Source: Pseudomonadota bacterium (GTDB lineage Bacteria; Desulfobacterota; Desulfarculia; Adiutricales; JAGVGV01). From it: a stretch of DNA of 64,000 bases. The notes below the pieces were generated by a model. The model did not search any database. It saw only the letters and a list, made by a program, of their open reading frames with translations, and was not told where the DNA came from. This document shows positions 1 through 64,000 of the stretch, one piece after another; the stretch's first letter is position 1; every line of letters begins with the position of its first letter. The stretch is from the NCBI GenBank assembly GCA_043806915.1, contig JAZDGM010000102.1, forward strand, positions 4,476-68,475, read 5' to 3'. The translations under genes were made by a program, and so were the position numbers.

Positions 1-218
1 AGGGCCCGGATGACCTGGTATCCGTCCATCCCGGGCATCATCACGTCCAGGAGAACGAGGTCCGGCGGCGCATCCCCGAAAACGATCTTGAGCGCGTCCG
101 GTCCATTGACCGCGAAACTGATCCTATATTCCGAAGCCAGGACTTCCTTGAGCACCTTGATGTTGGTCGGGACGTCGTCAACCACCAGGACTCTCGGCTT
201 AAGGTTTTCCTCCGACAT
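1..218 (-). CDS. response regulator receiver-domain protein (N-terminal part only; runs off the window start)
   Basis: Reverse-strand ATG at 218 with AGGA upstream. My translation is [69 protein letters not shown].., which carries the CheY-type VVDD...[11 protein letters not shown] signature. Lies directly downstream of the hybrid kinase on the same strand. Absent from the ORF track because it is open-ended. Confidence 0.8.
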
Positions 219-371
219 GGCCCTAATCCTTTCCGGACCGGCCGCGGCCGGTTATCCCCGTTAATCCCCGGCTCATCCACGCCTCGGGGCGCCGGCGGCG
301 AAGAGTTTGACAATATGGTCGTTCACGAGGGGCCTGTCGGCCCGCGCCCGCCAAGAGGCCTGTTTCCCGGG

Positions 372-6131
<5,760 letters not shown>

Positions 6132-6395
6132 GGTAGCTCCTTCGTCCCTGCTTATCTCGCCGGGAGGTGGTTCGGTTATGGGCGAGGCCCGACGAACTAA
6201 CTTATATGCAAGGGATAATAAGTGAAATGATGGGCAAAGGCAAGGCCGATCTCCCGTCGCCCCGCCTCTTTCCCGGGCGGCTTCGGGGCGGGAGGGGCGA
6301 CCTGGGCGGAGGTTGGGGGGGAGTCGTTTTTTGCCTTGGCGGTGATGTTTTTTCTTGACTGGCGGGGCCGCGGTTGGTAATGTCTGTATACATAT

Positions 6396-6496
6396 ATACC
6401 AACTGACACGGCCGCAAGCCATGTCGGTCATAACAACCAATGAACATGCCCTTCGGGCATTTTCATACCAACCGACATGACCGCGGGCCATGTCGG
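6396..6496. repeat. hairpin-rich intergenic repeat, family 1 (copy A, inverted relative to copy B at 39213..39382)
   Basis: The reverse complement reads CCGACATGGCCCGCGGTCATGTCGGTTGG-TATGAAAATGCCCGAAGGGCATGTTCATTGGTTGTTATGA-CCGACATGGCTTGCGGCCGTGTCAGTTGG. The 29-nt box differs by one base from 39353..39381. Each box is a stem-loop (CCGACATG..CATGTCGG; ATGCCC-GAAG-GGCAT). Confidence 0.8.
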
Positions 6497-6525
6497 GAAA
6501 CTTCCCGAGGGGAGGCCTGAGTCGC

Positions 6526-7272
6526 ATGGACCCGCCCAAATCCATCCCTTTATACCGGAAAGTCGCGGAAACGGTTAAGCAGCGGATATTGAACAATCAG
6601 TACGCCGCCGGAGGCCTCATCCCGCCGGCCCGGGAGTTGGCGGATGAATTCGAGGTCAGCAATATCACCATCCGCAAGGCCATGGAGGTCCTGACCAGTG
6701 AGGGTTTCCTGGTTCCCCGCCAGGGATGGGGGACCATGGTCGCCGAAAACTCCAGGGACTTGCTGGAAATCAGGTTGACCGGGAATTTCAACGATTGGTT
6801 CGACTCGGCCTCGGGCCGGAGGCCGAAACTTACGGCCGACATTTTGGCTTGCGAAAAAATCAGGCCCCCGGAGCGGGTCCGGGTCCTCCTGGGTCTGCCG
6901 CCCGAGACGGAAGTCTGGCGGATGCTCCGCCTGCGGCGACTGGAAAAAACTCCGGTCTCGTTTTTTCGTAACTATTTTCCGTCCGGGTTGCGCGAGAACA
7001 TCGACCCCCGGGCCGTGGAGGAGCGGAGCTTCATCGAGGTCTTTCAGGAAACCAACAAGATTCGTTTCACTAGGCTGGTTCAGCGCGTGGAGGCGAGCAT
7101 GGCGGACCTGGACTTGGCCGACGTTCTTGGCGTCGAATTCGGAGCGCCCCTTTTTTTTATCGAGAATACCTATTTTGCCGCGGGCCCTCGTCCGGTGGTG
7201 GTCACTCACATGTTCTACCGGGGGGACCGCTATGTTTACAGAGCCGATTTTCCTTTAACATCAAGCGAGTGA
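6526..7272 (+). CDS. GntR/HutC-family transcriptional regulator (wHTH plus UTRA effector domain)
   Basis: ORF 6490..7272; the ATG at 6526 is preceded by GGAGG. N-terminal IPLYRKVAETVKQRILNNQYAAGGLIPPARELADEFEVSNITIRKAMEVLTSEGFL is a GntR HTH. The C-terminal half has UTRA-like features (..FFIENTYFAAGPRPVVVTHMFYRGDRYVY). Confidence 0.85.
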   Translation: MDPPKSIPLYRKVAETVKQRILNNQYAAGGLIPPARELADEFEVSNITIRKAMEVLTSEGFLVPRQGWGTMVAENSRDLLEIRLTGNFNDWFDSASGRRPKLTADILACEKIRPPERVRVLLGLPPETEVWRMLRLRRLEKTPVSFFRNYFPSGLRENIDPRAVEERSFIEVFQETNKIRFTRLVQRVEASMADLDLADVLGVEFGAPLFFIENTYFAAGPRPVVVTHMFYRGDRYVYRADFPLTSSE

Positions 7273-7325
7273 CGAGCGGGGCCCGGCAGCCCCGCGATCG
7301 TCCGCATACTTTCGGAGGCGACCCC

Positions 7326-8594
7326 ATGCCGCTTACAATCAGCCAGAAAATCCTGGCCGCCCACGCCGACGTCGATTCGGTGGAACCCGGTCAATTGATC
7401 GACGCCCGACTCGATTTTGTCTTCAGCAACGATATCACGGCGCCCCTGGCCATCAAGGTGTTCGAGGAGTGCGGGGCCGACCGCCTGTTCGATCCCGAGA
7501 GGGTGGCCTTGATTCCCGACCATTTCGTGCCCAACAAGGACATCAAGTCGGCCATGCAGGTCAAAATACTGCGTGATTTCGCCCGCAAGCATCACTGCCC
7601 CCATTTTTTCGAGGTCGGGCGCATGGGCATCGAGCACGTCATGCTGCCCGAGCTGGGCCTGGTGTTGCCCGGTGATCTGATCATCGGGGCCGACAGTCAC
7701 ACCTGCACTTACGGCGCCTTGGGCGCCTTCGCCACGGGCGTCGGGTCCACGGACCTGGGCGCGGCCATGGCCTCGGGCCGGGTTTGGCTGAAGGTCCCGG
7801 AATCGATCAAGTTCGTCTTCACCGGGGAAATGGGGCCGTGGCTGTCGGGCAAGGACCTGATTCTTTACACCATCGGCCGCATCGGCGTGGACGGCGCCCG
7901 GTACAAGGCCATGGAGTTCACCGGGCCGGTCATCGACGCCCTGCCCCTGAGCGGCCGGTTGACCATGAGCAACATGGCCATCGAAGCCGGGGCCAAGGTC
8001 GGGATCATCGCTCCGGACGAGACCACCCTGGCCTATGTAAAGGAGCGGGCCAGGCGGCCCTTCCAGGTCCAGGTCTCCGATGAAGGCGCCGCGTACGAGG
8101 CGGTCCACGTCTATGACGTCACCGGCATGGAGCCCCAGGCGGCTTGCCCCCATCTGCCGGAAAACGTCAGGCCCGTCAGCGAACTGAGGGACGTGGTCAT
8201 CGATCAGGCGGTCATCGGGTCCTGCACCAACGGCCGGATCGAGGACTTGAGGACGGCCGCCGAGATTCTGAAGGGGCGAAAAGTCGCTCCCGGGGTCCGC
8301 TGCATCATCATTCCCGGTTCCCAGGCCGTGTATAGGCAGGCCCTGGCCGAGGGATTGTTCGAAATTTTCACCGAGGCCGAGGCCGCCATCTCGACTCCGA
8401 CCTGCGGCCCCTGTCTCGGCGGTTACATGGGCATCCTGGCCGAGGGCGAACGAGCCATTTCCACCACCAACCGCAACTTTGTCGGCCGGATGGGCCATGT
8501 CAAGAGCGAGGTCTTTCTTTCGTCGCCCGCGGTCGCCGCGGCCAGCGCCGTGACCGGCGTCATCACCCATCCGCGGGATGTCGTCGGAAAGTGA
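7326..8594 (+). CDS. leuC: aconitase-family dehydratase large subunit, type-2 LeuC/HacA-like (3-isopropylmalate/homoaconitate dehydratase family)
   Basis: ORF 7269..8594; ATG 7326 follows GGAGG. MPLTISQKILAAHA.., GADSHTCTYGALGAF, IGSCTNGRIEDL and TPTCGPCLGG provide the Fe-S ligand cysteines typical of LeuC. Whether it is the housekeeping leuC or a paralogue is unresolved. Confidence 0.8.
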   Translation: MPLTISQKILAAHADVDSVEPGQLIDARLDFVFSNDITAPLAIKVFEECGADRLFDPERVALIPDHFVPNKDIKSAMQVKILRDFARKHHCPHFFEVGRMGIEHVMLPELGLVLPGDLIIGADSHTCTYGALGAFATGVGSTDLGAAMASGRVWLKVPESIKFVFTGEMGPWLSGKDLILYTIGRIGVDGARYKAMEFTGPVIDALPLSGRLTMSNMAIEAGAKVGIIAPDETTLAYVKERARRPFQVQVSDEGAAYEAVHVYDVTGMEPQAACPHLPENVRPVSELRDVVIDQAVIGSCTNGRIEDLRTAAEILKGRKVAPGVRCIIIPGSQAVYRQALAEGLFEIFTEAEAAISTPTCGPCLGGYMGILAEGERAISTTNRNFVGRMGHVKSEVFLSSPAVAAASAVTGVITHPRDVVGK

Positions 8595-8602
8595 GGAATA
8601 TC

Positions 8603-9103
8603 ATGACCATAACCGGAAAAATCTGGAAATTCGGAAACGACGTGGATACCGACGCCATCATCCCCGCTCGGTATCTCAATACGTCCGACGTCGATGAACT
8701 GGCCGCTCACTGCATGGAGGACGCGGACCCCGACTTTACCAAAAAAATCTCGGCCGGCGACATTATCGTGGCCGGGAAGAATTTCGGCTGCGGATCGTCT
8801 CGCGAGCACGCCCCCATCGCCATCAAGGGCGCCCGCATCGGCGCCGTCATCGCCGAGTCCTTCGCCCGTATTTTTTACCGGAACGCTTTCAACACGGGGC
8901 TTCTGATCCTGGAATGCCCGGAAGCGTCCGCCGATATTTCGGAAGGCGACGAGGTGTCCATAGACCTGAAAACCGGGACCATTACCAATCATACCAAAAC
9001 AAAAACCTACCAGGCCCAATCGACTCCTCCCTTCATGATGGAGTTGCTGGAAGCGGGGGGGCTGGTCCCCTATGTCCGCCGGCGGTTGGTCCAAGTCGGT
9101 TGA
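8603..9103 (+). CDS. leuD: aconitase-family dehydratase small subunit, LeuD/HacB-like
   Basis: ATG 8603 follows [59 protein letters not shown] is the LeuD swivel-domain signature. Tightly spaced after the large subunit. Confidence 0.85.
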
Positions 9104-9132
9104 CGGCCCGAGCGGCCAAGGAGGCTCTACTC

Positions 9133-10206
9133 ATGACGGAAAAAAAAATATATAGGATAGCGGTGCTGCCCGGCGACGGGACCGGCCCGGAAGTGATCCG
9201 GGAGGGCGTGAAAGCCCTCGCGGCCGCGGCCGACCGGGAAAACCTGGCCTTTGAACTCGACTACTTCGACCTCGGCGGCGAGCGGTACCTGAAAACCGGC
9301 GACATTCTGCCGGATGATGAATTTCAAAAATTGAAAACCTATTCGGCCATACTGCTGGGGGCTATCGGTCACCCGGACGTCAAACCCGGGATTCTGGAAA
9401 AGGGACTGCTCCTGGAACTTAGGTTCAAGCTGGACCAATACATCAACCTCCGGCCGGTGACCCTCTTCGAGGGGGCGGAAACCCCGTTGAAAAACAAGGG
9501 TCCCCGGGATATCGACTTCGTGGTGATCCGGGAGAACACCGAGGGCTTGTACACCGGGAGCGGCGGGTTCCTGAAAAAGGGGACCCCCCAGGAAGTCGCG
9601 ATTCAGGAATCCATCAACACCCGCTTCGGCGTGGAACGCTGCCTGCGCTACGCCTTCGATTATTGCCGCAACCGGAATAGAAGGAAAAAACTGACCCTGT
9701 GCGGCAAGACCAATGTCCTGACCTTCGCCTTCGACCTCTGGGAAAGGACCTTCCGCGAAGTGGCCCAGGAATATCCCGACGTGGAAACCGACTACGGTCA
9801 CGTGGACGCGGTCAGCATGTGGATGATCAAGAACCCGGAATGGTTCGACGTTATTGTCACGGACAACATGTTCGGGGACATCATCACGGATATCGGGGCC
9901 ATTATCCAGGGGGGGCTCGGGATCGCGGCCGGCGGCAATATCAACCCCCGGGGAGTGTCCATGTTCGAACCGATCGGCGGCTCGGCGCCCAAATACACGG
10001 GGTTGAACGTCATCAATCCCCTGGCCTGCATCGGGGCCGTGCAGATGATGTTGGAACATCTCGGCGAAAAAGCCGCGGCGGCCAGGGTGGAAGCGGCCAT
10101 TCGCAAGGTGGTGGCCCGGGACGTCACAAGCCTGGCCTCCGGGAAAATGGGATATACCACGCAACAGGTCGGCGATCTGGTGGCCGGGCATATCGCCTCG
10201 TCCTGA
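9133..10206 (+). CDS. isocitrate/isopropylmalate dehydrogenase-family oxidative decarboxylase (LeuB / tartrate-D-malate dehydrogenase-like)
   Basis: ATG 9133 follows AGGAGG. YRIAVLPGDGTGPEVIREG.., LDQYINLRPV, VVIRENTEGLYTG and NMFGDIITDIGA are family motifs. The N-terminal and loop regions look closer to TtuC/D-malate dehydrogenase than to classical LeuB (by eye). Confidence 0.8.
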   Translation: MTEKKIYRIAVLPGDGTGPEVIREGVKALAAAADRENLAFELDYFDLGGERYLKTGDILPDDEFQKLKTYSAILLGAIGHPDVKPGILEKGLLLELRFKLDQYINLRPVTLFEGAETPLKNKGPRDIDFVVIRENTEGLYTGSGGFLKKGTPQEVAIQESINTRFGVERCLRYAFDYCRNRNRRKKLTLCGKTNVLTFAFDLWERTFREVAQEYPDVETDYGHVDAVSMWMIKNPEWFDVIVTDNMFGDIITDIGAIIQGGLGIAAGGNINPRGVSMFEPIGGSAPKYTGLNVINPLACIGAVQMMLEHLGEKAAAARVEAAIRKVVARDVTSLASGKMGYTTQQVGDLVAGHIASS

Positions 10207-10264
10207 TTTTTTGAATGAACGGCCGTCCGGGGTCGTTCCCGGACGGCCCGAGGAAAGGCCCTTC

Positions 10265-11209
10265 ATGCCGGACCCTAAAAAAGTCTTCATCAGGGAAGTC
10301 GCCCCGCGCGACGGGTTTCAGTCCTGGCCGGATTTCGTGCCGACCGAAAAAAAGATCGAGGTCATCACGGCGATCATGGCGGCCGGGGTCGCGGAAATGG
10401 AAACCACGTCCTTTGTCAGCCCCAAGGCGATCCCCCAAATGAGGGACGCCGCGGAGGTCATGCGGGCGGTCCCCCGGTCGGGCTGCCGGCACGAGGCCCT
10501 CGTTCCCAACCTCCAGGGCGCCCGGATGGCCCTGGAAGCCGGGGCCCAAGGCCTGGTGGTGGTGATATCGGCCGGCGAGGCCCATAATCTGGCCAATATC
10601 CGCCGCACCATCGCCCAGTCTTTGGAAGACCTCCGGGCGATTTTCGATCTGGCCGCGGGCGGGAAAATTCCCGTGATCGGGGCCCTGGCCGTCTCCTTCG
10701 GCTGCCCCTTTCAGGGCGACATCTCCGAGGACGAGGTGTTCCGACTGGCCGACGCCTTCGCCGAGGGCGGCGCCGCCAGCGTCATCCTGGCGGACACCAC
10801 CGGCATGGCCACCCCGCCCCGGGTTGAAACGCTGGTGCGCCGCTTCATGGAACGCTTCCCCGGCCTGCCGTATTCCCTTCATTTCCACAATAACCGGGGC
10901 ACGGCCATGACCAATCTATACGCCGGGCTCAGGGCCGGCGCCGAGACCTTCGACGCCGCCCTGGGAGGCGTCGGCGGCTGCCCCAACGTCCCCCAGGCCG
11001 CCGGAAACCTCCCGACCGAGGACGTGGTCTATCTGCTGGAGGAACTGGGATACGACTCCGGCGTCGATCTTTTGAAAATTATCGAGGCCGCCCGGTTGTT
11101 GGAAAAAATCCTGGGGCGAACCCTACCCGGCCAGGTGATGAAAAGCGGCCCCAGAAATCCCGGGGCCGTCGCGCGGATTTGCGGAACAAACCATACCGCC
11201 CGCGACTGA
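10265..11209 (+). CDS. HMG-CoA lyase-like DRE-TIM metallolyase
   Basis: ATG 10265. EVAPRDGFQSW..ETTSFVSPKAIPQM..HFHNNRGTAMTNLYAGLRAGAETFDAALGGVGGCPNVPQAAGNLPTEDVVYLLEELG matches the HMGL/citramalyl-CoA-lyase type. There is no LeuA-type C-terminal regulatory domain. Confidence 0.8.
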   Translation: MPDPKKVFIREVAPRDGFQSWPDFVPTEKKIEVITAIMAAGVAEMETTSFVSPKAIPQMRDAAEVMRAVPRSGCRHEALVPNLQGARMALEAGAQGLVVVISAGEAHNLANIRRTIAQSLEDLRAIFDLAAGGKIPVIGALAVSFGCPFQGDISEDEVFRLADAFAEGGAASVILADTTGMATPPRVETLVRRFMERFPGLPYSLHFHNNRGTAMTNLYAGLRAGAETFDAALGGVGGCPNVPQAAGNLPTEDVVYLLEELGYDSGVDLLKIIEAARLLEKILGRTLPGQVMKSGPRNPGAVARICGTNHTARD

Positions 11210-11395
11210 CTGGCGGGGTCGGCCAGGGCCAGGGTGTTTTTGCAAAATTAATTGAAAATTAAGTAGTTGGCGCCAATACGGCCAATGGCGAAACACGGAT
11301 ATTCGGCCTTCAAAAGCCTGGCGGTTGGTCATATAAGGCTTGGCCGAAAATGACCTGAAGCAAGGACGGCAAAAATTTGCCCGCGGACATACTGA

Positions 11396-11455
11396 AGTAT
11401 TTCGATGAGTTAAAAATGAGTTTGACGACGAGTTGGGTCCAGGACCGAAGTTCTG
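11396..11455. repeat. conserved ~60-nt intergenic element, family 2 (copy A; partner at 55005..55062)
   Basis: AGTATTTCGATGAGTTAAAAATGAGTTTGACGACGAGTTGGGTCCAGGACCGAAGTTCT versus AGTATTTCGAGGAGTTAAAATTGAGCTGACGATGAGTTGGGGCAAGGACCGAAGTTTT. Same orientation, a handful of mismatches and one 1-nt indel. Both copies lie in AT-rich non-coding DNA. Confidence 0.75.
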
Positions 11456-11511
11456 CAATTGGCTAAATAGTCATAATTTTTTAAAAATATACTTAAACTG
11501 ATAAAAATTGC

Positions 11512-11544
11512 TTGACAAAAATAATGAGATTTGTCAATTTTTTT
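11512..11544 (+). terminator. AT-rich palindrome TTGACAAA-N10-TTTGTCAA followed by a T-run (terminator-like hairpin or operator)
   Basis: Perfect 8-bp inverted repeat at 11512..11519 and 11530..11537, followed by TTTTTTT. Lies in the 0.5-kb convergent spacer between the lyase-like gene and the CgeB-like gene. Confidence 0.4.
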
Positions 11545-11722
11545 ATCAAAGGCTTCTTGGGTGCGCGTGCCCGGTCTGAACGGCTAATCCCGCAATCAAT
11601 TTTGTTGGTCGGGTTTTGCGCCGCCAGTTCTTCACGGCGCCAGAGGAGGCCTTTTTTTTCGGTCGCTTCACCCAGCGAAAAACAGGACTACTTGGGCTTG
11701 ACGGCTCGCTGTTGGGTCCGCG

Positions 11723-13309
11723 TTAGCTTTTATTCTCGACAAAATCCAGCAGGACCTTCAGGCGATGCTGGTAAGTGTGTTCGGCCAGCACTCTTTTTCG
11801 GGCCGCCCGCCCCATTTCTTCCCGCAGTTCCGGTCGTTGCAGAAAAAAGGCGATTTTGTCCCTAAGTTCGGCGACGTTTTCGAAGGTGGACAATTCCTTT
11901 TCCGGCTCGAAGAATTGTTGCAGCGGGTGGCGTCGATCGACCAACTGGAAGGCCCCGCAGGCGGCGATTTCAAAAGTCCTGGGATTGATGAAGCCTCCCG
12001 CCGCGTCCAGTCCCGCGGTGAAAATGGAGGAGTGCAGGTTGAGGTTGATCCTTCCGGCGTTATAGATCAGCACGGTTTCCGCGGTTGAAACCCGGGCCCC
12101 GTTTTTCTGGACCCGGCGGCCGAGGTCTGATTCCAGGTCCCACTCCGTCCCCCAGATTTTAAAATCGAAATCGAGAAGTTCGGGAAAGACGGCCCTCCGG
12201 TTAGGGTACCCGGCGCCCATGAAGGAGAGGTCGGCGCGAAAGGGGGCCAGGAGTCTCTGGTCCGCGATGGGTTGAAAGACCTCGGGATCGGCCGCCAGGG
12301 GGAGGTTGAGAAAATTCTTCACGCCCAATTTTTTCAACTCCGCTTCCATTTCCGCGCCCTGGATATGAAAAAAGTAATCGTAGCCCCCGGCGAATTCGCG
12401 GTAATAGGTCAGGAATCGTCCGTCCTCGACAAACCAGAAGGCGCTGGGACACCCGAGGTTCCTGATTCTGGCCAGGGTGTGCGGGTCCAGGGGGGCCTGG
12501 GCCAGGGCCAGGACTAGGTCCGGTTTCTCCGTTTCGACCAAGAGGGTGAGATAATCGCTAATAAAATGGATCAATCGTTTAAAAGCGTCATTTTTTTTAT
12601 CCGTCGACGCCTCGAGACGGCGCAGGGTTTGATAAAAAGGGTCCAAGGCGGCGAGGTCCAGGTCGATCACGTGGTGTCCCATGAGATTGAGGGCCCTGAC
12701 CGTATGGCGGGCCACCGGCAGTGACCCTCCAAAAAACGGCCCCACCACAAGTATTTTCCTGGCTGAATCCGTTTTGAGGCGAGGGACGCTTCGTTCCTGG
12801 AGGAAGAGGTTTATTTTGGAGCAGAACCCCGGTTCCAGCCTTTCCGCGGGGCGATGAACGAGCAGGGTCGGGCCGATCGGGATGAGGGGGAAGTCATCCT
12901 GGTCGGTTATAAAAAAAACCCGGCATAGGATGTCTTGCCACTCGCCAAGGGAAAGGGCCAGTTTCAAGACCGCGAGACTGGGTTCCACCACGTGGATATT
13001 CCTGAATTTAGCGGCCAGGGCCCTGATGTGGTATCCGAGGCCGAGCCCGAAAACGACCACGTCTTGGTCTATTTCCCGGGCCTTTTCCACGGCCCGGGAG
13101 GCCGCGAACTTCTCGGCCTCGCCGAGGGGGTCATGGCGGGAATGCAGGCTGAGACCCTTTCTGACCAAGACCGGCCGGCCGGTTTTGGAAAGGACTAACT
13201 CCAGATCGGGCGCCGGAGGCGTGTTCTTCAGCTTTTCGACCAAGGCCGGATTCCGCTCGGCCAGTATTTTCAAATTAGCATCGAGCCGAATATCGGCTTC
13301 ATTTTTCAT
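11723..13309 (-). CDS. Maf-N-terminal-like module fused to a CgeB-like (DUF3880/Glyco_trans_1_2-type) glycosyltransferase
   Basis: N-terminus: ..SKTGRPVLVRKGLSLHSRHDPLGEAEKFAA..VVVFGLGLGYHIRAL, the pattern found in motility-accessory-factor flagellin glycosylation proteins. C-terminus: LSFMGAGYPNRR..LNLHSS..NPRTFEIAACGAFQLVD..FENVAELRDKIAFFL..R..MGRAARKRVLAEHTYQHR, as in CgeB-family GTs. Overlaps the upstream gene by 11 nt. Confidence 0.75.
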   Translation of the reverse strand: MKNEADIRLDANLKILAERNPALVEKLKNTPPAPDLELVLSKTGRPVLVRKGLSLHSRHDPLGEAEKFAASRAVEKAREIDQDVVVFGLGLGYHIRALAAKFRNIHVVEPSLAVLKLALSLGEWQDILCRVFFITDQDDFPLIPIGPTLLVHRPAERLEPGFCSKINLFLQERSVPRLKTDSARKILVVGPFFGGSLPVARHTVRALNLMGHHVIDLDLAALDPFYQTLRRLEASTDKKNDAFKRLIHFISDYLTLLVETEKPDLVLALAQAPLDPHTLARIRNLGCPSAFWFVEDGRFLTYYREFAGGYDYFFHIQGAEMEAELKKLGVKNFLNLPLAADPEVFQPIADQRLLAPFRADLSFMGAGYPNRRAVFPELLDFDFKIWGTEWDLESDLGRRVQKNGARVSTAETVLIYNAGRINLNLHSSIFTAGLDAAGGFINPRTFEIAACGAFQLVDRRHPLQQFFEPEKELSTFENVAELRDKIAFFLQRPELREEMGRAARKRVLAEHTYQHRLKVLLDFVENKS

Positions 13310-14558
13310 CGGGGTTTTCCTTTTTCAAAAACCGGTCGGCGATGGCGCCGTAGTAGCTTGGCGCGAGACGCAGGGCGGGCCGGAGGGGGAACGCCTGGAC
13401 GTCCCCGCCGGGCGCCAGGGTCTTGATTCTCATGACCGCCAGTCCCGGCGCCTGCCCCACGATTAAAAACAGCCTGGGGTCGTCCCAATGGTCGTCTAAA
13501 ACCTTTCCGGCCAAGGCGGCCTGGAAAAGGTCCGGGGCCGCTTCCACCACCACGACCCGCCCGGTGCGACCCGGGTGTTCCAGCAGGGCCTGGACGTGAT
13601 AGCCCAAGCCCAGGCCCAGGACCAGGACGTCCTTGTCCCGGGGAATGTCCGCCGCCCAGGCCCGGGCTTCCTCTCGCGGGTCCCGGGAACTGTGCAGGGT
13701 GACCAGCCGGCCTTCTTTATTGACTCGAAGCGTCGGAAACCCGGCGGCCGAGGGAAATATCCCCCAATTTTTTCCTTTCCCCGCGACCGGGGACGCCGGT
13801 TCGCGGCGTCTCCCCGGCCCGGGCCGGGAGCGGCCGGCGGCGTCTAGGACCCGGAGGACCGCTGCCCGGACGTCCGCGACTTTAATTTCCTTCATGCAAC
13901 GCAGGGAGCCGTCCTCGCACTTGCCGGTGTAACTTGGGATCGGTCGCCTGGCCTGGCAGCCCAGGCAGGGGACGTCGGCCGTTACCGGCTCGAAAAGGCC
14001 GTCGAACGGTTTTCTCCATTCCGGCCGGATGCACCCGAAAAGGGCCACGACCGGCTTGCGGCGGGCGGCGGCCAGGTGCATCAGGCCGGAGTCCAAGCCT
14101 ACAAAGACATCCAGGCGATTTATGACCGCCGCTAAGTCCCGGAGCGAAAGTCGATCGATCAGGTTATGCAGGTTCGGCCAGGGAGACGGGGCGAAATCCG
14201 GGGTCTTGCCTAAAACCAGGATATTGGCCCCCTTTTCGACGGCCAGTTCCCGGGCTAGGCGGTCCCAGTTGTACCAGTCCCAGGTCCTTTCCGGCCAGGT
14301 CGCTCCAGGGTGCAGACCGATGACCGGGCCGGGGCCGAGGTTGAGTTCCGCCAGGATGCGGCCGCCTCGGGCCTCTTCGTCGGGAGTCAACCAAAGCGCC
14401 GGAGTGAGCTGCCTTGGGGGCAGGCCGGCCGATTCCAGGTACCCGTCCAGGATGTGCCGGTCGGGTCGGAATTCGTAGAACAATCGGATTTTTCGGTCGT
14501 GGAGGTATTCCGGCGGCAGGTCGTTGACGCCGGTCAAATCGGGATGACCCGCCAGCAA
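13299..14558 (-). CDS. glycosyltransferase family 9 (heptosyltransferase-like) core plus C-terminal Maf-N-like module; it lacks its own N-terminus (downstream half of a frameshifted gene)
   Basis: GT9 motifs: GLHPGATWPERTW..ILVLG..LRDLAAVINRLDVFVGLDSGLMHLAAARRKPVVALFG. The tail VTLHSSRDPREEARAWA..VLVLGLGLGYHVQAL is paralogous to the N-terminus of the next gene. It only starts at a TTG, immediately after the G8 tract. Confidence 0.7.
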   Translation of the reverse strand: MLAGHPDLTGVNDLPPEYLHDRKIRLFYEFRPDRHILDGYLESAGLPPRQLTPALWLTPDEEARGGRILAELNLGPGPVIGLHPGATWPERTWDWYNWDRLARELAVEKGANILVLGKTPDFAPSPWPNLHNLIDRLSLRDLAAVINRLDVFVGLDSGLMHLAAARRKPVVALFGCIRPEWRKPFDGLFEPVTADVPCLGCQARRPIPSYTGKCEDGSLRCMKEIKVADVRAAVLRVLDAAGRSRPGPGRRREPASPVAGKGKNWGIFPSAAGFPTLRVNKEGRLVTLHSSRDPREEARAWAADIPRDKDVLVLGLGLGYHVQALLEHPGRTGRVVVVEAAPDLFQAALAGKVLDDHWDDPRLFLIVGQAPGLAVMRIKTLAPGGDVQAFPLRPALRLAPSYYGAIADRFLKKENPDEK

Positions 14559-15436
14559 CAGGTGGTGGGGGGGGAGGTCAAAAAATGGAGCCGCGCCGCC
14601 GGGTCCCGCTGCTTAAGCTCCCTGATGACCGGTTCGGCCCACAGAACGTCTCCCAGCATGCCCGGCCTGATCAGCAGGACGGTGCGGTCCCGTTTTTCAT
14701 GCGGCCGGTTCGTTCCCTTCCGCCTCAGGATCATGAGAAACCTGGGCAGGCCGCCGTAATATCCCACCCAGGCCGGTTCCAGGCCGATGCGTCCGGCCAG
14801 GGCCGCCAGGGCGTCGGGGTTGAAAAGAAATAAGGGCGGTTCGCCCGAAAAGGTCGAGCCCGCGTCGACGTCTTCGCGGTCCAGGGCTTCGAGACACACA
14901 ACGCCGTCCCGGGTCAGCAGCCTTTCCATGAGAGCCAGTATTTCCAGGGGGTTGGGATGGTATTCAATATCCCGGACCCAGGAAACGACGTCAAAACGTT
15001 CCCAATCCGCGGGCTGGGCCGGGGCAAGCCCGGGTGGAAGGTCCAATTGATGGGGCTTGTCGGCCAACAAGGAGGTAATTTGATCGGTCTCGAGGCCCCG
15101 GGGCGCGAAGCCGGCCTGGCGGGCTTCAAGGAGCATGGTTCCTGGCCCGGGGAAAATATCCAACCATTTCCCTTCCGATATGTACCTGGAAATTTCCCTG
15201 GCCCGGACGGCGGAAACCCTTGCTTCCAGGGCTGGATAGGACCCCGGCGGGTCGGCGGGGCTTGGAGGCCGGCAGGGCGCCGCGGGCCGCGGCGAAACCT
15301 GGACCAAGCCGCAGGAGGGGCAGGCGGACAGGCGGCCGGCGCCGGACGGGTCCTTTTCCAGGGCCGTTCCGCAACCAAGGCAGGTCCCCGGTCGCGGCCC
15401 CGGTCCCTTTCCGTTCGGGTGGGATGTTGGCGTCAT
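14534..15436 (-). CDS. Zn-ribbon plus class I SAM-dependent methyltransferase plus the first ~40 aa of a GT9 domain (upstream half of the frameshifted gene)
   Basis: ORF 14534..15559; ATG at 15436 (MTPTSHPNG..). CLGCG..CPSCG ribbon. WLDIFPGPGTMLLEARQAGF..FDVVSWVRDIEYHPNPLEILALMERLLTRDGVVCLE methyltransferase fold. Ends with VLLIRPGMLGDVLWAEPVIRELKQRDPAARLHFLTSPP, the canonical GT9 N-terminus. Confidence 0.7.
   Translation of the reverse strand: MTPTSHPNGKGPGPRPGTCLGCGTALEKDPSGAGRLSACPSCGLVQVSPRPAAPCRPPSPADPPGSYPALEARVSAVRAREISRYISEGKWLDIFPGPGTMLLEARQAGFAPRGLETDQITSLLADKPHQLDLPPGLAPAQPADWERFDVVSWVRDIEYHPNPLEILALMERLLTRDGVVCLEALDREDVDAGSTFSGEPPLFLFNPDALAALAGRIGLEPAWVGYYGGLPRFLMILRRKGTNRPHEKRDRTVLLIRPGMLGDVLWAEPVIRELKQRDPAARLHFLTSPPTTCCWRVIPI
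14567..14574. repeat. G8 homopolymer (C8 on the coding strand) at the frame break between the two halves of the GT9 gene
   Basis: The coding strand reads ..CAT TTT TTG ACC TCC CCC CCC ACC ACC TGT.. and reaches a stop at 14534. One extra C gives ..TSPPHHLLLAGHPDLTG.., which continues seamlessly into ORF 13299..14558. Confidence 0.95.
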
Positions 15437-15752
15437 TGTTTCCCTGGGTTGTTCCTTTCCCGACCGGGTCGGCCTGGTTTCCAATCCCGTGAGTTCGAGG
15501 TTTGCGCAGCCCTTGAAAAACAAACGGCTTGACTGCATCACCTCTTCAGGGTCGCACAAACCCTTATTAGTTAAACCGGCCGCGGTTTCGAGACCCGTCC
15601 CTCGACCTGGAAATACCTGGTCGAGTCACGGGGGCGGCCCTATCCTTGACGGACCAGCGGTCAAATTCTTGACTAACGCCGGGCCGGCCGCCCTTGACCG
15701 GGCCGACGCAACGTCGTCGGGCCGGATTCGGGCCGGTTGACGCTGTTATTTT

Positions 15753-15770
15753 TGCAATAATATTGCCTAA
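15753..15770 (-). promoter_or_regulatory. weak sigma-54-like element (GG-N10-GC) upstream of the modification operon
   Basis: The minus strand reads TTAGGCAATATTATTGCA (consensus TGGCACG-N4-TTGCA). It sits in the only AT-rich patch of this spacer, but it is also a palindrome and lies 180-300 nt from the candidate start codons. Confidence 0.25.
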
Positions 15771-15876
15771 AGGCAAGAAAATGGGACTGGGACGGGAAAA
15801 GGGCGAAAAACGGCGTTCCCCCCGGACGAGAGCCGGGGGATAAAGAGCCTGGGATGACCCACGGCCGTAAGGGGAT

Positions 15877-15912
15877 GAAAAGGCGCCGAAGAGCCTGGTC
15901 GTTTCGGCGCCT
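15877..15912 (-). terminator. rho-independent terminator of flaG
   Basis: 10-bp stem AGGCGCCGAA/TTCGGCGCCT (15881..15890 and 15903..15912), followed on the minus strand by TTTT. Lies 12 nt after the flaG stop. Confidence 0.6.
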
Positions 15913-15924
15913 GGCTTTTCGGCC

Positions 15925-16284
15925 CTAGGCCTCCGAATTGAAGAGGGCGCCGGAAAACTCTTCCAGGTTCGCGGCGGCTTCCAGTATCGCCTCGGGGGGA
16001 AGCTGCCTCAAAACCTTATGGGTTTCCGGATCGATCACCTTAATGACGGTTCGGCCGGTGGCCTCGTGCACGGTGAATTCGAGGCTGATCTGGTGTTCGG
16101 CGGCCATGTCCTTGACCTGTTCGATGGCGGCGTCCAGGTCGGCTTGGTCCGCTTTCTTGGTCGGGGAGAGGGACTCGGTTTCGGGTTGGGGCTCGGTTGG
16201 CTGGGCGTCGACCCTGGGGACGGCGACCCGGGCGGCTAATTGAGCGTAAAGGCTGACTTCGGCGGCTTTTTTTATCTCTTCCAT
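15925..16284 (-). CDS. flaG: flagellar protein FlaG
   Basis: 119 aa. The C-terminal ISLEFTVHEATGRTVIKVIDPETHKVLRQLPPEAILE is the FlaG-family signature. AAGGA RBS. Confidence 0.8.
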   Translation of the reverse strand: MEEIKKAAEVSLYAQLAARVAVPRVDAQPTEPQPETESLSPTKKADQADLDAAIEQVKDMAAEHQISLEFTVHEATGRTVIKVIDPETHKVLRQLPPEAILEAAANLEEFSGALFNSEA

Positions 16285-16344
16285 GACTCACGTCCTTGTG
16301 AGAGTAGTTTGGTTGTTTACAACCCACTAACGGTTTCATTCCAT

Positions 16345-16372
16345 TTATCGGTTTTTCTCAAAGTTCACTTGA
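16345..16372 (-). promoter_or_regulatory. sigma-28 (FliA)-type promoter of flaG
   Basis: The minus strand reads TCAAGT-N15-CCGATAA, the same geometry as the flagellin promoter, about 60 nt upstream of the flaG ATG. Confidence 0.6.
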
Positions 16373-16397
16373 GGCTTTTTTTTTCTAATCTGAAACG

Positions 16398-16425
16398 TAA
16401 AGTTCCAGCCCCCGTTTTCCGATAA
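16398..16425 (+). promoter_or_regulatory. sigma-28 (FliA)-type promoter of the flagellin gene
   Basis: TAAAGTTC-N..-TCCGATAA, that is TAAAGT-N15-CCGATAA. The consensus is TAAAGTTT-N11-GCCGATAA, so the spacing is one nt longer. Predicts a ~150-nt leader. Confidence 0.7.
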
Positions 16426-16584
16426 GCAGTTTGAAAGTGATTTTGGCGCGGCAAATCCCGACGGAAGGAGGGTTTTGTCAATAAGTATAACGGACTGCCG
16501 GCCGAAAAAAAGTAACCTAAGGCATGGATGCCGAAAGCGCCCCAGGGAAGAATCGGGGCGAAAAATTCAAGGAGGATTTTTGTC

Positions 16585-18360
16585 ATGGCGATTTATACCA
16601 ATCATAATATTCTGGCTTCCCAGGCGGCCAGGTATCTGAATCAAAACTATTCCGCGTTGAGCGAATCCACCAACCGACTGTCATCGGGCCTCCGGATCAA
16701 TTCCGCGGCCGACGACGCCGCCGGTCTGGCCATCCGCGAGTTCATGCGGGCCGACATCGCCGTCATGAACCAGGGCTTGCGCAACGCGTCCGACGCCATC
16801 AGCTTGATCCAGACGGCCGAGGGGGCGTTGCAGGTAATCGACGAGAAGCTGATCCGGATGAAGGAGTTGGCCGAACAGGCGGCCACCGGCACCTACACCA
16901 CGGTTCAGCGCGAAATCATGAACTCCGAGTACCAGGCCATGGCGGCTGAAATCGACCGGATCGCCAACGCCACGGACTTCAACGGCATCAAGCTGCTTGA
17001 CGGCAGCATGAGCGCCCTGCATCAGACGGCCAGCCAAGTGAGCAACGGGTCCGGCGGCGCCGGTCTCAAGATTCATTTCGGCACCGGAAACCTGGCGGCG
17101 GAAGACTATTACTTCGTCAACATCTCGGATTCCCGGGCCACTTGCGCCACGGGTCTCCATGTGGGCGGAGACATCAAGTTCGCCGAAACCGAGGTTTGGA
17201 CCTCGACCACCAATTGGACCAGCTCGGCCAGCGCCGTCCATACCGGGACCTCGGGTTATTATGGATTTTTCTACGACACCGAGGCCAATTCCGCCACCGC
17301 GGGCGCCCCTCAAACCCTGTCCTACCTGACGGGCGTCTACGAGGCGGCTTCGGGCGCCACCCTGAGCCAGGTCGTCAGCGACATCAACAGCGGCACCAGG
17401 TCTCGCGTGGTGATGAATGTTTCCGGCGCCTCCACGGTCGACGACCTGGCCATTACCGGCTCCACCGAAAGCTTCGCCCTGACCATCGGCGCCAGGACCT
17501 ACGGCTTCGTGGCCAACACCGACGGCAGCGCCTGGGCCCTCAACTCCGCCGGCGCCGACGTGGTTTACGATGTCGGCGGCAGCAGCGGCGGCATGAGCGT
17601 CCGGAACTTCCTGGCCAGCGCGGTCAACAACGACGCTTCCGCCGACGTTTACGCGGTCTACGGCGCGGACTCCGATGAACTCTGGTTCTTCGCCAAGTCT
17701 TCCGGGACCAACGCCTGGGCCGTGACCGAACAGGCCCAAGCCACCACCGGAGGCGGCAATTCGGCGGTCAGCGCCCTGACCTGGACCAACGTCTCCACGG
17801 GCGTCACCAGCGGGACCGCCAGCTTCAGCCTGGGCGGACTTAATTGGGTCAACGCCTCGGTGGGCGGCAATGCCACTTCCGGGTTCACCCTGCGGGTCGA
17901 AGGCGCCAGCGCCGGCGCCGGGTTCGACATTGAGGCCTTCCAGTTCGGCGCCGCGAGCGCGTCCATCACCACGACCAGCGGCGGCATCTCCTTCGGCGCC
18001 ATTGACTTCGCAATGTCGGAAACGCGCAACGCTTCCGCGGCGGCCGCGACTTCCGCCGGCGCCCACATCCGGACCCAGTCCGCGGCCCAGGAAGCCTTGG
18101 CGGCCCTGGACTCGGCCATTACCAAGAAAGATACCACCCGCGCCAGCCTGGGTTCCTTGCAGAACCGGCTGGAAAACACCATAACCAACTTGTCCATACA
18201 GGCGGAAAACCTGCAAGCGGCTGAATCCCGGATTTCCGACGTGGACATCGCCACCGAGATGACGGAATTCACCCGGGCCAACATCATGACCCAGGCTTCC
18301 ACCTCGATGCTGGCCCAGGCCAACTCCCTGGCCCAGTTGGCCCTCAGCCTGATGGGTTAG
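16585..18360 (+). CDS. fliC: flagellin (591 aa) with a large Ser/Thr/Gly/Ala-rich central domain
   Basis: ORF 16528..18360; ATG 16585 follows AAGGAGG. The N-terminus MAIYTNHNILASQAARYLNQNYSALSESTNRLSSGLRINSAADDAAGLAI and C-terminus SLGSLQNRLENTITNL..AESRISDVDIATEMTEFTRANIMTQASTSMLAQAN are canonical D0/D1 segments. Confidence 0.95.
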   Translation: MAIYTNHNILASQAARYLNQNYSALSESTNRLSSGLRINSAADDAAGLAIREFMRADIAVMNQGLRNASDAISLIQTAEGALQVIDEKLIRMKELAEQAATGTYTTVQREIMNSEYQAMAAEIDRIANATDFNGIKLLDGSMSALHQTASQVSNGSGGAGLKIHFGTGNLAAEDYYFVNISDSRATCATGLHVGGDIKFAETEVWTSTTNWTSSASAVHTGTSGYYGFFYDTEANSATAGAPQTLSYLTGVYEAASGATLSQVVSDINSGTRSRVVMNVSGASTVDDLAITGSTESFALTIGARTYGFVANTDGSAWALNSAGADVVYDVGGSSGGMSVRNFLASAVNNDASADVYAVYGADSDELWFFAKSSGTNAWAVTEQAQATTGGGNSAVSALTWTNVSTGVTSGTASFSLGGLNWVNASVGGNATSGFTLRVEGASAGAGFDIEAFQFGAASASITTTSGGISFGAIDFAMSETRNASAAAATSAGAHIRTQSAAQEALAALDSAITKKDTTRASLGSLQNRLENTITNLSIQAENLQAAESRISDVDIATEMTEFTRANIMTQASTSMLAQANSLAQLALSLMG

Positions 18361-18411
18361 TCGCGCGGAGGCCCCCCGGCGCCTCCATGACGGTTGACCA
18401 GTGATACGACC

Positions 18412-18446
18412 GGGACGAGGAAAAATTTTCCTCGTCCCTTTTTTTT
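18412..18446 (+). terminator. rho-independent terminator of the flagellin gene
   Basis: GGGACGAGGAAAA..TTTTCCTCGTCCC perfect stem followed by T8. Confidence 0.9.
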
Positions 18447-18537
18447 AAAAAAAGTCCTCCCGGCCCGCGATGGGGTAGAGGCAAATAATTTGTTGATAAT
18501 TTTGACGAAAAAAATGATTAGTGTTTGTCGGCTTTTT

Positions 18538-18553
18538 TGGCGCGTGAATTGCT
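18538..18553 (+). promoter_or_regulatory. sigma-54 promoter of fliD-fliS
   Basis: TGGCGCG-TGAA-TTGCT (consensus TGGCACG-N4-TTGCW; GG-N10-GC spacing exact). Lies about 95 nt upstream of the fliD ATG, with an AT-rich tract upstream. Confidence 0.7.
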
Positions 18554-18646
18554 ACAACATTTCGCAGCCCCTCCACGCCTGAAACGGGACGGGGTTGGTC
18601 CCGAAACGGGCCGGAAAGGAAATACCTTAATAATAAGGAGAGACCC

Positions 18647-20803
18647 ATGGCCGCGGATGTGACCCTGGCTTCAGGGACCGCCTCGTATCTTTCGGGGAGC
18701 ATAAAATGGTCGGGTTTGGCCTCGGGCGTCGATTTCGGCACGGTGGTCGACCAGTTGGTGGAGTTGGAGAGATTGACCATCACCAACCTGACCACCTGGA
18801 GGGCCGACTGGTCGGCCAAGGTCGATTCCATTACCACGCTCAATACCAGGATGTCCGACCTGAAGACCGCGTCCAAGGACATGGATACCTTTTCCGAGTT
18901 CTATTCCAGGGTTTCCACTTCCACTGATTCCTCGGTGGTCTCGGTGACCAACAGCAGCACCGCCTCGGCCGGATCGCATTCGGTGACGGTGGGGGAAAAC
19001 ATTCCCGGACGGATGATTTCCACCAGTTACGAGGACGAAGTGGGCGTGGGCGGGACGGTTGGAGAAAAATTTATTATCACCGTCGGCGACAAGACGCTCG
19101 AGCTGACCGCCGTCGACGGGGCGGCCGGGATCGGAGAATTCGATATCAACGGGGATATCGACGCCCTGGCCCAAGCTATAAAGGACGCCGACAACGCCGC
19201 GGCCGAACAGATACTGGGAGAGGTTTACGCGGCCCAGGACAAGGACCGCGACGGGACCATTTACAAGCGCTTGGTCATAAACGCCAAGAATGCCCTGGGG
19301 GGTAGCGCCAACGCCGTCTCCATTTCCGACCCGACCAATTTGAGCCTGGACGAAAACAGCCTTGACCAGGCTTATGTCAAGGGGGAGTGGGGTGGAACGT
19401 CCACCGTTTCCTCGGGCGGAACATACAACGGCAACACCAATAAAACCTTCACCTTCAGGGTGACCAATTCGGCCACGCTCACCTCCGATCCGGAAACCAG
19501 CGGCGCGGTGATCGTCCAGTGGGCCGACAACGAGGGACATGGCGGCAAACTCACCGTGGATCAGGCGAACAAGGCTTTCGAGGTATTCCAGGGCGTCGAA
19601 ATTACTTTTGGCGAGGGCTTGGCCCTGCAGGAAAACGCCTTTACCATCGACGCCTACAATCCGACGCTGCAAGCCGCCCAGGACGTGGGGCTGGCTGCGG
19701 CGGAACAACGGGTCCATTCCGGTTTTTCCGATATGATCACCAAGCTGCATGCCGGGCCCGGGTCGGCCGAATTCGTCTATCGCTACGAAGGGGTCGAAAC
19801 AACAGTGGAAATCCCCGAGGGGGCTAAATTGCAGGACTTGGTCAACGCCATCAACATGGACCCCCTCAACCGCGGGGTGAAGGCTTCCATCGTCAACGAC
19901 GGGCAGAGCACCGCGACGTCCTACCATCTGGTCCTGACCGGTCAAAAACCCGGCGCCCAGTATTCCGTCGATATCGTCAGCGAGACCATGGATAATTTCG
20001 AGGCCGCGGACTCCGATTTCTCAACCCCCCAGAAAGCGGCCAACGCCTTGTTCAAGGTGGACGGATACCCGAGCGAGCCCGGGTATTACTTGCAGCGGTC
20101 CTCCAACACGGTCGCGGACATCATCACCGGGGTGACCCTCAACCTGAAGGGTTCCGGGACCGCGGTGGTCACGGTCAGCGACGACGTGGACGCCATTGAG
20201 GAAAAGATTAATAATTTTATAAGCTATGTCAATTACTTGCAGAACTATATCAACGTCGAGACCAGGTACGATTCCGAAACCAAGGAAAAGGGCGTGATGC
20301 TCGGCAATTACACGTACGACATCGTAAAGTCGGACGTCAACCGCCTCATGGCCGAAAGCTTGGTGCGCCAGGCCGGCGACGAGTATTCGTACGCCTATAC
20401 CCATTTGTCCCAGATCGGGATCACCTCGGACCCGGACAACGAGGGCATGTGGGTAATTGACGACGATTTATTGACGCAAGCCCTGAACGAAGACCTCGAA
20501 GGCGTGGCCCGCCTTTTTGTCCAGGACCCGGAAAGGGGCAGCAACGGCATTGCCAATAAAATGCGCGTCAAAATGGAAAAATTCACCGACTCCGTAAACG
20601 GGATCGGCAATGTTTTAATTACCAATTATAACGGCATCATGGAGCAGATCGACGAAAAGATAGCACGGGAGGAAAAGAGGGTGGCCGCGGTTCAGACCAG
20701 GTTGGAGGAAAAATTCGCCCGGCTGGAAACCGCTCTCAGCACGCTGGAAGGCCAATCCAGCTATCTTGAATCCCAGCTTAGCAATATCGTCAGCGTCAAG
20801 TAA
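18647..20803 (+). CDS. fliD: flagellar filament capping protein FliD (hook-associated protein 2)
   Basis: 718 aa; AAGGAG RBS. The N-terminal GSIKWSGLASGVDFGTVVDQLVELERLTITNL and the C-terminal coiled-coil ..RLEEKFARLETALSTLEGQSSYLESQL match FliD N and C domains. Confidence 0.9.
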   Translation: MAADVTLASGTASYLSGSIKWSGLASGVDFGTVVDQLVELERLTITNLTTWRADWSAKVDSITTLNTRMSDLKTASKDMDTFSEFYSRVSTSTDSSVVSVTNSSTASAGSHSVTVGENIPGRMISTSYEDEVGVGGTVGEKFIITVGDKTLELTAVDGAAGIGEFDINGDIDALAQAIKDADNAAAEQILGEVYAAQDKDRDGTIYKRLVINAKNALGGSANAVSISDPTNLSLDENSLDQAYVKGEWGGTSTVSSGGTYNGNTNKTFTFRVTNSATLTSDPETSGAVIVQWADNEGHGGKLTVDQANKAFEVFQGVEITFGEGLALQENAFTIDAYNPTLQAAQDVGLAAAEQRVHSGFSDMITKLHAGPGSAEFVYRYEGVETTVEIPEGAKLQDLVNAINMDPLNRGVKASIVNDGQSTATSYHLVLTGQKPGAQYSVDIVSETMDNFEAADSDFSTPQKAANALFKVDGYPSEPGYYLQRSSNTVADIITGVTLNLKGSGTAVVTVSDDVDAIEEKINNFISYVNYLQNYINVETRYDSETKEKGVMLGNYTYDIVKSDVNRLMAESLVRQAGDEYSYAYTHLSQIGITSDPDNEGMWVIDDDLLTQALNEDLEGVARLFVQDPERGSNGIANKMRVKMEKFTDSVNGIGNVLITNYNGIMEQIDEKIAREEKRVAAVQTRLEEKFARLETALSTLEGQSSYLESQLSNIVSVK

Positions 20804-20836
20804 AGTTTAACCAGGCAGGTGAAATCGGGAGGTCTT

Positions 20837-21268
20837 ATGAACGTATACGGGCAACGTCAATACAAACGCACGCAGGTCACGACGGTTGACAAGGGTCGCT
20901 TGATCGTCCTTCTTTACGAAGGGGCGATCAAGTTCCTCCGGCAGGCCAAGGAATGCACCGAGGCCGGGGACGCCGCCGGAAAGGCGGGCTTCATCAACCG
21001 GGCCCTGGATATTATCGCGGAATTGAATCAGTCCCTCAATATGAAGGACGGCGGGGAAATTTCGGTCAATCTGCGCAAGCTGTATTTGTTCTGGTCCGAT
21101 CACCTGATTCAGGGCAAGATCAAAAAGGAGTCCAAGAACATCGACGACGTCTTGAAGATGATGACTTCCCTTTGCGAGGCTTGGGACTACGCCGTGTCCC
21201 AACCCGAGGCCCAGGACGCCATTCCCAAGACGGATAGCAAAAACGTCAGGGCCCAGATGACCGTTTAG
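20837..21268 (+). CDS. fliS: flagellin-specific chaperone FliS
   Basis: ATG 20837 follows GGGAGG. MNVYGQRQYKRTQVTTVDKGRLIVLLYEGAIKFLRQA..INRALDIIAELNQSLNM..GGEISVNLRKLYLF is the FliS four-helix pattern. Confidence 0.9.
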   Translation: MNVYGQRQYKRTQVTTVDKGRLIVLLYEGAIKFLRQAKECTEAGDAAGKAGFINRALDIIAELNQSLNMKDGGEISVNLRKLYLFWSDHLIQGKIKKESKNIDDVLKMMTSLCEAWDYAVSQPEAQDAIPKTDSKNVRAQMTV

Positions 21269-21896
21269 ACGACCGCGGGGAAAAGCCCCGGCTTGGCTTT
21301 CCGATTTCATCCGACCGCAAGGATTGGCGCGCCGACGGGACGGTCCCGTTCGGCCCCGATCCGGCCCGATGCGGCCCCGATCCGGATGGTTTGGCGGCGA
21401 CCCGAAGCCGGGCGATGGCCTTTGTTCGTACCGCGTCCCTTTTTTCAATGGAGGCCGGGGGCCGGAAAGCTAGGCGGCGAGTTCCATTTTTTCGCTTCGG
21501 CCATCCCGATCCGGTCAATTCGGGTCGAGTGTTTTTCGAGGGCGGAATGCAACGTCCCTTGATCTCCAGTTTCTTATCGTCTTCTCCTCGTCAACTTCCT
21601 GGTTAAGGCTTTTCTTCCCGTTTCAAACGAACCGGGCAGGCCGCCCGCCGTTCCCCTTGGCTTGCGCGCAACCCCCCTTGGCGGCGACAGGCCCTAACCG
21701 GCCCGCTGAAGCGGTCCATGTTTTTTTCCGGGCTTGGGAAAAGGGCTGGACTCCGATCGGGAAAAAAATTACACTTTTTTCAAAGACCGAGAAAAATCGG
21801 CCCGCGCGTCGGAAGGGCCGCAACCGCGTCCGGGAAGGCAAACGGGTCGATTTCAAAAAAATATTTAACATCGAGATGTTATCCCGTGGAGGGGCG

Positions 21897-22271
21897 ATGC
21901 CGTCAAAAAAAGGCGCCGGCGATTCGGAAAAATTGAACCAAATGGTTGACGAGGCCCGCCGTAAAAAACTGGCCGAGGACTTGTACCGGGAAAAGGCCCT
22001 CAAGCTTTTTCCCTGGGTTTGCGGTCGTTGCGGCCGGGAATTCGCCGGCAAAAAATTACGGGAGTTGACTGTTCACCACAAGGACCATAACCATAATAAC
22101 AATCCTCCCGATGGCGGCAATTGGGAGCTGCTGTGTATCTATTGTCATGATAACGAACATTCCCGCCTGGAAATGGAAAGCGAATATGGGGTGGAGGAAA
22201 CGAAGTCGGAAAAACCCTCCCTTTCCAGCAAACCCTTCGCCGCCTTGGAAAAACTACTGAAAGGCAAGTAA
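21897..22271 (+). CDS. yajD: YajD-like HNH nuclease-family protein
   Basis: ATG 21897 follows GTGGAGGGG. YREKALKLFPWVCGRCGREFAGKKLRELTVHHKDHNHNNNPPDGGNWELLCIYCHDNEHS aligns almost residue for residue with my recollection of E. coli YajD. The upstream 80 codons of ORF 21657..22271 look non-coding. Confidence 0.85.
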   Translation: MPSKKGAGDSEKLNQMVDEARRKKLAEDLYREKALKLFPWVCGRCGREFAGKKLRELTVHHKDHNHNNNPPDGGNWELLCIYCHDNEHSRLEMESEYGVEETKSEKPSLSSKPFAALEKLLKGK

Positions 22272-22336
22272 CTGGTCCGCTTTCAAGGGGCTTGCCGGGA
22301 CGACGCCGGGGCTCGACGCCTTTCCGGTCGGGGATA

Positions 22337-22678
22337 TTAGCTTAATTGTCCCAATCCCAGGGAAGCGATGACCGCCAGGGCAACCCAGAGGATGGTCTTG
22401 ATTATCCCCCAGGCCCGCGCCTCTTCCCGGGACGGTCGAGGCGTTGCGGTCAAGGCGTTTTCCGGGGACGTGTCCCGCGGAAGGAAGAGCGACGCCAGGT
22501 TTCGTCCGATTTTCAGCCTGGAAATCCCGCTTTCCGGGACGCCGGCTGTTTTCGCGGCCGCGGGCCGCGGTCGGACCGAGGCGGGCCGCCTGTCCGGCGC
22601 GGACCACGCCTTGGTCGAACCCCGGCGGCGGAGGGGAAGGGAATCGTTATGGTCGGCAATGAAAACGCTGGTCTTCAT
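22337..22678 (-). CDS. hypothetical small tail-anchored protein (very uncertain)
   Basis: ATG 22678 (MKTSVFIADHNDS..) with GGTGGA upstream. The only structured feature is a C-terminal TM segment, IIKTILWVALAVIASLGLG. The rest is R/P/A-rich, as expected for chance ORFs in GC-rich DNA. Divergent from the MocR gene. Confidence 0.25.
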   Translation of the reverse strand: MKTSVFIADHNDSLPLRRRGSTKAWSAPDRRPASVRPRPAAAKTAGVPESGISRLKIGRNLASLFLPRDTSPENALTATPRPSREEARAWGIIKTILWVALAVIASLGLGQLS

Positions 22679-22837
22679 GGTTCCACCCCGCGGGCATTCC
22701 GGGCCGTTGCACGAGACGTCCGGCTCGGAAAATGAATTGCATCGATTGTTCATGGTCAGCGTGTTAAATAATTATAGGTATATTTTCAATTGGTTATGTT
22801 TAGTGAAAGCGCATTGTCACCTTGAAGCGATTATCTG

Positions 22838-22882
22838 TTGACAAGGTCTGTCTGTCAATGTATTTATTGTCATCATGACAAT
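22838..22882. promoter_or_regulatory. TGTCA/TGACA palindrome cluster overlapping the mocR-like start (candidate operator and leaderless promoter)
   Basis: TTGACA-N9-TGTCAA (22838..22858) and ATTGTCA-TCA-TGACAAT (22866..22882). The second palindrome spans the ATG at 22875. No Shine-Dalgarno sequence upstream of the ATG. Confidence 0.45.
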
Positions 22883-24260
22883 TTGGAAACCCCGCTCATT
22901 GGACCCCGCCCTCCCCAAATACCTGGCCTTGGCCAAGGCGATTTCGGGAGACATCGAGGCCGGCCTCCTGCGCCCCGGGGATCGTTTGCCGCCGCAGCGG
23001 GAGCTGGCCGACTTCCTGGGCGTGACCCTGGGCACGATCACCCGGGGGTACCGCGAAGCCATCGACCACGGCTTCCTGAAGGGCGAGGTGGGGCGGGGGA
23101 CCTACGTGGCCGAGCCGAAAACCGTTCCCACGCCCTTGCGGGTCAGCGCCGATTACCCCGAGGGAGTCATCGATCTGAGCTGCGCCTACCCCCTCTACGG
23201 CTCGGAGCCGGACTTGGCCGCGACCCTGCGAAAACTGTCGGAGCGGGGCGATATTCAAAATTTATTGTACTACCAACCTTCCGAGGGCATGCCGCGCCAC
23301 CGCGCGGCCGGCGCCGGCCTGATGAGGCGGCTGGGGCTGGATGTTTCCCCGGGCGAGATTATCGTGACCGGCGGGTCACAACACGCCCTTAATGTCATTT
23401 TCAGCGCCATCGCCCGTCCGGGAGACGTTATTCTGACGGAAGCCCTGACTTTTCCCAACGTCAAGGCCCTGGCCGCGGTCATGCACCTGAAATTGGAGGG
23501 AGTGGAGATCGATGATCGCGGGTTGATTCCGGAAGCGCTGGCCGCCGCCTGCCGCCAGGACCGGGTCAAGGCCTTGTACTTTATTCCCACGCTGCATAAC
23601 CCGACCACGGCCATTTTACCGGAGAAAAGAAAACGGAAAATCGCGGCCATAGCCCGTGATTTCGACATCGCCCTGATCGAGGACGAAAACTATCGCCTCC
23701 TGGCCCCCGATCCGCCGCCCTTGACGGCCGAATTCGCTCGCGAGCGCACCTTTCTTATCGGCGGGGTCTCCAAGTGCCTGGCCGGCGGCTTGCGAATCGC
23801 CTTTAATGTTTGCCCTCCCGGTTATTTCAAGACGGTGCTGTTGAACGTGGCCTCGACCATGATCATGGCGACCCCCCTGGCGGCGGAGATAGCCTCGACC
23901 TGGATTGAGGACGGGACCCTGGACATTATCATCCAGGGCAAGAGGAAGGAGGCCGCGAGCAGATGCAATTTGGCCCGGGAAATCCTCAAGCCTTTTTCCT
24001 TCATGGCGCATGAAAACGGGTTTTTCGTGTGGTTGCAACTTCCGGACCCATGGCGAAGCGGCCGCTTCATCCAGGAATGCTTTCGTCGCGGACTGGTGTT
24101 GCCCCCCACGGAGTCCTTCGCCCCCGGTCCGAGACCGATCCCCAACGCGGTTCGTATATCCAGCAGCGCGGCGCCAAATCCGGCGGCTTGGGAAAAGGCC
24201 TTGCGGACCATGGCGGATATCCTGGCCGGACCGCCTTCAACCGGGTCCTACTTGCTGTAG
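22875..24260 (+). CDS. MocR/GabR-type regulator (GntR wHTH fused to a fold-type I aminotransferase-like domain)
   Basis: YLALAKAISGDIEAGLLRPGDRLPPQRELADFLGVTLGTITRGYREAIDHGFL.. HTH, followed by an aminotransferase-like domain of about 360 aa with ..GGVSKCLAGGLRIAF (PLP lysine context). Confidence 0.85.
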   Translation: MTIWKPRSLDPALPKYLALAKAISGDIEAGLLRPGDRLPPQRELADFLGVTLGTITRGYREAIDHGFLKGEVGRGTYVAEPKTVPTPLRVSADYPEGVIDLSCAYPLYGSEPDLAATLRKLSERGDIQNLLYYQPSEGMPRHRAAGAGLMRRLGLDVSPGEIIVTGGSQHALNVIFSAIARPGDVILTEALTFPNVKALAAVMHLKLEGVEIDDRGLIPEALAAACRQDRVKALYFIPTLHNPTTAILPEKRKRKIAAIARDFDIALIEDENYRLLAPDPPPLTAEFARERTFLIGGVSKCLAGGLRIAFNVCPPGYFKTVLLNVASTMIMATPLAAEIASTWIEDGTLDIIIQGKRKEAASRCNLAREILKPFSFMAHENGFFVWLQLPDPWRSGRFIQECFRRGLVLPPTESFAPGPRPIPNAVRISSSAAPNPAAWEKALRTMADILAGPPSTGSYLL

Positions 24261-24391
24261 TGGGCAGGCGTTGGTCGCGTTGGCGTCGAGAAAAAGAACG
24301 GTCAATTTTTCCGGGGGTGGGCAAAATAATTTATTTTTGATATAGGAAAGCCTGGCGAGGCAGCCGTTTTTCACGCAAAAGACGTCATGTC

Positions 24392-27136
24392 GTGAATGAA
24401 CCGTCTGTTTCCAACCTTAATTTTCCTCAGCCCGGGCATGTTTTTTTTGAGGGCTTTTTGAACGAAAAATCGTTTTCGCAATTATTATTGGACCCGAGGG
24501 GTGATTTCATCCTGGTCGCCGGCCCGGACGAGCCTGGGGCGCCCAGCGTATTCCTGGACGCGGGCGACTTGGTTTGCGCGCGGTTGGGATACGCCCTGGA
24601 GGAATTGCTCGCCCTTTCCCCGGCCCAAATATTCGACCGCCCCGGACTGGAAAGATTGGAAAAAACCGGACCCCGGGACATCACGCGCTTTGAAACGGCC
24701 TTAAGGTCCCGTTCGGGAAAAATGGTCCCGGTGATAATTCGAAGCCGGTTGTGGCGGGGATGGGAGCGGCCGGTGGTGGTCGCGGTCGTTGGCGAAAACG
24801 GCGGACGGGAGGTTCCCGGGAACGTCGGCGACGACAACTATTCCCTGCTTCGGGCGGTCATGGAAGAAATCACGGAAGCGGCGGCCGTCATTGACATCCG
24901 GGGCGCCATCCGTTTTTCCAACCGCCAGGCCGCCCGCGACTTTGGCCGCCGGGGCCGCGAGCCGGCGGCGGGCGGGAATATCCGTGATTATTGGCCCCCT
25001 GATCAAGCTAATTCCTTAATTGATGATATCAAGGGGGTGATTGAATCCAACCAGCCCAGGGAAAGGGAAGTCGAAATCAGGTTTCACGGCCGGGAGCGCC
25101 GGACGCTCAGGCGTCTTGTTCCCGCGCGGCGCGGTCCCGGGAAAACCCCCGCGGTCATCTACATTTCGCGGGACATAACCGCGCAACGGGAGGCCGAAAG
25201 CGCCTTGCGGCGAAAGTCGGAAGAACAGGGCCTGCTGTTGGAGGCCTTGGAAACCAAGGTCTGTTTTTTTATCGACGAGGAGACCCAGGGGGTGGTGAAT
25301 TCTTCCTATCTCCGCTTCCTGGGCGCTCCCCGGGAAAAGGTCGAATTCAAAAAATTGTCCGAATTCCTTCCTCCGGACGCGGCGGAAAGTTGCCGGCGGA
25401 TCAATCGGGAAGTGTTTGAAGCCGGGACCGCCATCCAGGCCGCGGAATGGTTTCACTTTCCCGGCGAGGAGCCCCGGCTTTTGTCCATTACCAGGACGCC
25501 CAAGCTTGACGGCGCCGGCCGGGTTGAGTTCATGGTTTGCACCGGCCGGGATATCACCGCCAGGCGGTGGATGGAGGAAAGGGGAATAAAGGCGGGGGAA
25601 AACAACCGCATGGCCGCCGATTCAATTCCCGGCTGGGATTACTGGATCGGCCCCGCGGGCGATTTCCTTTTTGTATCTCCTTCGTGCCTGGATATAACCG
25701 GTTATGCCCCGCATGAGTTCATGGCCGATCCGGGGCTCATGGATTCACTTATCCATCCCGAGGACCGGGACTCGTTCCAAGCGTTCAAAAATGCGGCGGC
25801 TTGCGGTCCCGCGCGTGATACGAAAACGAACGAATTTGAATTTCGGCTCGTCAGGCGGGATGGCGCCGCGCGGTGGTTGAGCCAGTTCCGCGCCGAAGTC
25901 GTCGACTGGCGGGGGCAATTGCTCGGAACCAGGGTGGACAACCGGGACGTGACGGAGCGCCGGGCCCTGGAAGCTCAATTAATGCACGCGCAGAAAATGG
26001 AATCCGTGGGCCGGCTGGCCGGCGGGGTGGCGCACGATTTCAACAACATGCTGCAGGCCATACTGGGGTTCACCCAATTATGCCTGGCGGAACCGAATGT
26101 TTCCGCGCCAATCCTGGAGAAGCTTGGGCAGATTAAGCTGGCCGCGGAGCGTTCGGCCAACCTAACCCGACAGCTCTTGACCTTCGCCCGCAAGCAGTCC
26201 GCGCGCCCGGTGGTCCTGCATCTAAATGACGTGGTTTCTTCCCTGAAGGGGATATTGACTCGCCTGGTCAGGGAGGACATCACCCTCCATTGGGAGCCGG
26301 GAGAGGGCCTTTGGCCCGTGGAGATCGACCCCGCCCAGATCGATCAGGTCCTGGCCAACCTGGTGGTCAACGCCCGGGACGCCATTCAGGGCGTCGGGGA
26401 GGTCTTCATCCAGACTTCCAATGTTTCGTTGAGCCGGTGGGAGCCCGCGTCGCCGGTCCTGATTCCTCCCGGGGAGTACGTCCAGCTAGAGGTTCGCGAC
26501 ACCGGCCTGGGGGTTGACCGGGAAACATTGAGCCGGATATTCGAGCCGTTTTTCACCACCAAGGATGAAGGCCGGGGCGTGGGGCTCGGCTTGTCCATCG
26601 TCTATGGAATCGTCAAGCAAAATAATGGGTTCATCACCGCGTCCGGCGAGGTCGGCCGCGGAATGACCTTCAGGATTTTCCTGCCTCGGGCGATGGATAT
26701 GGCGGAGGAACCGGAGGGCGCCCGAGCGATCGAAAGCCTTCTTCCCGGAGGAAACGAAACCGTCTTGCTGGTGGAAGACGAGGCCCAGATTCTGGACTTG
26801 GCCGGGATTATCCTGACGCAGTTGGGGTACAAAGTGCTGACCGCCCGTTCCCCCGAGGGCGCCTTGGCCGCGGCGGCCGATTATGGGGAGAAGATTGACC
26901 TTCTTCTCACCGATGTCATCCTGCCGGTTATGAACGGCAGGGAATTGAACGACAGGTTGAACCGGGTCAGGCCCGGCTTGAAATGCCTGTTTATGTCCGG
27001 ACACGCCTCCTCGTTGCTCGTGCGTCGGGAAATTCTGGAGCAAGGGCTGGATTATATCCAAAAACCGTTTACCGTTCAGGAACTGGCGGGCAAGGTTCGC
27101 GAGGCGCTGGACCACGCCCCCGCGCGCCGGGCCTGA
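24392..27136 (+). CDS. multi-PAS hybrid sensor histidine kinase with C-terminal receiver
   Basis: GTG start. Several PAS units (..ISRDITAQREAE.., ..GRDITARRWMEE.., ..NRDVTERRALE..). H-box MESVGRLAGGVAHDFNNML. ATPase EVRDTGLGVDRETLSRIFEPFFTTK..GVGLGLSIVYGIV. Receiver TVLLVEDEAQIL..DLLLTDVILPVMNG. Confidence 0.9.
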   Translation: MNEPSVSNLNFPQPGHVFFEGFLNEKSFSQLLLDPRGDFILVAGPDEPGAPSVFLDAGDLVCARLGYALEELLALSPAQIFDRPGLERLEKTGPRDITRFETALRSRSGKMVPVIIRSRLWRGWERPVVVAVVGENGGREVPGNVGDDNYSLLRAVMEEITEAAAVIDIRGAIRFSNRQAARDFGRRGREPAAGGNIRDYWPPDQANSLIDDIKGVIESNQPREREVEIRFHGRERRTLRRLVPARRGPGKTPAVIYISRDITAQREAESALRRKSEEQGLLLEALETKVCFFIDEETQGVVNSSYLRFLGAPREKVEFKKLSEFLPPDAAESCRRINREVFEAGTAIQAAEWFHFPGEEPRLLSITRTPKLDGAGRVEFMVCTGRDITARRWMEERGIKAGENNRMAADSIPGWDYWIGPAGDFLFVSPSCLDITGYAPHEFMADPGLMDSLIHPEDRDSFQAFKNAAACGPARDTKTNEFEFRLVRRDGAARWLSQFRAEVVDWRGQLLGTRVDNRDVTERRALEAQLMHAQKMESVGRLAGGVAHDFNNMLQAILGFTQLCLAEPNVSAPILEKLGQIKLAAERSANLTRQLLTFARKQSARPVVLHLNDVVSSLKGILTRLVREDITLHWEPGEGLWPVEIDPAQIDQVLANLVVNARDAIQGVGEVFIQTSNVSLSRWEPASPVLIPPGEYVQLEVRDTGLGVDRETLSRIFEPFFTTKDEGRGVGLGLSIVYGIVKQNNGFITASGEVGRGMTFRIFLPRAMDMAEEPEGARAIESLLPGGNETVLLVEDEAQILDLAGIILTQLGYKVLTARSPEGALAAAADYGEKIDLLLTDVILPVMNGRELNDRLNRVRPGLKCLFMSGHASSLLVRREILEQGLDYIQKPFTVQELAGKVREALDHAPARRA

Positions 27137-27161
27137 CCCGGCGGGCGCGTCGAGGCTTGTT

Positions 27162-29093
27162 TTATTTTTTTCTTTTCAAGAATAGCAGGGTGATGTCGTC
27201 GAACTGACGCCAGTCCTGGAATTCCTGGAGAGTGGAGACGGCCGTTTTTCCTAAAACCTTCAGGTCCAGGTCGCGGTTTTCCGCCAGCATGTTTTTGAAT
27301 CGTTCCTCGCCGAACATGTCTCCCGCTTCGGTTTGGGCTTCCGTGGCCCCGTCGGTGTAGAGAACCATTGTTTCCTTGCGGTCCACGCGGTCCCGGCCGA
27401 GTCGATACGGCAAATCCGGAAGATAACCCAGGGCCGTCCCCAGGCGGCCGCCGAACTCCCGGGTTTCTCCGTCCGGATGAACGATCACGGCCGGGTTGTG
27501 TCCGCCGTTGGCGAAAACCAACTCGCCGGTGGAAATTTCGTAATAAGCCAGAAAAACGGTTACAAACATGGAGGCGTCGTTTCCTTGGCAGAGGAGGTTG
27601 TTCACCTCGGACAGGACCCGGTCCGGCGGCTTGCCCTGGTTGGCGATGGTCTTGATGAGGGTGCGACTGATCATCATGAACAAGGCGGCGGGCACGCCTT
27701 TTCCGGAGACGTCGGCCATGACCAGGGCTAGGTGATCGTCGTCGATCAGAAAAAAATCGTAGAAATCGCCTCCGACTTCCCGAGCCGGCTCCATGACGGC
27801 GAAGAGCTCGAAGTCCTCGAGCGTGGGGAAGGGCGGGAAGATGCAGGGCAGCATGCTTTTTTGGATTTGCGAGGCGATGTTCAGCTCGCTTTCGATTCTT
27901 TCCTTGATGGCGGTGGTCCGCGTCAGGTCCAGGATGTATTGCTTGAGGTCCTTGGCCATGCGGTCAAAGGATTCGGCCAGCCGCCCGACTTCGTCGCCCC
28001 TGATGAGTTGGGAAAGGTCGACGTCCAGATCGCCGCCGGCGGCCCTCCCGGCGGCCTGGGCCATCAGGCGAAGAGGCCGGGTTATGGAGCGGGAAATCAG
28101 GAGGATCACCAGGAAAAGCATGACCAGCCCCACCGAGGCCAGGACCAGCAGTTTTTTGTTGAGCTGATGGAGGTCGGTCAACAGGTTTTTTTCCGAAAAC
28201 AAGACGGCCAGGGACCACCCCGTGGAGGGGATGCGGGTGTAGGCCAGGTAAACCGGCCCGGCGCCGAAAAAGGTGTTCAACCGAACCACGCCTGATTCGC
28301 CGCGCATCATTTTGCGGGCCAAGGATACTAAGGTGGGGTCCCGGCTCTGTTCGGCGAGTTCCGGCAGGGAGGTCTTCATGATCTGGCTGTTGTCGGGATG
28401 GGAGACGATGGCGCCTTTTTGGGAAATAATAAAGGCGTATCCTTCCGGGCCGACCTTAACGGCGGAGATCAGGTCCGAGAGCCACGTCAGGGAGATATCG
28501 GCGGTGACGACGCCCCGGACCGGCCTCGGCCCGGTATTTGCCTGGGTTTTGTAGAAGGGAACGGAGTAGGTGCACATCAGGGTTTCGCCGCCGCCCTCGT
28601 CGTAATAAGGTTCCGACCACACGGGACGCCTGTCCCGAACCGGGATTTTATACCAGTCCCACTTGAAGTAATTGTAATCGGCGCGGCCCAGTTGGGAGTA
28701 TTCAATTCCGAGGGGCGATTTGTAATAATAAGGGGAAAAGGCTCGATATTCGGGGCGGAAGCCGAAGGGTTCGAAGGCGACGGTCGAGCCGTAGACTTCT
28801 TGGTTGACGGCCACGAATTCCCGGATAAGGTCGAGAAGCTCGTCCTGGTCCGGCGAGTCGATCTCGATCATGACGGCCAGGTTTTCGGGGACCTTGGCCG
28901 CGGCTCGAAATTCCTGCTCAATGCGATTAGCCAGGGAAGCGGACAGGTGCCCGGCGTCCCTATTGGCGTTTTCGATAATTACCCGTCGCAGATCGAGGTA
29001 GGATTTGCTTTGTATCAAGGCGAAAACCAACATGACTCCGCCCAGGACCAGGACCGTCATTTTAAAGGCGAGGCTTGTTTTGAATCCCGGCAT
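27162..29093 (-). CDS. Cache-HAMP-PP2C (SpoIIE/RsbU-type) sensor phosphatase
   Basis: ORF 27162..29138; ATG 29093 (MPGFKTSLAFKMTVLVLGGVMLVF, TM). Periplasmic Cache-like region (..YGSTVAFEP..AFSPYYY..WDWYKIP..PVWSEPYYDEGGG..MCTYSVPF). HAMP (ITRPLRLMAQAAGRAAGGDLDV..DEVGRLAESFDRMAKDL). PP2C (IASQIQKSMLP..REVGGDFYDFF..LVMADVSGKGVPAALFM). Confidence 0.9.
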   Translation of the reverse strand: MPGFKTSLAFKMTVLVLGGVMLVFALIQSKSYLDLRRVIIENANRDAGHLSASLANRIEQEFRAAAKVPENLAVMIEIDSPDQDELLDLIREFVAVNQEVYGSTVAFEPFGFRPEYRAFSPYYYKSPLGIEYSQLGRADYNYFKWDWYKIPVRDRRPVWSEPYYDEGGGETLMCTYSVPFYKTQANTGPRPVRGVVTADISLTWLSDLISAVKVGPEGYAFIISQKGAIVSHPDNSQIMKTSLPELAEQSRDPTLVSLARKMMRGESGVVRLNTFFGAGPVYLAYTRIPSTGWSLAVLFSEKNLLTDLHQLNKKLLVLASVGLVMLFLVILLISRSITRPLRLMAQAAGRAAGGDLDVDLSQLIRGDEVGRLAESFDRMAKDLKQYILDLTRTTAIKERIESELNIASQIQKSMLPCIFPPFPTLEDFELFAVMEPAREVGGDFYDFFLIDDDHLALVMADVSGKGVPAALFMMISRTLIKTIANQGKPPDRVLSEVNNLLCQGNDASMFVTVFLAYYEISTGELVFANGGHNPAVIVHPDGETREFGGRLGTALGYLPDLPYRLGRDRVDRKETMVLYTDGATEAQTEAGDMFGEERFKNMLAENRDLDLKVLGKTAVSTLQEFQDWRQFDDITLLFLKRKK

Positions 29094-29140
29094 TGGTTGC
29101 GTCCCCGGAGTGTGGAAGTGTATTATCGAGCCGTGCAAAG

Positions 29141-29172
29141 CATTGAAGCTCCCCGCGGCAAGCTACGGGGAA
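29141..29172. repeat. short intergenic repeat, family 3 (CCCCGCGGCAAGCTACGG core; partner at 54034..54063)
   Basis: CATTGAAGCTCCCCGCGGCAAGCTACGGGGAA versus CAATGAACTACCCCGCGGCAAGCTACGGTGTA. There is an 18-nt identical core, and this copy forms a CCCCG..CGGGG hairpin. Confidence 0.6.
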
Positions 29173-29469
29173 TGCGCTCGCTTGCATGTTCAAGGTATTA
29201 AATCTTACTCTTAATTCATCCGCCCGGGCAAGGGTTAAAATGGGGGTCTTCAGAAGCGTTCGGCCTTTCCGGTCCCCGGGCCACGCCGGTTTCGCTCCGC
29301 CGCGGCCGCGTCGAGGCCTTGACTCTCGGCCCAGGCGCTAGCCGCGGCCCGGGACCGGCGAATTCCCTGTTTTTGTTTTTTGGGGTTTCCCCGGATCGGG
29401 GATGGGATTATAATCCTTTCCCGAAAGGTCGCGACCGCGCGGTCGGGCCTTGTTTTTTTAGGAAAAAAC

Positions 29470-32400
29470 ATGGACGAGACGATAAGATATAGCGGCGACG
29501 CCGCGGTTCTTATTCCCCCGTCAAGGGGGAGGACCTGCTTTTGCGGCCTGAATTCCTCGGCCGCGGCTTTCGTCGTGGCCGAGATGCTCCGGCGGCGGCC
29601 GGAAGCCTTCTTGATTTACCTGCCGACTCCCCTGGAGGCCGAGGATTTCGTCCGCGACCTCGAATTCTTCTGGCCCGAAGGCGCCTCGTCCGGCGCGGTG
29701 ATGCCCTGCCCCGCCTACGAGATAAAACCGTTCGCGGGCGAATCCCCCTCCCCGGACCTGGTTTTCGCCCGGCTCGCGGCCTTGTCGGCCCTCATGAACG
29801 GCCGCAAACCCTTGGCGGTCGTGGTCTCCGCTCCCGGCGCCATGCAACTGTCCCTACCCAAAAAGGCCTTGTCCGACCACACGGAATATCTCGAATCCGG
29901 CCAGGAGGTCGATCGGGACGCCCTGTTGGGCAACCTGGCCCGCATGGGGTATTACTCCACCGCCATGGTGCAGTCCCAGGGGGATTTTTCCGTTCGCGGC
30001 GGCATACTGGACTTTTATCCGCCCGGGGCGTCCCGACCCGTGCGGGCCGAGTTTTTTGGGGATACGGTCGAGTCCCTGAGGTCGTTCCGGACCTTGGATC
30101 AGCGCTCCCAAGAGGACCTGGTCGAACAGATCATTCTGCCCGCCAGCGAGATAATCTATCGTCCCGGGACGGAAGCCGAGGCGGCCGGTGGAATGGAGGA
30201 ACTCTGCCGCGGCCAGGGCTGGCTGGATTTGTTGTGGGCGCCCCTGGTGGAAAAAATCGCCTCCGGTCAATTCTTCCCCGGCGTGGACTCCTTTTTGCCC
30301 CTTTTTTACGACCAATTGGCTTCGGTCCGGGATTACGCCGGCCCCGGAGTGATCCACCTGTTTTTTGAACCGGATCGCGTGGTCGAGGCCGGCCTGGCTT
30401 TTCACGACAGGCTCAACAGCCACATGGATAAAATACTGGCCGAGGAGCGGCCTCATCTTCCCCTCGCGCGCCTCTTCCTTGACCCCTTGAGCCTGCGCGC
30501 GGTTCCGGCGGGTTCCCCGGTCATTGAAATTCAGGAATTGGCGTTCGACGGCGAAGCGGAAAAGACCGTTCATTTTCCCGTGGAAACCCATCGGGATATT
30601 CAGGCCATGATTGGCGGGGCCCGTGGTGGGGACGGGCTCCTGGCCCCGCTGGCCGCCCGGATCAAGACCTGGATGAGCCGGGACTTGAATGTGACCCTGG
30701 CCTGTCACACCCGGGAACAAGCCCGCCGCATGGCCGAGCTCCTCGAGGATTACCAACTGGCGCCGGGCCTCGATTTCGAGAGACGGCTTCCGCCCCTGGA
30801 CGGCAAGCCCCGTCTGACCATTGTGGTCGGTTTTTTATCCTCGGGCTTTTGCCTGGCCCCCTCCGGCCGGGTGTTCGTCACCGAGGACGAGCTTTTCGGG
30901 CCCAAGCGGCGGGTGATCCGGCGGGCGGTCGAGGAAGTCAAGGGCATCCATCTTTCCAGTTTCCAGGATTTATCGGTGGGCGATTTCGTGGTCCATGTCG
31001 ATCATGGCGTGGGCCAGTACCTGGGGCTCGTGACCTTGCAAGCCGGAGGAAAGTCCAACGATTATCTTCATTTGTCCTACAAGGGAGGGGACAAGCTTTA
31101 CGTCCCGGTCGATCGCTTTGGAGCGGTCGGCAAATACATAGGGTCGGACGACCGCCCCCCGGCCTTGGACAAGCTCGGGGGAACGTCTTGGGAGCGGGTC
31201 AAGGCCAGGATCAAGGAATCCATCAGGGAAATGGCCGAGGAACTCCTGAAACTTTACGCGGCCCGACAGGTCAAGAAGGGCTTCACCTTTTCCGGTCGGG
31301 ACAGTCTGCTCCGGGAGTTCGAGGCGTCGTTCGAGTACGAGGAAACCCCGGACCAACAGGCCGCCATCGATGAAGTTCTCAAGGACATGCTGTCGGACAA
31401 GCCCATGGACCGCCTGGTCTGCGGCGATGTCGGCTACGGCAAGACCGAGGTGGCCCTTCGCGCCGCGTTCCGGGCGGTCGGGGACGGGAAGCAGGCCGCC
31501 GTTCTCGTTCCGACCACCATCCTGGCCGAGCAGCACTATCAGACCTTTTTCAATCGCCTGAAAAATTACCCCATCGAAGTCGAAGTCTTGTCCCGGTTTA
31601 AAAAGCCGTCCCAACAGAAGGAAATCCTGGCCAGGCTGGCCGAGGGGCGGGTGGATGTGATCGTCGGCACGCACCGTCTCTTGCAGAAGGACGTGGCCTT
31701 TCGCGACCTGGGGTTGCTGGTCATAGACGAGGAACATCGTTTCGGCGTGGCGGCCAAGGAAAAAATCAAGAAAATGCGGACCGAGGTGGATGTGCTGACC
31801 TTGAGCGCCACGCCCATTCCCCGGACCCTGCACATGTCCCTGTCCGGCATCAGGGACTTGTCCGTGATTGAAACCCCTCCCCAGGACCGGCGGTCCATCA
31901 AGACCCACCTGCTCAAATACGACGAGGCGACCATCTGCGAAGCCATAGCCGCGGAATTGGACCGCGGCGGGCAAGTGTTTTTCGTCCATAATCGGGTCAA
32001 GGATATTGAAATGCTGGCCGGACGGATCAGGAAGCTGATGCCCCTGGTGCGTTTCGGGGTGGCGCACGGACAGATGAAGGAACGGGAGCTGGAAGCGGTC
32101 ATGCTCGGCTTTTTGCGGCGGGAAATAGACGTGCTCGTGACCACCACCATTATTGAATCCGGTCTCGACTTTCCTTCCGCCAACACTATTATCATCAATA
32201 ACGCCGACAGGTTCGGACTGGCCCAGATTTATCAGCTTCGGGGGCGGGTGGGACGGTCCACGGCCCAGGCCTTCGCCTATCTTCTGGTGGCTGGACCGGA
32301 AAACCTGACCCGGGACGCCCGGAAGCGTCTCCGGGCCTTGCTGGACTTCTCCGAACTGGGCGCCGGGTTTAAGATCGCCCTGCACGATCTGCAGATTAGA

Positions 32401-32958
32401 GGGGCCGGAAACCTGCTGGGGGCGGCGCAATCGGGCCAGATCGCCGCCGTGGGATACGATATGTACGTGCAGATCATGGAGAAGGCGATTCAGGAACTAA
32501 AAGGAGAAAAATACATCGAGGAGATCGAGCCGGAGATGGTCCTGGGCCTGCCGGCCTATATTCCGGAATCCTATATCCCCGACACCGAACAACGCTTGGT
32601 TCATTACCGACGTCTTTCATCCATCAAGGGTCCGGCCGAAATCGAGGACGCGGCGGACGAGTTGGTCGACCGCTATGGCCCGCCTCCCACGGAAGTCAGC
32701 AACCTGCTCCTGGTCATGGAGATCAAGCACTGGCTGAAAAAGGCGCGGGTCAAGAAGCTGGAGATTGGGGGCGCCGGCATGACCTTGACCTTCGCCGAGT
32801 CCGGGCCTCCCAACCCGGACCGTATTCTGGAGCTTCTGAAATCCCAGCCCGATCGCTTCCGCCTTTCTCCCGAGGGCCGTCTTTTCCTTCGTCTCGAGGG
32901 ACTCGATGGAGCCAAAGGGTTGACCCGGGCGAAAAACATCTTGCAAGGCTTGATTTGA
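29470..32958 (+). CDS. mfd: transcription-repair coupling factor Mfd
   Basis: ORF 29380..32958; ATG 29470. CarD-like GDFVVHVDHGVGQYLGL, helicase motifs CGDVGYGKTEVALRAAF and VIDEEHRFGV, TRG/translocation region IYQLRGRVGRS. Confidence 0.95.
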   Translation: MDETIRYSGDAAVLIPPSRGRTCFCGLNSSAAAFVVAEMLRRRPEAFLIYLPTPLEAEDFVRDLEFFWPEGASSGAVMPCPAYEIKPFAGESPSPDLVFARLAALSALMNGRKPLAVVVSAPGAMQLSLPKKALSDHTEYLESGQEVDRDALLGNLARMGYYSTAMVQSQGDFSVRGGILDFYPPGASRPVRAEFFGDTVESLRSFRTLDQRSQEDLVEQIILPASEIIYRPGTEAEAAGGMEELCRGQGWLDLLWAPLVEKIASGQFFPGVDSFLPLFYDQLASVRDYAGPGVIHLFFEPDRVVEAGLAFHDRLNSHMDKILAEERPHLPLARLFLDPLSLRAVPAGSPVIEIQELAFDGEAEKTVHFPVETHRDIQAMIGGARGGDGLLAPLAARIKTWMSRDLNVTLACHTREQARRMAELLEDYQLAPGLDFERRLPPLDGKPRLTIVVGFLSSGFCLAPSGRVFVTEDELFGPKRRVIRRAVEEVKGIHLSSFQDLSVGDFVVHVDHGVGQYLGLVTLQAGGKSNDYLHLSYKGGDKLYVPVDRFGAVGKYIGSDDRPPALDKLGGTSWERVKARIKESIREMAEELLKLYAARQVKKGFTFSGRDSLLREFEASFEYEETPDQQAAIDEVLKDMLSDKPMDRLVCGDVGYGKTEVALRAAFRAVGDGKQAAVLVPTTILAEQHYQTFFNRLKNYPIEVEVLSRFKKPSQQKEILARLAEGRVDVIVGTHRLLQKDVAFRDLGLLVIDEEHRFGVAAKEKIKKMRTEVDVLTLSATPIPRTLHMSLSGIRDLSVIETPPQDRRSIKTHLLKYDEATICEAIAAELDRGGQVFFVHNRVKDIEMLAGRIRKLMPLVRFGVAHGQMKERELEAVMLGFLRREIDVLVTTTIIESGLDFPSANTIIINNADRFGLAQIYQLRGRVGRSTAQAFAYLLVAGPENLTRDARKRLRALLDFSELGAGFKIALHDLQIRGAGNLLGAAQSGQIAAVGYDMYVQIMEKAIQELKGEKYIEEIEPEMVLGLPAYIPESYIPDTEQRLVHYRRLSSIKGPAEIEDAADELVDRYGPPPTEVSNLLLVMEIKHWLKKARVKKLEIGGAGMTLTFAESGPPNPDRILELLKSQPDRFRLSPEGRLFLRLEGLDGAKGLTRAKNILQGLI

Positions 32959-32967
32959 CGGAATAAT

Positions 32968-34020
32968 ATGAAAAAGTTAACGGCCTTTCGACCTTCCCCG
33001 CCGCCGGCGGGAAAGTCGCGCTCGAACGGCGCGAGACCCGCGGCCTCGGACGGAAGTTCCCGGCGGACCGGATTGCCGGGGCTGCTTCTGTTATGGAGCC
33101 TCGTGGTTCTGTTCGGGTGTTCCGGACGCATGGACGACAATACGGTCGCGGTGGTCAATGGCCGGGTTATCGACAAAGCGGCCTTGGAGCGGGCGGAAAG
33201 GCCTTGGGCGGAGCTGAGTTTGTCCGATGAAAGGAAATTGTTCTTCCGGAGGAAAGCGATTCAGCAGTTGATTGACGAAACCCTGATTCTCGAGGACGCC
33301 AAGCGTTCGGGCCTGATGGTCTCGGACGTGGAATTGGAAAAATGTCTAAAGGACTTCAAGTCCGATTATTCCGGACGGCAATTCGACGACATGATGATTC
33401 GGGAATATGTCAATCCGGATGAATGGCGGGAACGGGCGAGGGAAAACCTATTGATCGGAAAAGTCACCGAAATCCGAACGCGCGAGCGGGAAACGCTCCA
33501 AGCCGGAGAATGGAAGGCTTTCTTTCAGGACCGTCTTCGTCGGGAAACCGGAAGAATCCGGCTCAAGGTGGCTCATATTTCTTTTTCCAAGCGGGAACAC
33601 GCGATTGAGGCCCTGACCAGGATAAAAGCGGGAGATGACCTGGAAGCGGTCGCCCGGGACATGACCGCCAGGGACCACGCGGTGGTAATCGGCGCTCCGG
33701 TCTGGATCGATCCCAGCCGGAGCGGGTCGGTCCTGGCGAACACCCTGTCCGGATTGTCCGACGGCCAGGCCTCGACGATCCTGGAAACCAAATTGGGGTA
33801 TTCAATTTTCAAGGTGGTCGAATCCGAGAGAAACCGGCGGATCGACCCGCGACTTTTTCTGATCGAGACTCGCAAGGAGTTTCTGGCCCGGCAAAAAGCC
33901 CAGGCCTATGCCGTTTGGATCAAGGAGTTGAGGGCCGCTTCCCGGATTTCCATCAACCAGTTTTTTTTGAATGGGGACGCGACTCGGGAAATGAATGAAA
34001 AGAAGGTGGATAATAGATGA
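32968..34020 (+). CDS. SurA-N/parvulin-type peptidyl-prolyl isomerase, probable lipoprotein
   Basis: LLLLWSLVVLFGC lipobox-like signal. SurA-N-like region (VAVVNGRVIDKAALER..). Degenerate parvulin domain (KVAHISF..GYSIFKVVE). The position after mfd is common in deltaproteobacteria (recollection). Confidence 0.7.
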   Translation: MKKLTAFRPSPPPAGKSRSNGARPAASDGSSRRTGLPGLLLLWSLVVLFGCSGRMDDNTVAVVNGRVIDKAALERAERPWAELSLSDERKLFFRRKAIQQLIDETLILEDAKRSGLMVSDVELEKCLKDFKSDYSGRQFDDMMIREYVNPDEWRERARENLLIGKVTEIRTRERETLQAGEWKAFFQDRLRRETGRIRLKVAHISFSKREHAIEALTRIKAGDDLEAVARDMTARDHAVVIGAPVWIDPSRSGSVLANTLSGLSDGQASTILETKLGYSIFKVVESERNRRIDPRLFLIETRKEFLARQKAQAYAVWIKELRAASRISINQFFLNGDATREMNEKKVDNR

Positions 34021-34976
34021 AACTTGGTCAAGGGGTCGCTCTAGGGACCATGATTTTTTCCCTGCTTTTTTGCCCGGTCAAGGCCGAGGCCAAGATTGTG
34101 GACCGCATCGTGGCCACGGTCAACGGTCAGATCATCACCATGAAGGAGATCAACCAACGGTTGGAACCTTATGTCCAGACCTCCGGCATAACCGACGAGG
34201 TTGAGATCAATGCCGTCCGGAGAAAGATTCTGGACGCCTTGATCGATCAGGTCTTGCTGGAACAGGAGGCGCGGCGTCTGGACATCAAGGTCGGCGATGA
34301 CGAAGTCGAGGGGGCCATTGAAAGGCTCAAGGAAGCCGGCAATATGACCCAGGAGCAATTCGAGGCGAGGGTCGTCAGTCAAGGCGGGACCCTGGGCGGC
34401 GTCAGGGATGATGTCAAGGCGGAAATCCTGAGGGCCAGGGTGATCAACCAGGAAATTCGTTCCCGGGTGATAGTTCCCCCCGAGAAGGTGGAAGAGATTT
34501 TACACGCGCAAAAGGGAGAGGCCAAGCTTACGGAAATGGCTCATATCCGTAATATTCTTCTCTCGTTGGGGCCGAAGGCCGGCCAGGAGGAGATAAAATC
34601 ACGCGTCGCGCTGGCTGAAAAGATCATTCAGGAAATTAAGGACGGCCTTGACTTTACCAAGGCCGCGGAAAAATACTCGGACGGACCCAACGCCGCCCAG
34701 GGCGGGGAAATGGGCCTGATATCCTGGGACGACATGGCTCCCAACATCCGTGAATCGTTGGAAAAAATTGAACCGGGCCAGTTTACCGAACCCCTCGTCG
34801 TCGGGGAAGCTGTTCAATTTTTTCAGTTAGTAAGCAGGGTTACCGAGGATGCCAGGGCTACCGAAGAGGAACTGACCAGGATCAAAAAAAACCTGGCCGA
34901 TGAAATCGTCGAGGAAAAGGTGGGCGAATGGCTTAAACAATTGCGTGAACACGCCATTATCAAAATAAAATTTTAG
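34017..34976 (+). CDS. SurA-like periplasmic chaperone/PPIase
   Basis: ATGA overlap with the previous gene. Signal peptide [48 protein letters not shown] is a SurA N-domain. Parvulin domain: [28 protein letters not shown]. Confidence 0.8.
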
Positions 34977-34989
34977 GTTGGAACGGAAA

Positions 34990-36291
34990 ATGGAAAAACC
35001 GTGGATAAGGATCGCCGAGGCCGGCGGATACGTCGACCGCGAGGTCACGATGAAAGGCTGGGTCTACAACCATAGGTCTAGCGGAAAAATCCATTTTATC
35101 ATCTTCCGTGATGGCTCGGGCTTCATTCAGACGGTCATGGGGCGCAAGGACGTATCCCCCGAGGTTTTCGAACTGGCGGGCGGCTTGACCCAGGAATCCT
35201 CCATCGTCGTCACGGGCGTGGTTCGCCAGGACAGCCGGGCGCCGGGAGGGTGCGAGCTTGCCCTGACGGACTTGAAGTTGGTGAACCTGGCGATGGAATA
35301 TCCTCTTTCCCCCAAGGAGCACGGCCCTGATTTTTTGCTTCGCCACCGGCATCTATGGCTGAGAACCCCTCGGCAACGAGCCCTCATGGCCGTCAGGGCG
35401 GAACTGATCCGGGCCATCCGGGATTTTTTCGACGAGCGTGGCTTTATCCTGCTGGACTCGCCAATTCTCACGCCCAACGCCTGCGAGGGCACGACCACCC
35501 TGTTTGCCACGGATTATTTCGATCAGGGGAAGGCGTTTATGACGCAGAGCGGGCAGCTTTACGCCGAGGCCGGAGCCATGGCCCTGGGCAAGGTTTATAC
35601 TTTCGGGCCGACCTTTCGGGCGGAAAAATCCAAAACCAGACGGCATTTGACTGAATTTTGGATGGCGGAGCCGGAAATCGCCTTCGCCGAGCTCGAGGAC
35701 ATAATGGTTCTCTCCGAGGAACTGATTATGTTCCTGGCGACCAGGGTTTTGGAAAACCGCCGGGAGGAGCTGAAAACCTTGGAGCGGGATTTGGGGCCCC
35801 TGGAACGACTCCGCCGCCCCTTTGTGCGAATGTCCTACACCGAGGCCCTGGAAAAACTCAAAGCCTTGGGCGCGTCGCCCGTTTGGGGAGACGATTTGGG
35901 CGCTCCCGAGGAAACCTTGTTGTCCGGGCAGGTTGACCGCCCTATTTTGCTGCATCGGTACCCGGCCGAAGCCAAGGCTTTTTACATGAAGAAGGACCCG
36001 GAAGACCCTCGCGTGGTTCTCTGTCTGGACGTCCTGGCGCCGGAAGGCTATGGTGAAATCATCGGCGGGTCCCAGAGGGAAGACGACTTGGACGCCTTGA
36101 CCGGACGCATGGAAGCCGAGGGAATTCCCCTTGAACCCTTATCCTGGTATCTTGATTTGAGACGATACGGCTCGACGCCGCATGCCGGCTTCGGCTTGGG
36201 CTTGGAACGGGCCCTGGCTTGGCTTTGTGGTTTGAAACACGTACGGGAAGCGATTCCCTTTCCTAGGCTTATGGATAGGATTTATCCATAA
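34990..36291 (+). CDS. asnS: asparagine--tRNA ligase (compact Thermus/archaeal type)
   Basis: [25 protein letters not shown].., [24 protein letters not shown] and [39 protein letters not shown] match class IIb AsnRS almost throughout. A TTG at 34978 is an alternative start. Confidence 0.9.
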
Positions 36292-36309
36292 AAAAAGCGG
36301 ATTGATCCA

Positions 36310-37284
36310 ATGAATGAACCAACGTTTGAAGGATTGGGCCTTCGACTGAAAGCCCGTCGGGAAGAAAAAGGGGTCTCTCTACGAGAGATTTCCGAAACAA
36401 CAAAGATTCCCGTTTCCGTTCTCGAGGCTATCGAGGCCGGTGATTCCAGCCGGCTTCCCGCCGTCGTTTTTATCAAGGGCTTTTTGAGGTCGTACGCCCT
36501 GGAAATCGGGATGTCTCCGGAAGAAGTAATCCAGGAGTATAAATTCCAGACTCCGGACCAAGTCGAACCGGCGGTGGTGCCGGTGACGGCCCGCCGGGAC
36601 GCCCTTCAAGGACCGTCCTACTGGATTGGACTTTTGGTGTTGGTCCTCGCGGTTATTGTTGGGGGCGGCGCGTACCTGCTTTATCCCCAATTCAAATCCG
36701 GCGGCCTGTTCGGACCGGCGCCGACGCCTCCGCCGGCGCTGGAGGAACAACAGGCGCCGCCGGAACAAACCGACGAAGTCGCCCAATCACCCGCAAGTCC
36801 GGTTCCCGCGGAGGAAGTTAAAAAGGACGTGGCGGAACCATCGAAACCGACCGAAGTCGCGGCCGCGGAACAGGAAACAATCGAACCGGCAGTGGTCGCG
36901 GAAGCCCCGAGCCCGACAACAAAGCCGGCCGAGGAACTCCCCCCGCCGGCCCCCGAAAGCACGGTGGCCGCTTCAATTCCGGTTCCGGAAACACCCGCCC
37001 CGGAAACGGCCGCGCCGGCCCAGGCCTCGGAAGGGACCCCCAGGGAACATCTGCTTAAACTGGAATTCATCGAGGAAGTCTGGGTTTCCTTGTTGATCGA
37101 CGGGAAAATCGTCAGGCACGGCCTTTATAAGTCGGGCATGAGCGAAACTTGGAACGCGGAAAGCGATTTTCGACTCAACGTCGGAAACGCCGGCGGGGTT
37201 AGGGTCTTTTTTGACGGCCAAGACTTGGGCGTCCCGGGCAAACAAGGTCAGGTGGTCAATATTGTCCTGCCCAAACCCGAATGA
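36310..37284 (+). CDS. rodZ: RodZ-like cytoskeleton protein (HTH, TM, Pro/Ala/Glu-rich linker, DUF4115)
   Basis: LGLRLKARREEKGVSLREISETTKIPVSVLEAIEAGD..LPAVVFIKGFLRSYA, one TM helix, a PAPE-rich linker, and C-terminal EEVWVSLLIDGK..LNVGNAGGVRVFFDGQDLG. Confidence 0.85.
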   Translation: MNEPTFEGLGLRLKARREEKGVSLREISETTKIPVSVLEAIEAGDSSRLPAVVFIKGFLRSYALEIGMSPEEVIQEYKFQTPDQVEPAVVPVTARRDALQGPSYWIGLLVLVLAVIVGGGAYLLYPQFKSGGLFGPAPTPPPALEEQQAPPEQTDEVAQSPASPVPAEEVKKDVAEPSKPTEVAAAEQETIEPAVVAEAPSPTTKPAEELPPPAPESTVAASIPVPETPAPETAAPAQASEGTPREHLLKLEFIEEVWVSLLIDGKIVRHGLYKSGMSETWNAESDFRLNVGNAGGVRVFFDGQDLGVPGKQGQVVNIVLPKPE

Positions 37285-37315
37285 AACTCCTCCGAACCCA
37301 CCGACTCCGTCGAGG

Positions 37316-37355
37316 GGGGCCGCGCCGTGATTCAACCGCGCGGCCCCGGTTTTTT
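37316..37355. terminator. terminator hairpin between convergent rodZ and the acyl-CoA ligase gene
   Basis: 10-bp GC stem GGGGCCGCGC/GCGCGGCCCC followed by GGTTTTTT on the plus strand. Confidence 0.75.
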
Positions 37356-37379
37356 CGGACCCCGGCTTGGCGCGAGGGC

Positions 37380-38906
<1,527 letters not shown>

Positions 38907-39212
38907 TTCATTGCTCCTTTTCTGGTGTGGGGGAAAAAGCCGAGGTAATGTTTTCTGGTTAGACTCGCTGGCCTAGGCCAAACAACGCACCTCCCCAATC
39001 ATCACGACCAAGCCGGGAACCACGCGCGCGAATGGCTGTCCTCCCGCCGCGAGGAACCGGTCTTGCCGGGAATTTTTTCTGTTTTTTGGAAATCGGACGG
39101 ATTATACCTCATCAGGGCCGGTCGGACAACCTGATTCGCGACTCCCGATTATCCCGGAGGCGGCATGTTCCCGGATTCACGAAGATGGGGCGCGGCCCGG
39201 GCGGCCGCCAAG

Positions 39213-39382
39213 GGGATACCATTTTCCCCGAAGGCGTGATAGGGTTGTTGATGGACATGGCGACGGAAAGGCCGGTTCTTGGGGCGGCGCGGCACGGGAA
39301 ATTTTTCGTTTGTATGAAAATGCCCGAAGGGTATTTTCATTGGTTGTTGTGACCGACATGACCCGCGGTCATGTCGGTTGGG
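39213..39382. repeat. hairpin-rich intergenic repeat, family 1 (copy B: one degenerate and one well-conserved unit in tandem)
   Basis: Unit 2 (39311..39382): TGTATGAAAATGCCCGAAGGGTATTTTCATTGGTTGTTGTGACCGACATGACCCGCGGTCATGTCGGTTGGG. Unit 1 (39213..39283) is a diverged copy (..GGATACCATTTTCCCCGAAGGCGTGATAGGGTTGTTGATGGACATGGCGACGG..). Lies in the divergent promoter region between the ligase gene and recO. Confidence 0.8.
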
Positions 39383-39533
39383 TGACGCATCCTCCTTTTG
39401 AGCGGATTGAAACGACGATTTAACAGGGCTTTGTTTTCAATCGCGAGCGCCCGCCGGCTTTTTCGGCGGGAAAAACGCGAGGACGAGATTATTCCTAGGA
39501 CAGGAAGAGACGGGGGCCGTTGACGGAAAACAG

Positions 39534-40313
39534 GTGAAATCCGGCAGGCATCAGCAGAGAGCGGTCATATTGGGGCGGGTGAACTATGGCGAGGCCGACC
39601 TGATTGTCAGTTTTTTGACAAGGGACCTGGGAAAAATATCCGGGATAGCCAAGCACGGCCGCAAAAGCCGGAAACGTTTCGGTAATGTTATCTCGCCGGG
39701 GGCCCTGGTCGAACTGACCTTCACCGTCAAGACCGGACGGGAGCTGGTCATTCTGGAATCCGGGGAGCTGGTGCGGGCCTTCGAGAACCTCGCCCAGGAC
39801 GTGACCTTGTTGGCCCGGGCCGGGCTCGCCCTGGAACTGACCGAGGCCTTTTGCGCGGCCCAGGACCCCGCCGAGAATATTTTTCAATTGTTGAATTGGG
39901 GCCTTGACCGTTTCGACCGCCACGCCCGGCCGGAAGAAGCCATGTTTCTTTTTTTGCTCAAGATGTTGCAGTTGTCCGGTTTCGGACCCAATGTCTCCAC
40001 GTGCCCGGTGTGCGGCAAGAAAGTCGAGCCCGGGCGGCCGGGGTCCCTGAAATGCGAACCCGGCGGATTGGTTTGCGACGATTGTTCTCCGGGAGGGTTC
40101 ACGGCCTCGCCGGGGACTATCAGGATGATGGCCCTGGTCCAGTCGTTGGGGCCGGACAAGATGGATCGCCCGCGGGTCGGGGAACAAGTCCTGAGGGAAG
40201 CCGGTCCCTTTTTGATGTCATTCATCCGCGGCCTGTTGGGTCGGGACCTGAAGGCCGCTTGTTTTTTGGAAAAAATTGAAGGAGACCGGGCGGCTCGTCC
40301 ATCCGGGATTTGA
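39534..40313 (+). CDS. recO: DNA repair protein RecO
   Basis: GTG start. AVILGRVNYGEADLIVSFLTRDLGKISGIAKHGRKSRKRF (OB fold) and a CPVCGKKV..CDDC zinc motif. Confidence 0.85.
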   Translation: MKSGRHQQRAVILGRVNYGEADLIVSFLTRDLGKISGIAKHGRKSRKRFGNVISPGALVELTFTVKTGRELVILESGELVRAFENLAQDVTLLARAGLALELTEAFCAAQDPAENIFQLLNWGLDRFDRHARPEEAMFLFLLKMLQLSGFGPNVSTCPVCGKKVEPGRPGSLKCEPGGLVCDDCSPGGFTASPGTIRMMALVQSLGPDKMDRPRVGEQVLREAGPFLMSFIRGLLGRDLKAACFLEKIEGDRAARPSGI

Positions 40314-40323
40314 AAGCCGAGAT

Positions 40324-41658
40324 ATGGGAAGAATCGTCGAGACCCCCGTGGTGTATGTCCCCGCCGGAGGCATTGTCACGGCCAAAAGAGAAGCTAAAAC
40401 CCTGGTCGCCGTCCTCGGGTCGTGCGTGGCGGTCGCCCTCAGCGATAAAAAGGCCGGAGTTGGAGGCCTGGCGCATCTGCTTCTTCCCCGGGGGAATGGC
40501 GGGTTCGATCCCCTCCGACCGGGAATGTTCGCCGACCCGGGGCTCAAGGTGCTGTTGGAACGGGTCATCGGGCTTGGGGCCGAGAAAGAGTCCCTGGAAG
40601 CTTGCGTGGCCGGCGGGGGGTTGATTGGACCCCTGACCGAGCGCGACCTGCGTTTCGACCCCGGCGGGCGAACGGTCGAGAGCGTCGGGCGTTTTTTGAC
40701 CGGGGAGGGAATTCCCATCCGTCAGTTCGAGACGGGAGGATATCTCGGGCGACGCCTGGATTTTTCCCTTCTGGACCTGGAAACGACCATCAATCCCGTG
40801 GTGGAGGTCGGGGAAGGGGAGCCTCTGTTCGCGACCAAGCCGACCGAGGAAGAGATCATGGCGGTCATCGGCCAAATTCGTCCCATTCCCCAGATAGCCC
40901 TAAACGTAATCCGCCTTCTGGGCAACGGGTCCTACAGTTGGCGGGAGATTCGGGACGAGGTGCGAAAGGACCAGGTCATCGGCGCCAGGATTCTGCACCT
41001 GTGCAATTCGGCCATGTCGGGCCTGAGGGAAAAAGTCGACGCCATCGACCGGGCCTTGGTCTTGTTGGGGGAAAAGCATTTATTCCACCTGATTATCTCG
41101 GCGGCTTGCGAGGACTATTTCTTGCAGCACGACCAGGGGTATTCCCTCTGCCGGGGCGGCCTGTATCTCCATGCGGTCAGGACGGCGGCCCTGGCGGAAC
41201 GGCTGGCCGTCCTGACCAAGCGCTGCCCGCCGGACCTGGCCTACACCGGCGGATTGCTCCATGACATAGGGAAAGTAGTCCTGGACCGCCTTGTGGCCGG
41301 GATTCAACCTTATTTTTACCGTCGGATCGGCGGGCAAGGCGTCCCCCTGGTCGAGGTCGAGTCGGAAGCCCTGGGGATCACCCATCCCCAAGCCGGCGAT
41401 ATCCTGGCCAAGGCCTGGAATTTGCCCCCTTTCCTGCGGGAAGTGATACGGCGGCATCACGAGCCTCGTCAAGCCGTTTTAAATCCTGTTCTGACCAACC
41501 TCGTTTTTTTGGCGGACCTGATCATGTTGCGGTATCAAAACGGGTTGGACCTGGAGTTTTTTGATGGAAAGGAAATACCGGGGGCCTTGAAAAAATTGGG
41601 ATTGACCATGGCGGATTTCCCGGAATTGATTCACCTGTCCCTGGACCTGCCGGTTTAG
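40324..41658 (+). CDS. CheD (chemoreceptor glutamine deamidase)-HDOD fusion protein
   Basis: N-terminal ~160 aa: LVAVLGSCVAVALSD..VGGLAHLLLP..EACVAGGG..GGRTVESVGRFLTGEGIPIRQFETGGYLGRRL = CheD. C-terminal ~260 aa: IPQIALNVIRLLGNGS..ILHLCNSAMSGLREKVDAIDRALVLLG..GGLLHDIGKVVL..HPQAGDILAKAWNLP..IRRHHEP = HDOD. The start could also be the TTG at 40276. Confidence 0.8.
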   Translation: MGRIVETPVVYVPAGGIVTAKREAKTLVAVLGSCVAVALSDKKAGVGGLAHLLLPRGNGGFDPLRPGMFADPGLKVLLERVIGLGAEKESLEACVAGGGLIGPLTERDLRFDPGGRTVESVGRFLTGEGIPIRQFETGGYLGRRLDFSLLDLETTINPVVEVGEGEPLFATKPTEEEIMAVIGQIRPIPQIALNVIRLLGNGSYSWREIRDEVRKDQVIGARILHLCNSAMSGLREKVDAIDRALVLLGEKHLFHLIISAACEDYFLQHDQGYSLCRGGLYLHAVRTAALAERLAVLTKRCPPDLAYTGGLLHDIGKVVLDRLVAGIQPYFYRRIGGQGVPLVEVESEALGITHPQAGDILAKAWNLPPFLREVIRRHHEPRQAVLNPVLTNLVFLADLIMLRYQNGLDLEFFDGKEIPGALKKLGLTMADFPELIHLSLDLPV

Positions 41659-41667
41659 AAAGGTTTT

Positions 41668-42405
41668 ATGGAAGAGCGCTTACAGAAGATTCTAGCCGCG
41701 GCCGGGTTTGCTTCCCGTCGCCGGGCCGAAAAAATGATTATGGCCGGCTTGGTCAAGGTCAACGGCCGGGTGGTGGACCGTCCGGGAACCAAGGCCGACC
41801 CCGAGACCGACCTGATTGAAGTGGACGGAAAGCCCCTGCGTCTACCGGAAGAAACGGTTTATTTTATTTTTTACAAGCCCGTCGGGTTTATCACCACGCT
41901 CAACGATCCGGCGGGCCGGCCGACCATCGCCCCCTTCCTGGCCAATCTCGGGGCCCGGGTCTATCCGGTGGGACGTTTGGACAATGACGTGGAAGGCCTC
42001 CTGGTTCTGACCAATGACGGAGAGTTGGCCGCCCGGCTGATGCATCCCCGGCATCACGTCCCCAAGACCTACCGGGTGAAGGTGAAGGGGCTGCCGTCCC
42101 GGGACGCGATCAGGCTATTAGCCTCGGGAACGATTTTGCTCGGGGACCGCCCCGCCGCTCCGGCGGAAGTGGAGCTGATCAAGAGCGACCAGGATCGGGC
42201 CTGGCTGCATATCACCGTGATCGAGGGCCGCCATCACCAGATCAAGCGCATGTGCTCCCAGGCCGGCCTCCCGGTGCTGAAACTGAAAAGGATTTCCTTC
42301 GGCCCCTTGACCCTGGGACGCCTGGAACCCGGGGCAATAAGGCGGCTTAAGCCTTCCGAGGTGCGGGAGTTGAAATCAGCGGCGGGTTTGTTGAAAAAAG
42401 GGTAA
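41668..42405 (+). CDS. rluB: 23S rRNA pseudouridine synthase, RsuA/RluB family
   Basis: S4 domain (RLQKILAAAGFASRRRAEKMIMAGLVKVNG). Catalytic VYPVGRLDNDVEGLLVLTNDGELA..HPRHHVPKTYRVKV. Confidence 0.85.
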   Translation: MEERLQKILAAAGFASRRRAEKMIMAGLVKVNGRVVDRPGTKADPETDLIEVDGKPLRLPEETVYFIFYKPVGFITTLNDPAGRPTIAPFLANLGARVYPVGRLDNDVEGLLVLTNDGELAARLMHPRHHVPKTYRVKVKGLPSRDAIRLLASGTILLGDRPAAPAEVELIKSDQDRAWLHITVIEGRHHQIKRMCSQAGLPVLKLKRISFGPLTLGRLEPGAIRRLKPSEVRELKSAAGLLKKG

Positions 42406-42416
42406 TGGAAAAAGAA

Positions 42417-42437
42417 GCGGCCGCTGAAAGCGGCCGC
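42417..42437. terminator. hairpin between convergent rluB and rpmB
   Basis: GCGGCCGC-TGAAA-GCGGCCGC, an 8-bp GC stem. No clear U-tract on either side. Confidence 0.5.
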
Positions 42438-42461
42438 GGGGGAAGGGATTGCTCGGCGTAA

Positions 42462-42686
42462 TCAAGCCTGGCCTTCGGCCTGGGGTTTGACGCGGGGGCC
42501 GGGCTTGATGACGCGCCCGGATTTAAGGCACTGGGTGCAGGCCTTGATCCGGCGGACGCGCCCGTTTTCCAGGTGCCGCACCGGCTGAAGATTCGGGACC
42601 CAGCGGCGCTTGGTTTTGTTGTGAGCATGGGAAACATTGTATCCGACATGGGACCGTTTTCCGCAAATATCACAAATTCTGGACAT
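42462..42686 (-). CDS. rpmB: 50S ribosomal protein L28
   Basis: [34 protein letters not shown].. matches the L28 N-terminus. AAGGGAG RBS. Confidence 0.95.
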
Positions 42687-42811
42687 TTCTGAATTCTCCC
42701 TTTTGGTTCATCACTAAAACGATATTTTTGGCATATTTGGGCAAAAAAGGCAAGAAAAAAGCTTGTGGAAAAACAAGAATCATGAACCGGCCGGGGGCGT
42801 CCCGTCCCGGT

Positions 42812-43264
42812 CTACCTTTTGACTCCCAGGCTCTTGGCCTTGACTTCCAGCAACTCCAAGCCCGCCAGTTGCAGCAAGGCGGCGGTCACTCCCTGCCCCC
42901 GGGGCCGGCCGTCGTCGTCGAAAAAGGCGTTGACGCCGCAAGAAGGGGACCGGTCCTTCAGGTAACACGCCGTCGCGCCCAACCTTCGGGCCAGGGCCAG
43001 GGTGATTTCGGCCCCGGTTTGAAAAGCGAGGGTGACATTTTCGCCCCTGGCGTCGATAACCAGGGCCCGGCCCCGGAGGACGTCCAGCCCGTCGCCGCCC
43101 GATAAACGGGCCGGAGGCCTGGGCGTCGCCAGGCCGCCGAGTTGTTCCGGGCAGACGGCGAACCAGCGCCGGCCCTTGAGAAAGGAGATCAATTCCGGGC
43201 TGGGGGACAACCGCCCGTCATAACGGCAGGGGCGACCCGCCAGGCAGGCGCTGACCAGGATCAT
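42812..43264 (-). CDS. DUF523-family protein (YbbK-like)
   Basis: MILVSACLAGRPCRYDG..AVCPEQLGGLATPRPPA..YLKDRSPSCG pattern of DUF523. Confidence 0.75.
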   Translation of the reverse strand: MILVSACLAGRPCRYDGRLSPSPELISFLKGRRWFAVCPEQLGGLATPRPPARLSGGDGLDVLRGRALVIDARGENVTLAFQTGAEITLALARRLGATACYLKDRSPSCGVNAFFDDDGRPRGQGVTAALLQLAGLELLEVKAKSLGVKR

Positions 43265-43268
43265 GGGG

Positions 43269-43934
43269 CTAGCCGATGGCCGGATTGGAGAGTCCGAAGT
43301 TTTCCAGGGACCGGTCCAGGGGCGAGACTTTGACTCTACGACCCTCGACGGTAAGTCGCCCCTCGGCGAACAGCTTCACCGCCTGGGGGTAGATGCGATG
43401 TTCCTGCCTCAGGATGCGGGCCGCGAGGGCCTCGTCGTCGTCTTCGTCCAGGACCGGAACCACCGCCTGGATGATGATCGGTCCGGTGTCCATGCCTTCA
43501 TCGACGAAATGGACGGTGCAGCCGGAGAATTTGACGCCGTGCCGGATTTGGTCGCCCCAGACATGGGTCCCGGGAAAGGACGGCAAAAGGGCCGGGTGGA
43601 TGTTCATGACCCGGTCGGGAAAGGCCTTGAGAAATTCCCGCGACAACAGTCTCATGAAACCGGCCAGGACCACCAGGTCGACCTCCCGTTCCCGTAAAAT
43701 CTCCACCAAGCGGGCGTCGAAGGACTCGCGGGAAGGAAAGTTACGGTGATTGACCAGCAGGTTTTCGATGCCGTGTTTTTCCGCCCGCACCAGCCCATGC
43801 GCCTCGGGTTGGTTCGAGATAACCACGGCGATGGAAGCCGGGATATTCCCCGCTTCAATGTGGTCGATGATGGACTGGAGATTGGAGCCGCCTCCGGAAA
43901 CCAGCACGCCCAACTTGATTCGTTTCATGGTCAT
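43269..43934 (-). CDS. purN: phosphoribosylglycinamide formyltransferase
   Basis: LGVLVSGGGSNLQSIID.., VVLAGFMRLLS..F....RVMNIHPALLPSFPG, SGCTVHFVDEGMDTGPIIIQ. Confidence 0.9.
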   Translation of the reverse strand: MTMKRIKLGVLVSGGGSNLQSIIDHIEAGNIPASIAVVISNQPEAHGLVRAEKHGIENLLVNHRNFPSRESFDARLVEILREREVDLVVLAGFMRLLSREFLKAFPDRVMNIHPALLPSFPGTHVWGDQIRHGVKFSGCTVHFVDEGMDTGPIIIQAVVPVLDEDDDEALAARILRQEHRIYPQAVKLFAEGRLTVEGRRVKVSPLDRSLENFGLSNPAIG

Positions 43935-43950
43935 CCCCCGGCGGTTCGAC

Positions 43951-45069
43951 TCAGACCAGAATCAGGGGCGGCGCCTCGGGTGGACGCTCCCTGATCTCGC
44001 CGATTATGAAAACCTGCTCGTTCATGCCCAAAAGGCGGTCCATCACTTCCTCGGCCTGGGCCGCGTGGACCATGAAGACCAAGCCGACGCCCATGTTGAA
44101 GGCCCGGAACATTTCCATTTCGTCTATATCGCCGGTCTCCTGGAGGAAGCGGAAGATGGGAGGCGTGGTCCACGAATTTTTCTTGATGACGGCCTGACAA
44201 CTCTGGGGAAGTATTCTGGGAATGTTATCGAGCAGTCCGCCGCCGGTTATGTGGGCGATGCCCAGGATTTTGAAGTCGCGCAGGAGCACGTGAATGACGT
44301 CGACGTAAATCCTGGTGGGTTTTAACAACTCCTCGGCGACGGTCCCGCCCAGGAGGGGATCGGAATGTTTAAGCCCCAGGTCGTCGAAGATGAGTCTGCG
44401 GACCAAGGTGTATCCGTTGCTGTGGAGGCCGCTGGAGGCCAAGCCGAAAATTTGGTCGCCCACGGCTATTTCGGACCCGTCGATAATTTGGTCCCGTTCC
44501 ACCACGCCGACCACGAAACCAGCCAAGTCGTATTCCCCGGAATGAAGGAATTCAGGCAATTCGGCGGTCTCGCCGCCGATCAGGGAACAGCGGCCCTCGA
44601 CGCATCCGGCCACGATGCCCTTCATTATTTCCTCGGCCAGATTGGGCTCGACCTTGCTCATGGCCAGGTAATCGAGGAAGAAAAGCGGTTTCGCGCCCTG
44701 GGCCAGGATATCGTTGACGCACATGGCCACCAGGTCGATGCCGATGGTGTCGTGTTTTCCGGCCAGGAAGGCCACTTTCAGCTTGCTGCCCACCCCGTCG
44801 GTGGAAGAAACCAGGACGGGGTTGTTGTACTTGGCCCCATCCAGGCTGTAGAGTCCGGAAAAACCGCCGATATCGGTGATAACCCGGGACGTGTGGGTTT
44901 GCTTGACCAGGGTTGTGATTCGGCGCACCACCTCGGCTCCGGCTTCGATGTCGACTCCCGCTTCCTTATAGGTTTGGGTTTTTTTTCTCGGAACGGGCGT
45001 GGGAGTCTTGTCTTTGTCTTTTACCCGGGCCCTAGCCGTTTTTTTGGGCGTCTCGTCTGTGGAATTCAT
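43951..45069 (-). CDS. purM: phosphoribosylformylglycinamidine cyclo-ligase (AIR synthetase) with a Lys-rich N-terminal extension
   Basis: ORF 43951..45114; ATG 45069. The core starts at TYKEAGVDIEAG..IGGFSGL.., with VSSTDGVGSKLKVA and GGETAE. The preceding ~33 aa (MNSTDETPKKTARARVKDKDKTPTPVPRKKTQ) has no counterpart in the E. coli PurM I remember. Confidence 0.9.
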   Translation of the reverse strand: MNSTDETPKKTARARVKDKDKTPTPVPRKKTQTYKEAGVDIEAGAEVVRRITTLVKQTHTSRVITDIGGFSGLYSLDGAKYNNPVLVSSTDGVGSKLKVAFLAGKHDTIGIDLVAMCVNDILAQGAKPLFFLDYLAMSKVEPNLAEEIMKGIVAGCVEGRCSLIGGETAELPEFLHSGEYDLAGFVVGVVERDQIIDGSEIAVGDQIFGLASSGLHSNGYTLVRRLIFDDLGLKHSDPLLGGTVAEELLKPTRIYVDVIHVLLRDFKILGIAHITGGGLLDNIPRILPQSCQAVIKKNSWTTPPIFRFLQETGDIDEMEMFRAFNMGVGLVFMVHAAQAEEVMDRLLGMNEQVFIIGEIRERPPEAPPLILV

Positions 45070-45210
45070 TGATCCCCTCAAAAAAAAGACAGCCCCTTTG
45101 GCCTGTCTTTTCATTTAATCTTAAGTATAATAATTAATCTTCCCAGGCGGATTTGTCAATTCGTTTGTTAACCTGGGGAAATAAATATTGTTTCGTGTGG
45201 TCAGCCATTT

Positions 45211-47322
45211 ATGATTCCGTTTTCTTTTTTTCCCGGCATGAGCCAGGGGATTCGCGCCGTCAAGGGCGTGGGACCCCAACTGGAGAAATCGCTTCGAAAA
45301 AGAGGCGTCAACACCCTGGAAGACCTTCTCTTCCTTACTCCCGTCCGCTACCAGGACCGCCGAGGCCTGGTTTCCATCGGGAATATGATCCCGGGGCTTG
45401 AAGCCATGGCCGCCGGGCGGATCGAAAGAGTCGGGGAGGGCCGGGTCCCGGAATCCAGCCGGCGTTTTTTTGAAATAATCATCGACGACGACTCCGGACA
45501 GTTGGGCGCGGTCTGGTTCAGCTTTCCGGTCCATCTTCGCCGGACCCTCCGCCCGGGGAGCCAGGTCCTGGTTTTTGGCGAGGTCGGGAAGTACAAGAAC
45601 TCGCTTCAGATGGTTCATCCCGAAATCACCCCTTGGGACGGGCGGACCATTCCGACGCCGGAAGTCCGTCCGGTTTACCCCCAAATGGAGGAGGTCAAGG
45701 CCGGCGCCCTGCGACGGGTTATCGAGGAGGTCCTGGAACGGTTAAAAGGAGCTCCGGGATTATTTCCCCCGTCCTGGCTGAGTCGTCACGACCTGACCGA
45801 CCCGACCGCGGCGCTGCAAACCATCCATCGACCTCCCGCCAACCGTCCCGGAGATATTCCCCGGCCGGAGGAGTCCCGGGCCTGGAAGTCCATGGCCCTG
45901 TTCGAACTGCTGTTCCCGCAGTTGTCCCTGGCCAGGTCCCGGGCCCGGCAAGCCGCGACTTCCGGCTGGTCCTTTCCCGAACAGTCGGAATTGTCCGCCC
46001 GCTTCATCGCCGGCTTGCCCTTTTCCCTTACCGCGGCCCAGAAAAAAGCCTGGTCGGAAATAGAACGAGACATGGCCGCGCCCCGGCCCATGAACCGACT
46101 CCTGCAAGGAGACGTCGGCTCGGGCAAGACCGTGGTGGCCCTGGCCGCGGTCCTGGCCGCGGTCGACGGCGGTCGGCAGGCCGCGGTGATGGCGCCCACG
46201 GAAATCCTGGCCCGTCAACATTTTTCCGTCTTCCGGGCCGCCGGGGAAAGGCTGGGCGCGAGGGTCGAATTGCTTGTGGGGGCCTTGCCGGAAGCCGAGA
46301 AAAACAGAATCAGGGCGGACACGGCCGCCGGGCGAACCAATATCCTGGTGGGGACGCAGTCCCTCATCTCCCCGGGCATGGAATACCAATCCCTGGGGCT
46401 CGGCGTGATCGACGAGCAGCACCGTTTCGGCGTGGCCCAGCGCCTGGCCTTGCGGGCCAAGTCGGACCATCCCGATATCCTCGTCATGACCGCCACGCCC
46501 ATTCCTCGATCCCTGGCCATGACCCTTTACGGAGACCTCGACGTGTCGATCATCGACCAGGCGCCTCCCGGGCGGAAGCCGGTGGTCACCCAGGTGTTCG
46601 ACCCGTCCGAGCGGTTGGAGGCCTATCGGAAATTGACCGAGGAAGTCCTGGCCGGCGCCCAGGCCTTTGTGGTGGCCCCGCGCATCGAATCCCGGGACGA
46701 CGACGGCGGGGACTCGTCCTCGGTCGAGGACTTGTTCCGGTTCGTCAGCCGGGAGGTCCTTCCCGGCATACCGTGCGGCCTGATGCACGGCCGCATGAAA
46801 CCGGAGGAGCAGGACCGGGTGATGGATGATTTTCGCCTGGGCCGCCTCAGGGTCCTGACCGCCACCACGGTCGTCGAGGTGGGCGTGGACGTGCCCGCGG
46901 CCTCGGTTATCCTGGTGGAGGGCGCCGAACGGTTCGGACTGGCCCAGTTGCATCAGCTCCGGGGCCGGGTCGGCCGGGGCGGGGACCGGCCGGCGTTCTG
47001 TTTTCTAGCGACCGGCGAGGCCGACGGGATTCCCGAGAGGCTCGGGCTCCTGGAAGCGACCACCGACGGCTTCTGGCTGGCCGAGGAAGACCTGCGGCTT
47101 CGCGGGCCGGGCGACGCGGCGGGGCTCAAGCAATCCGGGATGCCCCGCCTCGACTTCGCGGTCCTGCCGCGGGATTTACCCCTGTTGCTCCAGGCCCGGG
47201 ACCTGGCCGCCGAGATCGTCGCCGCGGACCCGGAACTAGATGACCCCGGGTTCAAATTAGTCAAGCAAGCGCTGGATATCCTGGAAGACCGCATCCGAAC
47301 CGACCTGGCCGACGTGGGTTGA
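45211..47322 (+). CDS. recG: ATP-dependent DNA helicase RecG
   Basis: IRAVKGVGPQLEKSLRKRGVNTLEDLLFLTPVRYQDRR wedge region. GDVGSGKTVVA, IDEQHRFGV and QLHQLRGRVGRG helicase motifs. The start could be the ATG at 45238. Confidence 0.95.
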   Translation: MIPFSFFPGMSQGIRAVKGVGPQLEKSLRKRGVNTLEDLLFLTPVRYQDRRGLVSIGNMIPGLEAMAAGRIERVGEGRVPESSRRFFEIIIDDDSGQLGAVWFSFPVHLRRTLRPGSQVLVFGEVGKYKNSLQMVHPEITPWDGRTIPTPEVRPVYPQMEEVKAGALRRVIEEVLERLKGAPGLFPPSWLSRHDLTDPTAALQTIHRPPANRPGDIPRPEESRAWKSMALFELLFPQLSLARSRARQAATSGWSFPEQSELSARFIAGLPFSLTAAQKKAWSEIERDMAAPRPMNRLLQGDVGSGKTVVALAAVLAAVDGGRQAAVMAPTEILARQHFSVFRAAGERLGARVELLVGALPEAEKNRIRADTAAGRTNILVGTQSLISPGMEYQSLGLGVIDEQHRFGVAQRLALRAKSDHPDILVMTATPIPRSLAMTLYGDLDVSIIDQAPPGRKPVVTQVFDPSERLEAYRKLTEEVLAGAQAFVVAPRIESRDDDGGDSSSVEDLFRFVSREVLPGIPCGLMHGRMKPEEQDRVMDDFRLGRLRVLTATTVVEVGVDVPAASVILVEGAERFGLAQLHQLRGRVGRGGDRPAFCFLATGEADGIPERLGLLEATTDGFWLAEEDLRLRGPGDAAGLKQSGMPRLDFAVLPRDLPLLLQARDLAAEIVAADPELDDPGFKLVKQALDILEDRIRTDLADVG

Positions 47323-47339
47323 TTTCATCCGCCCGGGCC

Positions 47340-47362
47340 GGGGCCTATGCCCCATTTTTTTT
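47340..47362 (+). terminator. terminator after recG
   Basis: GGGGC-CTAT-GCCCC followed by A and T8. The stem is short (5 bp). Confidence 0.55.
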
Positions 47363-47394
47363 AAAAAATCAGGCGAACCCGGTCGCCGGGGAAA

Positions 47395-47424
47395 TTGACA
47401 ACCAGCGGGACTTGGGCTTAAGAT
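47395..47424 (+). promoter_or_regulatory. sigma-70-like promoter of the aminotransferase-hom operon
   Basis: TTGACA (47395..47400), an 18-nt spacer, then TAAGAT (47419..47424). Lies about 50 nt upstream of the ATG at 47476. Confidence 0.5.
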
Positions 47425-47475
47425 CGAGTTTTTAGCCTTTTCGGGCGAGATATCATGGAGCGGTGAGGTTACAAA

Positions 47476-48654
47476 ATGTCGATGTTTGAATTCAGGAGGA
47501 TGTTGCGGCTTCCGCCCTACGTCTTCGCCACGGTCAACGAGCTGAAAACTTCCGCCCGTCGAGCTGGAGAGGACATTGTGGACCTTGGCATGGGCAATCC
47601 CGATTTGCCCACGCCTCAACATATTGTGGAGAAACTGGTGGAGGCCGCCTACAAGGGGACCAACCACCGGTACTCGGCTTCCAAGGGCATCACCAAGCTT
47701 CGTCACGCCATAGCTTCCTGGTACCGGCGGCGCTATGACGTCGACCTGGACCCGGATTCCGAGTGCGTCGTTTCCATCGGCGCCAAGGAGGGCCTGAGCC
47801 ACCTGGTCCTGGCCACCATCAGCCCCGGCGACGTGGTCCTGGCCCCCAACCCGACCTATCCGATCCATCCCTACTCGGTGATCATCGCCGGCGGGGACCT
47901 GCGCTCCGTCCCCGTGGCCCGGGACAGGGATTTTTTCGAGGACCTCCAGGTCGCCGTCCATCAAACCTGGCCGGCCCCCAAGATGCTGATCATTTCGTAC
48001 CCCCACAACCCCACCGGGGAAGTGGTGGAGCTGGACTTTTTCGAAAAAGTGGTGGCCTTCTGCAAGGACCACCAGATGCTGCTGATTCACGACCTCGCCT
48101 ACGCCGACCTCACCTTTGATGGCTACAAGGCCCCCAGCCTCCTGCAAGTCAAGGGCGCCAAGGATATCGGCGTGGAAATTTTTTCCATGTCCAAAAGCTA
48201 CAGCATGGCCGGATGGCGCGTCGGGTTCGTCTCGGGCAACCGGGAAATGGTCCAGGCCCTGACCAGGATCAAAAGCTACCTGGATTATGGAATGTTCCAG
48301 CCCATTCAGATCGCGGCGATCATCGCCCTGAACGAGGACCAGTCCTGCGTCAAGGAGATAACCGAAATTTACCGGGAGCGGCGGGACGTCCTGGTGACCG
48401 GGCTCAACCGGGTCGGCTGGGAAGTCGAATCGCCCAAGGGGACCATGTTTCTTTGGGCCAAGATTCCCGAGCGCTTCGCCCGCCTGGGATCGGTCGATTT
48501 CTGCAAGATGCTCATCCAGGAAGCCAAGGTGGCGGTGAGCCCCGGACTGGGATTCGGACAGTACGGCGAGGGCTACGTCCGGTTCGCCCTGGTGGAGAAC
48601 AATCACCGGATCAATCAGGCCATTCGCGGGTTGAGAAAGGTTTTTCAGTCATGA
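47476..48654 (+). CDS. class I/II PLP-dependent aminotransferase (AlaC/AspC-like)
   Basis: [68 protein letters not shown] (PLP lysine). Confidence 0.85.
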
Positions 48655-49967
48655 AACCCACCAAGGTGGGCCTGATCGGTTGGGGAACGGTCGGGGCCGG
48701 AACGGCCCGGGTCCTGATCGAGGACCGGGCCCTGTTGGAAAAGAGGTTGGGGTGGCCCGTGGAACTGGTCAGGATCGCCGATCTCGACCTGACCACGCCC
48801 CGACCCTTTCCGGTGGACCCCGGTCTTTTAACCGTCAACGCGGCGGATATCCTGGATGACCCCGAAATCGACGTGGTGATCGAATTGATCGGGGGGTACG
48901 AACCGGCCCGGCGTTTCATTCTCCAGGCCCTGGCCTCGGGAAAACACGTCGTGACGGCCAACAAGGCCTTGTTGGCCGTCCATGGCCGGGAAATATTCGA
49001 GGCCGCCGCCAGGGCCGGCGTCGACGTGCTGTTCGAGGCCGCCGTCGGTGGCGGCATTCCGGTCATCCGGGCCCTCAAGGAGGGGTTGGCGGCGAATAAC
49101 GTGGAATACCTGTTTGGCATACTGAACGGGACCGCCAACTATATCCTGACCCAAATGACCGAGGAAGGCATGGACTTCCGCCAGGCCCTGGCCCTGGCCC
49201 AGGACTTGGGGTTCGCCGAGGCTGATCCGACCTTTGACGTGGAAGGCGTGGACACGGCCCATAAGCTGGTGCTGCTGACCGCCCTGGCCTACGGGCTGCG
49301 GGTCGACCTTGACCGGGTCCATGTGGAAGGCGTCAGCCGGCTCGCGCCCCTGGACATCGGCTTTGCGTCCGAGTTCGGCTACGTGATCAAGTTGTTGGCC
49401 ATTTCCGGGCGGGAAGGCGACCAGGTCGAGGCCCGGGTCCACCCGGCCATGCTGCCCAAGAAACACCTCCTGGCCGGCGTGGGCGGGGCCTATAACGCCA
49501 TAAACGTCAAGGGCGGCTCCGTGGGGGATATCCTGCTTTACGGCGCGGGCGCCGGGATGATGCCGACCGCCAGCGCGGTGGTCGGCGACGTGCTGGAACT
49601 GGCCCGGAGCATCAGGCAAAAAGCGCCCCGAAGGGTCCCCTACCTGGCCTGGCCCGAAGTGGCCGAGGAAGGCCCGGGGCTGCGGCTGCGTTCCATGGAC
49701 GATGTGATCACCAAGTATTATTTCCGCTTTTCCGCCTATGACCAGCCGGGGGTTTTGTCCAAGATTTCCGGCGTGCTCGGCGCCCACGGCATCAGCATAG
49801 CCTCCGTTATTCAAAAGGGCCGGGAAACCGCCGGGTCCGTCCCGGTGGTCATGCTGACCCACGAAGCCAAGGAAGCGGACGTCAAGGCCGCCCTGGCCGA
49901 GATCGACCGCCTGGAAGTGGTTTGCGACCAAACGGTGGTGATAAGGGTGGAGGACCGGTTGAGATGA
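48651..49967 (+). CDS. hom: homoserine dehydrogenase (with C-terminal ACT domain)
   Basis: ATGA overlap with the aminotransferase stop. [13 protein letters not shown], ..[32 protein letters not shown] and [16 protein letters not shown], followed by an ACT-like tail. Confidence 0.9.
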
Positions 49968-51172
49968 AATACGTGGTTTTGGTGGGTGACGGGATGGGGG
50001 ATTACCCCATCCCCGAATTGGGAAACCGGACCATCCTGGAAGCGGCCCGGACCCCGAATATGGATTCCCTGGCCCGGGCCGGGTTCCTGGGGACGGCCCA
50101 GACCATTCCGGACGGCAAGGAAGCCGGCTCGGACGTCGCCAACATGTCCATCATGGGCTACGACCCGGTCCGAAACCATTCCGGCCGCGGCCCCCTGGAA
50201 GCGGGCAGCATGGGCGTGAAACTGGCCGGGGACGAACAGGCTTTCCGCCTCAATCTGGTCACCCTGGGCTTCGAGGGCGACCGGGTCTACATGCGGGACC
50301 ATAGCGCCGGTCACATCGGCACCGAGGACGCCGCCTTGCTGATCGACTATTTGGGGCGCAACCTGCCGCTGGTCGACCCGCGGCAAAGGCTTCACCCCGG
50401 GGTCAGCTACCGGCACCTCCTGGTCTGGCCCGGGCTGCGGGATGGACTGCCGACCATTCCGCCCCACGATTACCGGGATCGGGACGTTTCCGCTTACCTG
50501 AACGACCCTGACCCGGATTTCAAGCCGGTGCTCGATCTCATTCGAGCGTCCTGGCCTCTTTTGAAGGACCATCCGCTCAACCGGGAACGGGAAAGGAACG
50601 GGAAGCGTCCCGCCAATTCCATCTGGCCCTGGGGCCAGGGCCGCCCTCCGGCCATGGCCACGTACCGGGAACGGTTCAACGTCTCGGGCGCGGTGGTTTC
50701 GGCCGTGGACCTGATCAAGGGACTGGGGGTCTACGCCGGCTTGGAACCCCTGGAAGTGCCGGGCGCCACCGGGCTGGTGGATACCAACTTCGAGGGCAAG
50801 GTCGCGACGGCCCTTAAATCCTTGGAAACAGGGGATTACGTCCTGGTTCACGTGGAGGCGCCGGACGAGGCCGGACACCAGGGCGACACCGACGTCAAGG
50901 TCCGGGCGGTCGAGCTTTTCGACGAAAAAATCGTCGGCCCCATGCGGCGGGGACTTGAAAACCTGGGCGTTCCCTTCAGGATCATGGTGTTGTGCGATCA
51001 TTTCACCCCGATCGCGCTGAAGACTCATTCCCGGGAACCGGTTCCCTTCATTCTCTATCCCGGCGCCCCGCCCTCGGGACGTCCCTACACGGAAGCCGAG
51101 GCCGCCGCGGCCGGGCTGCACCTCGAGCAAGGCTTCATGTTGGCGGATTTGCTCTTCGGGAAGGAAAAATGA
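49964..51172 (+). CDS. ApgM-family (archaeal-type cofactor-independent phosphoglycerate mutase-like) metalloenzyme; possibly a non-canonical homoserine kinase
   Basis: ATGA overlap with the hom stop. YVVLVGDGMGDYPIPELGNRTILEAARTPNMDSLAR..GSDVANMSIMGYDP..GRGPLEA..VHVEAPDEAGHQGD matches ApgM/alkaline-phosphatase-superfamily motifs. Confidence 0.8.
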   Translation: MKYVVLVGDGMGDYPIPELGNRTILEAARTPNMDSLARAGFLGTAQTIPDGKEAGSDVANMSIMGYDPVRNHSGRGPLEAGSMGVKLAGDEQAFRLNLVTLGFEGDRVYMRDHSAGHIGTEDAALLIDYLGRNLPLVDPRQRLHPGVSYRHLLVWPGLRDGLPTIPPHDYRDRDVSAYLNDPDPDFKPVLDLIRASWPLLKDHPLNRERERNGKRPANSIWPWGQGRPPAMATYRERFNVSGAVVSAVDLIKGLGVYAGLEPLEVPGATGLVDTNFEGKVATALKSLETGDYVLVHVEAPDEAGHQGDTDVKVRAVELFDEKIVGPMRRGLENLGVPFRIMVLCDHFTPIALKTHSREPVPFILYPGAPPSGRPYTEAEAAAAGLHLEQGFMLADLLFGKEK

Positions 51173-51585
51173 CCGGCGTCGACGACTTCGTGGGACGGAC
51201 GACCTACCGCGTCCTGTACGGCGACGTGGACCAGATGGGCGTCCTTTATCACGCGAACTTTTTTCGGTTGTTCGAGCGGGGCCGGTCCGAGTACATCCGC
51301 GACCGGGGCCTGCCGTACCGGGAGATCGAGGAACGAGGCGCGGCCTTGCCCGTCACCGAGGCCCACGCCCATTACCACCGGCCCGTTCGGTACGACGACC
51401 TGATTGTGATCGAAACCGCGGTCGGCCTGGTGCGACGGGCCAGCATCCGCTTCGAGTACGAGTTGTACCGGCAAGAAAACGCCCTCGAATTGCTGGCCGA
51501 GGGCTGGACCCTGCACGCCTGCGTTTCCCCGGACGGAAAAGTCATCCGGCTGCCCGAGTATGTCCGGGAGCTTTTCGTCGGATAG
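51169..51585 (+). CDS. YbgC/4HBT-family acyl-CoA thioesterase
   Basis: ATGA overlap with the previous stop. TTYRVLYGDVDQMGVLYHANFFRLFERGRSEYIRDRGLPYREIEERG is the hot-dog fold 4HBT signature. Confidence 0.85.
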   Translation: MTGVDDFVGRTTYRVLYGDVDQMGVLYHANFFRLFERGRSEYIRDRGLPYREIEERGAALPVTEAHAHYHRPVRYDDLIVIETAVGLVRRASIRFEYELYRQENALELLAEGWTLHACVSPDGKVIRLPEYVRELFVG

Positions 51586-51607
51586 TATTATAGACGTAAA
51601 ACCAGCG

Positions 51608-51648
51608 CCGCCGGCTTCCGGGGTTCGTCCCGGACGCCGGCGGTTTTT
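51608..51648 (+). terminator. rho-independent terminator of the hom operon
   Basis: CCGCCGGC..(inner CCGGGG-TTCG-TCCCGG)..GCCGGCGG long hairpin followed by TTTTT. Confidence 0.8.
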
Positions 51649-51675
51649 ATTGGCGGGATTGTCGCCGGGCCGGAT

Positions 51676-52059
51676 TCAGGCCCGCCCTTCCTCCTCGGTC
51701 AATTGCAGGACCAGGGAGAAGAAGGTTTGCGGATCGAAGGCGGCGTCCTCCTCCGAGGAATTCAACGGATGGATGGCGGCCGCCTTCAAGACCGGGGCGG
51801 AAACAAGAATCGGCTCCGCGTCGCCCGGGATTTCCCCGGTCAGTACCCACCCCCTCATCCCCGGATGGTCGATCAATTTTTCCAGGGCCCTCAACCGGAA
51901 AAGAATGCCCATGATTTTTTGGGAATCCCCGGGAAAGAGCTTGTTAAGCCTGATGACGATTTTTTCGATGTCGCGCGGGCCCGCGAGGGCGCCGACTTCC
52001 TTGACCGCCGTCAGCATGTCCTCGAAGGGAATAGGCGCGGCGTTTTGATTAAGTTCCAA
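51676..52059 (-). CDS. hypothetical protein (127 aa) co-oriented 39 nt downstream of the purH-like gene
   Basis: TTG start with GAGG 6 nt upstream. Non-repetitive, balanced composition (..DMLTAVKEVGALAGPRDIEKIVIRLNKLFPGDSQKIMGILFRLRALEKLIDHPG..). I recognise no family motif. Confidence 0.5.
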   Translation of the reverse strand: MELNQNAAPIPFEDMLTAVKEVGALAGPRDIEKIVIRLNKLFPGDSQKIMGILFRLRALEKLIDHPGMRGWVLTGEIPGDAEPILVSAPVLKAAAIHPLNSSEEDAAFDPQTFFSLVLQLTEEEGRA

Positions 52060-52098
52060 GTAAAGCCTCGTGCAAACCGGCGTTGGAACCGGCTCGTG

Positions 52099-53388
52099 CT
52101 AGTGTTTGAAGGCCCTTTGTCCGGTAAAGACCATGGCGGCGGGAGGGTCGGCCTCGTTGCAGGCCGTGATCGACTCATGGTCCCGGACCGATCCGCCCGG
52201 GTGGGCGATGGCGGAAACGCCTTCCTTGAGGGCCACGTCGACCCCGTCCCGGAAAGGAAAGAAGGCGTCCGAGATCATGGCCGCTCCCGGCAGGCCGGCC
52301 CGGGCCGCCTTGGTCTCCCGCTCGATGTCATCCACCAGGGCCTGGTCCGCCCGGCCCTGGGCCGCCTCGAGGACCAAGTCCTTGAAGGGCTTGCCGAGCC
52401 TGGCGAAGCAGAGCGCGTCCGCGTATTTGGTATAGGCCTTGTAAATGGCGATCTCCGCCACCCCGACCCGGTCCTGTTCCCCGGTGCCGATGCCCACCGT
52501 GACCTGGTCCTTAACGTACAGAACCGAATTTGACGTCACTCCCTGTTCCACGGCCCAACCGAAGAGCAGGTCGTCGAGTTCGCGGTCCGTGGGCGGCCGG
52601 AGGGGACGGTAGGTTTTTCCCTGGTACACGCATTCGGCCGGCTTGAAATCATCCTTTTTCAGGACGGCGTTCAGGGCCGATTGCTGCACGATCAAACCCC
52701 CGTCCAGAAGCGACTTGAAATCAAGGAACCGGGAATAGGCGAAGTCGTTCAGGCGGTCCATGTTTTTAAGGCGAACCACGCGCAGGTCCTTTTTGGGGGA
52801 AAGAATATCGAGGGCGCCCTCCTCGAAATCCGGCGCCGCTATCACTTCGAGATAGTTTCGGACCAAAAGCTCGGCCGTGTCCTGGTCCAGGGGTCTGTTA
52901 AAAACCGCCGTTCCGCCGAAGGCCGCGATCCGGTCGGCCATGTCGGCCTTGCGATAGGCCTGGGCCAGGCTGTCCGCGCAAGCCACGCCGCAAGGATTGT
53001 TGTGCTTGGTGATGACGGCGGCCGGCCGCTCGGTCAGGTACCGCAGAATCCCCAGGCCGGCGTCCACGTCCGTCAGGTTCGTCTTGCTGGGATGCTTGCC
53101 GAACCGAACCATGGCCTCTTCATCCAGGCTGGAAACCAACCCTCGGCCCGGGGAAATGAATTCCACGCCCCCCAGGGCCAGATTGCCGTTGACCAAGCGG
53201 TACAGGGCCGCTTCCTGGCCCGGATTCTCGCCGTAGCGCAAGCCCTTTTCCATGACCGAACCGTCGGGTTCCTCGATTTTCCAGGTAACTTTACGGTAGA
53301 CCAAGGTCACGTCGCCGAACGTTATTTTCATTTCCTCGGGGAAATGGTCGTCCATGACCCGACGATACATTGCTTTAATATCGCTCAT
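52099..53388 (-). CDS. purH: AICAR formyltransferase-only PurH (no MGS-like IMP cyclohydrolase domain)
   Basis: LRYGENPGQEAALY.., VITKHNNPCGVA, ..SAFGG..V.N, VGIGTGEQDRV and ISDAFFPFRDGV match the C-terminal AICARFT domain of PurH. The N-terminal ~55 aa are unrelated to the MGS/IMPCH domain. Confidence 0.85.
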   Translation of the reverse strand: MSDIKAMYRRVMDDHFPEEMKITFGDVTLVYRKVTWKIEEPDGSVMEKGLRYGENPGQEAALYRLVNGNLALGGVEFISPGRGLVSSLDEEAMVRFGKHPSKTNLTDVDAGLGILRYLTERPAAVITKHNNPCGVACADSLAQAYRKADMADRIAAFGGTAVFNRPLDQDTAELLVRNYLEVIAAPDFEEGALDILSPKKDLRVVRLKNMDRLNDFAYSRFLDFKSLLDGGLIVQQSALNAVLKKDDFKPAECVYQGKTYRPLRPPTDRELDDLLFGWAVEQGVTSNSVLYVKDQVTVGIGTGEQDRVGVAEIAIYKAYTKYADALCFARLGKPFKDLVLEAAQGRADQALVDDIERETKAARAGLPGAAMISDAFFPFRDGVDVALKEGVSAIAHPGGSVRDHESITACNEADPPAAMVFTGQRAFKH

Positions 53389-54033
53389 GTTTTTCTCCCA
53401 AGTCGCCGGACGGTGGTCGGAAGGGGCCCTGACCGGCCCAACTTTTTCCGGAAACCCGCCGCGCGATTTTTCCGATTCGCCCCACTAGGCCACGCGAAGG
53501 ACTTTAAAGTATCGCCCAGGGAAAATCAAGGCCGAGGCGAAACAGTCAACCGGGGGTGGATAAATCCAAAATTGTGCGAATTGAACAGCGCGGGTTGGCT
53601 TTTTGGCCTGTTAGCGGCCGGTTGAAAACGATGACTAGGATACAAGGGGTCACGCCGGCAAGAAATCATAAAGAAGAAAAATTAATTAGTCAAATTTTTT
53701 GAACTGAAAAAGAAAGGGACAATACAATTTCAGATGGCCGCTGACAGTTTGGAAGAGTTGGAGGAATTTTTTCGGGCTTTGGCCGGCTCGGCTTCCAATT
53801 CGGCAATTATGGCCAGGCTCTTCTTTCTCGACTAGCCAATTCCTGGTTTGCTTGACCATCACCACTCCTTGTTTGAAGGAGCCAATTCTTGGCAATGAGC
53901 GAAATTTGTCGTAGTTCGTGGCTAAGTGTGGCTATTGTATGTAAAGTAGAGGTCAAATGCAAGTAATTTACACAAAATTACAGATCAACTTTAATAAATC
54001 CAGGGTAGACCGCTTTTTGGCCGGAAGGGCGCC

Positions 54034-54063
54034 CAATGAACTACCCCGCGGCAAGCTACGGTG
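54034..54063. repeat. short intergenic repeat, family 3 (copy B)
   Basis: See 29141..29172; the 18-nt core CCCCGCGGCAAGCTACGG is identical. Confidence 0.6.
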
Positions 54064-54306
54064 TATCAAATTAGACCCAGAGCAATTAAAAAAAATACTC
54101 CCCGCCTGGCCTCTGTGAACGGTTACCAAAAAGGAGGTGTGGGTAAAGATGAGCTACACTGGAGAGCGACCCGGGCGACGGGCCGTGGCCAAGACTGAGT
54201 AAAACAAACCAAGCCCCACGACTTTATCTCGGGATTGGCCTTAAAACGTTAAACCCCAGGGGTGTGGGGACAGAGTTCCCACGGGACAGCTTTGAGGTCA
54301 TATCTC

Positions 54307-54594
54307 ATGACAGGGAAAACTCCAATTCACGGAGAACCAGTACATCAGGCCATGCCGGCCGATACCCCTTTGGTTAAAAACTTGGAAGAACTGGATTATT
54401 TGGAGCTACTCCTTCATGGCAAGGCTAATTTTAAAGAGCTATTCGCTGATCTGGAGGCGGCATCGCCACAAGGCGTCGCCGAAATGCAACCTGACGCCGA
54501 CCGCGTGCCAACAGGTTTTCAAGCGCTCATAAGAACCGAGAACCTACCCGAAAAAATTCTTTGCTCATTCCAAGGGATACCTAAAACGACCTAA
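54307..54594 (+). CDS. hypothetical protein (95 aa), doubtful
   Basis: ATG 54307 inside ORF 54262..54594 (MTGKTPIHGEPVHQAMPADTPLVKNLEELDYLELLLHGKANFKELF..). No SD sequence and no recognisable motif. Listed only because it is the longest ORF in the island. Confidence 0.3.
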   Translation: MTGKTPIHGEPVHQAMPADTPLVKNLEELDYLELLLHGKANFKELFADLEAASPQGVAEMQPDADRVPTGFQALIRTENLPEKILCSFQGIPKTT

Positions 54595-55004
54595 CCCCAC
54601 CGAATTTTGGGACAATAGGAAAAAAAATATAAGAAACCGGGAGAAGTGTCTAAAATATGGAAAAAGTATTGACATTTATAAAAAATATTGTTACGTAGGA
54701 ATTCAAGGGTTTGCAGACGATAATTTTGATACGAAATACTATTCAGACACCGGGAGGTGACGAGGGCGGGGCGTCGAACTTATCCCGAACCAATTGTATC
54801 GATAGCCTGATAACGCGCCTTGTTTATTTGATCGATAAATACAGGCCAACGATATAACTTTCGGTAATTTTACCGGCAGGTGGACGATTACCGCCATTTC
54901 GGGGGAATGCGGATTTTTTGTGGATAAACCGATGATTCAATTGCAAGATTTAGGGATTAGCCCCAAATCAGGGATGGCGATAGGTTTAACTCGCGAGCTA
55001 CTTT

Positions 55005-55062
55005 AGTATTTCGAGGAGTTAAAATTGAGCTGACGATGAGTTGGGGCAAGGACCGAAGTTTT
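55005..55062. repeat. conserved ~60-nt intergenic element, family 2 (copy B)
   Basis: See 11396..11455. Followed here by a possible stem GAGTTGG..CCGACTC and a T7 run (55077..55086). Confidence 0.75.
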
Positions 55063-55334
55063 TAGCCGACTCCAATTTGTTTTTTTACATCGGTTTCATC
55101 GGATAATTATTGCGGTTAGCGCCTAACGGGGTTCTTATTTGTTAAAAAAGAAAATATCCCTCCGGCGCCGGCATAACGAACGGACAGTTTCCGACACTAA
55201 TTTTAGGCGTGGGGGATCAAAGAAAACCCAGGAAAGACGACTTTTACATTTTTAAGCGATAATTCAGAATGTGGGTCAATTAGCGGATTAGATACAAGAT
55301 ATTGGTTCATGTCTACTTTTCCCTTGGGGGCGTA

Positions 55335-56090
55335 ATGAATATTAAAATGATGGGAAGAGGACTGATTCTCTTGACCCTGTGCTCGGTCTGTCTTTATTTT
55401 CCAGTCGGCCGATCACAAGGGGGGCAGCTCGAAAAAACTTACTCCCTCCAGATGAAAGGCGGCAATCTCAAGGATTCGTTGGCGGAATTTTCCCTCCTGA
55501 CGGGCATTGACGTACAAGTGAACAATGTGCCGGAAAAGGAGACCGGTAAAAGATGTTTTCAGGATAAATCAGCGGAATATATCATTACCGATCTACTGCG
55601 CGGCACGAGCCGCGCGGCGCTGTATTACCGTAACGGAGAGGGCGTCTTCATGGTGAAGGTTCTTTTTTTTGACGAGAGTCCCGCTAGCGGGGGAAGCATC
55701 AAGACGACAAATTCATACGGCGCCACTGAAAATCAAGACCAATCCCACGCTTCGCTCGAACGCCGGCCTGCATCTCGACCGGAGACGTACAATCCGGCGT
55801 CAACCTTGAGTCAACCAGCCCACGCCGTGGAACAAACCAAGGAAAACCAAACCAATAACAATTTTTCAGAAGACAAGCCCAATAGACTGTCAAAAAACGC
55901 CCGGACCTCCGTTGCCGGACGGACCGGTTCAAACAAAAATCTTTCGAGTTATTCGGGGGGTGGAACATCGGAAGTCGTGACGCCGGAACAGGCGAAGGCC
56001 TCGGGTTCCAACGAGGAATCCGAGCCTACGCCCTCTCCGCCGGCCACCGTCTCCGGCCTTGAGACTCCCCCCATGCCGCCTGGTATGTAA
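55335..56090 (+). CDS. secreted protein with an STN-like (secretin/TonB N-terminus-type) domain and a long S/T/N/P-rich disordered tail
   Basis: ATG 55335. Signal peptide MNIKMMGRGLILLTLCSVCLYFPVG. LQMKGGNLKDSLAEFSLLTGIDVQV..AEYIITDLLRGTS..FMVKVLF resembles STN domains. The remaining ~140 aa are low complexity. Confidence 0.6.
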   Translation: MNIKMMGRGLILLTLCSVCLYFPVGRSQGGQLEKTYSLQMKGGNLKDSLAEFSLLTGIDVQVNNVPEKETGKRCFQDKSAEYIITDLLRGTSRAALYYRNGEGVFMVKVLFFDESPASGGSIKTTNSYGATENQDQSHASLERRPASRPETYNPASTLSQPAHAVEQTKENQTNNNFSEDKPNRLSKNARTSVAGRTGSNKNLSSYSGGGTSEVVTPEQAKASGSNEESEPTPSPPATVSGLETPPMPPGM

Positions 56091-56121
56091 ACAACTGGAA
56101 ACCTTGAACTGGAGGAGCGAA

Positions 56122-58497
56122 ATGCTAAGAAAATGCATGTTATTGTTGGTTCTTTTCTCTCTAGCGGTTATCCCGTCCCTGGTGGACGCGGGGGTTCGGG
56201 TCCCCCCCCAGCCGGCTCGGATCGGCGGAACGGTCACGTATGACGGAACACAGGTTCTTCAAGCCGATACTGGTTGGAAATTCACGGTAACCGATACGGA
56301 CGGAAATGATTATGTCGATGTAAACGGCGTACCGGCTTCTGTCTCAAGCCTGAAGTCCAACAACTGGTATGTAATCGACATCCCGCTTTTTGATGCGACG
56401 GATCAACAACAAGGCGCGAACACCGGAGAAACAGCCGTCATTCACGCCTACAAGGATGATGTCGAGGTAAAGGTAACCTCGCCGGTGAACGGGCAGTTCC
56501 AGGTCGGCGCTTCCGGCTCCACCACCCAGATCAACATCGAAGCCATAAGTTGCGGCCAGCCGACCGCCAACGCCGGTCCGGACCAGACGGTTAACGAAGG
56601 TGCGACGGTTACCCTGGACGGCTCCGGGTCCCAGGACGCCACCTTCGGCCTTGCCTCATACGAGTGGACCCAGACCGGCGGACCAGATGTGACTTTGTCG
56701 GATTCCGCGGCCATCCAACCGACCTTCACCGCCCCCTCCACCGCCTGCGAGGGCGCTGTCCTCACCTTCCAATTGGAAGTCGCCAACACCTGCGGCGGAA
56801 CCTCCACCGATACGGTTCAGGTCACCGTCAACAACGTGCCTACGCTTCCCACGGCCAACGCCGGGCCCGATCAGACGGTCAACGAAGGCGCCACGGTTAC
56901 GTTGAACGGCTCCAACTCCACCACTCCCGAAGGGTTTAAATCCAGGGCCTGGACTCAGACCGGCGGCCCCGAGGCGACGCTTTCCGACGCCGCGGCCGCG
57001 AAGCCGACCTTTACGGCTCCGAACGTCGATTATCAAGGGGTTTCCCTGACGTTCGAACTTACCGTGACCGACCTCTGCGACAATACCGCCAAGGATACCG
57101 TGATCGTCAATGTCACCAACGTCTGCCAGGCCCCCACGGCCAACGCCGGGCCGAACCAGACGGTTAACGAAGGTGCGACGGTTACCCTGGACGCCACCAA
57201 TTCAGTCGTGCCCGAAGGTGGAGCAGTCTATGGTTGGGTACAAAAGAGCGGCGCGGCCGTGAAGCTTTCGAACGCCTCAAGTCCGAAGCCAACCTTCACC
57301 GCTCCCCAAGTCGACCAGGCAGGCGCCGCCCTGACCTTCGAAGTAACGGTTACCGATAACTGCGGGTTGAAGAGCACTGACAAGGTGGGGGTCAACGTGA
57401 GCAACGTCTGCCAGGCGCCCACCGCCAACGCCGGGCCGGATCAGACGGTTAACGAATCCGAGCAGGTCACCCTCGATGGTTCGGGCAGCACGGCCAACGA
57501 AGGGATAAAGTCGTACCTGTGGACCCAAAAGAGCGGGACCGCCGTCACTTTGTCGGACGCGACGGCCGTCAATCCCACCTTCACCGCCCCCAGCCTTGCC
57601 GACGGCGGCTGCGCGGCGCTGGTGTTTGAGTTGACCGTGACCGACAATTGCGACTTGCAGGCCACCGACGAGGTGGCGGTCAATGTCTGCCCCTGGAATC
57701 CTCCCACCGCCGACGCGGGCGTGGACCAGACGGTTGAGGAAGGCGACACCGTCACCCTGGATGGCTCCGCTTCCCATTCGAACTACGAGGGCGTGGCGCT
57801 GACCGGCTACCAATGGACCGTGAAGTCAGGACAGTCCGTCACCTTGGCCGATCCGACCCAGGTCAAGACAACCTTCGTGGCGCCCAATACCACCGAGGAC
57901 CAAGCCATTCAGTTTGAATTGACGGTTACGGACGGACATAACGAAGTGGCCACGGACGACGTCACGGTGACAGTGACGGATAATGGGATTACCATCCCCA
58001 ACGCTCCCGAGGGCTCGGTCAGCACCGAATCCGCCACGGGGAAAAACTTGGCCTTCATGACCGACGGCCAAGGCGATCTGGTTGATTTGAATCCGAAGAA
58101 CGGCGACGACATGACCAACCAGAACGGCAAGCCCAATAATCTGCTCTACGGTATAATCGGGATGAATATCAAGCTGAATGATCAGAAAACCCGCGGCGAC
58201 GGCGCCGTGGTAACTGTCTACCTGGACGAGGCCGCGCCGAGCGACTATGTCTGGTACATTTACACCGATGTGGACGGTTTCCAGGATTTCAGCGACAACG
58301 CGACCTTTAACGAGGACCGGACCCAAGTCACCCTGGCCCTGACCGACGGCGGCGCGGGCGACGCGGACGGAACCGAAAACGGCGTGATCCAGACGGACTC
58401 GGGCCTCGGACAAAAGGCGTCGACATTCTTCATAATGCCCAGCTCTGGCAGCGACGATAAGAAAAAAGGTTGCTTTATCTCGACCATGAACGACTAA
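56122..58497 (+). CDS. secreted surface protein: N-terminal beta-sandwich-like domain, five PKD-like repeats, choice-of-anchor-U-like domain, C-terminal KKKGCFIS motif
   Basis: GGAGGAG RBS. Signal peptide MLRKCMLLLVLFSLAVIPSLVDA. Five units of P-T-A-N/D-A-G-P/V-D/N-Q-T-V-N/E-E-G-A/D-T-V-T-L-D/N..W-T/V-Q..TF-T/V-AP..LTFEL-T/E-V-T/A-D. The tail LALTDGGAGDADGTENGVIQTDSGLG recalls choice-of-anchor U. Confidence 0.85.
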   Translation: MLRKCMLLLVLFSLAVIPSLVDAGVRVPPQPARIGGTVTYDGTQVLQADTGWKFTVTDTDGNDYVDVNGVPASVSSLKSNNWYVIDIPLFDATDQQQGANTGETAVIHAYKDDVEVKVTSPVNGQFQVGASGSTTQINIEAISCGQPTANAGPDQTVNEGATVTLDGSGSQDATFGLASYEWTQTGGPDVTLSDSAAIQPTFTAPSTACEGAVLTFQLEVANTCGGTSTDTVQVTVNNVPTLPTANAGPDQTVNEGATVTLNGSNSTTPEGFKSRAWTQTGGPEATLSDAAAAKPTFTAPNVDYQGVSLTFELTVTDLCDNTAKDTVIVNVTNVCQAPTANAGPNQTVNEGATVTLDATNSVVPEGGAVYGWVQKSGAAVKLSNASSPKPTFTAPQVDQAGAALTFEVTVTDNCGLKSTDKVGVNVSNVCQAPTANAGPDQTVNESEQVTLDGSGSTANEGIKSYLWTQKSGTAVTLSDATAVNPTFTAPSLADGGCAALVFELTVTDNCDLQATDEVAVNVCPWNPPTADAGVDQTVEEGDTVTLDGSASHSNYEGVALTGYQWTVKSGQSVTLADPTQVKTTFVAPNTTEDQAIQFELTVTDGHNEVATDDVTVTVTDNGITIPNAPEGSVSTESATGKNLAFMTDGQGDLVDLNPKNGDDMTNQNGKPNNLLYGIIGMNIKLNDQKTRGDGAVVTVYLDEAAPSDYVWYIYTDVDGFQDFSDNATFNEDRTQVTLALTDGGAGDADGTENGVIQTDSGLGQKASTFFIMPSSGSDDKKKGCFISTMND

Positions 58498-58508
58498 GAC
58501 GCTTCAAC

Positions 58509-58541
58509 CAGGCGAACGGGGCCATGGGCCCCGTTCGCCTG
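58509..58541 (+). terminator. strong hairpin after the PKD-repeat gene
   Basis: CAGGCGAACGGGG..CCCCGTTCGCCTG, a 13-bp perfect stem 12 nt after the stop. No U-tract follows. Confidence 0.5.
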
Positions 58542-58711
58542 CATATTCGAAACGTAAAAAAATGACCACCAAGCCGGACCATTACCCTGACGACTTCAGC
58601 GCCAAATGGCTCCGGCTTTTTTCATGACGGCCCAAGCGCCCTGTTTCATGACGAATGTTCAAAGACCTTGTTTTGATATCGGGAAGGGCGCTTGATTGGA
58701 AAGGGAAATCA

Positions 58712-59044
58712 ATGCGCAAGGCAACGTTTTCTCTCTGGATGGTTGTATGCCTATTAATGACAGGCTTGGCCGCCTCCGCTGTGCGTCGTGCGGAAGAAAT
58801 CCATAGCTCTCTTCACATGCGGCCGACCACGTCCCAACCCCGTTTTTTTAATACGCCCACAACCCTGGCCAGCGACGGGTCGGGAAAGAAATATATCTTT
58901 GATCACGGGTACAAGCGCGTTTTGAAATATGACGCCAGTGGGAATTTCTTGGACGAGGTCCTGGAGGTTACCGGCGACGAGGGTGTTTTAACGTCGTCGC
59001 CATTAAATGTGGCGGTTTCATATCCCGCGATATTCGGAGGCTGA
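58712..59044 (+). CDS. small secreted protein with a single NHL-like repeat (possible gene remnant)
   Basis: ATG 58712. Signal peptide MRKATFSLWMVVCLLMTGLAASA. KKYIFDHGYKRVLKYDASGNFLDEV resembles one NHL blade, and a full propeller would need about six. Confidence 0.45.
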   Translation: MRKATFSLWMVVCLLMTGLAASAVRRAEEIHSSLHMRPTTSQPRFFNTPTTLASDGSGKKYIFDHGYKRVLKYDASGNFLDEVLEVTGDEGVLTSSPLNVAVSYPAIFGG

Positions 59045-59085
59045 CCGGGAAAATTCCGGTTATGGCTTCAAGAATGGGGGGCGGC

Positions 59086-62000
59086 ATGTTGCGTCAAAAA
59101 GGCTCGAAAAGGTTTTTCCGAATTTTCGTTGCTTTTATTCTGTTCTCACTTGCGACCACGGCTTTTTCCCTTCCGTCGGCCCAGGCTGCGGTGTTTTTCG
59201 TGAATCGTGGGGCGGCCGTCGGCGGCGACGGGTCTAACTGGGCCCTGGCCAAGCGGACCATAACCTCGGCCCTGCTGCTGGCCGAGGCCGGCGACGAATT
59301 ATGGGTCGCCCAAGGGACGTACCCCGAGTCCGTCGACATGAAAAGCGGGGTGGCCTTGTACGGCGGATTCACGGGTAATGAAACCACCCTGGACGCCCGG
59401 GACTGGGAGGCCAACCGGACGATCATCGACGGAAGCACGGCCCGGGACGGATTGCCGGCCTATCATGTCGTGGTCATGGATAATTTGGTGAATTCCCGCC
59501 TGGACGGATTCACCGTTACGGGAGGGAAAGCCGACGGATCCTGGTACGATACCAATGGGCGTGGAGGAGGCATTTGGGTAAGCGGCGGAGATAAAACCAT
59601 CGTTATCACTCACTGCCTGGTTAGGAAAAATAACGCTTCGGGCTCTGGCGGCGGCTTATACCTCGAAAATTCCTCGGCGACGATATTTGATTGCGTCATC
59701 AGTCAAAACCTGTCCACTTCCGAGGGCGGAGGGGGAGTATTTTTTCAAGATTCCTCTCCTACGCTTAATAATTGCCTGATCAACGACAATCAAGCCACCC
59801 GTGGCGGCGGCGTGGGCGTTAACGGCGCCTCGCCGGCTTTGACGAACTGCCTTGTCATCGGGAACCAAGCCGGAAAAGGCGGCGGGATTTATAGCGAAGG
59901 CTCCTCGCCGACCCTGGCCAACTGCACTATCAGCAACAACCTGGCTTCCTCCGGAGATAATTCCGGCGGCGGGTTGGCTTTGTATAATTCATCGCCCGCC
60001 ATCACCAATTGCATCGTGAGCGGGAACCATGCTTCCACCGGCGGAGGCATTAGGTGTGAACAAGGTTCCGCGCCGATCCTCACCAATAATTTATTTGACG
60101 ACAACGATCCCGATGATTATTGGAACCAGGATAGTCAGGATTCCTACACCAGCGCGGCGGTAATAAACACGCTGGTAAATAGCGCCTCGGGAAACCTGGA
60201 CGGCGATCCCATTTTCGTCATGGGTCCTCACGGACAATGGACATCGGCGCCGGTCTATGATTCCACCACAGGAAGAACCACTTTCACCGACTCAAGGGCC
60301 TCCTTTTCTCCCGGCGCCTTGAAGGGGCGCCTGCTCAAGCCGGAGGTCGGATTACGCAACCATGTCTTAATCATCGACAATACCGCGACCGCCATCGTCA
60401 CGTCCCTGGAGCAAAGCGACCTAGCCGACGTCATGTCCCCGGACGAAACCTCCTTGGTCGCGTCCGGCGATACTTATCAGGTCGTCGACTGCCACTTGGC
60501 GGCCGGTTCGCCGGCCATCGACGCCGGCGCCGCCTCCGGGGTCCCGAACACGGACTTTGACGGCCAAGCTAGACCGAACGGTTCGTGTTGGGACATCGGG
60601 ACGGACGAATATTATAAAGGGTACGCCGATGTCGCACCGGCTCTTTACAAAGTGGAAATTGAATCCACCAATAAGGTCAAGGCGTTCTTCACCAAGGCCA
60701 TGGGGGCCTCGGCCCTTCTGGCGAGCAATTACACTGTTTCGGGAGCCGGGCAGGGGACCCTGGCCTCTCAACCAAACAGCGTTCTCAAGGTTGACGACTA
60801 CACCTATCGCCTCGTCTGGACGTCGGGACGAGTGGAAAACAACCAGGAACTCACCCTAACGGTCGCCGGAGTCACGGACGCCGGCGGAACGGCCCTGGGA
60901 AGTCCGGACAGCGCCGTGGTTACGGTCAACATGAGCGACGCGCTTTCCCAAGTAGAGATGGGTCCCGCCCAGACGACCTTGGATTTCGAGGTCCCGTTCA
61001 CTTTTTCGACCGGGGACGTGGGGCTGGCGAGCGTCCGGCTCTTTTACAGTAAGGATGGCGGGGCCTGGACTCAATACGGCGACACATACACCGACAGCCC
61101 CATATCCTTTGACGCTTCCACCACGGGAGGCGAGGGTTTTTATGAATTTTACACCCTGGCCGTGGATAATTCCGGCTTTGAGGAAGCGCCGAAAAACAAG
61201 GCCGACGATCGGACCCTGGTGGCGACAAGCTTTTCCGGCTCCCGTCTGTATGTAAACAGTTCTCTTGCTACAAGCGGCTCCGGTTCGTCCTGGGGGGAGG
61301 CTTGTCATGATATAGGCGCCGCGCTGGTCTTGGCCCAGGCCTATTCGATAAACGAAATCTGGGTGGCGGAAGGCCAGTATCAGGAATCCCTGACCATGGT
61401 CAGCGATGTTTCCCTTTACGGCGGGTTTACCGGAACCGAGACCCAACTCTCTGAGCGCGATTGGAAAAAACACCAGACCATCATCGACGGAAGCACGGCC
61501 CGGGGAGGCTCGCCGGCCTATCACGTCGTGATCATCGAAAGCCTCGTCAACACGCGGCTGGACGGATTCATAATTACCGGTGGAGACGCCGGCGATAATC
61601 AACATGGCGGTGGTATTTACGCATTATATTTGAACGAGACCAATACCATAGCCAACTGTTTCGTTTTCGGTAACGATGCTAATTGGGGCGGCGGAATTCA
61701 TTTTGGGGACTCTTCCGCAATCCTGACCGATTGTGTCGTCAGCGGAAACCACACCGCACACTTTGGCGCCGGAATTTCAGTATTTAATTCCTCCCCGACC
61801 TTGACCAATTGCATCATTAGCGGGAACAAGACTGACGGTGGCGGAGGAGGAATTGGGTTATATTATTATTCATCTCCGACCATAGTCAATTGCACTATCA
61901 GTAATAATTCAGCAAATTACAACGCCGGCGTCTATCTGTATGCAGCCGACTCGAATCCAAACATTGCTAACTGTGTTATCAGTGATAATATCAATAATAG

Positions 62001-64000
62001 CGATTCCGGCGGCGCGGTTAACTTTATTGCCTCATCCGGCGTTTTGAACAATAATTTGTTTTACGGCAACTCGAAGGCGGACGTCTGCGACGGAAACGGA
62101 AACTGCTATACCGGCGCCGAGGATATCAACGACAATATTTCCACGGCCAACAACAACATCGACGGCGACCCCCGGTTTGTCATGGGCCCCTTGGGGCGCT
62201 GGACCGCGCCGCCGGTTTACGACTCCTCGACCAATTTGACGACCTTGACCGATGGGAATGGTAATTTTACAGCAGACGGCCTCAAGGGATTCGTGATCAA
62301 TCCCAAGGTCGGACAATATACTCACTCGGTCATTGTATCCAATACAGCCACGACCGTCGCCGTATACGGCGACTTGACCGGAACAGCCGCCGAGGGTGGA
62401 GTATATAGGGTTTACGACTATCACCTTGGGTTTGGTTCTCCGGCCATCGACGTCGGCAAGGACGTAGGGGCGCCGGCCAAGGATTTTGACGGCGAAGCTC
62501 GGCCCAACGGCCCCGCCGTCGACATCGGCGCGGACGAATATTATCCCGGGTACGTCGGCTCCGGCGAAGCTTGGTTGTACCAAGTCCAGGCCGAATACTC
62601 CTTTCGCGTCAAGGTCACGTTCAGCAAGTCCATGGGCGATGGAGCCCTCGACCCGGTCAATTACACGGTCTCGGGCGCCGGCCAAGGGTCCTTGGCCGAT
62701 CATCCGGACAAAGTGGAAAGCCTGGGCGCGGCTGTTTACCGCCTGTTATGGAATTCCGGGGAGATGCTCGGCGGCGGAGATGTGACCATCACTGTCGCGG
62801 ATATCTCGGACCTTTCCGGAACTCCCATTGGTGAGCGCAACAGCGCAACCAATATTGGCGGAGGAATCGGCGTCGCTCCCGAGGTAACCGGAGTGGTCGT
62901 GGTCAGCCCGACGTCGGTTGATGCAACTTTCAGCGAAGCCATGGGCGGCGATGCTCTGGAGCCCGCTTATTATACTCTTACCGGGTCCGGTCAGGGAACC
63001 TTGGCCATCAATCCGGACTCGGTGGTCAAGCAAGACGATAAGACCTATCGCCTTATATGGTCCAATGGTGAAATGGTTCAGGGTGGAGATGTGACCATCG
63101 CCGTGGTCCAGGTCGCCGACGCTCTGGGCAATCTCATCGGCGAGGACAACTCGGCCATTCACCTCCAGGGCGGCCAAGGCGTCCCGCCGGAGGTTCTTAA
63201 TATATCAGTCGTAAGTTCCAACACCGTGGACGTGACATTCAACGAAGCCATGGGCGCCGGAGCGAACGAGTTCATACACTATGCCATGAGTGGGACCGGT
63301 CAAGGCTCCCTGGCCGTCAATCCCCATCATGTGGAATTACAGGGTGGTAATACATATCGGCTTACATGGTGGGGCGGCGAAATGTTCATCGGGGGGGATG
63401 TGACCATTACCGTAACTGGCGCCGCGGATGCCCTTGGTCATTTGATCGCGGGAAAAAATTCAGCTTCCGTGATTGGCGGAGGCCTGGGGACGCGTCCGGA
63501 ATTGTTGGGTTTGGCCGACGAGCCTGATATCGTCCGGGAAATGAATTGGACCTGCGTGACCACGGAATCCAATTATTTTCGCTATAAACTGGACCGAAGC
63601 CCGGACTGGACCCCCACTGAAGATTATGAACAAGTAAGCAGTTATGCCTGGTGGGATAGTGCTAATGGATATCTAAGCAGTCTGAATGTAACCCTCAACT
63701 CATCGACGCCTGGTTATTCTGACGGGAAATGGTATCTGCATGTGCAGTCCCGGGACGAGGCTGGGAACGAAAGCGCCATCGTCACCGTCTCGGCCGTCTT
63801 GGATAACACACCGCCGACGATAATCGGCCTGTCCGATCAACCCGAACCCGTCACTTCGGTGACCTGGAATTGGGACGCCGACGAACCATCTGTGTTTATT
63901 TATTCTATAGATCAGGACCCCAATGGCTCGCCGCCGTGTTGTGATTATTCCGATATTAAAACCGCCACCCGGTCCGAAATGGAAAATTGGGATGCAACCT
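59086..64000 (+). CDS. giant secreted protein (more than 1638 aa, open at the window end): two tandem right-handed beta-helix plus choice-of-anchor-Q-like modules, four SbsA-type Ig-like repeats, further Ig-like domains
   Basis: Not in the ORF track because there is no stop before 64000; I translated it by hand in frame 1 without finding a stop. Three in-frame ATGs (59062, 59074, 59086). Signal peptide ..FRIFVAFILFSLATTAFSLPSAQA. Beta-helix rungs (..NCLINDNQATRGGGVGV..NCTISNN..). DYHL..GSPAIDVG..DFDGEARPNG..DIGADEY occurs twice. YTVSGAGQGSLA..YRLLW..GGDVTITV occurs four times. Confidence 0.85.
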   Translation, partial: MLRQKGSKRFFRIFVAFILFSLATTAFSLPSAQAAVFFVNRGAAVGGDGSNWALAKRTITSALLLAEAGDELWVAQGTYPESVDMKSGVALYGGFTGNETTLDARDWEANRTIIDGSTARDGLPAYHVVVMDNLVNSRLDGFTVTGGKADGSWYDTNGRGGGIWVSGGDKTIVITHCLVRKNNASGSGGGLYLENSSATIFDCVISQNLSTSEGGGGVFFQDSSPTLNNCLINDNQATRGGGVGVNGASPALTNCLVIGNQAGKGGGIYSEGSSPTLANCTISNNLASSGDNSGGGLALYNSSPAITNCIVSGNHASTGGGIRCEQGSAPILTNNLFDDNDPDDYWNQDSQDSYTSAAVINTLVNSASGNLDGDPIFVMGPHGQWTSAPVYDSTTGRTTFTDSRASFSPGALKGRLLKPEVGLRNHVLIIDNTATAIVTSLEQSDLADVMSPDETSLVASGDTYQVVDCHLAAGSPAIDAGAASGVPNTDFDGQARPNGSCWDIGTDEYYKGYADVAPALYKVEIESTNKVKAFFTKAMGASALLASNYTVSGAGQGTLASQPNSVLKVDDYTYRLVWTSGRVENNQELTLTVAGVTDAGGTALGSPDSAVVTVNMSDALSQVEMGPAQTTLDFEVPFTFSTGDVGLASVRLFYSKDGGAWTQYGDTYTDSPISFDASTTGGEGFYEFYTLAVDNSGFEEAPKNKADDRTLVATSFSGSRLYVNSSLATSGSGSSWGEACHDIGAALVLAQAYSINEIWVAEGQYQESLTMVSDVSLYGGFTGTETQLSERDWKKHQTIIDGSTARGGSPAYHVVIIESLVNTRLDGFIITGGDAGDNQHGGGIYALYLNETNTIANCFVFGNDANWGGGIHFGDSSAILTDCVVSGNHTAHFGAGISVFNSSPTLTNCIISGNKTDGGGGGIGLYYYSSPTIVNCTISNNSANYNAGVYLYAADSNPNIANCVISDNINNSDSGGAVNFIASSGVLNNNLFYGNSKADVCDGNGNCYTGAEDINDNISTANNNIDGDPRFVMGPLGRWTAPPVYDSSTNLTTLTDGNGNFTADGLKGFVINPKVGQYTHSVIVSNTATTVAVYGDLTGTAAEGGVYRVYDYHLGFGSPAIDVGKDVGAPAKDFDGEARPNGPAVDIGADEYYPGYVGSGEAWLYQVQAEYSFRVKVTFSKSMGDGALDPVNYTVSGAGQGSLADHPDKVESLGAAVYRLLWNSGEMLGGGDVTITVADISDLSGTPIGERNSATNIGGGIGVAPEVTGVVVVSPTSVDATFSEAMGGDALEPAYYTLTGSGQGTLAINPDSVVKQDDKTYRLIWSNGEMVQGGDVTIAVVQVADALGNLIGEDNSAIHLQGGQGVPPEVLNISVVSSNTVDVTFNEAMGAGANEFIHYAMSGTGQGSLAVNPHHVELQGGNTYRLTWWGGEMFIGGDVTITVTGAADALGHLIAGKNSASVIGGGLGTRPELLGLADEPDIVREMNWTCVTTESNYFRYKLDRSPDWTPTEDYEQVSSYAWWDSANGYLSSLNVTLNSSTPGYSDGKWYLHVQSRDEAGNESAIVTVSAVLDNTPPTIIGLSDQPEPVTSVTWNWDADEPSVFIYSIDQDPNGSPPCCDYSDIKTATRSEMENWDAT

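Follow-up and report, generated by a model that had tools for sequence, protein, structure and literature searches.

A GntR-Led leuC-leuD-leuB-Lyase Block That Is Probably a Trimmed Copy of a Putative Alkylmalate Cluster

Introduction

Eubacterium barkeri possesses a dimethylmaleate hydratase, DmdAB, together with a 2,3-dimethylmalate lyase, and the petal death protein of carnation is represented by the structure 1ZLP. Chloroflexus aurantiacus reportedly uses a succinyl-CoA:(R)-citramalate CoA-transferase and an (R)-citramalyl-CoA lyase, which are said to have been described by Friedmann, Alber and Fuchs in 2007 (J Bacteriol 189:2906). Three further structures serve as points of reference, namely those of human HMGCL (2CW6), Bacillus subtilis YngG (1YDO) and an HMG-CoA lyase of Acinetobacter (6NDS). 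To our knowledge, control of leuCDB by a HutC/UTRA-type GntR regulator has no published description. In the literature, no paper was found that describes a cluster of GntR, LeuCD, dehydrogenase, lyase, CoA-transferase and TRAP genes.

The locus described here lies in a stretch of 64,000 nucleotides, the whole of which is referred to as the window. It contains a probable regulator-led operon that is read as a trimmed copy of a putative alkylmalate cluster known from relatives that are sulfate reducers, its LeuCD and dehydrogenase now alone carrying the middle steps of leucine and isoleucine synthesis in this genome. The probability of this reading is put at roughly 60%.

Gene Arrangement and Control

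Five genes, all on the plus strand, occupy positions 6526-11209 in the order gntR, leuC, leuD, a LeuB-type dehydrogenase gene and a gene of the HMG-CoA-lyase type. They are closely spaced, with gaps of 53, 8, 29 and 58 nt, and are flanked by a divergent gene for a giant histidine kinase and by convergent glycosyltransferase genes. The original prediction had described five co-oriented, tightly spaced genes, a HutC-type regulator, a 314-aa HMGL-type lyase that is not LeuA and has no regulatory domain, and the lack of a CoA ligase or transferase. All of this proved accurate, with the last absence emerging as a lineage-specific loss when the locus is compared with that of the closest relative (L107).

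A scan of the coding strand found no terminator-like sites between the five genes. The single plus-strand site of this type within the block, at 6938-6957, is inside gntR. The spacing and the motifs suggest that the five genes are co-transcribed as a single operon, gntR-leuC-leuD-leuB-lyase. A strong stem-loop between the dehydrogenase and lyase genes (10220-10249, plus strand; -31.4 kcal/mol, z = -2.7) counts against this reading. It has a 12-bp G+C stem and no U tract, is located directly 5′ of the lyase ribosome-binding site and is not terminator-like. A stem-loop of different sequence is found at the same position before the lyase gene of L107.

The gntR gene (6526-7272, plus strand) encodes a HutC-subfamily regulator of 248 aa. 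The protein has the domain architecture of this subfamily, a GntR wHTH domain (PF00392, 58.9 bits) and a UTRA effector domain (PF07702, 96 bits), with no regulator model reaching its cut-off (best 106 bits vs. 275). It is 74% identical to the regulator of L107 and 52% identical to that of G002, which adjoins the orthologous dehydrogenase gene. A GGGAGG ribosome-binding site is present 5′ of the ATG at 6526.

Upstream of gntR, a putative sigma-70-type promoter can be read at 6355-6383 on the plus strand, consisting of a -35 box TTGACT (6355-6360), a 17-nt spacer and a -10 box TAATGT (6378-6383). It was not listed by a consensus scan because the -10 box is weak, and this weakness also counts against an operon with one promoter. 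A homologous promoter, TTGACT-17-TATTGT, is located 5′ of dctM in L107.

The search for a GntR operator, suggested with the original prediction, gave a putative GntR/HutC-type site at 6385-6400, TGTATACATATATAC(C), with the core GTATA-N6-TATAC. The motif has one match in the 64-kb window, with 0.01 expected, and across the 6.96-Mb genome it matches exactly only once, against none for the reversed control. Allowing 0-2 mismatches, it recurs just 5′ of gntR, dctM, lyase, dehydrogenase or leuC genes in at least 15 related loci, and it also precedes the unlinked lyase-CoA-transferase pair of G002. This predicted site is palindromic, unique in the genome, conserved across loci and located where the operator of a HutC-subfamily regulator would be expected. 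It is probably here, at a site of the form TGTATA-N4-TATAC, that GntR represses its own operon. In the leader (6396-6496, plus strand), a 32-nt sequence at 6396-6427 is repeated directly at 6465-6496 with 84% identity. The second repeat contains a perfect GACATG/CATGTC inverted repeat, and the first contains an imperfect one. In L107, the place of this leader is taken by dctM-ICL-dctP-dctQ.

The Full Cluster in Relatives

The full cluster has the order dctM, a gene for an ICL/petal-death-protein-like lyase, dctP, dctQ, gntR, leuC, leuD, the leuB-type dehydrogenase gene, the HMGL-type lyase gene, a family III CoA-transferase gene and dctPQM. L107 carries it at the syntenic place. The window and L107 share one 4.7-kb stretch of 76.7% identity and a syntenic downstream flank; in blastn, window 6527-11163 corresponds to L107 6252-10899 and window 11477-14671 to L107 17649-20863. 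The source genome of the window (G000) lacks the upstream transporter and ICL-like lyase genes of L107, as well as its downstream CoA-transferase and transporter genes, and it is due to this loss that the block has no CoA-transferase. At the junction (11210-11476), L107 holds CoA-transferase-dctPQM-methyltransferase-Fer4 (6.7 kb), and no remnants of the absent genes were detected by tblastn. Orthologues of the cluster TRAP genes are absent from the rest of G000, as is one of the cluster CoA-transferase, for which the best match there is 34%.

A neighbourhood survey covered 46 Desulfobacterota loci with a lyase at least 55% identical to that of the window, many of them on truncated contigs. Orthologues of LeuC, LeuD and the dehydrogenase lie within 8 kb of the lyase in 20 loci, a linkage in keeping with the grouping originally proposed. 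GntR is present in 20 loci and a TRAP system in 22, in several gene orders, and the petal-death-protein-like (ICL-family) lyase also occurs in many related loci. A lyase gene with an adjacent family III CoA-transferase gene, the arrangement of a citramalate CoA-transferase/citramalyl-CoA lyase module, is found in L107 and in 23 of the 46 loci, and is missing from the window. On proteobacterial plasmids, minimal modules consist of the lyase, the CoA-transferase and a regulator, to which Nitratireductor adds a carboxylate transporter.

The ICL-like protein of the cluster is nearest to the petal death protein 1ZLP (234 bits), with the 2,3-dimethylmalate lyase 3FA3 scoring 185 bits. The nearest matches of the cluster CoA-transferase are formyl-CoA transferase (296 bits), YfdE and human succinate-hydroxymethylglutarate CoA-transferase 9BR6 (277 bits).

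The Lyase

The lyase gene (10265-11209, plus strand) encodes a DRE-TIM protein of the HMG-CoA-lyase family with 314 aa, in which PF00682 is the only domain and a LeuA-type regulatory domain is absent. It passes the HMG-CoA lyase subfamily model NF004283 (284 vs. a cut-off of 246), and its best solved relatives are the HMG-CoA lyases 6NDS (258 bits, full length) and 1YDO. The protein has an HMGL-like TIM barrel with intact catalytic motifs, namely PRDG at residue 14, E.TS at 46, DTTG at 177, HFHN at 206 and GGCP at 237. There is no sign of decay: dN/dS is approximately 0.06, and the window-to-L107 branch ratio, at 0.69-0.75, matches those of GntR and the dehydrogenase. Sequence alone cannot separate HMG-CoA from citramalyl-CoA as the substrate, and the CoA-transferase/lyase pair of the cluster would fit 3-hydroxy-3-methylglutarate and citramalate equally well.

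The subfamily model and the nearest structures could mean that the protein is a true HMG-CoA lyase, functioning in leucine/isovalerate or HMG breakdown, kept as the only such enzyme of the genome and linked to leuCDB through regulation or history only. It is indeed the only lyase of the HMG-CoA-lyase type in G000, and the likeness of the relatives' partner CoA-transferase to the human succinate-hydroxymethylglutarate enzyme points the same way. Even so, this explanation is improbable, albeit the strongest of the alternatives. A BLAST screen of 81 related loci revealed no genes of leucine catabolism or ketogenesis (liu/mcc, HMG-CoA synthase), the window has none either, and the two carboxyltransferase loci examined, out of six in the genome, are not methylcrotonyl-CoA carboxylase (mcc)-type clusters. 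Furthermore, HMG is chemically unlinked to LeuCD, LeuB and the petal-death-protein-like lyase, which nonetheless co-occur and share the operator.

The Isomerase and Dehydrogenase

The leuC gene (7326-8594, plus strand) encodes the large subunit of a type-2 3-isopropylmalate isomerase, which exceeds the cut-off of the equivalog TIGR02083 (670.1 bits vs. 610.65). The small subunit, encoded by leuD (8603-9103, plus strand, with an alternative GTG start at 8591), passes the subfamily model TIGR02087 (215 vs. 109) and falls 11 bits short of the equivalog TIGR02084 (234.6 vs. 245.85). Its substrate loop is leucine-type, matching the LeuD loop of leuACDB operons, and is unlike that of the paralogue LeuD2 (IVSGKHLD-AP).

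The dehydrogenase gene (9133-10206, plus strand) encodes a LeuB-type 3-isopropylmalate dehydrogenase of the Mycobacterium/PRK03437 type with 357 aa. It scores 533 against the 3-isopropylmalate dehydrogenase model NF002898 (cut-off 393) and stays under the tartrate dehydrogenase cut-offs (TIGR02089, 361 vs. 470; second model, 316 vs. 501). It had originally been likened to tartrate/D-malate dehydrogenases, but the best solved relative is the LeuB of M. tuberculosis (PDB 1W0D, 336 bits), ahead of the tartrate dehydrogenase 3FLK (279 bits). Its substrate loop, GILEKGLLLELRF, is common to operon LeuBs and unlike that of the TtuC group. The dehydrogenase is predicted to act on 3-isopropylmalate and 3-methylmalate.

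When placed in trees with leu-operon copies, both proteins belong to a “cluster clade B”. For LeuC (SH-aLRT 99), the sister group is the LeuC that relatives encode in their leu operons, with the leu-operon LeuC of same-family relatives forming a separate clade (support 99). The dehydrogenase (96/92) does not join the clade of operon copies from same-family relatives (98/99).

The searched genome, G000, is 99.7% complete. It has two PF00180 (Iso_dh) matches, the block dehydrogenase and an NADP-isocitrate dehydrogenase, and the former is the only LeuB-type gene in a genome with leuA and cimA. The aconitase-family genes are those of AcnA, a PRK07229 aconitase, the block LeuCD and LeuC2D2. The last of these is divergent and does not reach the equivalog cut-offs (441 vs. 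611 and 148 vs. 246), leaving the block LeuCD as the only leucine-type copy. The search for a separate leuABCD set elsewhere in the genome yielded LeuA and CimA, both above model cut-offs, and no second LeuB-type or leucine-type LeuCD. By its context, LeuC2D2 (contig C150) looks more DmdAB-like than the block LeuCD.

The order leuA-leuC-leuD-leuB-asd is found in five relatives of the same family or the same order (G001, G004, G006, G008 and G010), followed in G001 and G004 by the gene x447. The order in G000 and G002 is leuA-asd-x447. Since leuA abuts asd in G000, with a gap of 117 nt, the canonical leuCDB is gone. Cluster copies also appear to be the only leuCD of other MAGs, in assemblies of unstated completeness.

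These findings divide the original prediction. Its association of GntR and the lyase with LeuCD and LeuB holds, as evidenced by the recurring loci and the common operator. Its claim of a pathway “rather than leucine biosynthesis” does not, given that the block copies are the only ones, are of the leucine type and carry loops of the leu-operon type. The outcome named in advance as refuting that prediction is thus half borne out, with sole, leucine-type copies on the one hand and GntR and lyase genes that are more than chance neighbours on the other. It is unlikely, however, that the block is simply an ordinary leuCDB operon for leucine biosynthesis beside unrelated GntR and lyase genes. Such an explanation would account for the sole copies, for the equivalog scores of LeuC and the dehydrogenase and for specificity loops equal to those of operon proteins. 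It is at odds with the GntR, lyase, CoA-transferase and TRAP genes that accompany the LeuCD/dehydrogenase orthologues at many loci in varied orders, and with an operator common to regulator, dehydrogenase, leuC, lyase and transporter genes. The window proteins also branch with cluster copies and not with same-family operon copies, and the block has short gaps free of terminator-like sites.

Proposed Origin and Function

The current proposal is that the full cluster most probably imports 2-/3-alkylmalates or alkylmaleates, acids of the citramalate, citraconate or isopropylmalate kind, a substrate range suggested by the gene content. In one branch, LeuCD and the dehydrogenase would turn these acids into a 2-oxoacid. 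In the other, the CoA-transferase and lyase would yield acetyl-CoA and a 2-oxoacid; for example, citramalate would be converted to citramalyl-CoA and then to acetyl-CoA and pyruvate. The lineage has lost the canonical leuC-leuD-leuB from between leuA and asd, and the cluster-borne paralogues are therefore the only isopropylmalate isomerase and dehydrogenase. Assuming leucine prototrophy, they probably now work with LeuA in leucine synthesis and with CimA in isoleucine synthesis. In G000 the transporters are gone as well, together with the ICL-like lyase and the CoA-transferase, and the uptake-and-cleavage route is therefore probably no longer complete. The inducer is plausibly an alkylmalate, which would result in feed-forward induction of leuCDB. 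Trimming alone does not account for the retention of an intact, constrained lyase without its partner CoA-transferase.

That retention, along with the kept GntR/UTRA regulator and putative operator, would be expected if G000 still ran an active catabolic route, from isomerase to dehydrogenase to lyase, for a substituted malate or citramalate-like acid, with uptake and CoA activation encoded elsewhere. Family III CoA-transferases are represented in the genome by four other paralogues (29-34% identical), and TRAP systems are numerous. This is nevertheless an unlikely explanation, as neither the dedicated CoA-transferase nor the two TRAP systems nor the ICL-like lyase of L107 is present at this place, and the genome has no orthologue of them elsewhere. 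The linear order is also chemically unlikely, because a 2-oxoacid product is no substrate for an HMGL-type thioester lyase. Least credible is the suggestion, made in the original prediction, of an HMGL-like enzyme replacing the synthase, here with a CoA-transferase in place of LeuA/CimA as the thioester-conserving condensing step of 2-oxoacid elongation: the fold and metal chemistry are those of LeuA, the lyase gene is beside leuCDB and energy would in principle be saved in energy-limited anaerobes, but 14 of 15 searched cluster-bearing genomes (all except the Syntrophus MAG G046) keep a full-length leuA-type gene, mostly with an adjacent cimA-like gene, the required CoA-transferase is missing from G000, and TRAP uptake and a HutC-type regulator better suit the use of an external acid.

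Beyond the trimmed-copy reading of the window, it may tentatively be postulated that some Desulfobacterota have an undescribed GntR-controlled alkylmalate regulon. Its LeuCD and dehydrogenase would have a double duty, in leucine/isoleucine synthesis and in the breakdown of external acids of the citramalate, citraconate or isopropylmalate type with the TRAP importer, CoA-transferase and both lyases, under a regulator that senses alkylmalate. If this is true, the CoA-transferase and HMGL-type lyase would act as a reversible counterpart of LeuA/CimA that conserves the thioester, and the alkylmalate-sensing regulator would also provide the feed-forward induction. G000 would then represent a natural experiment, with the canonical leuCDB supplanted by a cluster copy that subsequently shed its catabolic parts.

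Comparison with Known Systems

The canonical leuA-leuC-leuD-leuB(-asd) operon of the five relatives encodes the same subtypes as the block (TIGR02083 LeuC, TIGR02087/TIGR02084 LeuD and PRK03437-type LeuB). LeuC and LeuB are 65-72% identical to their counterparts there and LeuD 53-61%, with substrate loops that differ little or not at all, and the biosynthetic role is presumably the same. The block differs in having no adjoining leuA, in beginning with a HutC-type GntR and ending with an HMGL-type lyase, and in its separate clade.

HMG-CoA lyases align with the block lyase over the full length with conserved catalytic motifs, whereas the partners here are enzymes of the leucine-biosynthetic type, with no liu/mcc neighbours. 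The Chloroflexus system, likened by gene pairing, resembles the full cluster and the proteobacterial modules in combining an HMGL-family lyase with a family III CoA-transferase. It is not known to be tied to LeuCD/LeuB, TRAP transporters, a GntR or an ICL-family lyase in the way the cluster is, and the window in turn is without the CoA-transferase. The E. barkeri system is like the full cluster in that a LeuCD-type hydratase accompanies an ICL/PEP-mutase-family lyase acting on alkylmalates; the window differs from it, with no ICL-like gene and a leucine-type LeuD loop. The gntR product shares its domain architecture with the HutC/UTRA GntR repressors (HutC, PhnF, NagR/DasR and TreR), and, like them, the block would have a short A+T-rich palindromic operator, here a putative one, at a position that overlaps the promoter of the operon encoding the regulator.

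The Five-Gene Operon

In this genome, the block is most likely a leucine/isoleucine isomerase-dehydrogenase operon with a catabolic-type regulator and a leftover lyase. The operon is real and probably one transcription unit; its components are ordinary, and what is uncommon, and apparently undescribed, is how they are combined. Within 6526-11209, the ORF list and translations place five genes on the same strand, and the five-gene set of the original prediction is borne out by the reading frames, translations, Pfam domains and profile scores. The start codons were chosen with ribosome-binding sites in front, and all are on the forward strand: gntR starts at 6526, leuC at 7326, leuD at 8603, the dehydrogenase gene at 9133 and the lyase gene at 10265. 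The Pfam domains are GntR with UTRA, Aconitase, Aconitase_C, Iso_dh and HMGL-like. The block is bordered by a divergent gene for a histidine kinase of 2000 residues and by convergent glycosyltransferase genes of the flagellin-glycosylation type.

The leuC product exceeds the cut-off of the 3-isopropylmalate dehydratase equivalog TIGR02083 (670 vs 611 bits). The leuD product is 11 bits short of the TIGR02084 cut-off and above that of the LeuD/DmdB subfamily model. The dehydrogenase scores above the cut-off of NF002898, the 3-isopropylmalate dehydrogenase equivalog (533 vs 393), and stays below those of both tartrate dehydrogenase models; its closest solved structure is LeuB of M. tuberculosis, with the tartrate dehydrogenase of P. 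putida further off. The lyase is above the cut-off of the HMG-CoA lyase subfamily model (284 vs 246), matches the LeuA, CimA and homocitrate synthase models weakly, and has bacterial and human HMG-CoA lyases as its closest solved structures.

A stable stem-loop without a U tract is located between the dehydrogenase and lyase genes at 10220-10249. The locus of the closest relative, L107, has a stem-loop of other sequence in the same place (L107:9957-9983). The structure at 10220-10249 may set the expression levels of leuCDB and the lyase differently.

Sole Leucine-Type Copies and Loss of the Canonical Genes

The assembly that holds the window, on contig C102, is 6.96 Mb in size and rated 99.7% complete. 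The Iso_dh family has two members genome-wide, the window dehydrogenase and an NADP-isocitrate dehydrogenase whose gene adjoins 2-oxoglutarate oxidoreductase-like genes. The aconitase family occupies four loci: AcnA, a PRK07229-type aconitase, the window LeuCD and a LeuCD-like pair on contig C150. This second pair, LeuC2D2, shares 43% and 40% identity with the window pair and is well under the leucine equivalog cut-offs (441 vs 611; 148 vs 246). It was rejected as the true leucine isomerase on the strength of these scores, a divergent LeuD loop and its position in a conserved cluster of its own. In that cluster (C150:32663-37886; L001:2664-7887), LeuC2D2 is found with an MBL-fold protein, a PrpB/petal-death-protein-like (ICL-like) lyase and an OYE-family ene-reductase. 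These five C150 genes are also grouped in the relative G002 (L105), and could represent a dimethylmaleate-type or other alkylmaleate pathway.

On C147, a bona fide leuA (770 bits) adjoins asd, and a citramalate synthase gene (756 bits) adjoins an aspartate kinase gene on C192. As there is no other leucine-type LeuCD or LeuB in the genome, the window genes are left as the sole plausible partners of LeuA and CimA. Rfam gave no T-box, leader or riboswitch at the block operon or the leuA locus.

In five genomes of the same family or order, the orthologues are held in a leuA-leuC-leuD-leuB-asd array, with proteins 65-72% (LeuC), 53-61% (LeuD) and 70-72% (LeuB) identical to those of the window. In the window's own genome, leuA is followed after 117 nt by asd and then by the same next gene as in two relatives, G001 and G004; the leuA-asd junction is likewise present in G002. 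Since leuA directly adjoins asd, the canonical leuCDB is absent from exactly the position it occupies in relatives. Its absence is seen directly in the sequence and is not an assembly gap. The block had been proposed to be a non-canonical hydroxy-acid pathway rather than leucine biosynthesis, and this exclusion of leucine biosynthesis does not hold here, given that these are the sole leucine-type copies, the canonical leuCDB is gone, and leuA and cimA reside elsewhere. The closed genome G001, of the same family, has the canonical leuACDB-asd operon plus a separate cluster of leuB (TIGR00169 type), leuC, leuD and TRAP genes (L100, G001:C1:3184000-3197000), which shows that a genome can hold transporter-linked leuCDB copies alongside its biosynthetic set.

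Phylogeny and Substrate Loops

A maximum-likelihood analysis of 31 dehydrogenases unites the LeuBs of Mycobacterium type (100/100) and divides them into three subclades, namely the proteins from the leu operons of relatives (98/99), cluster clade A (99/99) and cluster clade B (96/92), to which the window protein belongs. The same three groups are seen for LeuC, with the window again in clade B (SH-aLRT 99). In the lyase tree, the window and L107 are paired, with G002 next.

Cluster-bearing MAGs also encode second dehydrogenases (43-46% identical), which were rejected as their "real" LeuB: all fall in a single clade (100/99), and the two members scanned are both tartrate dehydrogenase equivalogs. 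No LeuC besides the cluster copy was found in MAGs G041, G044 and G045, for which assembly completeness is not given. By their placement, the cluster-borne genes are evidently close paralogues of the leucine genes, present beside them in some genomes and replacing them in others.

Cluster and operon proteins share the substrate loops of LeuD and of the dehydrogenase, which are unlike those of LeuD2 and the tartrate dehydrogenase group. The unchanged loops fit enzymes that have kept isopropylmalate and methylmalate as substrates, and the sharing suggests that the cluster substrates are of this chemical kind.

Trimming of the Window Copy

The closest relative was found by protein search on a 227-kb metagenome contig, its lyase being 78% identical to that of the window. 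The gene order at L107 is histidine kinase, Fer4, dctM, PEP-mutase/ICL, dctP, dctQ, gntR, leuC, leuD, Iso_dh and HMGL-like, followed by CoA_transf_3, dctP, dctQ, dctM, methyltransferase, Fer4 and two glycosyltransferase genes, the same two as in the window. In blastn, window 6527-11163 and L107 6252-10899 match as one stretch (76.7% identity), and window 11477-14671 matches L107 17649-20863. The window thus has 3.8 kb absent upstream (TRAP and the ICL-like lyase) and 6.7 kb absent downstream (CoA-transferase, TRAP, methyltransferase and Fer4). The A+T-rich spacer at 11210-11722 is partly the junction where L107 has the 6.7 kb; from 11477, it aligns with the L107 glycosyltransferase flank.

No remnants of CoA-transferase, TRAP or ICL genes were detected in the two window spacers (tblastn, E up to 10). 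The genome has no orthologue of the L107 CoA-transferase (best match 34%) or of the cluster TRAP genes, and the one ICL-like gene it does have (49% identical) is that of the C150 cluster. Because more distant clade members (L016, L017 and L019) have the L107 order, loss in this genome is the simpler explanation. The original prediction had remarked on a missing CoA ligase or transferase; the missing CoA-transferase is accounted for by this loss, with L107 carrying CoA_transf_3 directly after the lyase gene.

In L107 itself, leuC and leuD (L107:7028-8829) are broken by three frameshifts next to T homopolymers, with pieces 67-92% identical to the window proteins. These are probable assembly errors, and may instead be real decay.

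The retained lyase keeps every catalytic motif and is the only HMGL-type lyase of its genome. Its dN/dS against L107 is approximately 0.06, only a rough sign of constraint, as synonymous sites are saturated (pS 0.6-0.8). In a three-point relative-rate comparison with G002 as outgroup, the lyase branch shows no lengthening relative to GntR or the dehydrogenase; in the maximum-likelihood lyase tree, the window branch is somewhat longer (0.22 vs 0.14). That the lyase is kept without its CoA-transferase may reflect a recent loss, reliance on a different CoA-transferase, or function as a genuine HMG-CoA lyase. The genome has six carboxyltransferase genes, and neither of the two loci looked at is of the liu/mcc (leucine-catabolic) type.

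Promoter and Predicted Operator

Upstream of gntR there is a putative promoter, TTGACT-17-TAATGT, followed by TGTATACATATATAC (6385-6399). Its counterpart upstream of dctM in L107 is TTGACT-17-TATTGT, followed by TGTATACAGATATAC. The promoter that stands before dctM in L107 therefore now abuts gntR in the window. The leader from the predicted operator to gntR (6396-6496) contains two 32-nt direct repeats, each beginning ATACCAAC, the second with a perfect GACATG/CATGTC inverted repeat and the first with an imperfect one. These repeats occupy the spot of four genes in L107.

The motif has a single occurrence in the window, where 0.01 would be expected by chance, and no other in the whole genome. 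In 592 kb of related loci, sites with 0-1 mismatches are nearly confined to positions directly ahead of cluster genes: gntR in six loci, dctM in two, and the lyase gene of an unlinked lyase-CoA-transferase locus in G002. In clade A loci, sites with two mismatches are found ahead of the dehydrogenase gene or leuC. This is regulon-type evidence for a predicted regulon in which GntR would jointly control LeuCD and the dehydrogenase, the lyase with the CoA-transferase, and the transporters.

If the sole leuCDB is under a repressor, the inducer should be available during ordinary growth. A candidate inducer is an alkylmalate produced by LeuA or CimA. Yeast Leu3p is under the control of alpha-isopropylmalate, and the proposed alkylmalate induction resembles that system.

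The Full Cluster Across Relatives

The lyase search yielded 80 genome loci, which were screened with the window proteins and the G002 neighbours; L107 was added later. The lyase is at least 55% identical at 46 loci, L107 included, and all but one ("uncultured bacterium") are labelled Desulfobacterota, "Deltaproteobacteria" or bare "Proteobacteria". Among these 46, where many contigs are truncated, a family III CoA-transferase is present at 23, a TRAP system at 22, GntR at 20, and LeuC, LeuD or the dehydrogenase within 8 kb at 20. The gene order is gntR-leuC-leuD-DH-lyase-CoA-transferase-dctPQM (DH, dehydrogenase) in L016, L019 and L024, gntR-lyase-CoA-transferase-(ICL)-dctMPQ-leuC-leuD in L014 and L022, and leuC-leuD-DH-lyase with a divergent gntR in L048 and L053. 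At the 35 loci with a lyase less than 55% identical, mostly of Alpha- and Betaproteobacteria, the CoA-transferase is present at 26 and LeuCD at one. Paracoccus and Nitratireductor plasmids carry the lyase/CoA-transferase pair with just a regulator, to which Nitratireductor adds a tricarboxylate-type transporter.

In an even sample of the phylum, a lyase orthologue (E <= 1e-95) is found in 9 of 400 genomes, five of them from one family; the distribution of the cluster is therefore patchy. In the cultured species Desulfatirhabdium butyrativorans (AUCU01000016.1, L108), an orthologue 67% identical follows a heparinase II/III-like gene, with no CoA-transferase, LeuCD or GntR nearby. G002 has an organic-acid region of approximately 25 kb (L006 and L106, G002:C2:48000-76000). 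It includes a TRAP-ICL-TRAP-gntR-DH array, a short homocitrate-synthase-like enzyme accompanied by an IclR regulator and a DctP, and two distant-type leuD-leuC pairs in tandem.

Probable Substrates of the Full Cluster and Comparison with Known Systems

The ICL-like protein of the cluster has its closest match in petal death protein, which cleaves 2-alkylmalates and oxaloacetate, with further matches to 2,3-dimethylmalate and methylisocitrate lyases. No ligand can be inferred for the TRAP binding proteins, which have distant matches only among solved structures. The full cluster would serve to import and cleave acids of the citramalate, citraconate or isopropylmalate type, a reading favoured because 2-/3-alkylmalates and alkylmaleates form a single pool on which every part can act. 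The main alternative substrate of the CoA-transferase/lyase pair is HMG; the CoA-transferase is closest to formyl-CoA transferase (296 bits), YfdE and the human succinate-hydroxymethylglutarate CoA-transferase (277 bits).

Gene-by-gene annotation of the block is routine, and pathway reconstruction would tick leucine biosynthesis as complete; the context shows more. Paralogues from a regulated organic-acid cluster can replace housekeeping leucine genes, which would put the leucine step under catabolic-type repressor control. The predicted operator is a direct handle on the inducer. As the transport and activation genes are gone, the window's own block is not to be read as a working novel pathway, and the full clusters of relatives are the better objects for pathway discovery. 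These combine LeuCD/LeuB chemistry with a CoA-transferase and an HMGL-type lyase in a conserved, apparently undescribed gene set of anaerobes, a concrete candidate for the anaerobic use of citramalate or citraconate-type acids. No paper on the cluster was found in literature searches covering citraconate, isopropylmalate isomerase, citramalyl-CoA lyase, the Chloroflexus lyase, and leuCD with leuB, HMG-CoA lyase and TRAP. The pairing of lyase and CoA-transferase in the full cluster of relatives is like that of the citramalate system of Chloroflexus, in which (R)-citramalate is reportedly cleaved through an HMGL-family lyase and a family III CoA-transferase.

Follow-up and report, generated by a model that had tools for sequence, protein, structure and literature searches.

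Among phase-variable functions in Campylobacter, flagellin glycan modification is the most common (PMC6321876; PMC3068675; PMC13130089). In C. jejuni and C. coli, maf1, maf4, maf7 and Cj1295 lie in the flagellin glycosylation neighbourhood and contain intragenic G/C homopolymers of at least 7 nucleotides, in which a one-base change toggles the product between full-length and truncated forms (PMC6321876, PMC3068675, PMC13130089). The tract ranges from G7 to G13 in maf1 and from G7 to G10 in Cj1295 (PMC6321876). Short runs can also slip in ordinary genes of GC-rich genomes, as in the 7C run of Mycobacterium tuberculosis glpK, a tract that is not obviously designed but undergoes reversible slippage frameshifts at modest rates (PMC10334774).

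Here we analyse a flagellin-adjacent gene in a window of 64,000 nucleotides, meaning the whole stretch of DNA under study. It shares with the Campylobacter genes an intragenic G/C homopolymer of at least 7, the flagellin glycosylation neighbourhood and the one-base toggle between full-length and truncated product. Unlike them, it encodes a GT9 protein whose Maf-N-like piece is sub-threshold and which lacks the MAF_flag10 catalytic domain; its locus holds a single tract rather than many; and the tract is not conserved in orthologues and lies in a genome of 59% GC that is depleted in such runs. The lineage differs too, being probably an environmental relative of Thermodesulfobacteriota. The likeness to glpK consists in a short (7–9) G/C run in an ordinary gene of a GC-rich genome, although variation and selection in glpK were shown by recurrence over thousands of isolates (PMC10334774), compared to a single sequence here.

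Two groups of enzymes resemble the encoded protein. The LPS heptosyltransferases WaaC and WaaF (GT9; PDB 1psw) match its GT9 C-domain with an E value of about 1e-8, and its N-terminal β1-α1-β2 segment is collinear with WaaF residues 2–39. TcaB9-type sugar C-methyltransferases (PDB 3ndi, 5t64) have the same layout of an N-terminal Cys4 Zn-ribbon and a methyltransferase domain. The window protein differs from both in fusing the two architectures and adding a Maf-N-like Rossmann tail. Its gene adjoins flagellin, not LPS genes as for WaaC/WaaF, and in contrast to the TcaB9-type enzymes Phe takes the place of the first Gly in SAM motif I.

The interrupted gene and its flagellar locus

The relevant features of the locus, with coordinates within the window, are these:

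13299..15436, minus strand: whole interrupted gene, 712 aa with C9 (alternative start, ATG 15538)
14534..15538, minus strand: upstream frame in its present form, P0007 in the database (334 aa)
14567..14574, minus strand: poly-C tract, made up of bases 2 and 3 of a Ser codon followed by two Pro codons (tCC CCC CCC)
13299..14566, minus strand: downstream frame, the rest of GT9 and the Maf-N-like tail; database protein P0001 (412 aa, from TTG 14537)
11723..13309, minus strand: next gene, a glycosyltransferase with a Maf_flag10_N-like domain, DUF3880 and Glyco_trans_1_2
15925..16284, minus strand: FlaG (PF03646, 1.6e-22), upstream on the same strand, in the same order in L002
16528..18360, plus strand: flagellin with Flagellin_N and Flagellin_C (Pfam), 610 aa including a large central domain
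18647..20803, plus strand: FliD
20819..21268, plus strand: FliS (FliD and FliS together lie within 18647..21268)

The two ORFs found here are parts of one gene, broken at the tract. ORF 14534..15559(-) and ORF 13299..14558(-) switch frame exactly at G8, that is, 14567..14574 on the plus strand and C8 at 14574..14567 on the coding (minus) strand, just where the initial annotation had the frames meet. The coding strand across the break reads ...cat ttt ttg acc tcc ccc ccc acc acc tgt.... The first ORF terminates ...LHFLTSPPTTCCWRVIPI*, while the frame of the second is open from 14612 and reads ...PPHHLLLAGHPDLTGVNDL.... Addition of one C at the tract gives ...LHFLTSPPHHLLLAGHPDLTGV..., with no other stop, and a product of 712 aa from ATG 15436 or 746 aa from ATG 15538, which bears out the seamless protein of ~710 aa proposed earlier. 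In the restored C9, the following codon (Cac, His) opens with the ninth C, and the resulting ..TSPPHH.. matches ..TAPPHD.. of the closest orthologue, L001. The C9 form is full-length and collinear with orthologues, whereas the C8 form is truncated 14 codons past the tract, which lies ~290 codons into the gene, away from the 5' end. In practical terms, the database entries P0007 and P0001 each represent half of a single gene.

The joined product contains, in order, a Zn-ribbon (CxxC...CxxC), a divergent class I methyltransferase-like domain, a GT9 domain (GT-B) and a Maf-N-like C-terminal Rossmann segment. All of these parts were named in the initial annotation. Glyco_transf_9 (PF01075) exceeds its gathering score in Pfam (E 1.9e-20; 73.7 bits versus a cutoff of 22), the profile matches WaaF (1psw) at residues 178–299 and weakly at 2–39, and the Zn-ribbon keeps its four cysteines without exception across the orthologue alignment. 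The other two assignments are sub-threshold in Pfam: 25.0 bits for Methyltransf_23 (cutoff 27) and 21.8 bits, over a 40-residue match, for Maf_flag10_N (cutoff 23.5). There was no Pfam match at E <= 0.01 to the MAF_flag10 catalytic domain (DUF115) in the joined product. Because the Maf_flag10_N match is partial and sub-threshold and the MAF_flag10 domain is absent, these profile comparisons place the gene outside the Maf family. The family profile matches the methyltransferases 5t64 and 3ndi (E 4e-8 to 1e-6). In SAM motif I (D/E-x-G-x-x-x-G), the first Gly is Phe in the window protein and is absent in L001 too (LDIFPGPG and LDLAPGRS, respectively, versus LDVGCSYG in P0003 and L004).

As it stands, P0007 consists of the Zn-ribbon, the methyltransferase-like domain, β1-α1-β2 of GT9, 14 out-of-frame codons and TGA. 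The truncation point comes just after strand β2 of the GT9 N-terminal domain, the upstream part aligning to WaaF 2–39, in line with the earlier estimate that this ORF holds only ~40 N-terminal GT9 residues. From an AlphaFold2 model of the C9 product, with a mean pLDDT of just 54, we took only the order of secondary structure around the break. The downstream ORF had been said to have no credible start, and this proved correct: the starts of that frame near the break are TTG 14558 and TTG 14537 only, with no ATG or GTG there and no convincing Shine-Dalgarno sequence at either TTG. TTG 14537, the start used for P0001, overlaps the upstream TGA as TTGA. Since the break falls after the residues equivalent to WaaF 2–39 and the downstream frame has TTG starts only, it is predicted to be disabling.

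The flagellin-adjacent gene probably adds sugars to the flagellum, the presumed glycosylation substrate being the flagellin at 16528..18360. The next gene and the end of the broken gene, stop included, share 11 nt; given this overlap, the next gene is probably translationally coupled to the broken one, and the two form an orthologous pair kept in L001 and L002. A T8 run (12591..12598) and an A8 run (12911..12918), noted earlier as in-frame runs of the same operon, do lie in frame within this next gene.

Orthologues and homopolymer runs

Intact orthologues are present in two short-read MAGs, in the same FliS-FliD-flagellin-FlaG / MafN-GT1_2 context. P0003 (L002/L003; 720 aa) is an intact fused form, collinear end to end with the repaired product, and L004 is likewise intact, fused and collinear. 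Searches for same-species sequence in protein databases, GTDB genomes, JGI metagenomes and, with HMMER, 1.84 billion representatives returned none above 60% identity. The closest orthologue, L001 (ENA ERZ21862147 contig_22; 60% identity), is also split, being one base short in an A6 run (L001:858..863) 30 codons upstream of the break site in the window. L008 (ENA ERZ21878492 contig_33) shifts frame at least 5 times within this gene and twice within the one that follows, or at least 7 times in 3.9 kb. Both broken relatives come from ENA "contig_N" assemblies, and the intact L003 and L004 come from short-read-style assemblies (k141_, NODE_). Recurrent breakage as a sign of biology looked promising from the split in L001, but the argument is weakened because L001 and the error-ridden L008 derive from similar "contig_N" assemblies. 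Nothing specific was found in the literature on these ENA accessions or on GT9-type flagellin glycosyltransferases. Compared to L001, the GT9-Maf part is 60% identical, the neighbouring glycosyltransferase 66% and the methyltransferase part 33%; the GT9-Maf part holds no further stop or frameshift.

The initial annotation called for a comparison of tract length across orthologous loci. None of L001, L003, L005 and L007 has a tract at the site. L001 has the codons GCT CCT CCG, encoding the same Pro-Pro as CCT CCG without a C run, and L003 has GGC GTG CCC. L005 and L007, which encode GT9-MafN proteins without the methyltransferase domain, show no run; L004, read as protein only, has ..QTRHPAV.. 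here.

We also considered the abundance of such runs in the window. The G8 at 14567..14574 is the sole G8 in the 64 kb, there is one C8 (56202..56209), and there are no G/C runs of 9 or more. From base composition, ~5 G/C runs of at least 8 are expected in random sequence and 2 were observed, so the tract by itself is not above chance, in keeping with the earlier caution that several G8/C8 runs would occur anyway. In coding DNA, a codon-shuffled null gives 7.6 expected runs versus 2 observed, a 3–4 times depletion. CCC is the commonest Pro codon. Taken with the absence of a run in orthologues, these features make the tract look accidental. The second run, C8 at 56202..56209, is in frame after the signal peptide of a secreted PKD protein, and both runs fall in cell-surface genes. 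No second G/C tract was found in the flagellar locus.

The coincidence of the tract with the only frame break in the window, which the initial annotation treated as the signal, is real. It is also non-discriminating, as C9 is where one would most expect a break, be it from a real slip, a sequencing slip or a programmed switch. A break at the longest homopolymer is no evidence for a switch in itself.

Possible origins of the frame break

We tentatively favour a genuine slippage allele in one gene. The working gene would carry C9 as a by-product of the codons TCC CCC CCC CAC (Ser-Pro-Pro-His), and slipped-strand mispairing in replication would have converted C9 to C8 in the sequenced population. 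Translation would then leave the frame just after β2 of GT9 and stop 14 codons later; without a complete GT9 domain, no glycosyltransferase activity is expected. The protein's frame would go untranslated over about 1.2 kb of mRNA. Because the downstream glycosyltransferase gene overlaps the end of the broken gene, whose last ~1.2 kb would be untranslated in frame, its expression is probably also reduced, through lost translational coupling and polarity. C8 could slip back to C9, making the change reversible in principle. As the only defect in 2.1 kb, the lesion appears to be young, and the GT9-Maf part has kept an identity to L001 comparable with that of the neighbouring glycosyltransferase. 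Collectively, these data favour an accidental hotspot over an evolved contingency switch, and we tentatively infer that the slip happened in cells rather than during sequencing.

It is quite possible, though, that the organism has C9 and an intact 712-aa gene, and that the assembly dropped one homopolymer base. Long-read and other homopolymer errors classically take this form, a one-base contraction of the longest coding G/C run. The gene is otherwise perfectly conserved, with no other lesion in either half and the downstream gene overlapping as in an intact operon, and an artefact predicts this too. The "contig_N" relatives are broken in similar fashion, L001 once, one base short in an A run, and L008, clearly error-ridden, at least 5 times in this gene alone, with two more breaks in its neighbour, while the short-read-named L003 and L004 (k141_/NODE_) are intact. 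In all these respects the break is like the homopolymer errors of long-read metagenomes. The window itself turned up in neither the GTDB representatives nor the JGI metagenomes, which makes an ENA-type metagenome assembly a plausible source. Moreover, should filament assembly depend on glycosylation, one would hardly expect most of the population to carry a null allele.

Where the window departs from such errors is in the remainder of its homopolymers. The ~25 A/T runs of 7–9 in coding DNA are all in frame, among them ~ten 8-mers and an A9 (9140..9148) where leuB begins, as is the second C8. About 40 other genes are intact with full-length domains (Pfam), and a platform that miscalls 8–9-mers should have broken at least one more. 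No other homopolymer frame break was found in the window by codon-usage frame segmentation, stop-to-stop ORF chains or Pfam coverage. We rejected a generally error-ridden assembly, as all frame changes on the same strand turned out to mark ordinary boundaries between genes. The ~40 intact genes and the in-frame long A/T runs and C8 argue against a generally homopolymer-blind consensus.

Less probable is a poly-C tract kept by selection as a reversible ON/OFF device for flagellin glycosylation, a special case of genuine slippage in which this copy is OFF. Part of this earlier proposal holds: the sequence as given is the OFF form, and G9/C9 restores the protein. One-base steps would toggle full-length and truncated products, the gene class fits phase-variable flagellin glycan modification, and homopolymer phase variation is known beyond the classic pathogens, M. 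tuberculosis glpK being an example. The 8/9 tract also passes the cutoff (G/C >=7) that PhasomeIt uses for switch-competent repeats in Campylobacter (PMC6321876). The same source warns that tracts of this length may mutate at <1e-5, and a 7G tract in M. smegmatis does so at 3e-8 per generation (PMC10334774); slippage in 7–9-mers can thus be too slow for effective switching, high-frequency reversible switching being taken as ~1e-5 per generation or more. The location of both window runs in cell-surface genes and the independent split of L001 30 codons away are consistent with a switch, although the L001 break may be a long-read error. The evolved, Campylobacter-like part of the proposal is unsupported. 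The tract is unique to the window and lacks a counterpart in L001, L003, L005 and L007; G/C runs are depleted rather than enriched; the locus has one tract only, and this lies ~290 codons in, not near the 5' end; and the gene falls outside the Maf family. A plain frameshift allele and homopolymer error, taken together, are more likely than an evolved switch.

An extension of this idea, equally doubtful, is that an uncultured, probably free-living Thermodesulfobacteriota-type anaerobe toggles a GT9-type flagellin glycosyltransferase operon by poly-C, with L001 independently toggling the same gene at the A run. If so, contingency switching would have targeted this gene repeatedly outside host-associated pathogens, with flagellotropic phage pressure as one possible driver. 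If the break is genuine and variable, homopolymer ON/OFF control of flagellin glycosylation would extend from Campylobacter-like pathogens to environmental relatives of sulfate reducers. It would also point to an uncharacterised flagellin-locus architecture (Zn-ribbon, methyltransferase-like domain, GT9, Maf-N-like tail).

It is very improbable that the C8 template is recoded, yielding a short methyltransferase-only product plus the full-length fusion by –1 frameshifting on C_CCC_CCC or by transcriptional slippage, with L001 doing likewise on A_AAA_AAG, a dnaX-type slippery heptamer. The breaks in the window and L001 do need the same net –1 shift, both heptamers have X_XXY_YYZ phasing relative to the upstream frame, and the zero frame runs into a stop no more than 14 codons later in the window and no more than 3 later in L001. 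However, the heptamer match is uninformative, since any C8 run gives an in-phase heptamer whatever the frame. No RNA structure that might stimulate –1 frameshifting was found downstream of the tract above shuffled controls (fold z-scores, 0.06 to –0.9), and the two sites are non-homologous and both absent from the intact L003 and L004. Thus, of the features of a programmed –1 site, only the in-phase heptamer is present. C-rich heptamers are not known to be efficient –1 sites, and G/C runs are poor sites of transcriptional slippage.

Gene fission, with the methyltransferase-like part expressed separately from a GT9-Maf part re-initiated at TTG 14537, likewise has very little chance of being correct. 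It would accord with the GT9-MafN proteins of L005 and L007 that lack the methyltransferase domain, with the fast evolution of the methyltransferase part (33% versus 60% identity), with the loss of the first Gly of SAM motif I in both the window and L001, and with the TTGA overlap, a known coupling arrangement. However, the downstream product would lack both an ATG or GTG start and a clear ribosome-binding site, and the upstream ORF would be burdened with a useless GT9 stub and 14 out-of-frame residues. The split also lies inside the GT9 N-domain, depriving the downstream product of β1-α1-β2 with its invariant G-D-V-L-W motif, a segment that the stand-alone homologues in L005 and L007 retain.

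One gene interrupted at a C8 run

The flagellin-adjacent gene at 13299..15436(-), here called the broken gene, loses its frame about 290 codons in, where the minus (coding) strand reads cat ttt ttg acc tcc ccc ccc acc acc tgt. The C8 run at 14574..14567 of this strand is G8 at 14567..14574 on the plus strand and lies exactly at the break between the two ORFs, as the initial annotation had it. It is the sole G8 in the 64-kb window, which also holds one C8 (56202..56209) and, as sequenced, no G/C run of 9 or more. The upstream ORF, 14534..15559(-), ends ..LHFLTSPPTTCCWRVIPI*, and the frame of the downstream ORF, 13299..14558(-), has no stop from 14612 on, reading ..PPHHLLLAGHPDLTGVNDL.. One added C at the tract fuses them as ..LHFLTSPPHHLLLAGHPDLTGV.. 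with no other interruption. The seamless protein of ~710 aa predicted earlier is thus recovered, with 712 aa from ATG 15436 or 746 aa from the alternative start ATG 15538; the former lies as far from the CxxC motif as the start does in orthologues. Also confirmed was the lack of a credible start for the downstream ORF, since the frame offers only TTG 14558 and TTG 14537 near the break. The latter overlaps the upstream TGA as TTGA and is the start of P0001, a database protein of 412 aa. The surrounding genes are as follows.

11723..13309, minus strand: Maf-N-like/DUF3880/Glyco_trans_1_2 protein, sharing 11 nt with the end of the broken gene
15925..16284, minus strand: FlaG
16528..18360, plus strand: flagellin
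18647..20803, plus strand: FliD
20819..21268, plus strand: FliS

Directly after fliS is an HNH endonuclease-domain ORF (21474..22271), located in a short stretch with four A7/T7 runs. At 372..6596(-) the window encodes a hybrid sensor kinase of 2074 aa, with about seven PAS domains, HisKA/HATPase, two receiver domains and an Hpt domain.

Public data contain very few members of the family: six matches among 5.8 billion proteins, and just a few close representatives among 1.84 billion. P0003 (720 aa; 44% identity, 96% coverage) is fused and intact, and the loci that carry it (L002, L003 and L006, from a JGI metagenome and a MAG contig named k141_..) have the order FliS-FliD-flagellin-FlaG-[broken-gene orthologue]-[MafN-GT1_2], as in the window. 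In L004 (Thermodesulfobacteriota MAG, contig NODE_..), query residues 17-632 are covered in a single frame, to the contig end. The closest orthologue locus, L001 (ENA ERZ21862147 contig_22), is 60% identical in the GT9-Maf part, versus 66% for the neighbouring glycosyltransferase. In a three-way alignment the junction is ungapped relative to L001 (HFLTSPPHHLL in the window, HFLTAPPHDLL in L001), making C9 the parsimonious intact state. The two ORFs are established as halves of a single gene, whose sole lesion is the shortening of a C9 run by one base.

Domains of the joined protein

Zn-ribbon, SAM-methyltransferase, GT9 and Maf-N-like parts had been proposed for the product. In Pfam, Glyco_transf_9 scored well above its cutoff (73.7 bits versus 22), while Methyltransf_23 (25.0 versus 27) and a 40-residue match to Maf_flag10_N (21.8 versus 23.5) remained below theirs; the Cys4 ribbon and methyltransferase were recovered by profile. 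No MAF_flag10 domain was found in the joined product with Pfam, and hence the broken gene is not a Maf family member. When a family profile was searched against PDB sequences, the GT9 C-domain matched heptosyltransferase II WaaF (1psw residues 178-299), query residues 253-290 were collinear with residues 2-39 of WaaF, where the N-domain has its first beta-alpha-beta, and the N-terminal ribbon and methyltransferase matched TcaB9-type sugar C-methyltransferases (5t64, 3ndi; E 4e-8 to 1e-6). A low-confidence AlphaFold2 model (mean pLDDT 54) predicts beta1 at 252-257, alpha1 at 261-277 and beta2 at 282-287, which would place the tract codons, 288-290, directly behind beta2. The C8 sequence encodes the Zn-ribbon and methyltransferase-like part, followed by a GT9 stub of 40 residues and a junk tail of 14; as given, it is unable to produce a complete GT9 domain.

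The methyltransferase-like domain is the fastest-evolving part (29-33% identity between orthologues, versus 47-60% for the GT9-Maf part). SAM motif I (window 15100..15170, residues ~90-100; L001:~410..450) reads LDIFPGPG in the window and LDLAPGRS in L001, both having lost the first glycine of the canonical LDVGCSYG seen in P0003 and L004. Judging from this motif, the domain may be catalytically inactive in the clade of the window and L001. Stand-alone GT9-MafN proteins, with no Zn-ribbon or methyltransferase part, occur in L005 (a Desulfarculia chromosome; L005:5983..7407) and L007 (L007:427..1989), where a thioesterase-like gene rather than flagellar genes adjoins, so the GT9-MafN module occurs outside flagellin loci as well.

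Origin of the frame break

The chance that the break is a genuine slippage allele present in cells is just short of even. In such an OFF allele, translation would end after the GT9 stub, ~1.2 kb of mRNA would be left without translation, and the overlapping downstream glycosyltransferase would probably be lowered by uncoupling and polarity, so that flagellin would be unmodified or differently modified. Slippage from C8 to C9 could revert it.

A consensus error, with one base dropped at the tract, is a strong contender at rather less than an even chance. We segmented frames by codon usage and inspected each same-strand frame change; all were normal gene boundaries apart from the broken gene. 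Full-length Pfam domains are present in ~40 window genes. Within long ORFs, ~25 A/T runs that are 7-9 bases long keep the frame, among them ~ten 8-mers and the A9 at the leuB start (9140..9148), and so does the second C8. No other gene in the window is thus broken, and the consensus is generally sound at 8-9-mers, which argues against a homopolymer-blind assembly. However, one miscall at the longest G/C run is compatible with an otherwise clean window.

The gene is split in L001 too, but at another place, tcg aga aaa aag aaa tac tat taa (L001:853..890), which lies 30 codons upstream of the break in the window. One more A in its A6 run (L001:858..863) gives a seamless fusion, ..ISRKKEILLIRPGMLGD.., and so does a -1 slip at A_AAA_AAG in the zero frame, where a stop follows three codons later. 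For this split, a real allele, recoding and a long-read error are all conceivable. The other ten genes of L001 are intact and longer runs in the split gene (A8, T7) are in frame, in keeping with recurrent biological inactivation of the gene in the window and L001. That reading lost ground with L008 (ENA ERZ21878492 contig_33, 3.9 kb; pair at L008:103..3867), where a P0003-like gene, with at least 5 frame changes, lies in at least five frame pieces, the next gene lies in three (2 frame changes), and fragments are deposited as separate proteins, P0009 and P0014. L008 is plainly a noisy, long-read-style contig. By assembly, two short-read-named contigs (k141_, NODE_) are intact and both "contig_N" relatives (L001, L008) are broken, a pattern by which L001 counts for less as independent biological evidence and an artefact becomes likelier a priori in the clade's data. 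Pattern scans of the GTDB representatives and of the JGI metagenomes did not bring up the window itself.

Recoding by programmed frameshifting is very improbable. The window and L001 breaks require the same net -1 change, and each upstream frame has a slippery heptamer in phase: C_CCC_CCC for the window, and the canonical, dnaX-type -1 heptamer A_AAA_AAG for L001. However, the folds downstream do not outscore shuffled sequence (z from 0.06 to -0.9), and the two sites are neither homologous nor present in intact orthologues. True fission into two genes is equally far-fetched: the degenerate SAM motif I and fast-evolving methyltransferase-like domain would suit it but fail to rescue it, because the GT9 part cut off is essential and is kept by the stand-alone homologues.

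An evolved switch or an accidental run

The initial annotation took this copy for the OFF form of a switch analogous to that of Campylobacter. The frame is indeed broken and C9 restores it, but the tract is not conserved, G/C runs are depleted and there is no second G/C tract in the flagellar locus. Within the chance allotted to genuine slippage, an evolved, adaptive switch takes the minor share and is unlikely overall. Codons at the site are ACC TCC CCC CC(C) CAC in the window, ACC GCT CCT CCG CAC in L001 and ACG GGC GTG CCC GAG in L003; no run occupies the site in L001, L003, L005 or L007, and L004 was read as protein only (..QTRHPAV..). In the comparison of orthologous loci proposed earlier, the frame is fused and intact in P0003 and L004, the tract is absent, and L001 is split elsewhere.

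CCC is the commonest Pro codon in the window (47%), yet CCC-CCC occurs in 5 of 71 Pro-Pro pairs versus ~15 expected. Runs were compared with a null in which synonymous codons were resampled across 55 kb of coding DNA in the window.

G/C runs in window coding DNA, observed versus expected (codon-shuffled null)
At least 6: 24 versus 57
At least 7: 6 versus 20
At least 8: 2 versus 7.6
At least 9: 1 (the repaired C9) versus 3.0

G/C runs are purged by this genome, and the tract is a survivor, not an excess. The Campylobacter glycosylation island has further G/C tracts, whereas the window's flagellar locus has one alone. Four tests (conservation, enrichment, second tract, and position, ~290 codons into the gene) gave no positive evidence for a designed switch. 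The coincidence of tract and break is expected under every hypothesis and does not discriminate, because C9 is the gene's most slippery site for DNA polymerase, sequencing chemistry and a switch alike.

Two observations mildly favour a switch. The tract length passes the Campylobacter cutoff of G/C ≥7 (maf1 G7-13, Cj1295 G7-10; PMC6321876), although such cutoffs also admit tracts mutating at <1e-5 (PMC6321876), and a Mycobacterium smegmatis 7G tract slips at only 3e-8 per generation (PMC10334774). The other G/C 8-mer, C8 at 56202..56209 (gtc ccc ccc cag), is in frame ~5 codons past the predicted signal-peptide cleavage site of a secreted protein, so both tracts lie in surface-related genes.

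Homopolymer frameshifts, whether real, artefactual or phase-variable, are already well known. Among them, the broken gene would be a further case, from a new lineage and with a new enzyme architecture.

The C8 at 56202..56209 may itself be another slippage hotspot, this one within a surface protein. Two features are relevant here.

56122..58497: secreted protein with repeated PKD/Ig-like domains, carrying this C8
58933..63999: right-handed beta-helix protein, at least 1689 aa, running past the window end

Upstream of both is a low-GC stretch, 53500..56000 (47-51% versus 59% overall), with few, short ORFs and several A8/T8 runs; the region could be an acquired surface-protein island.
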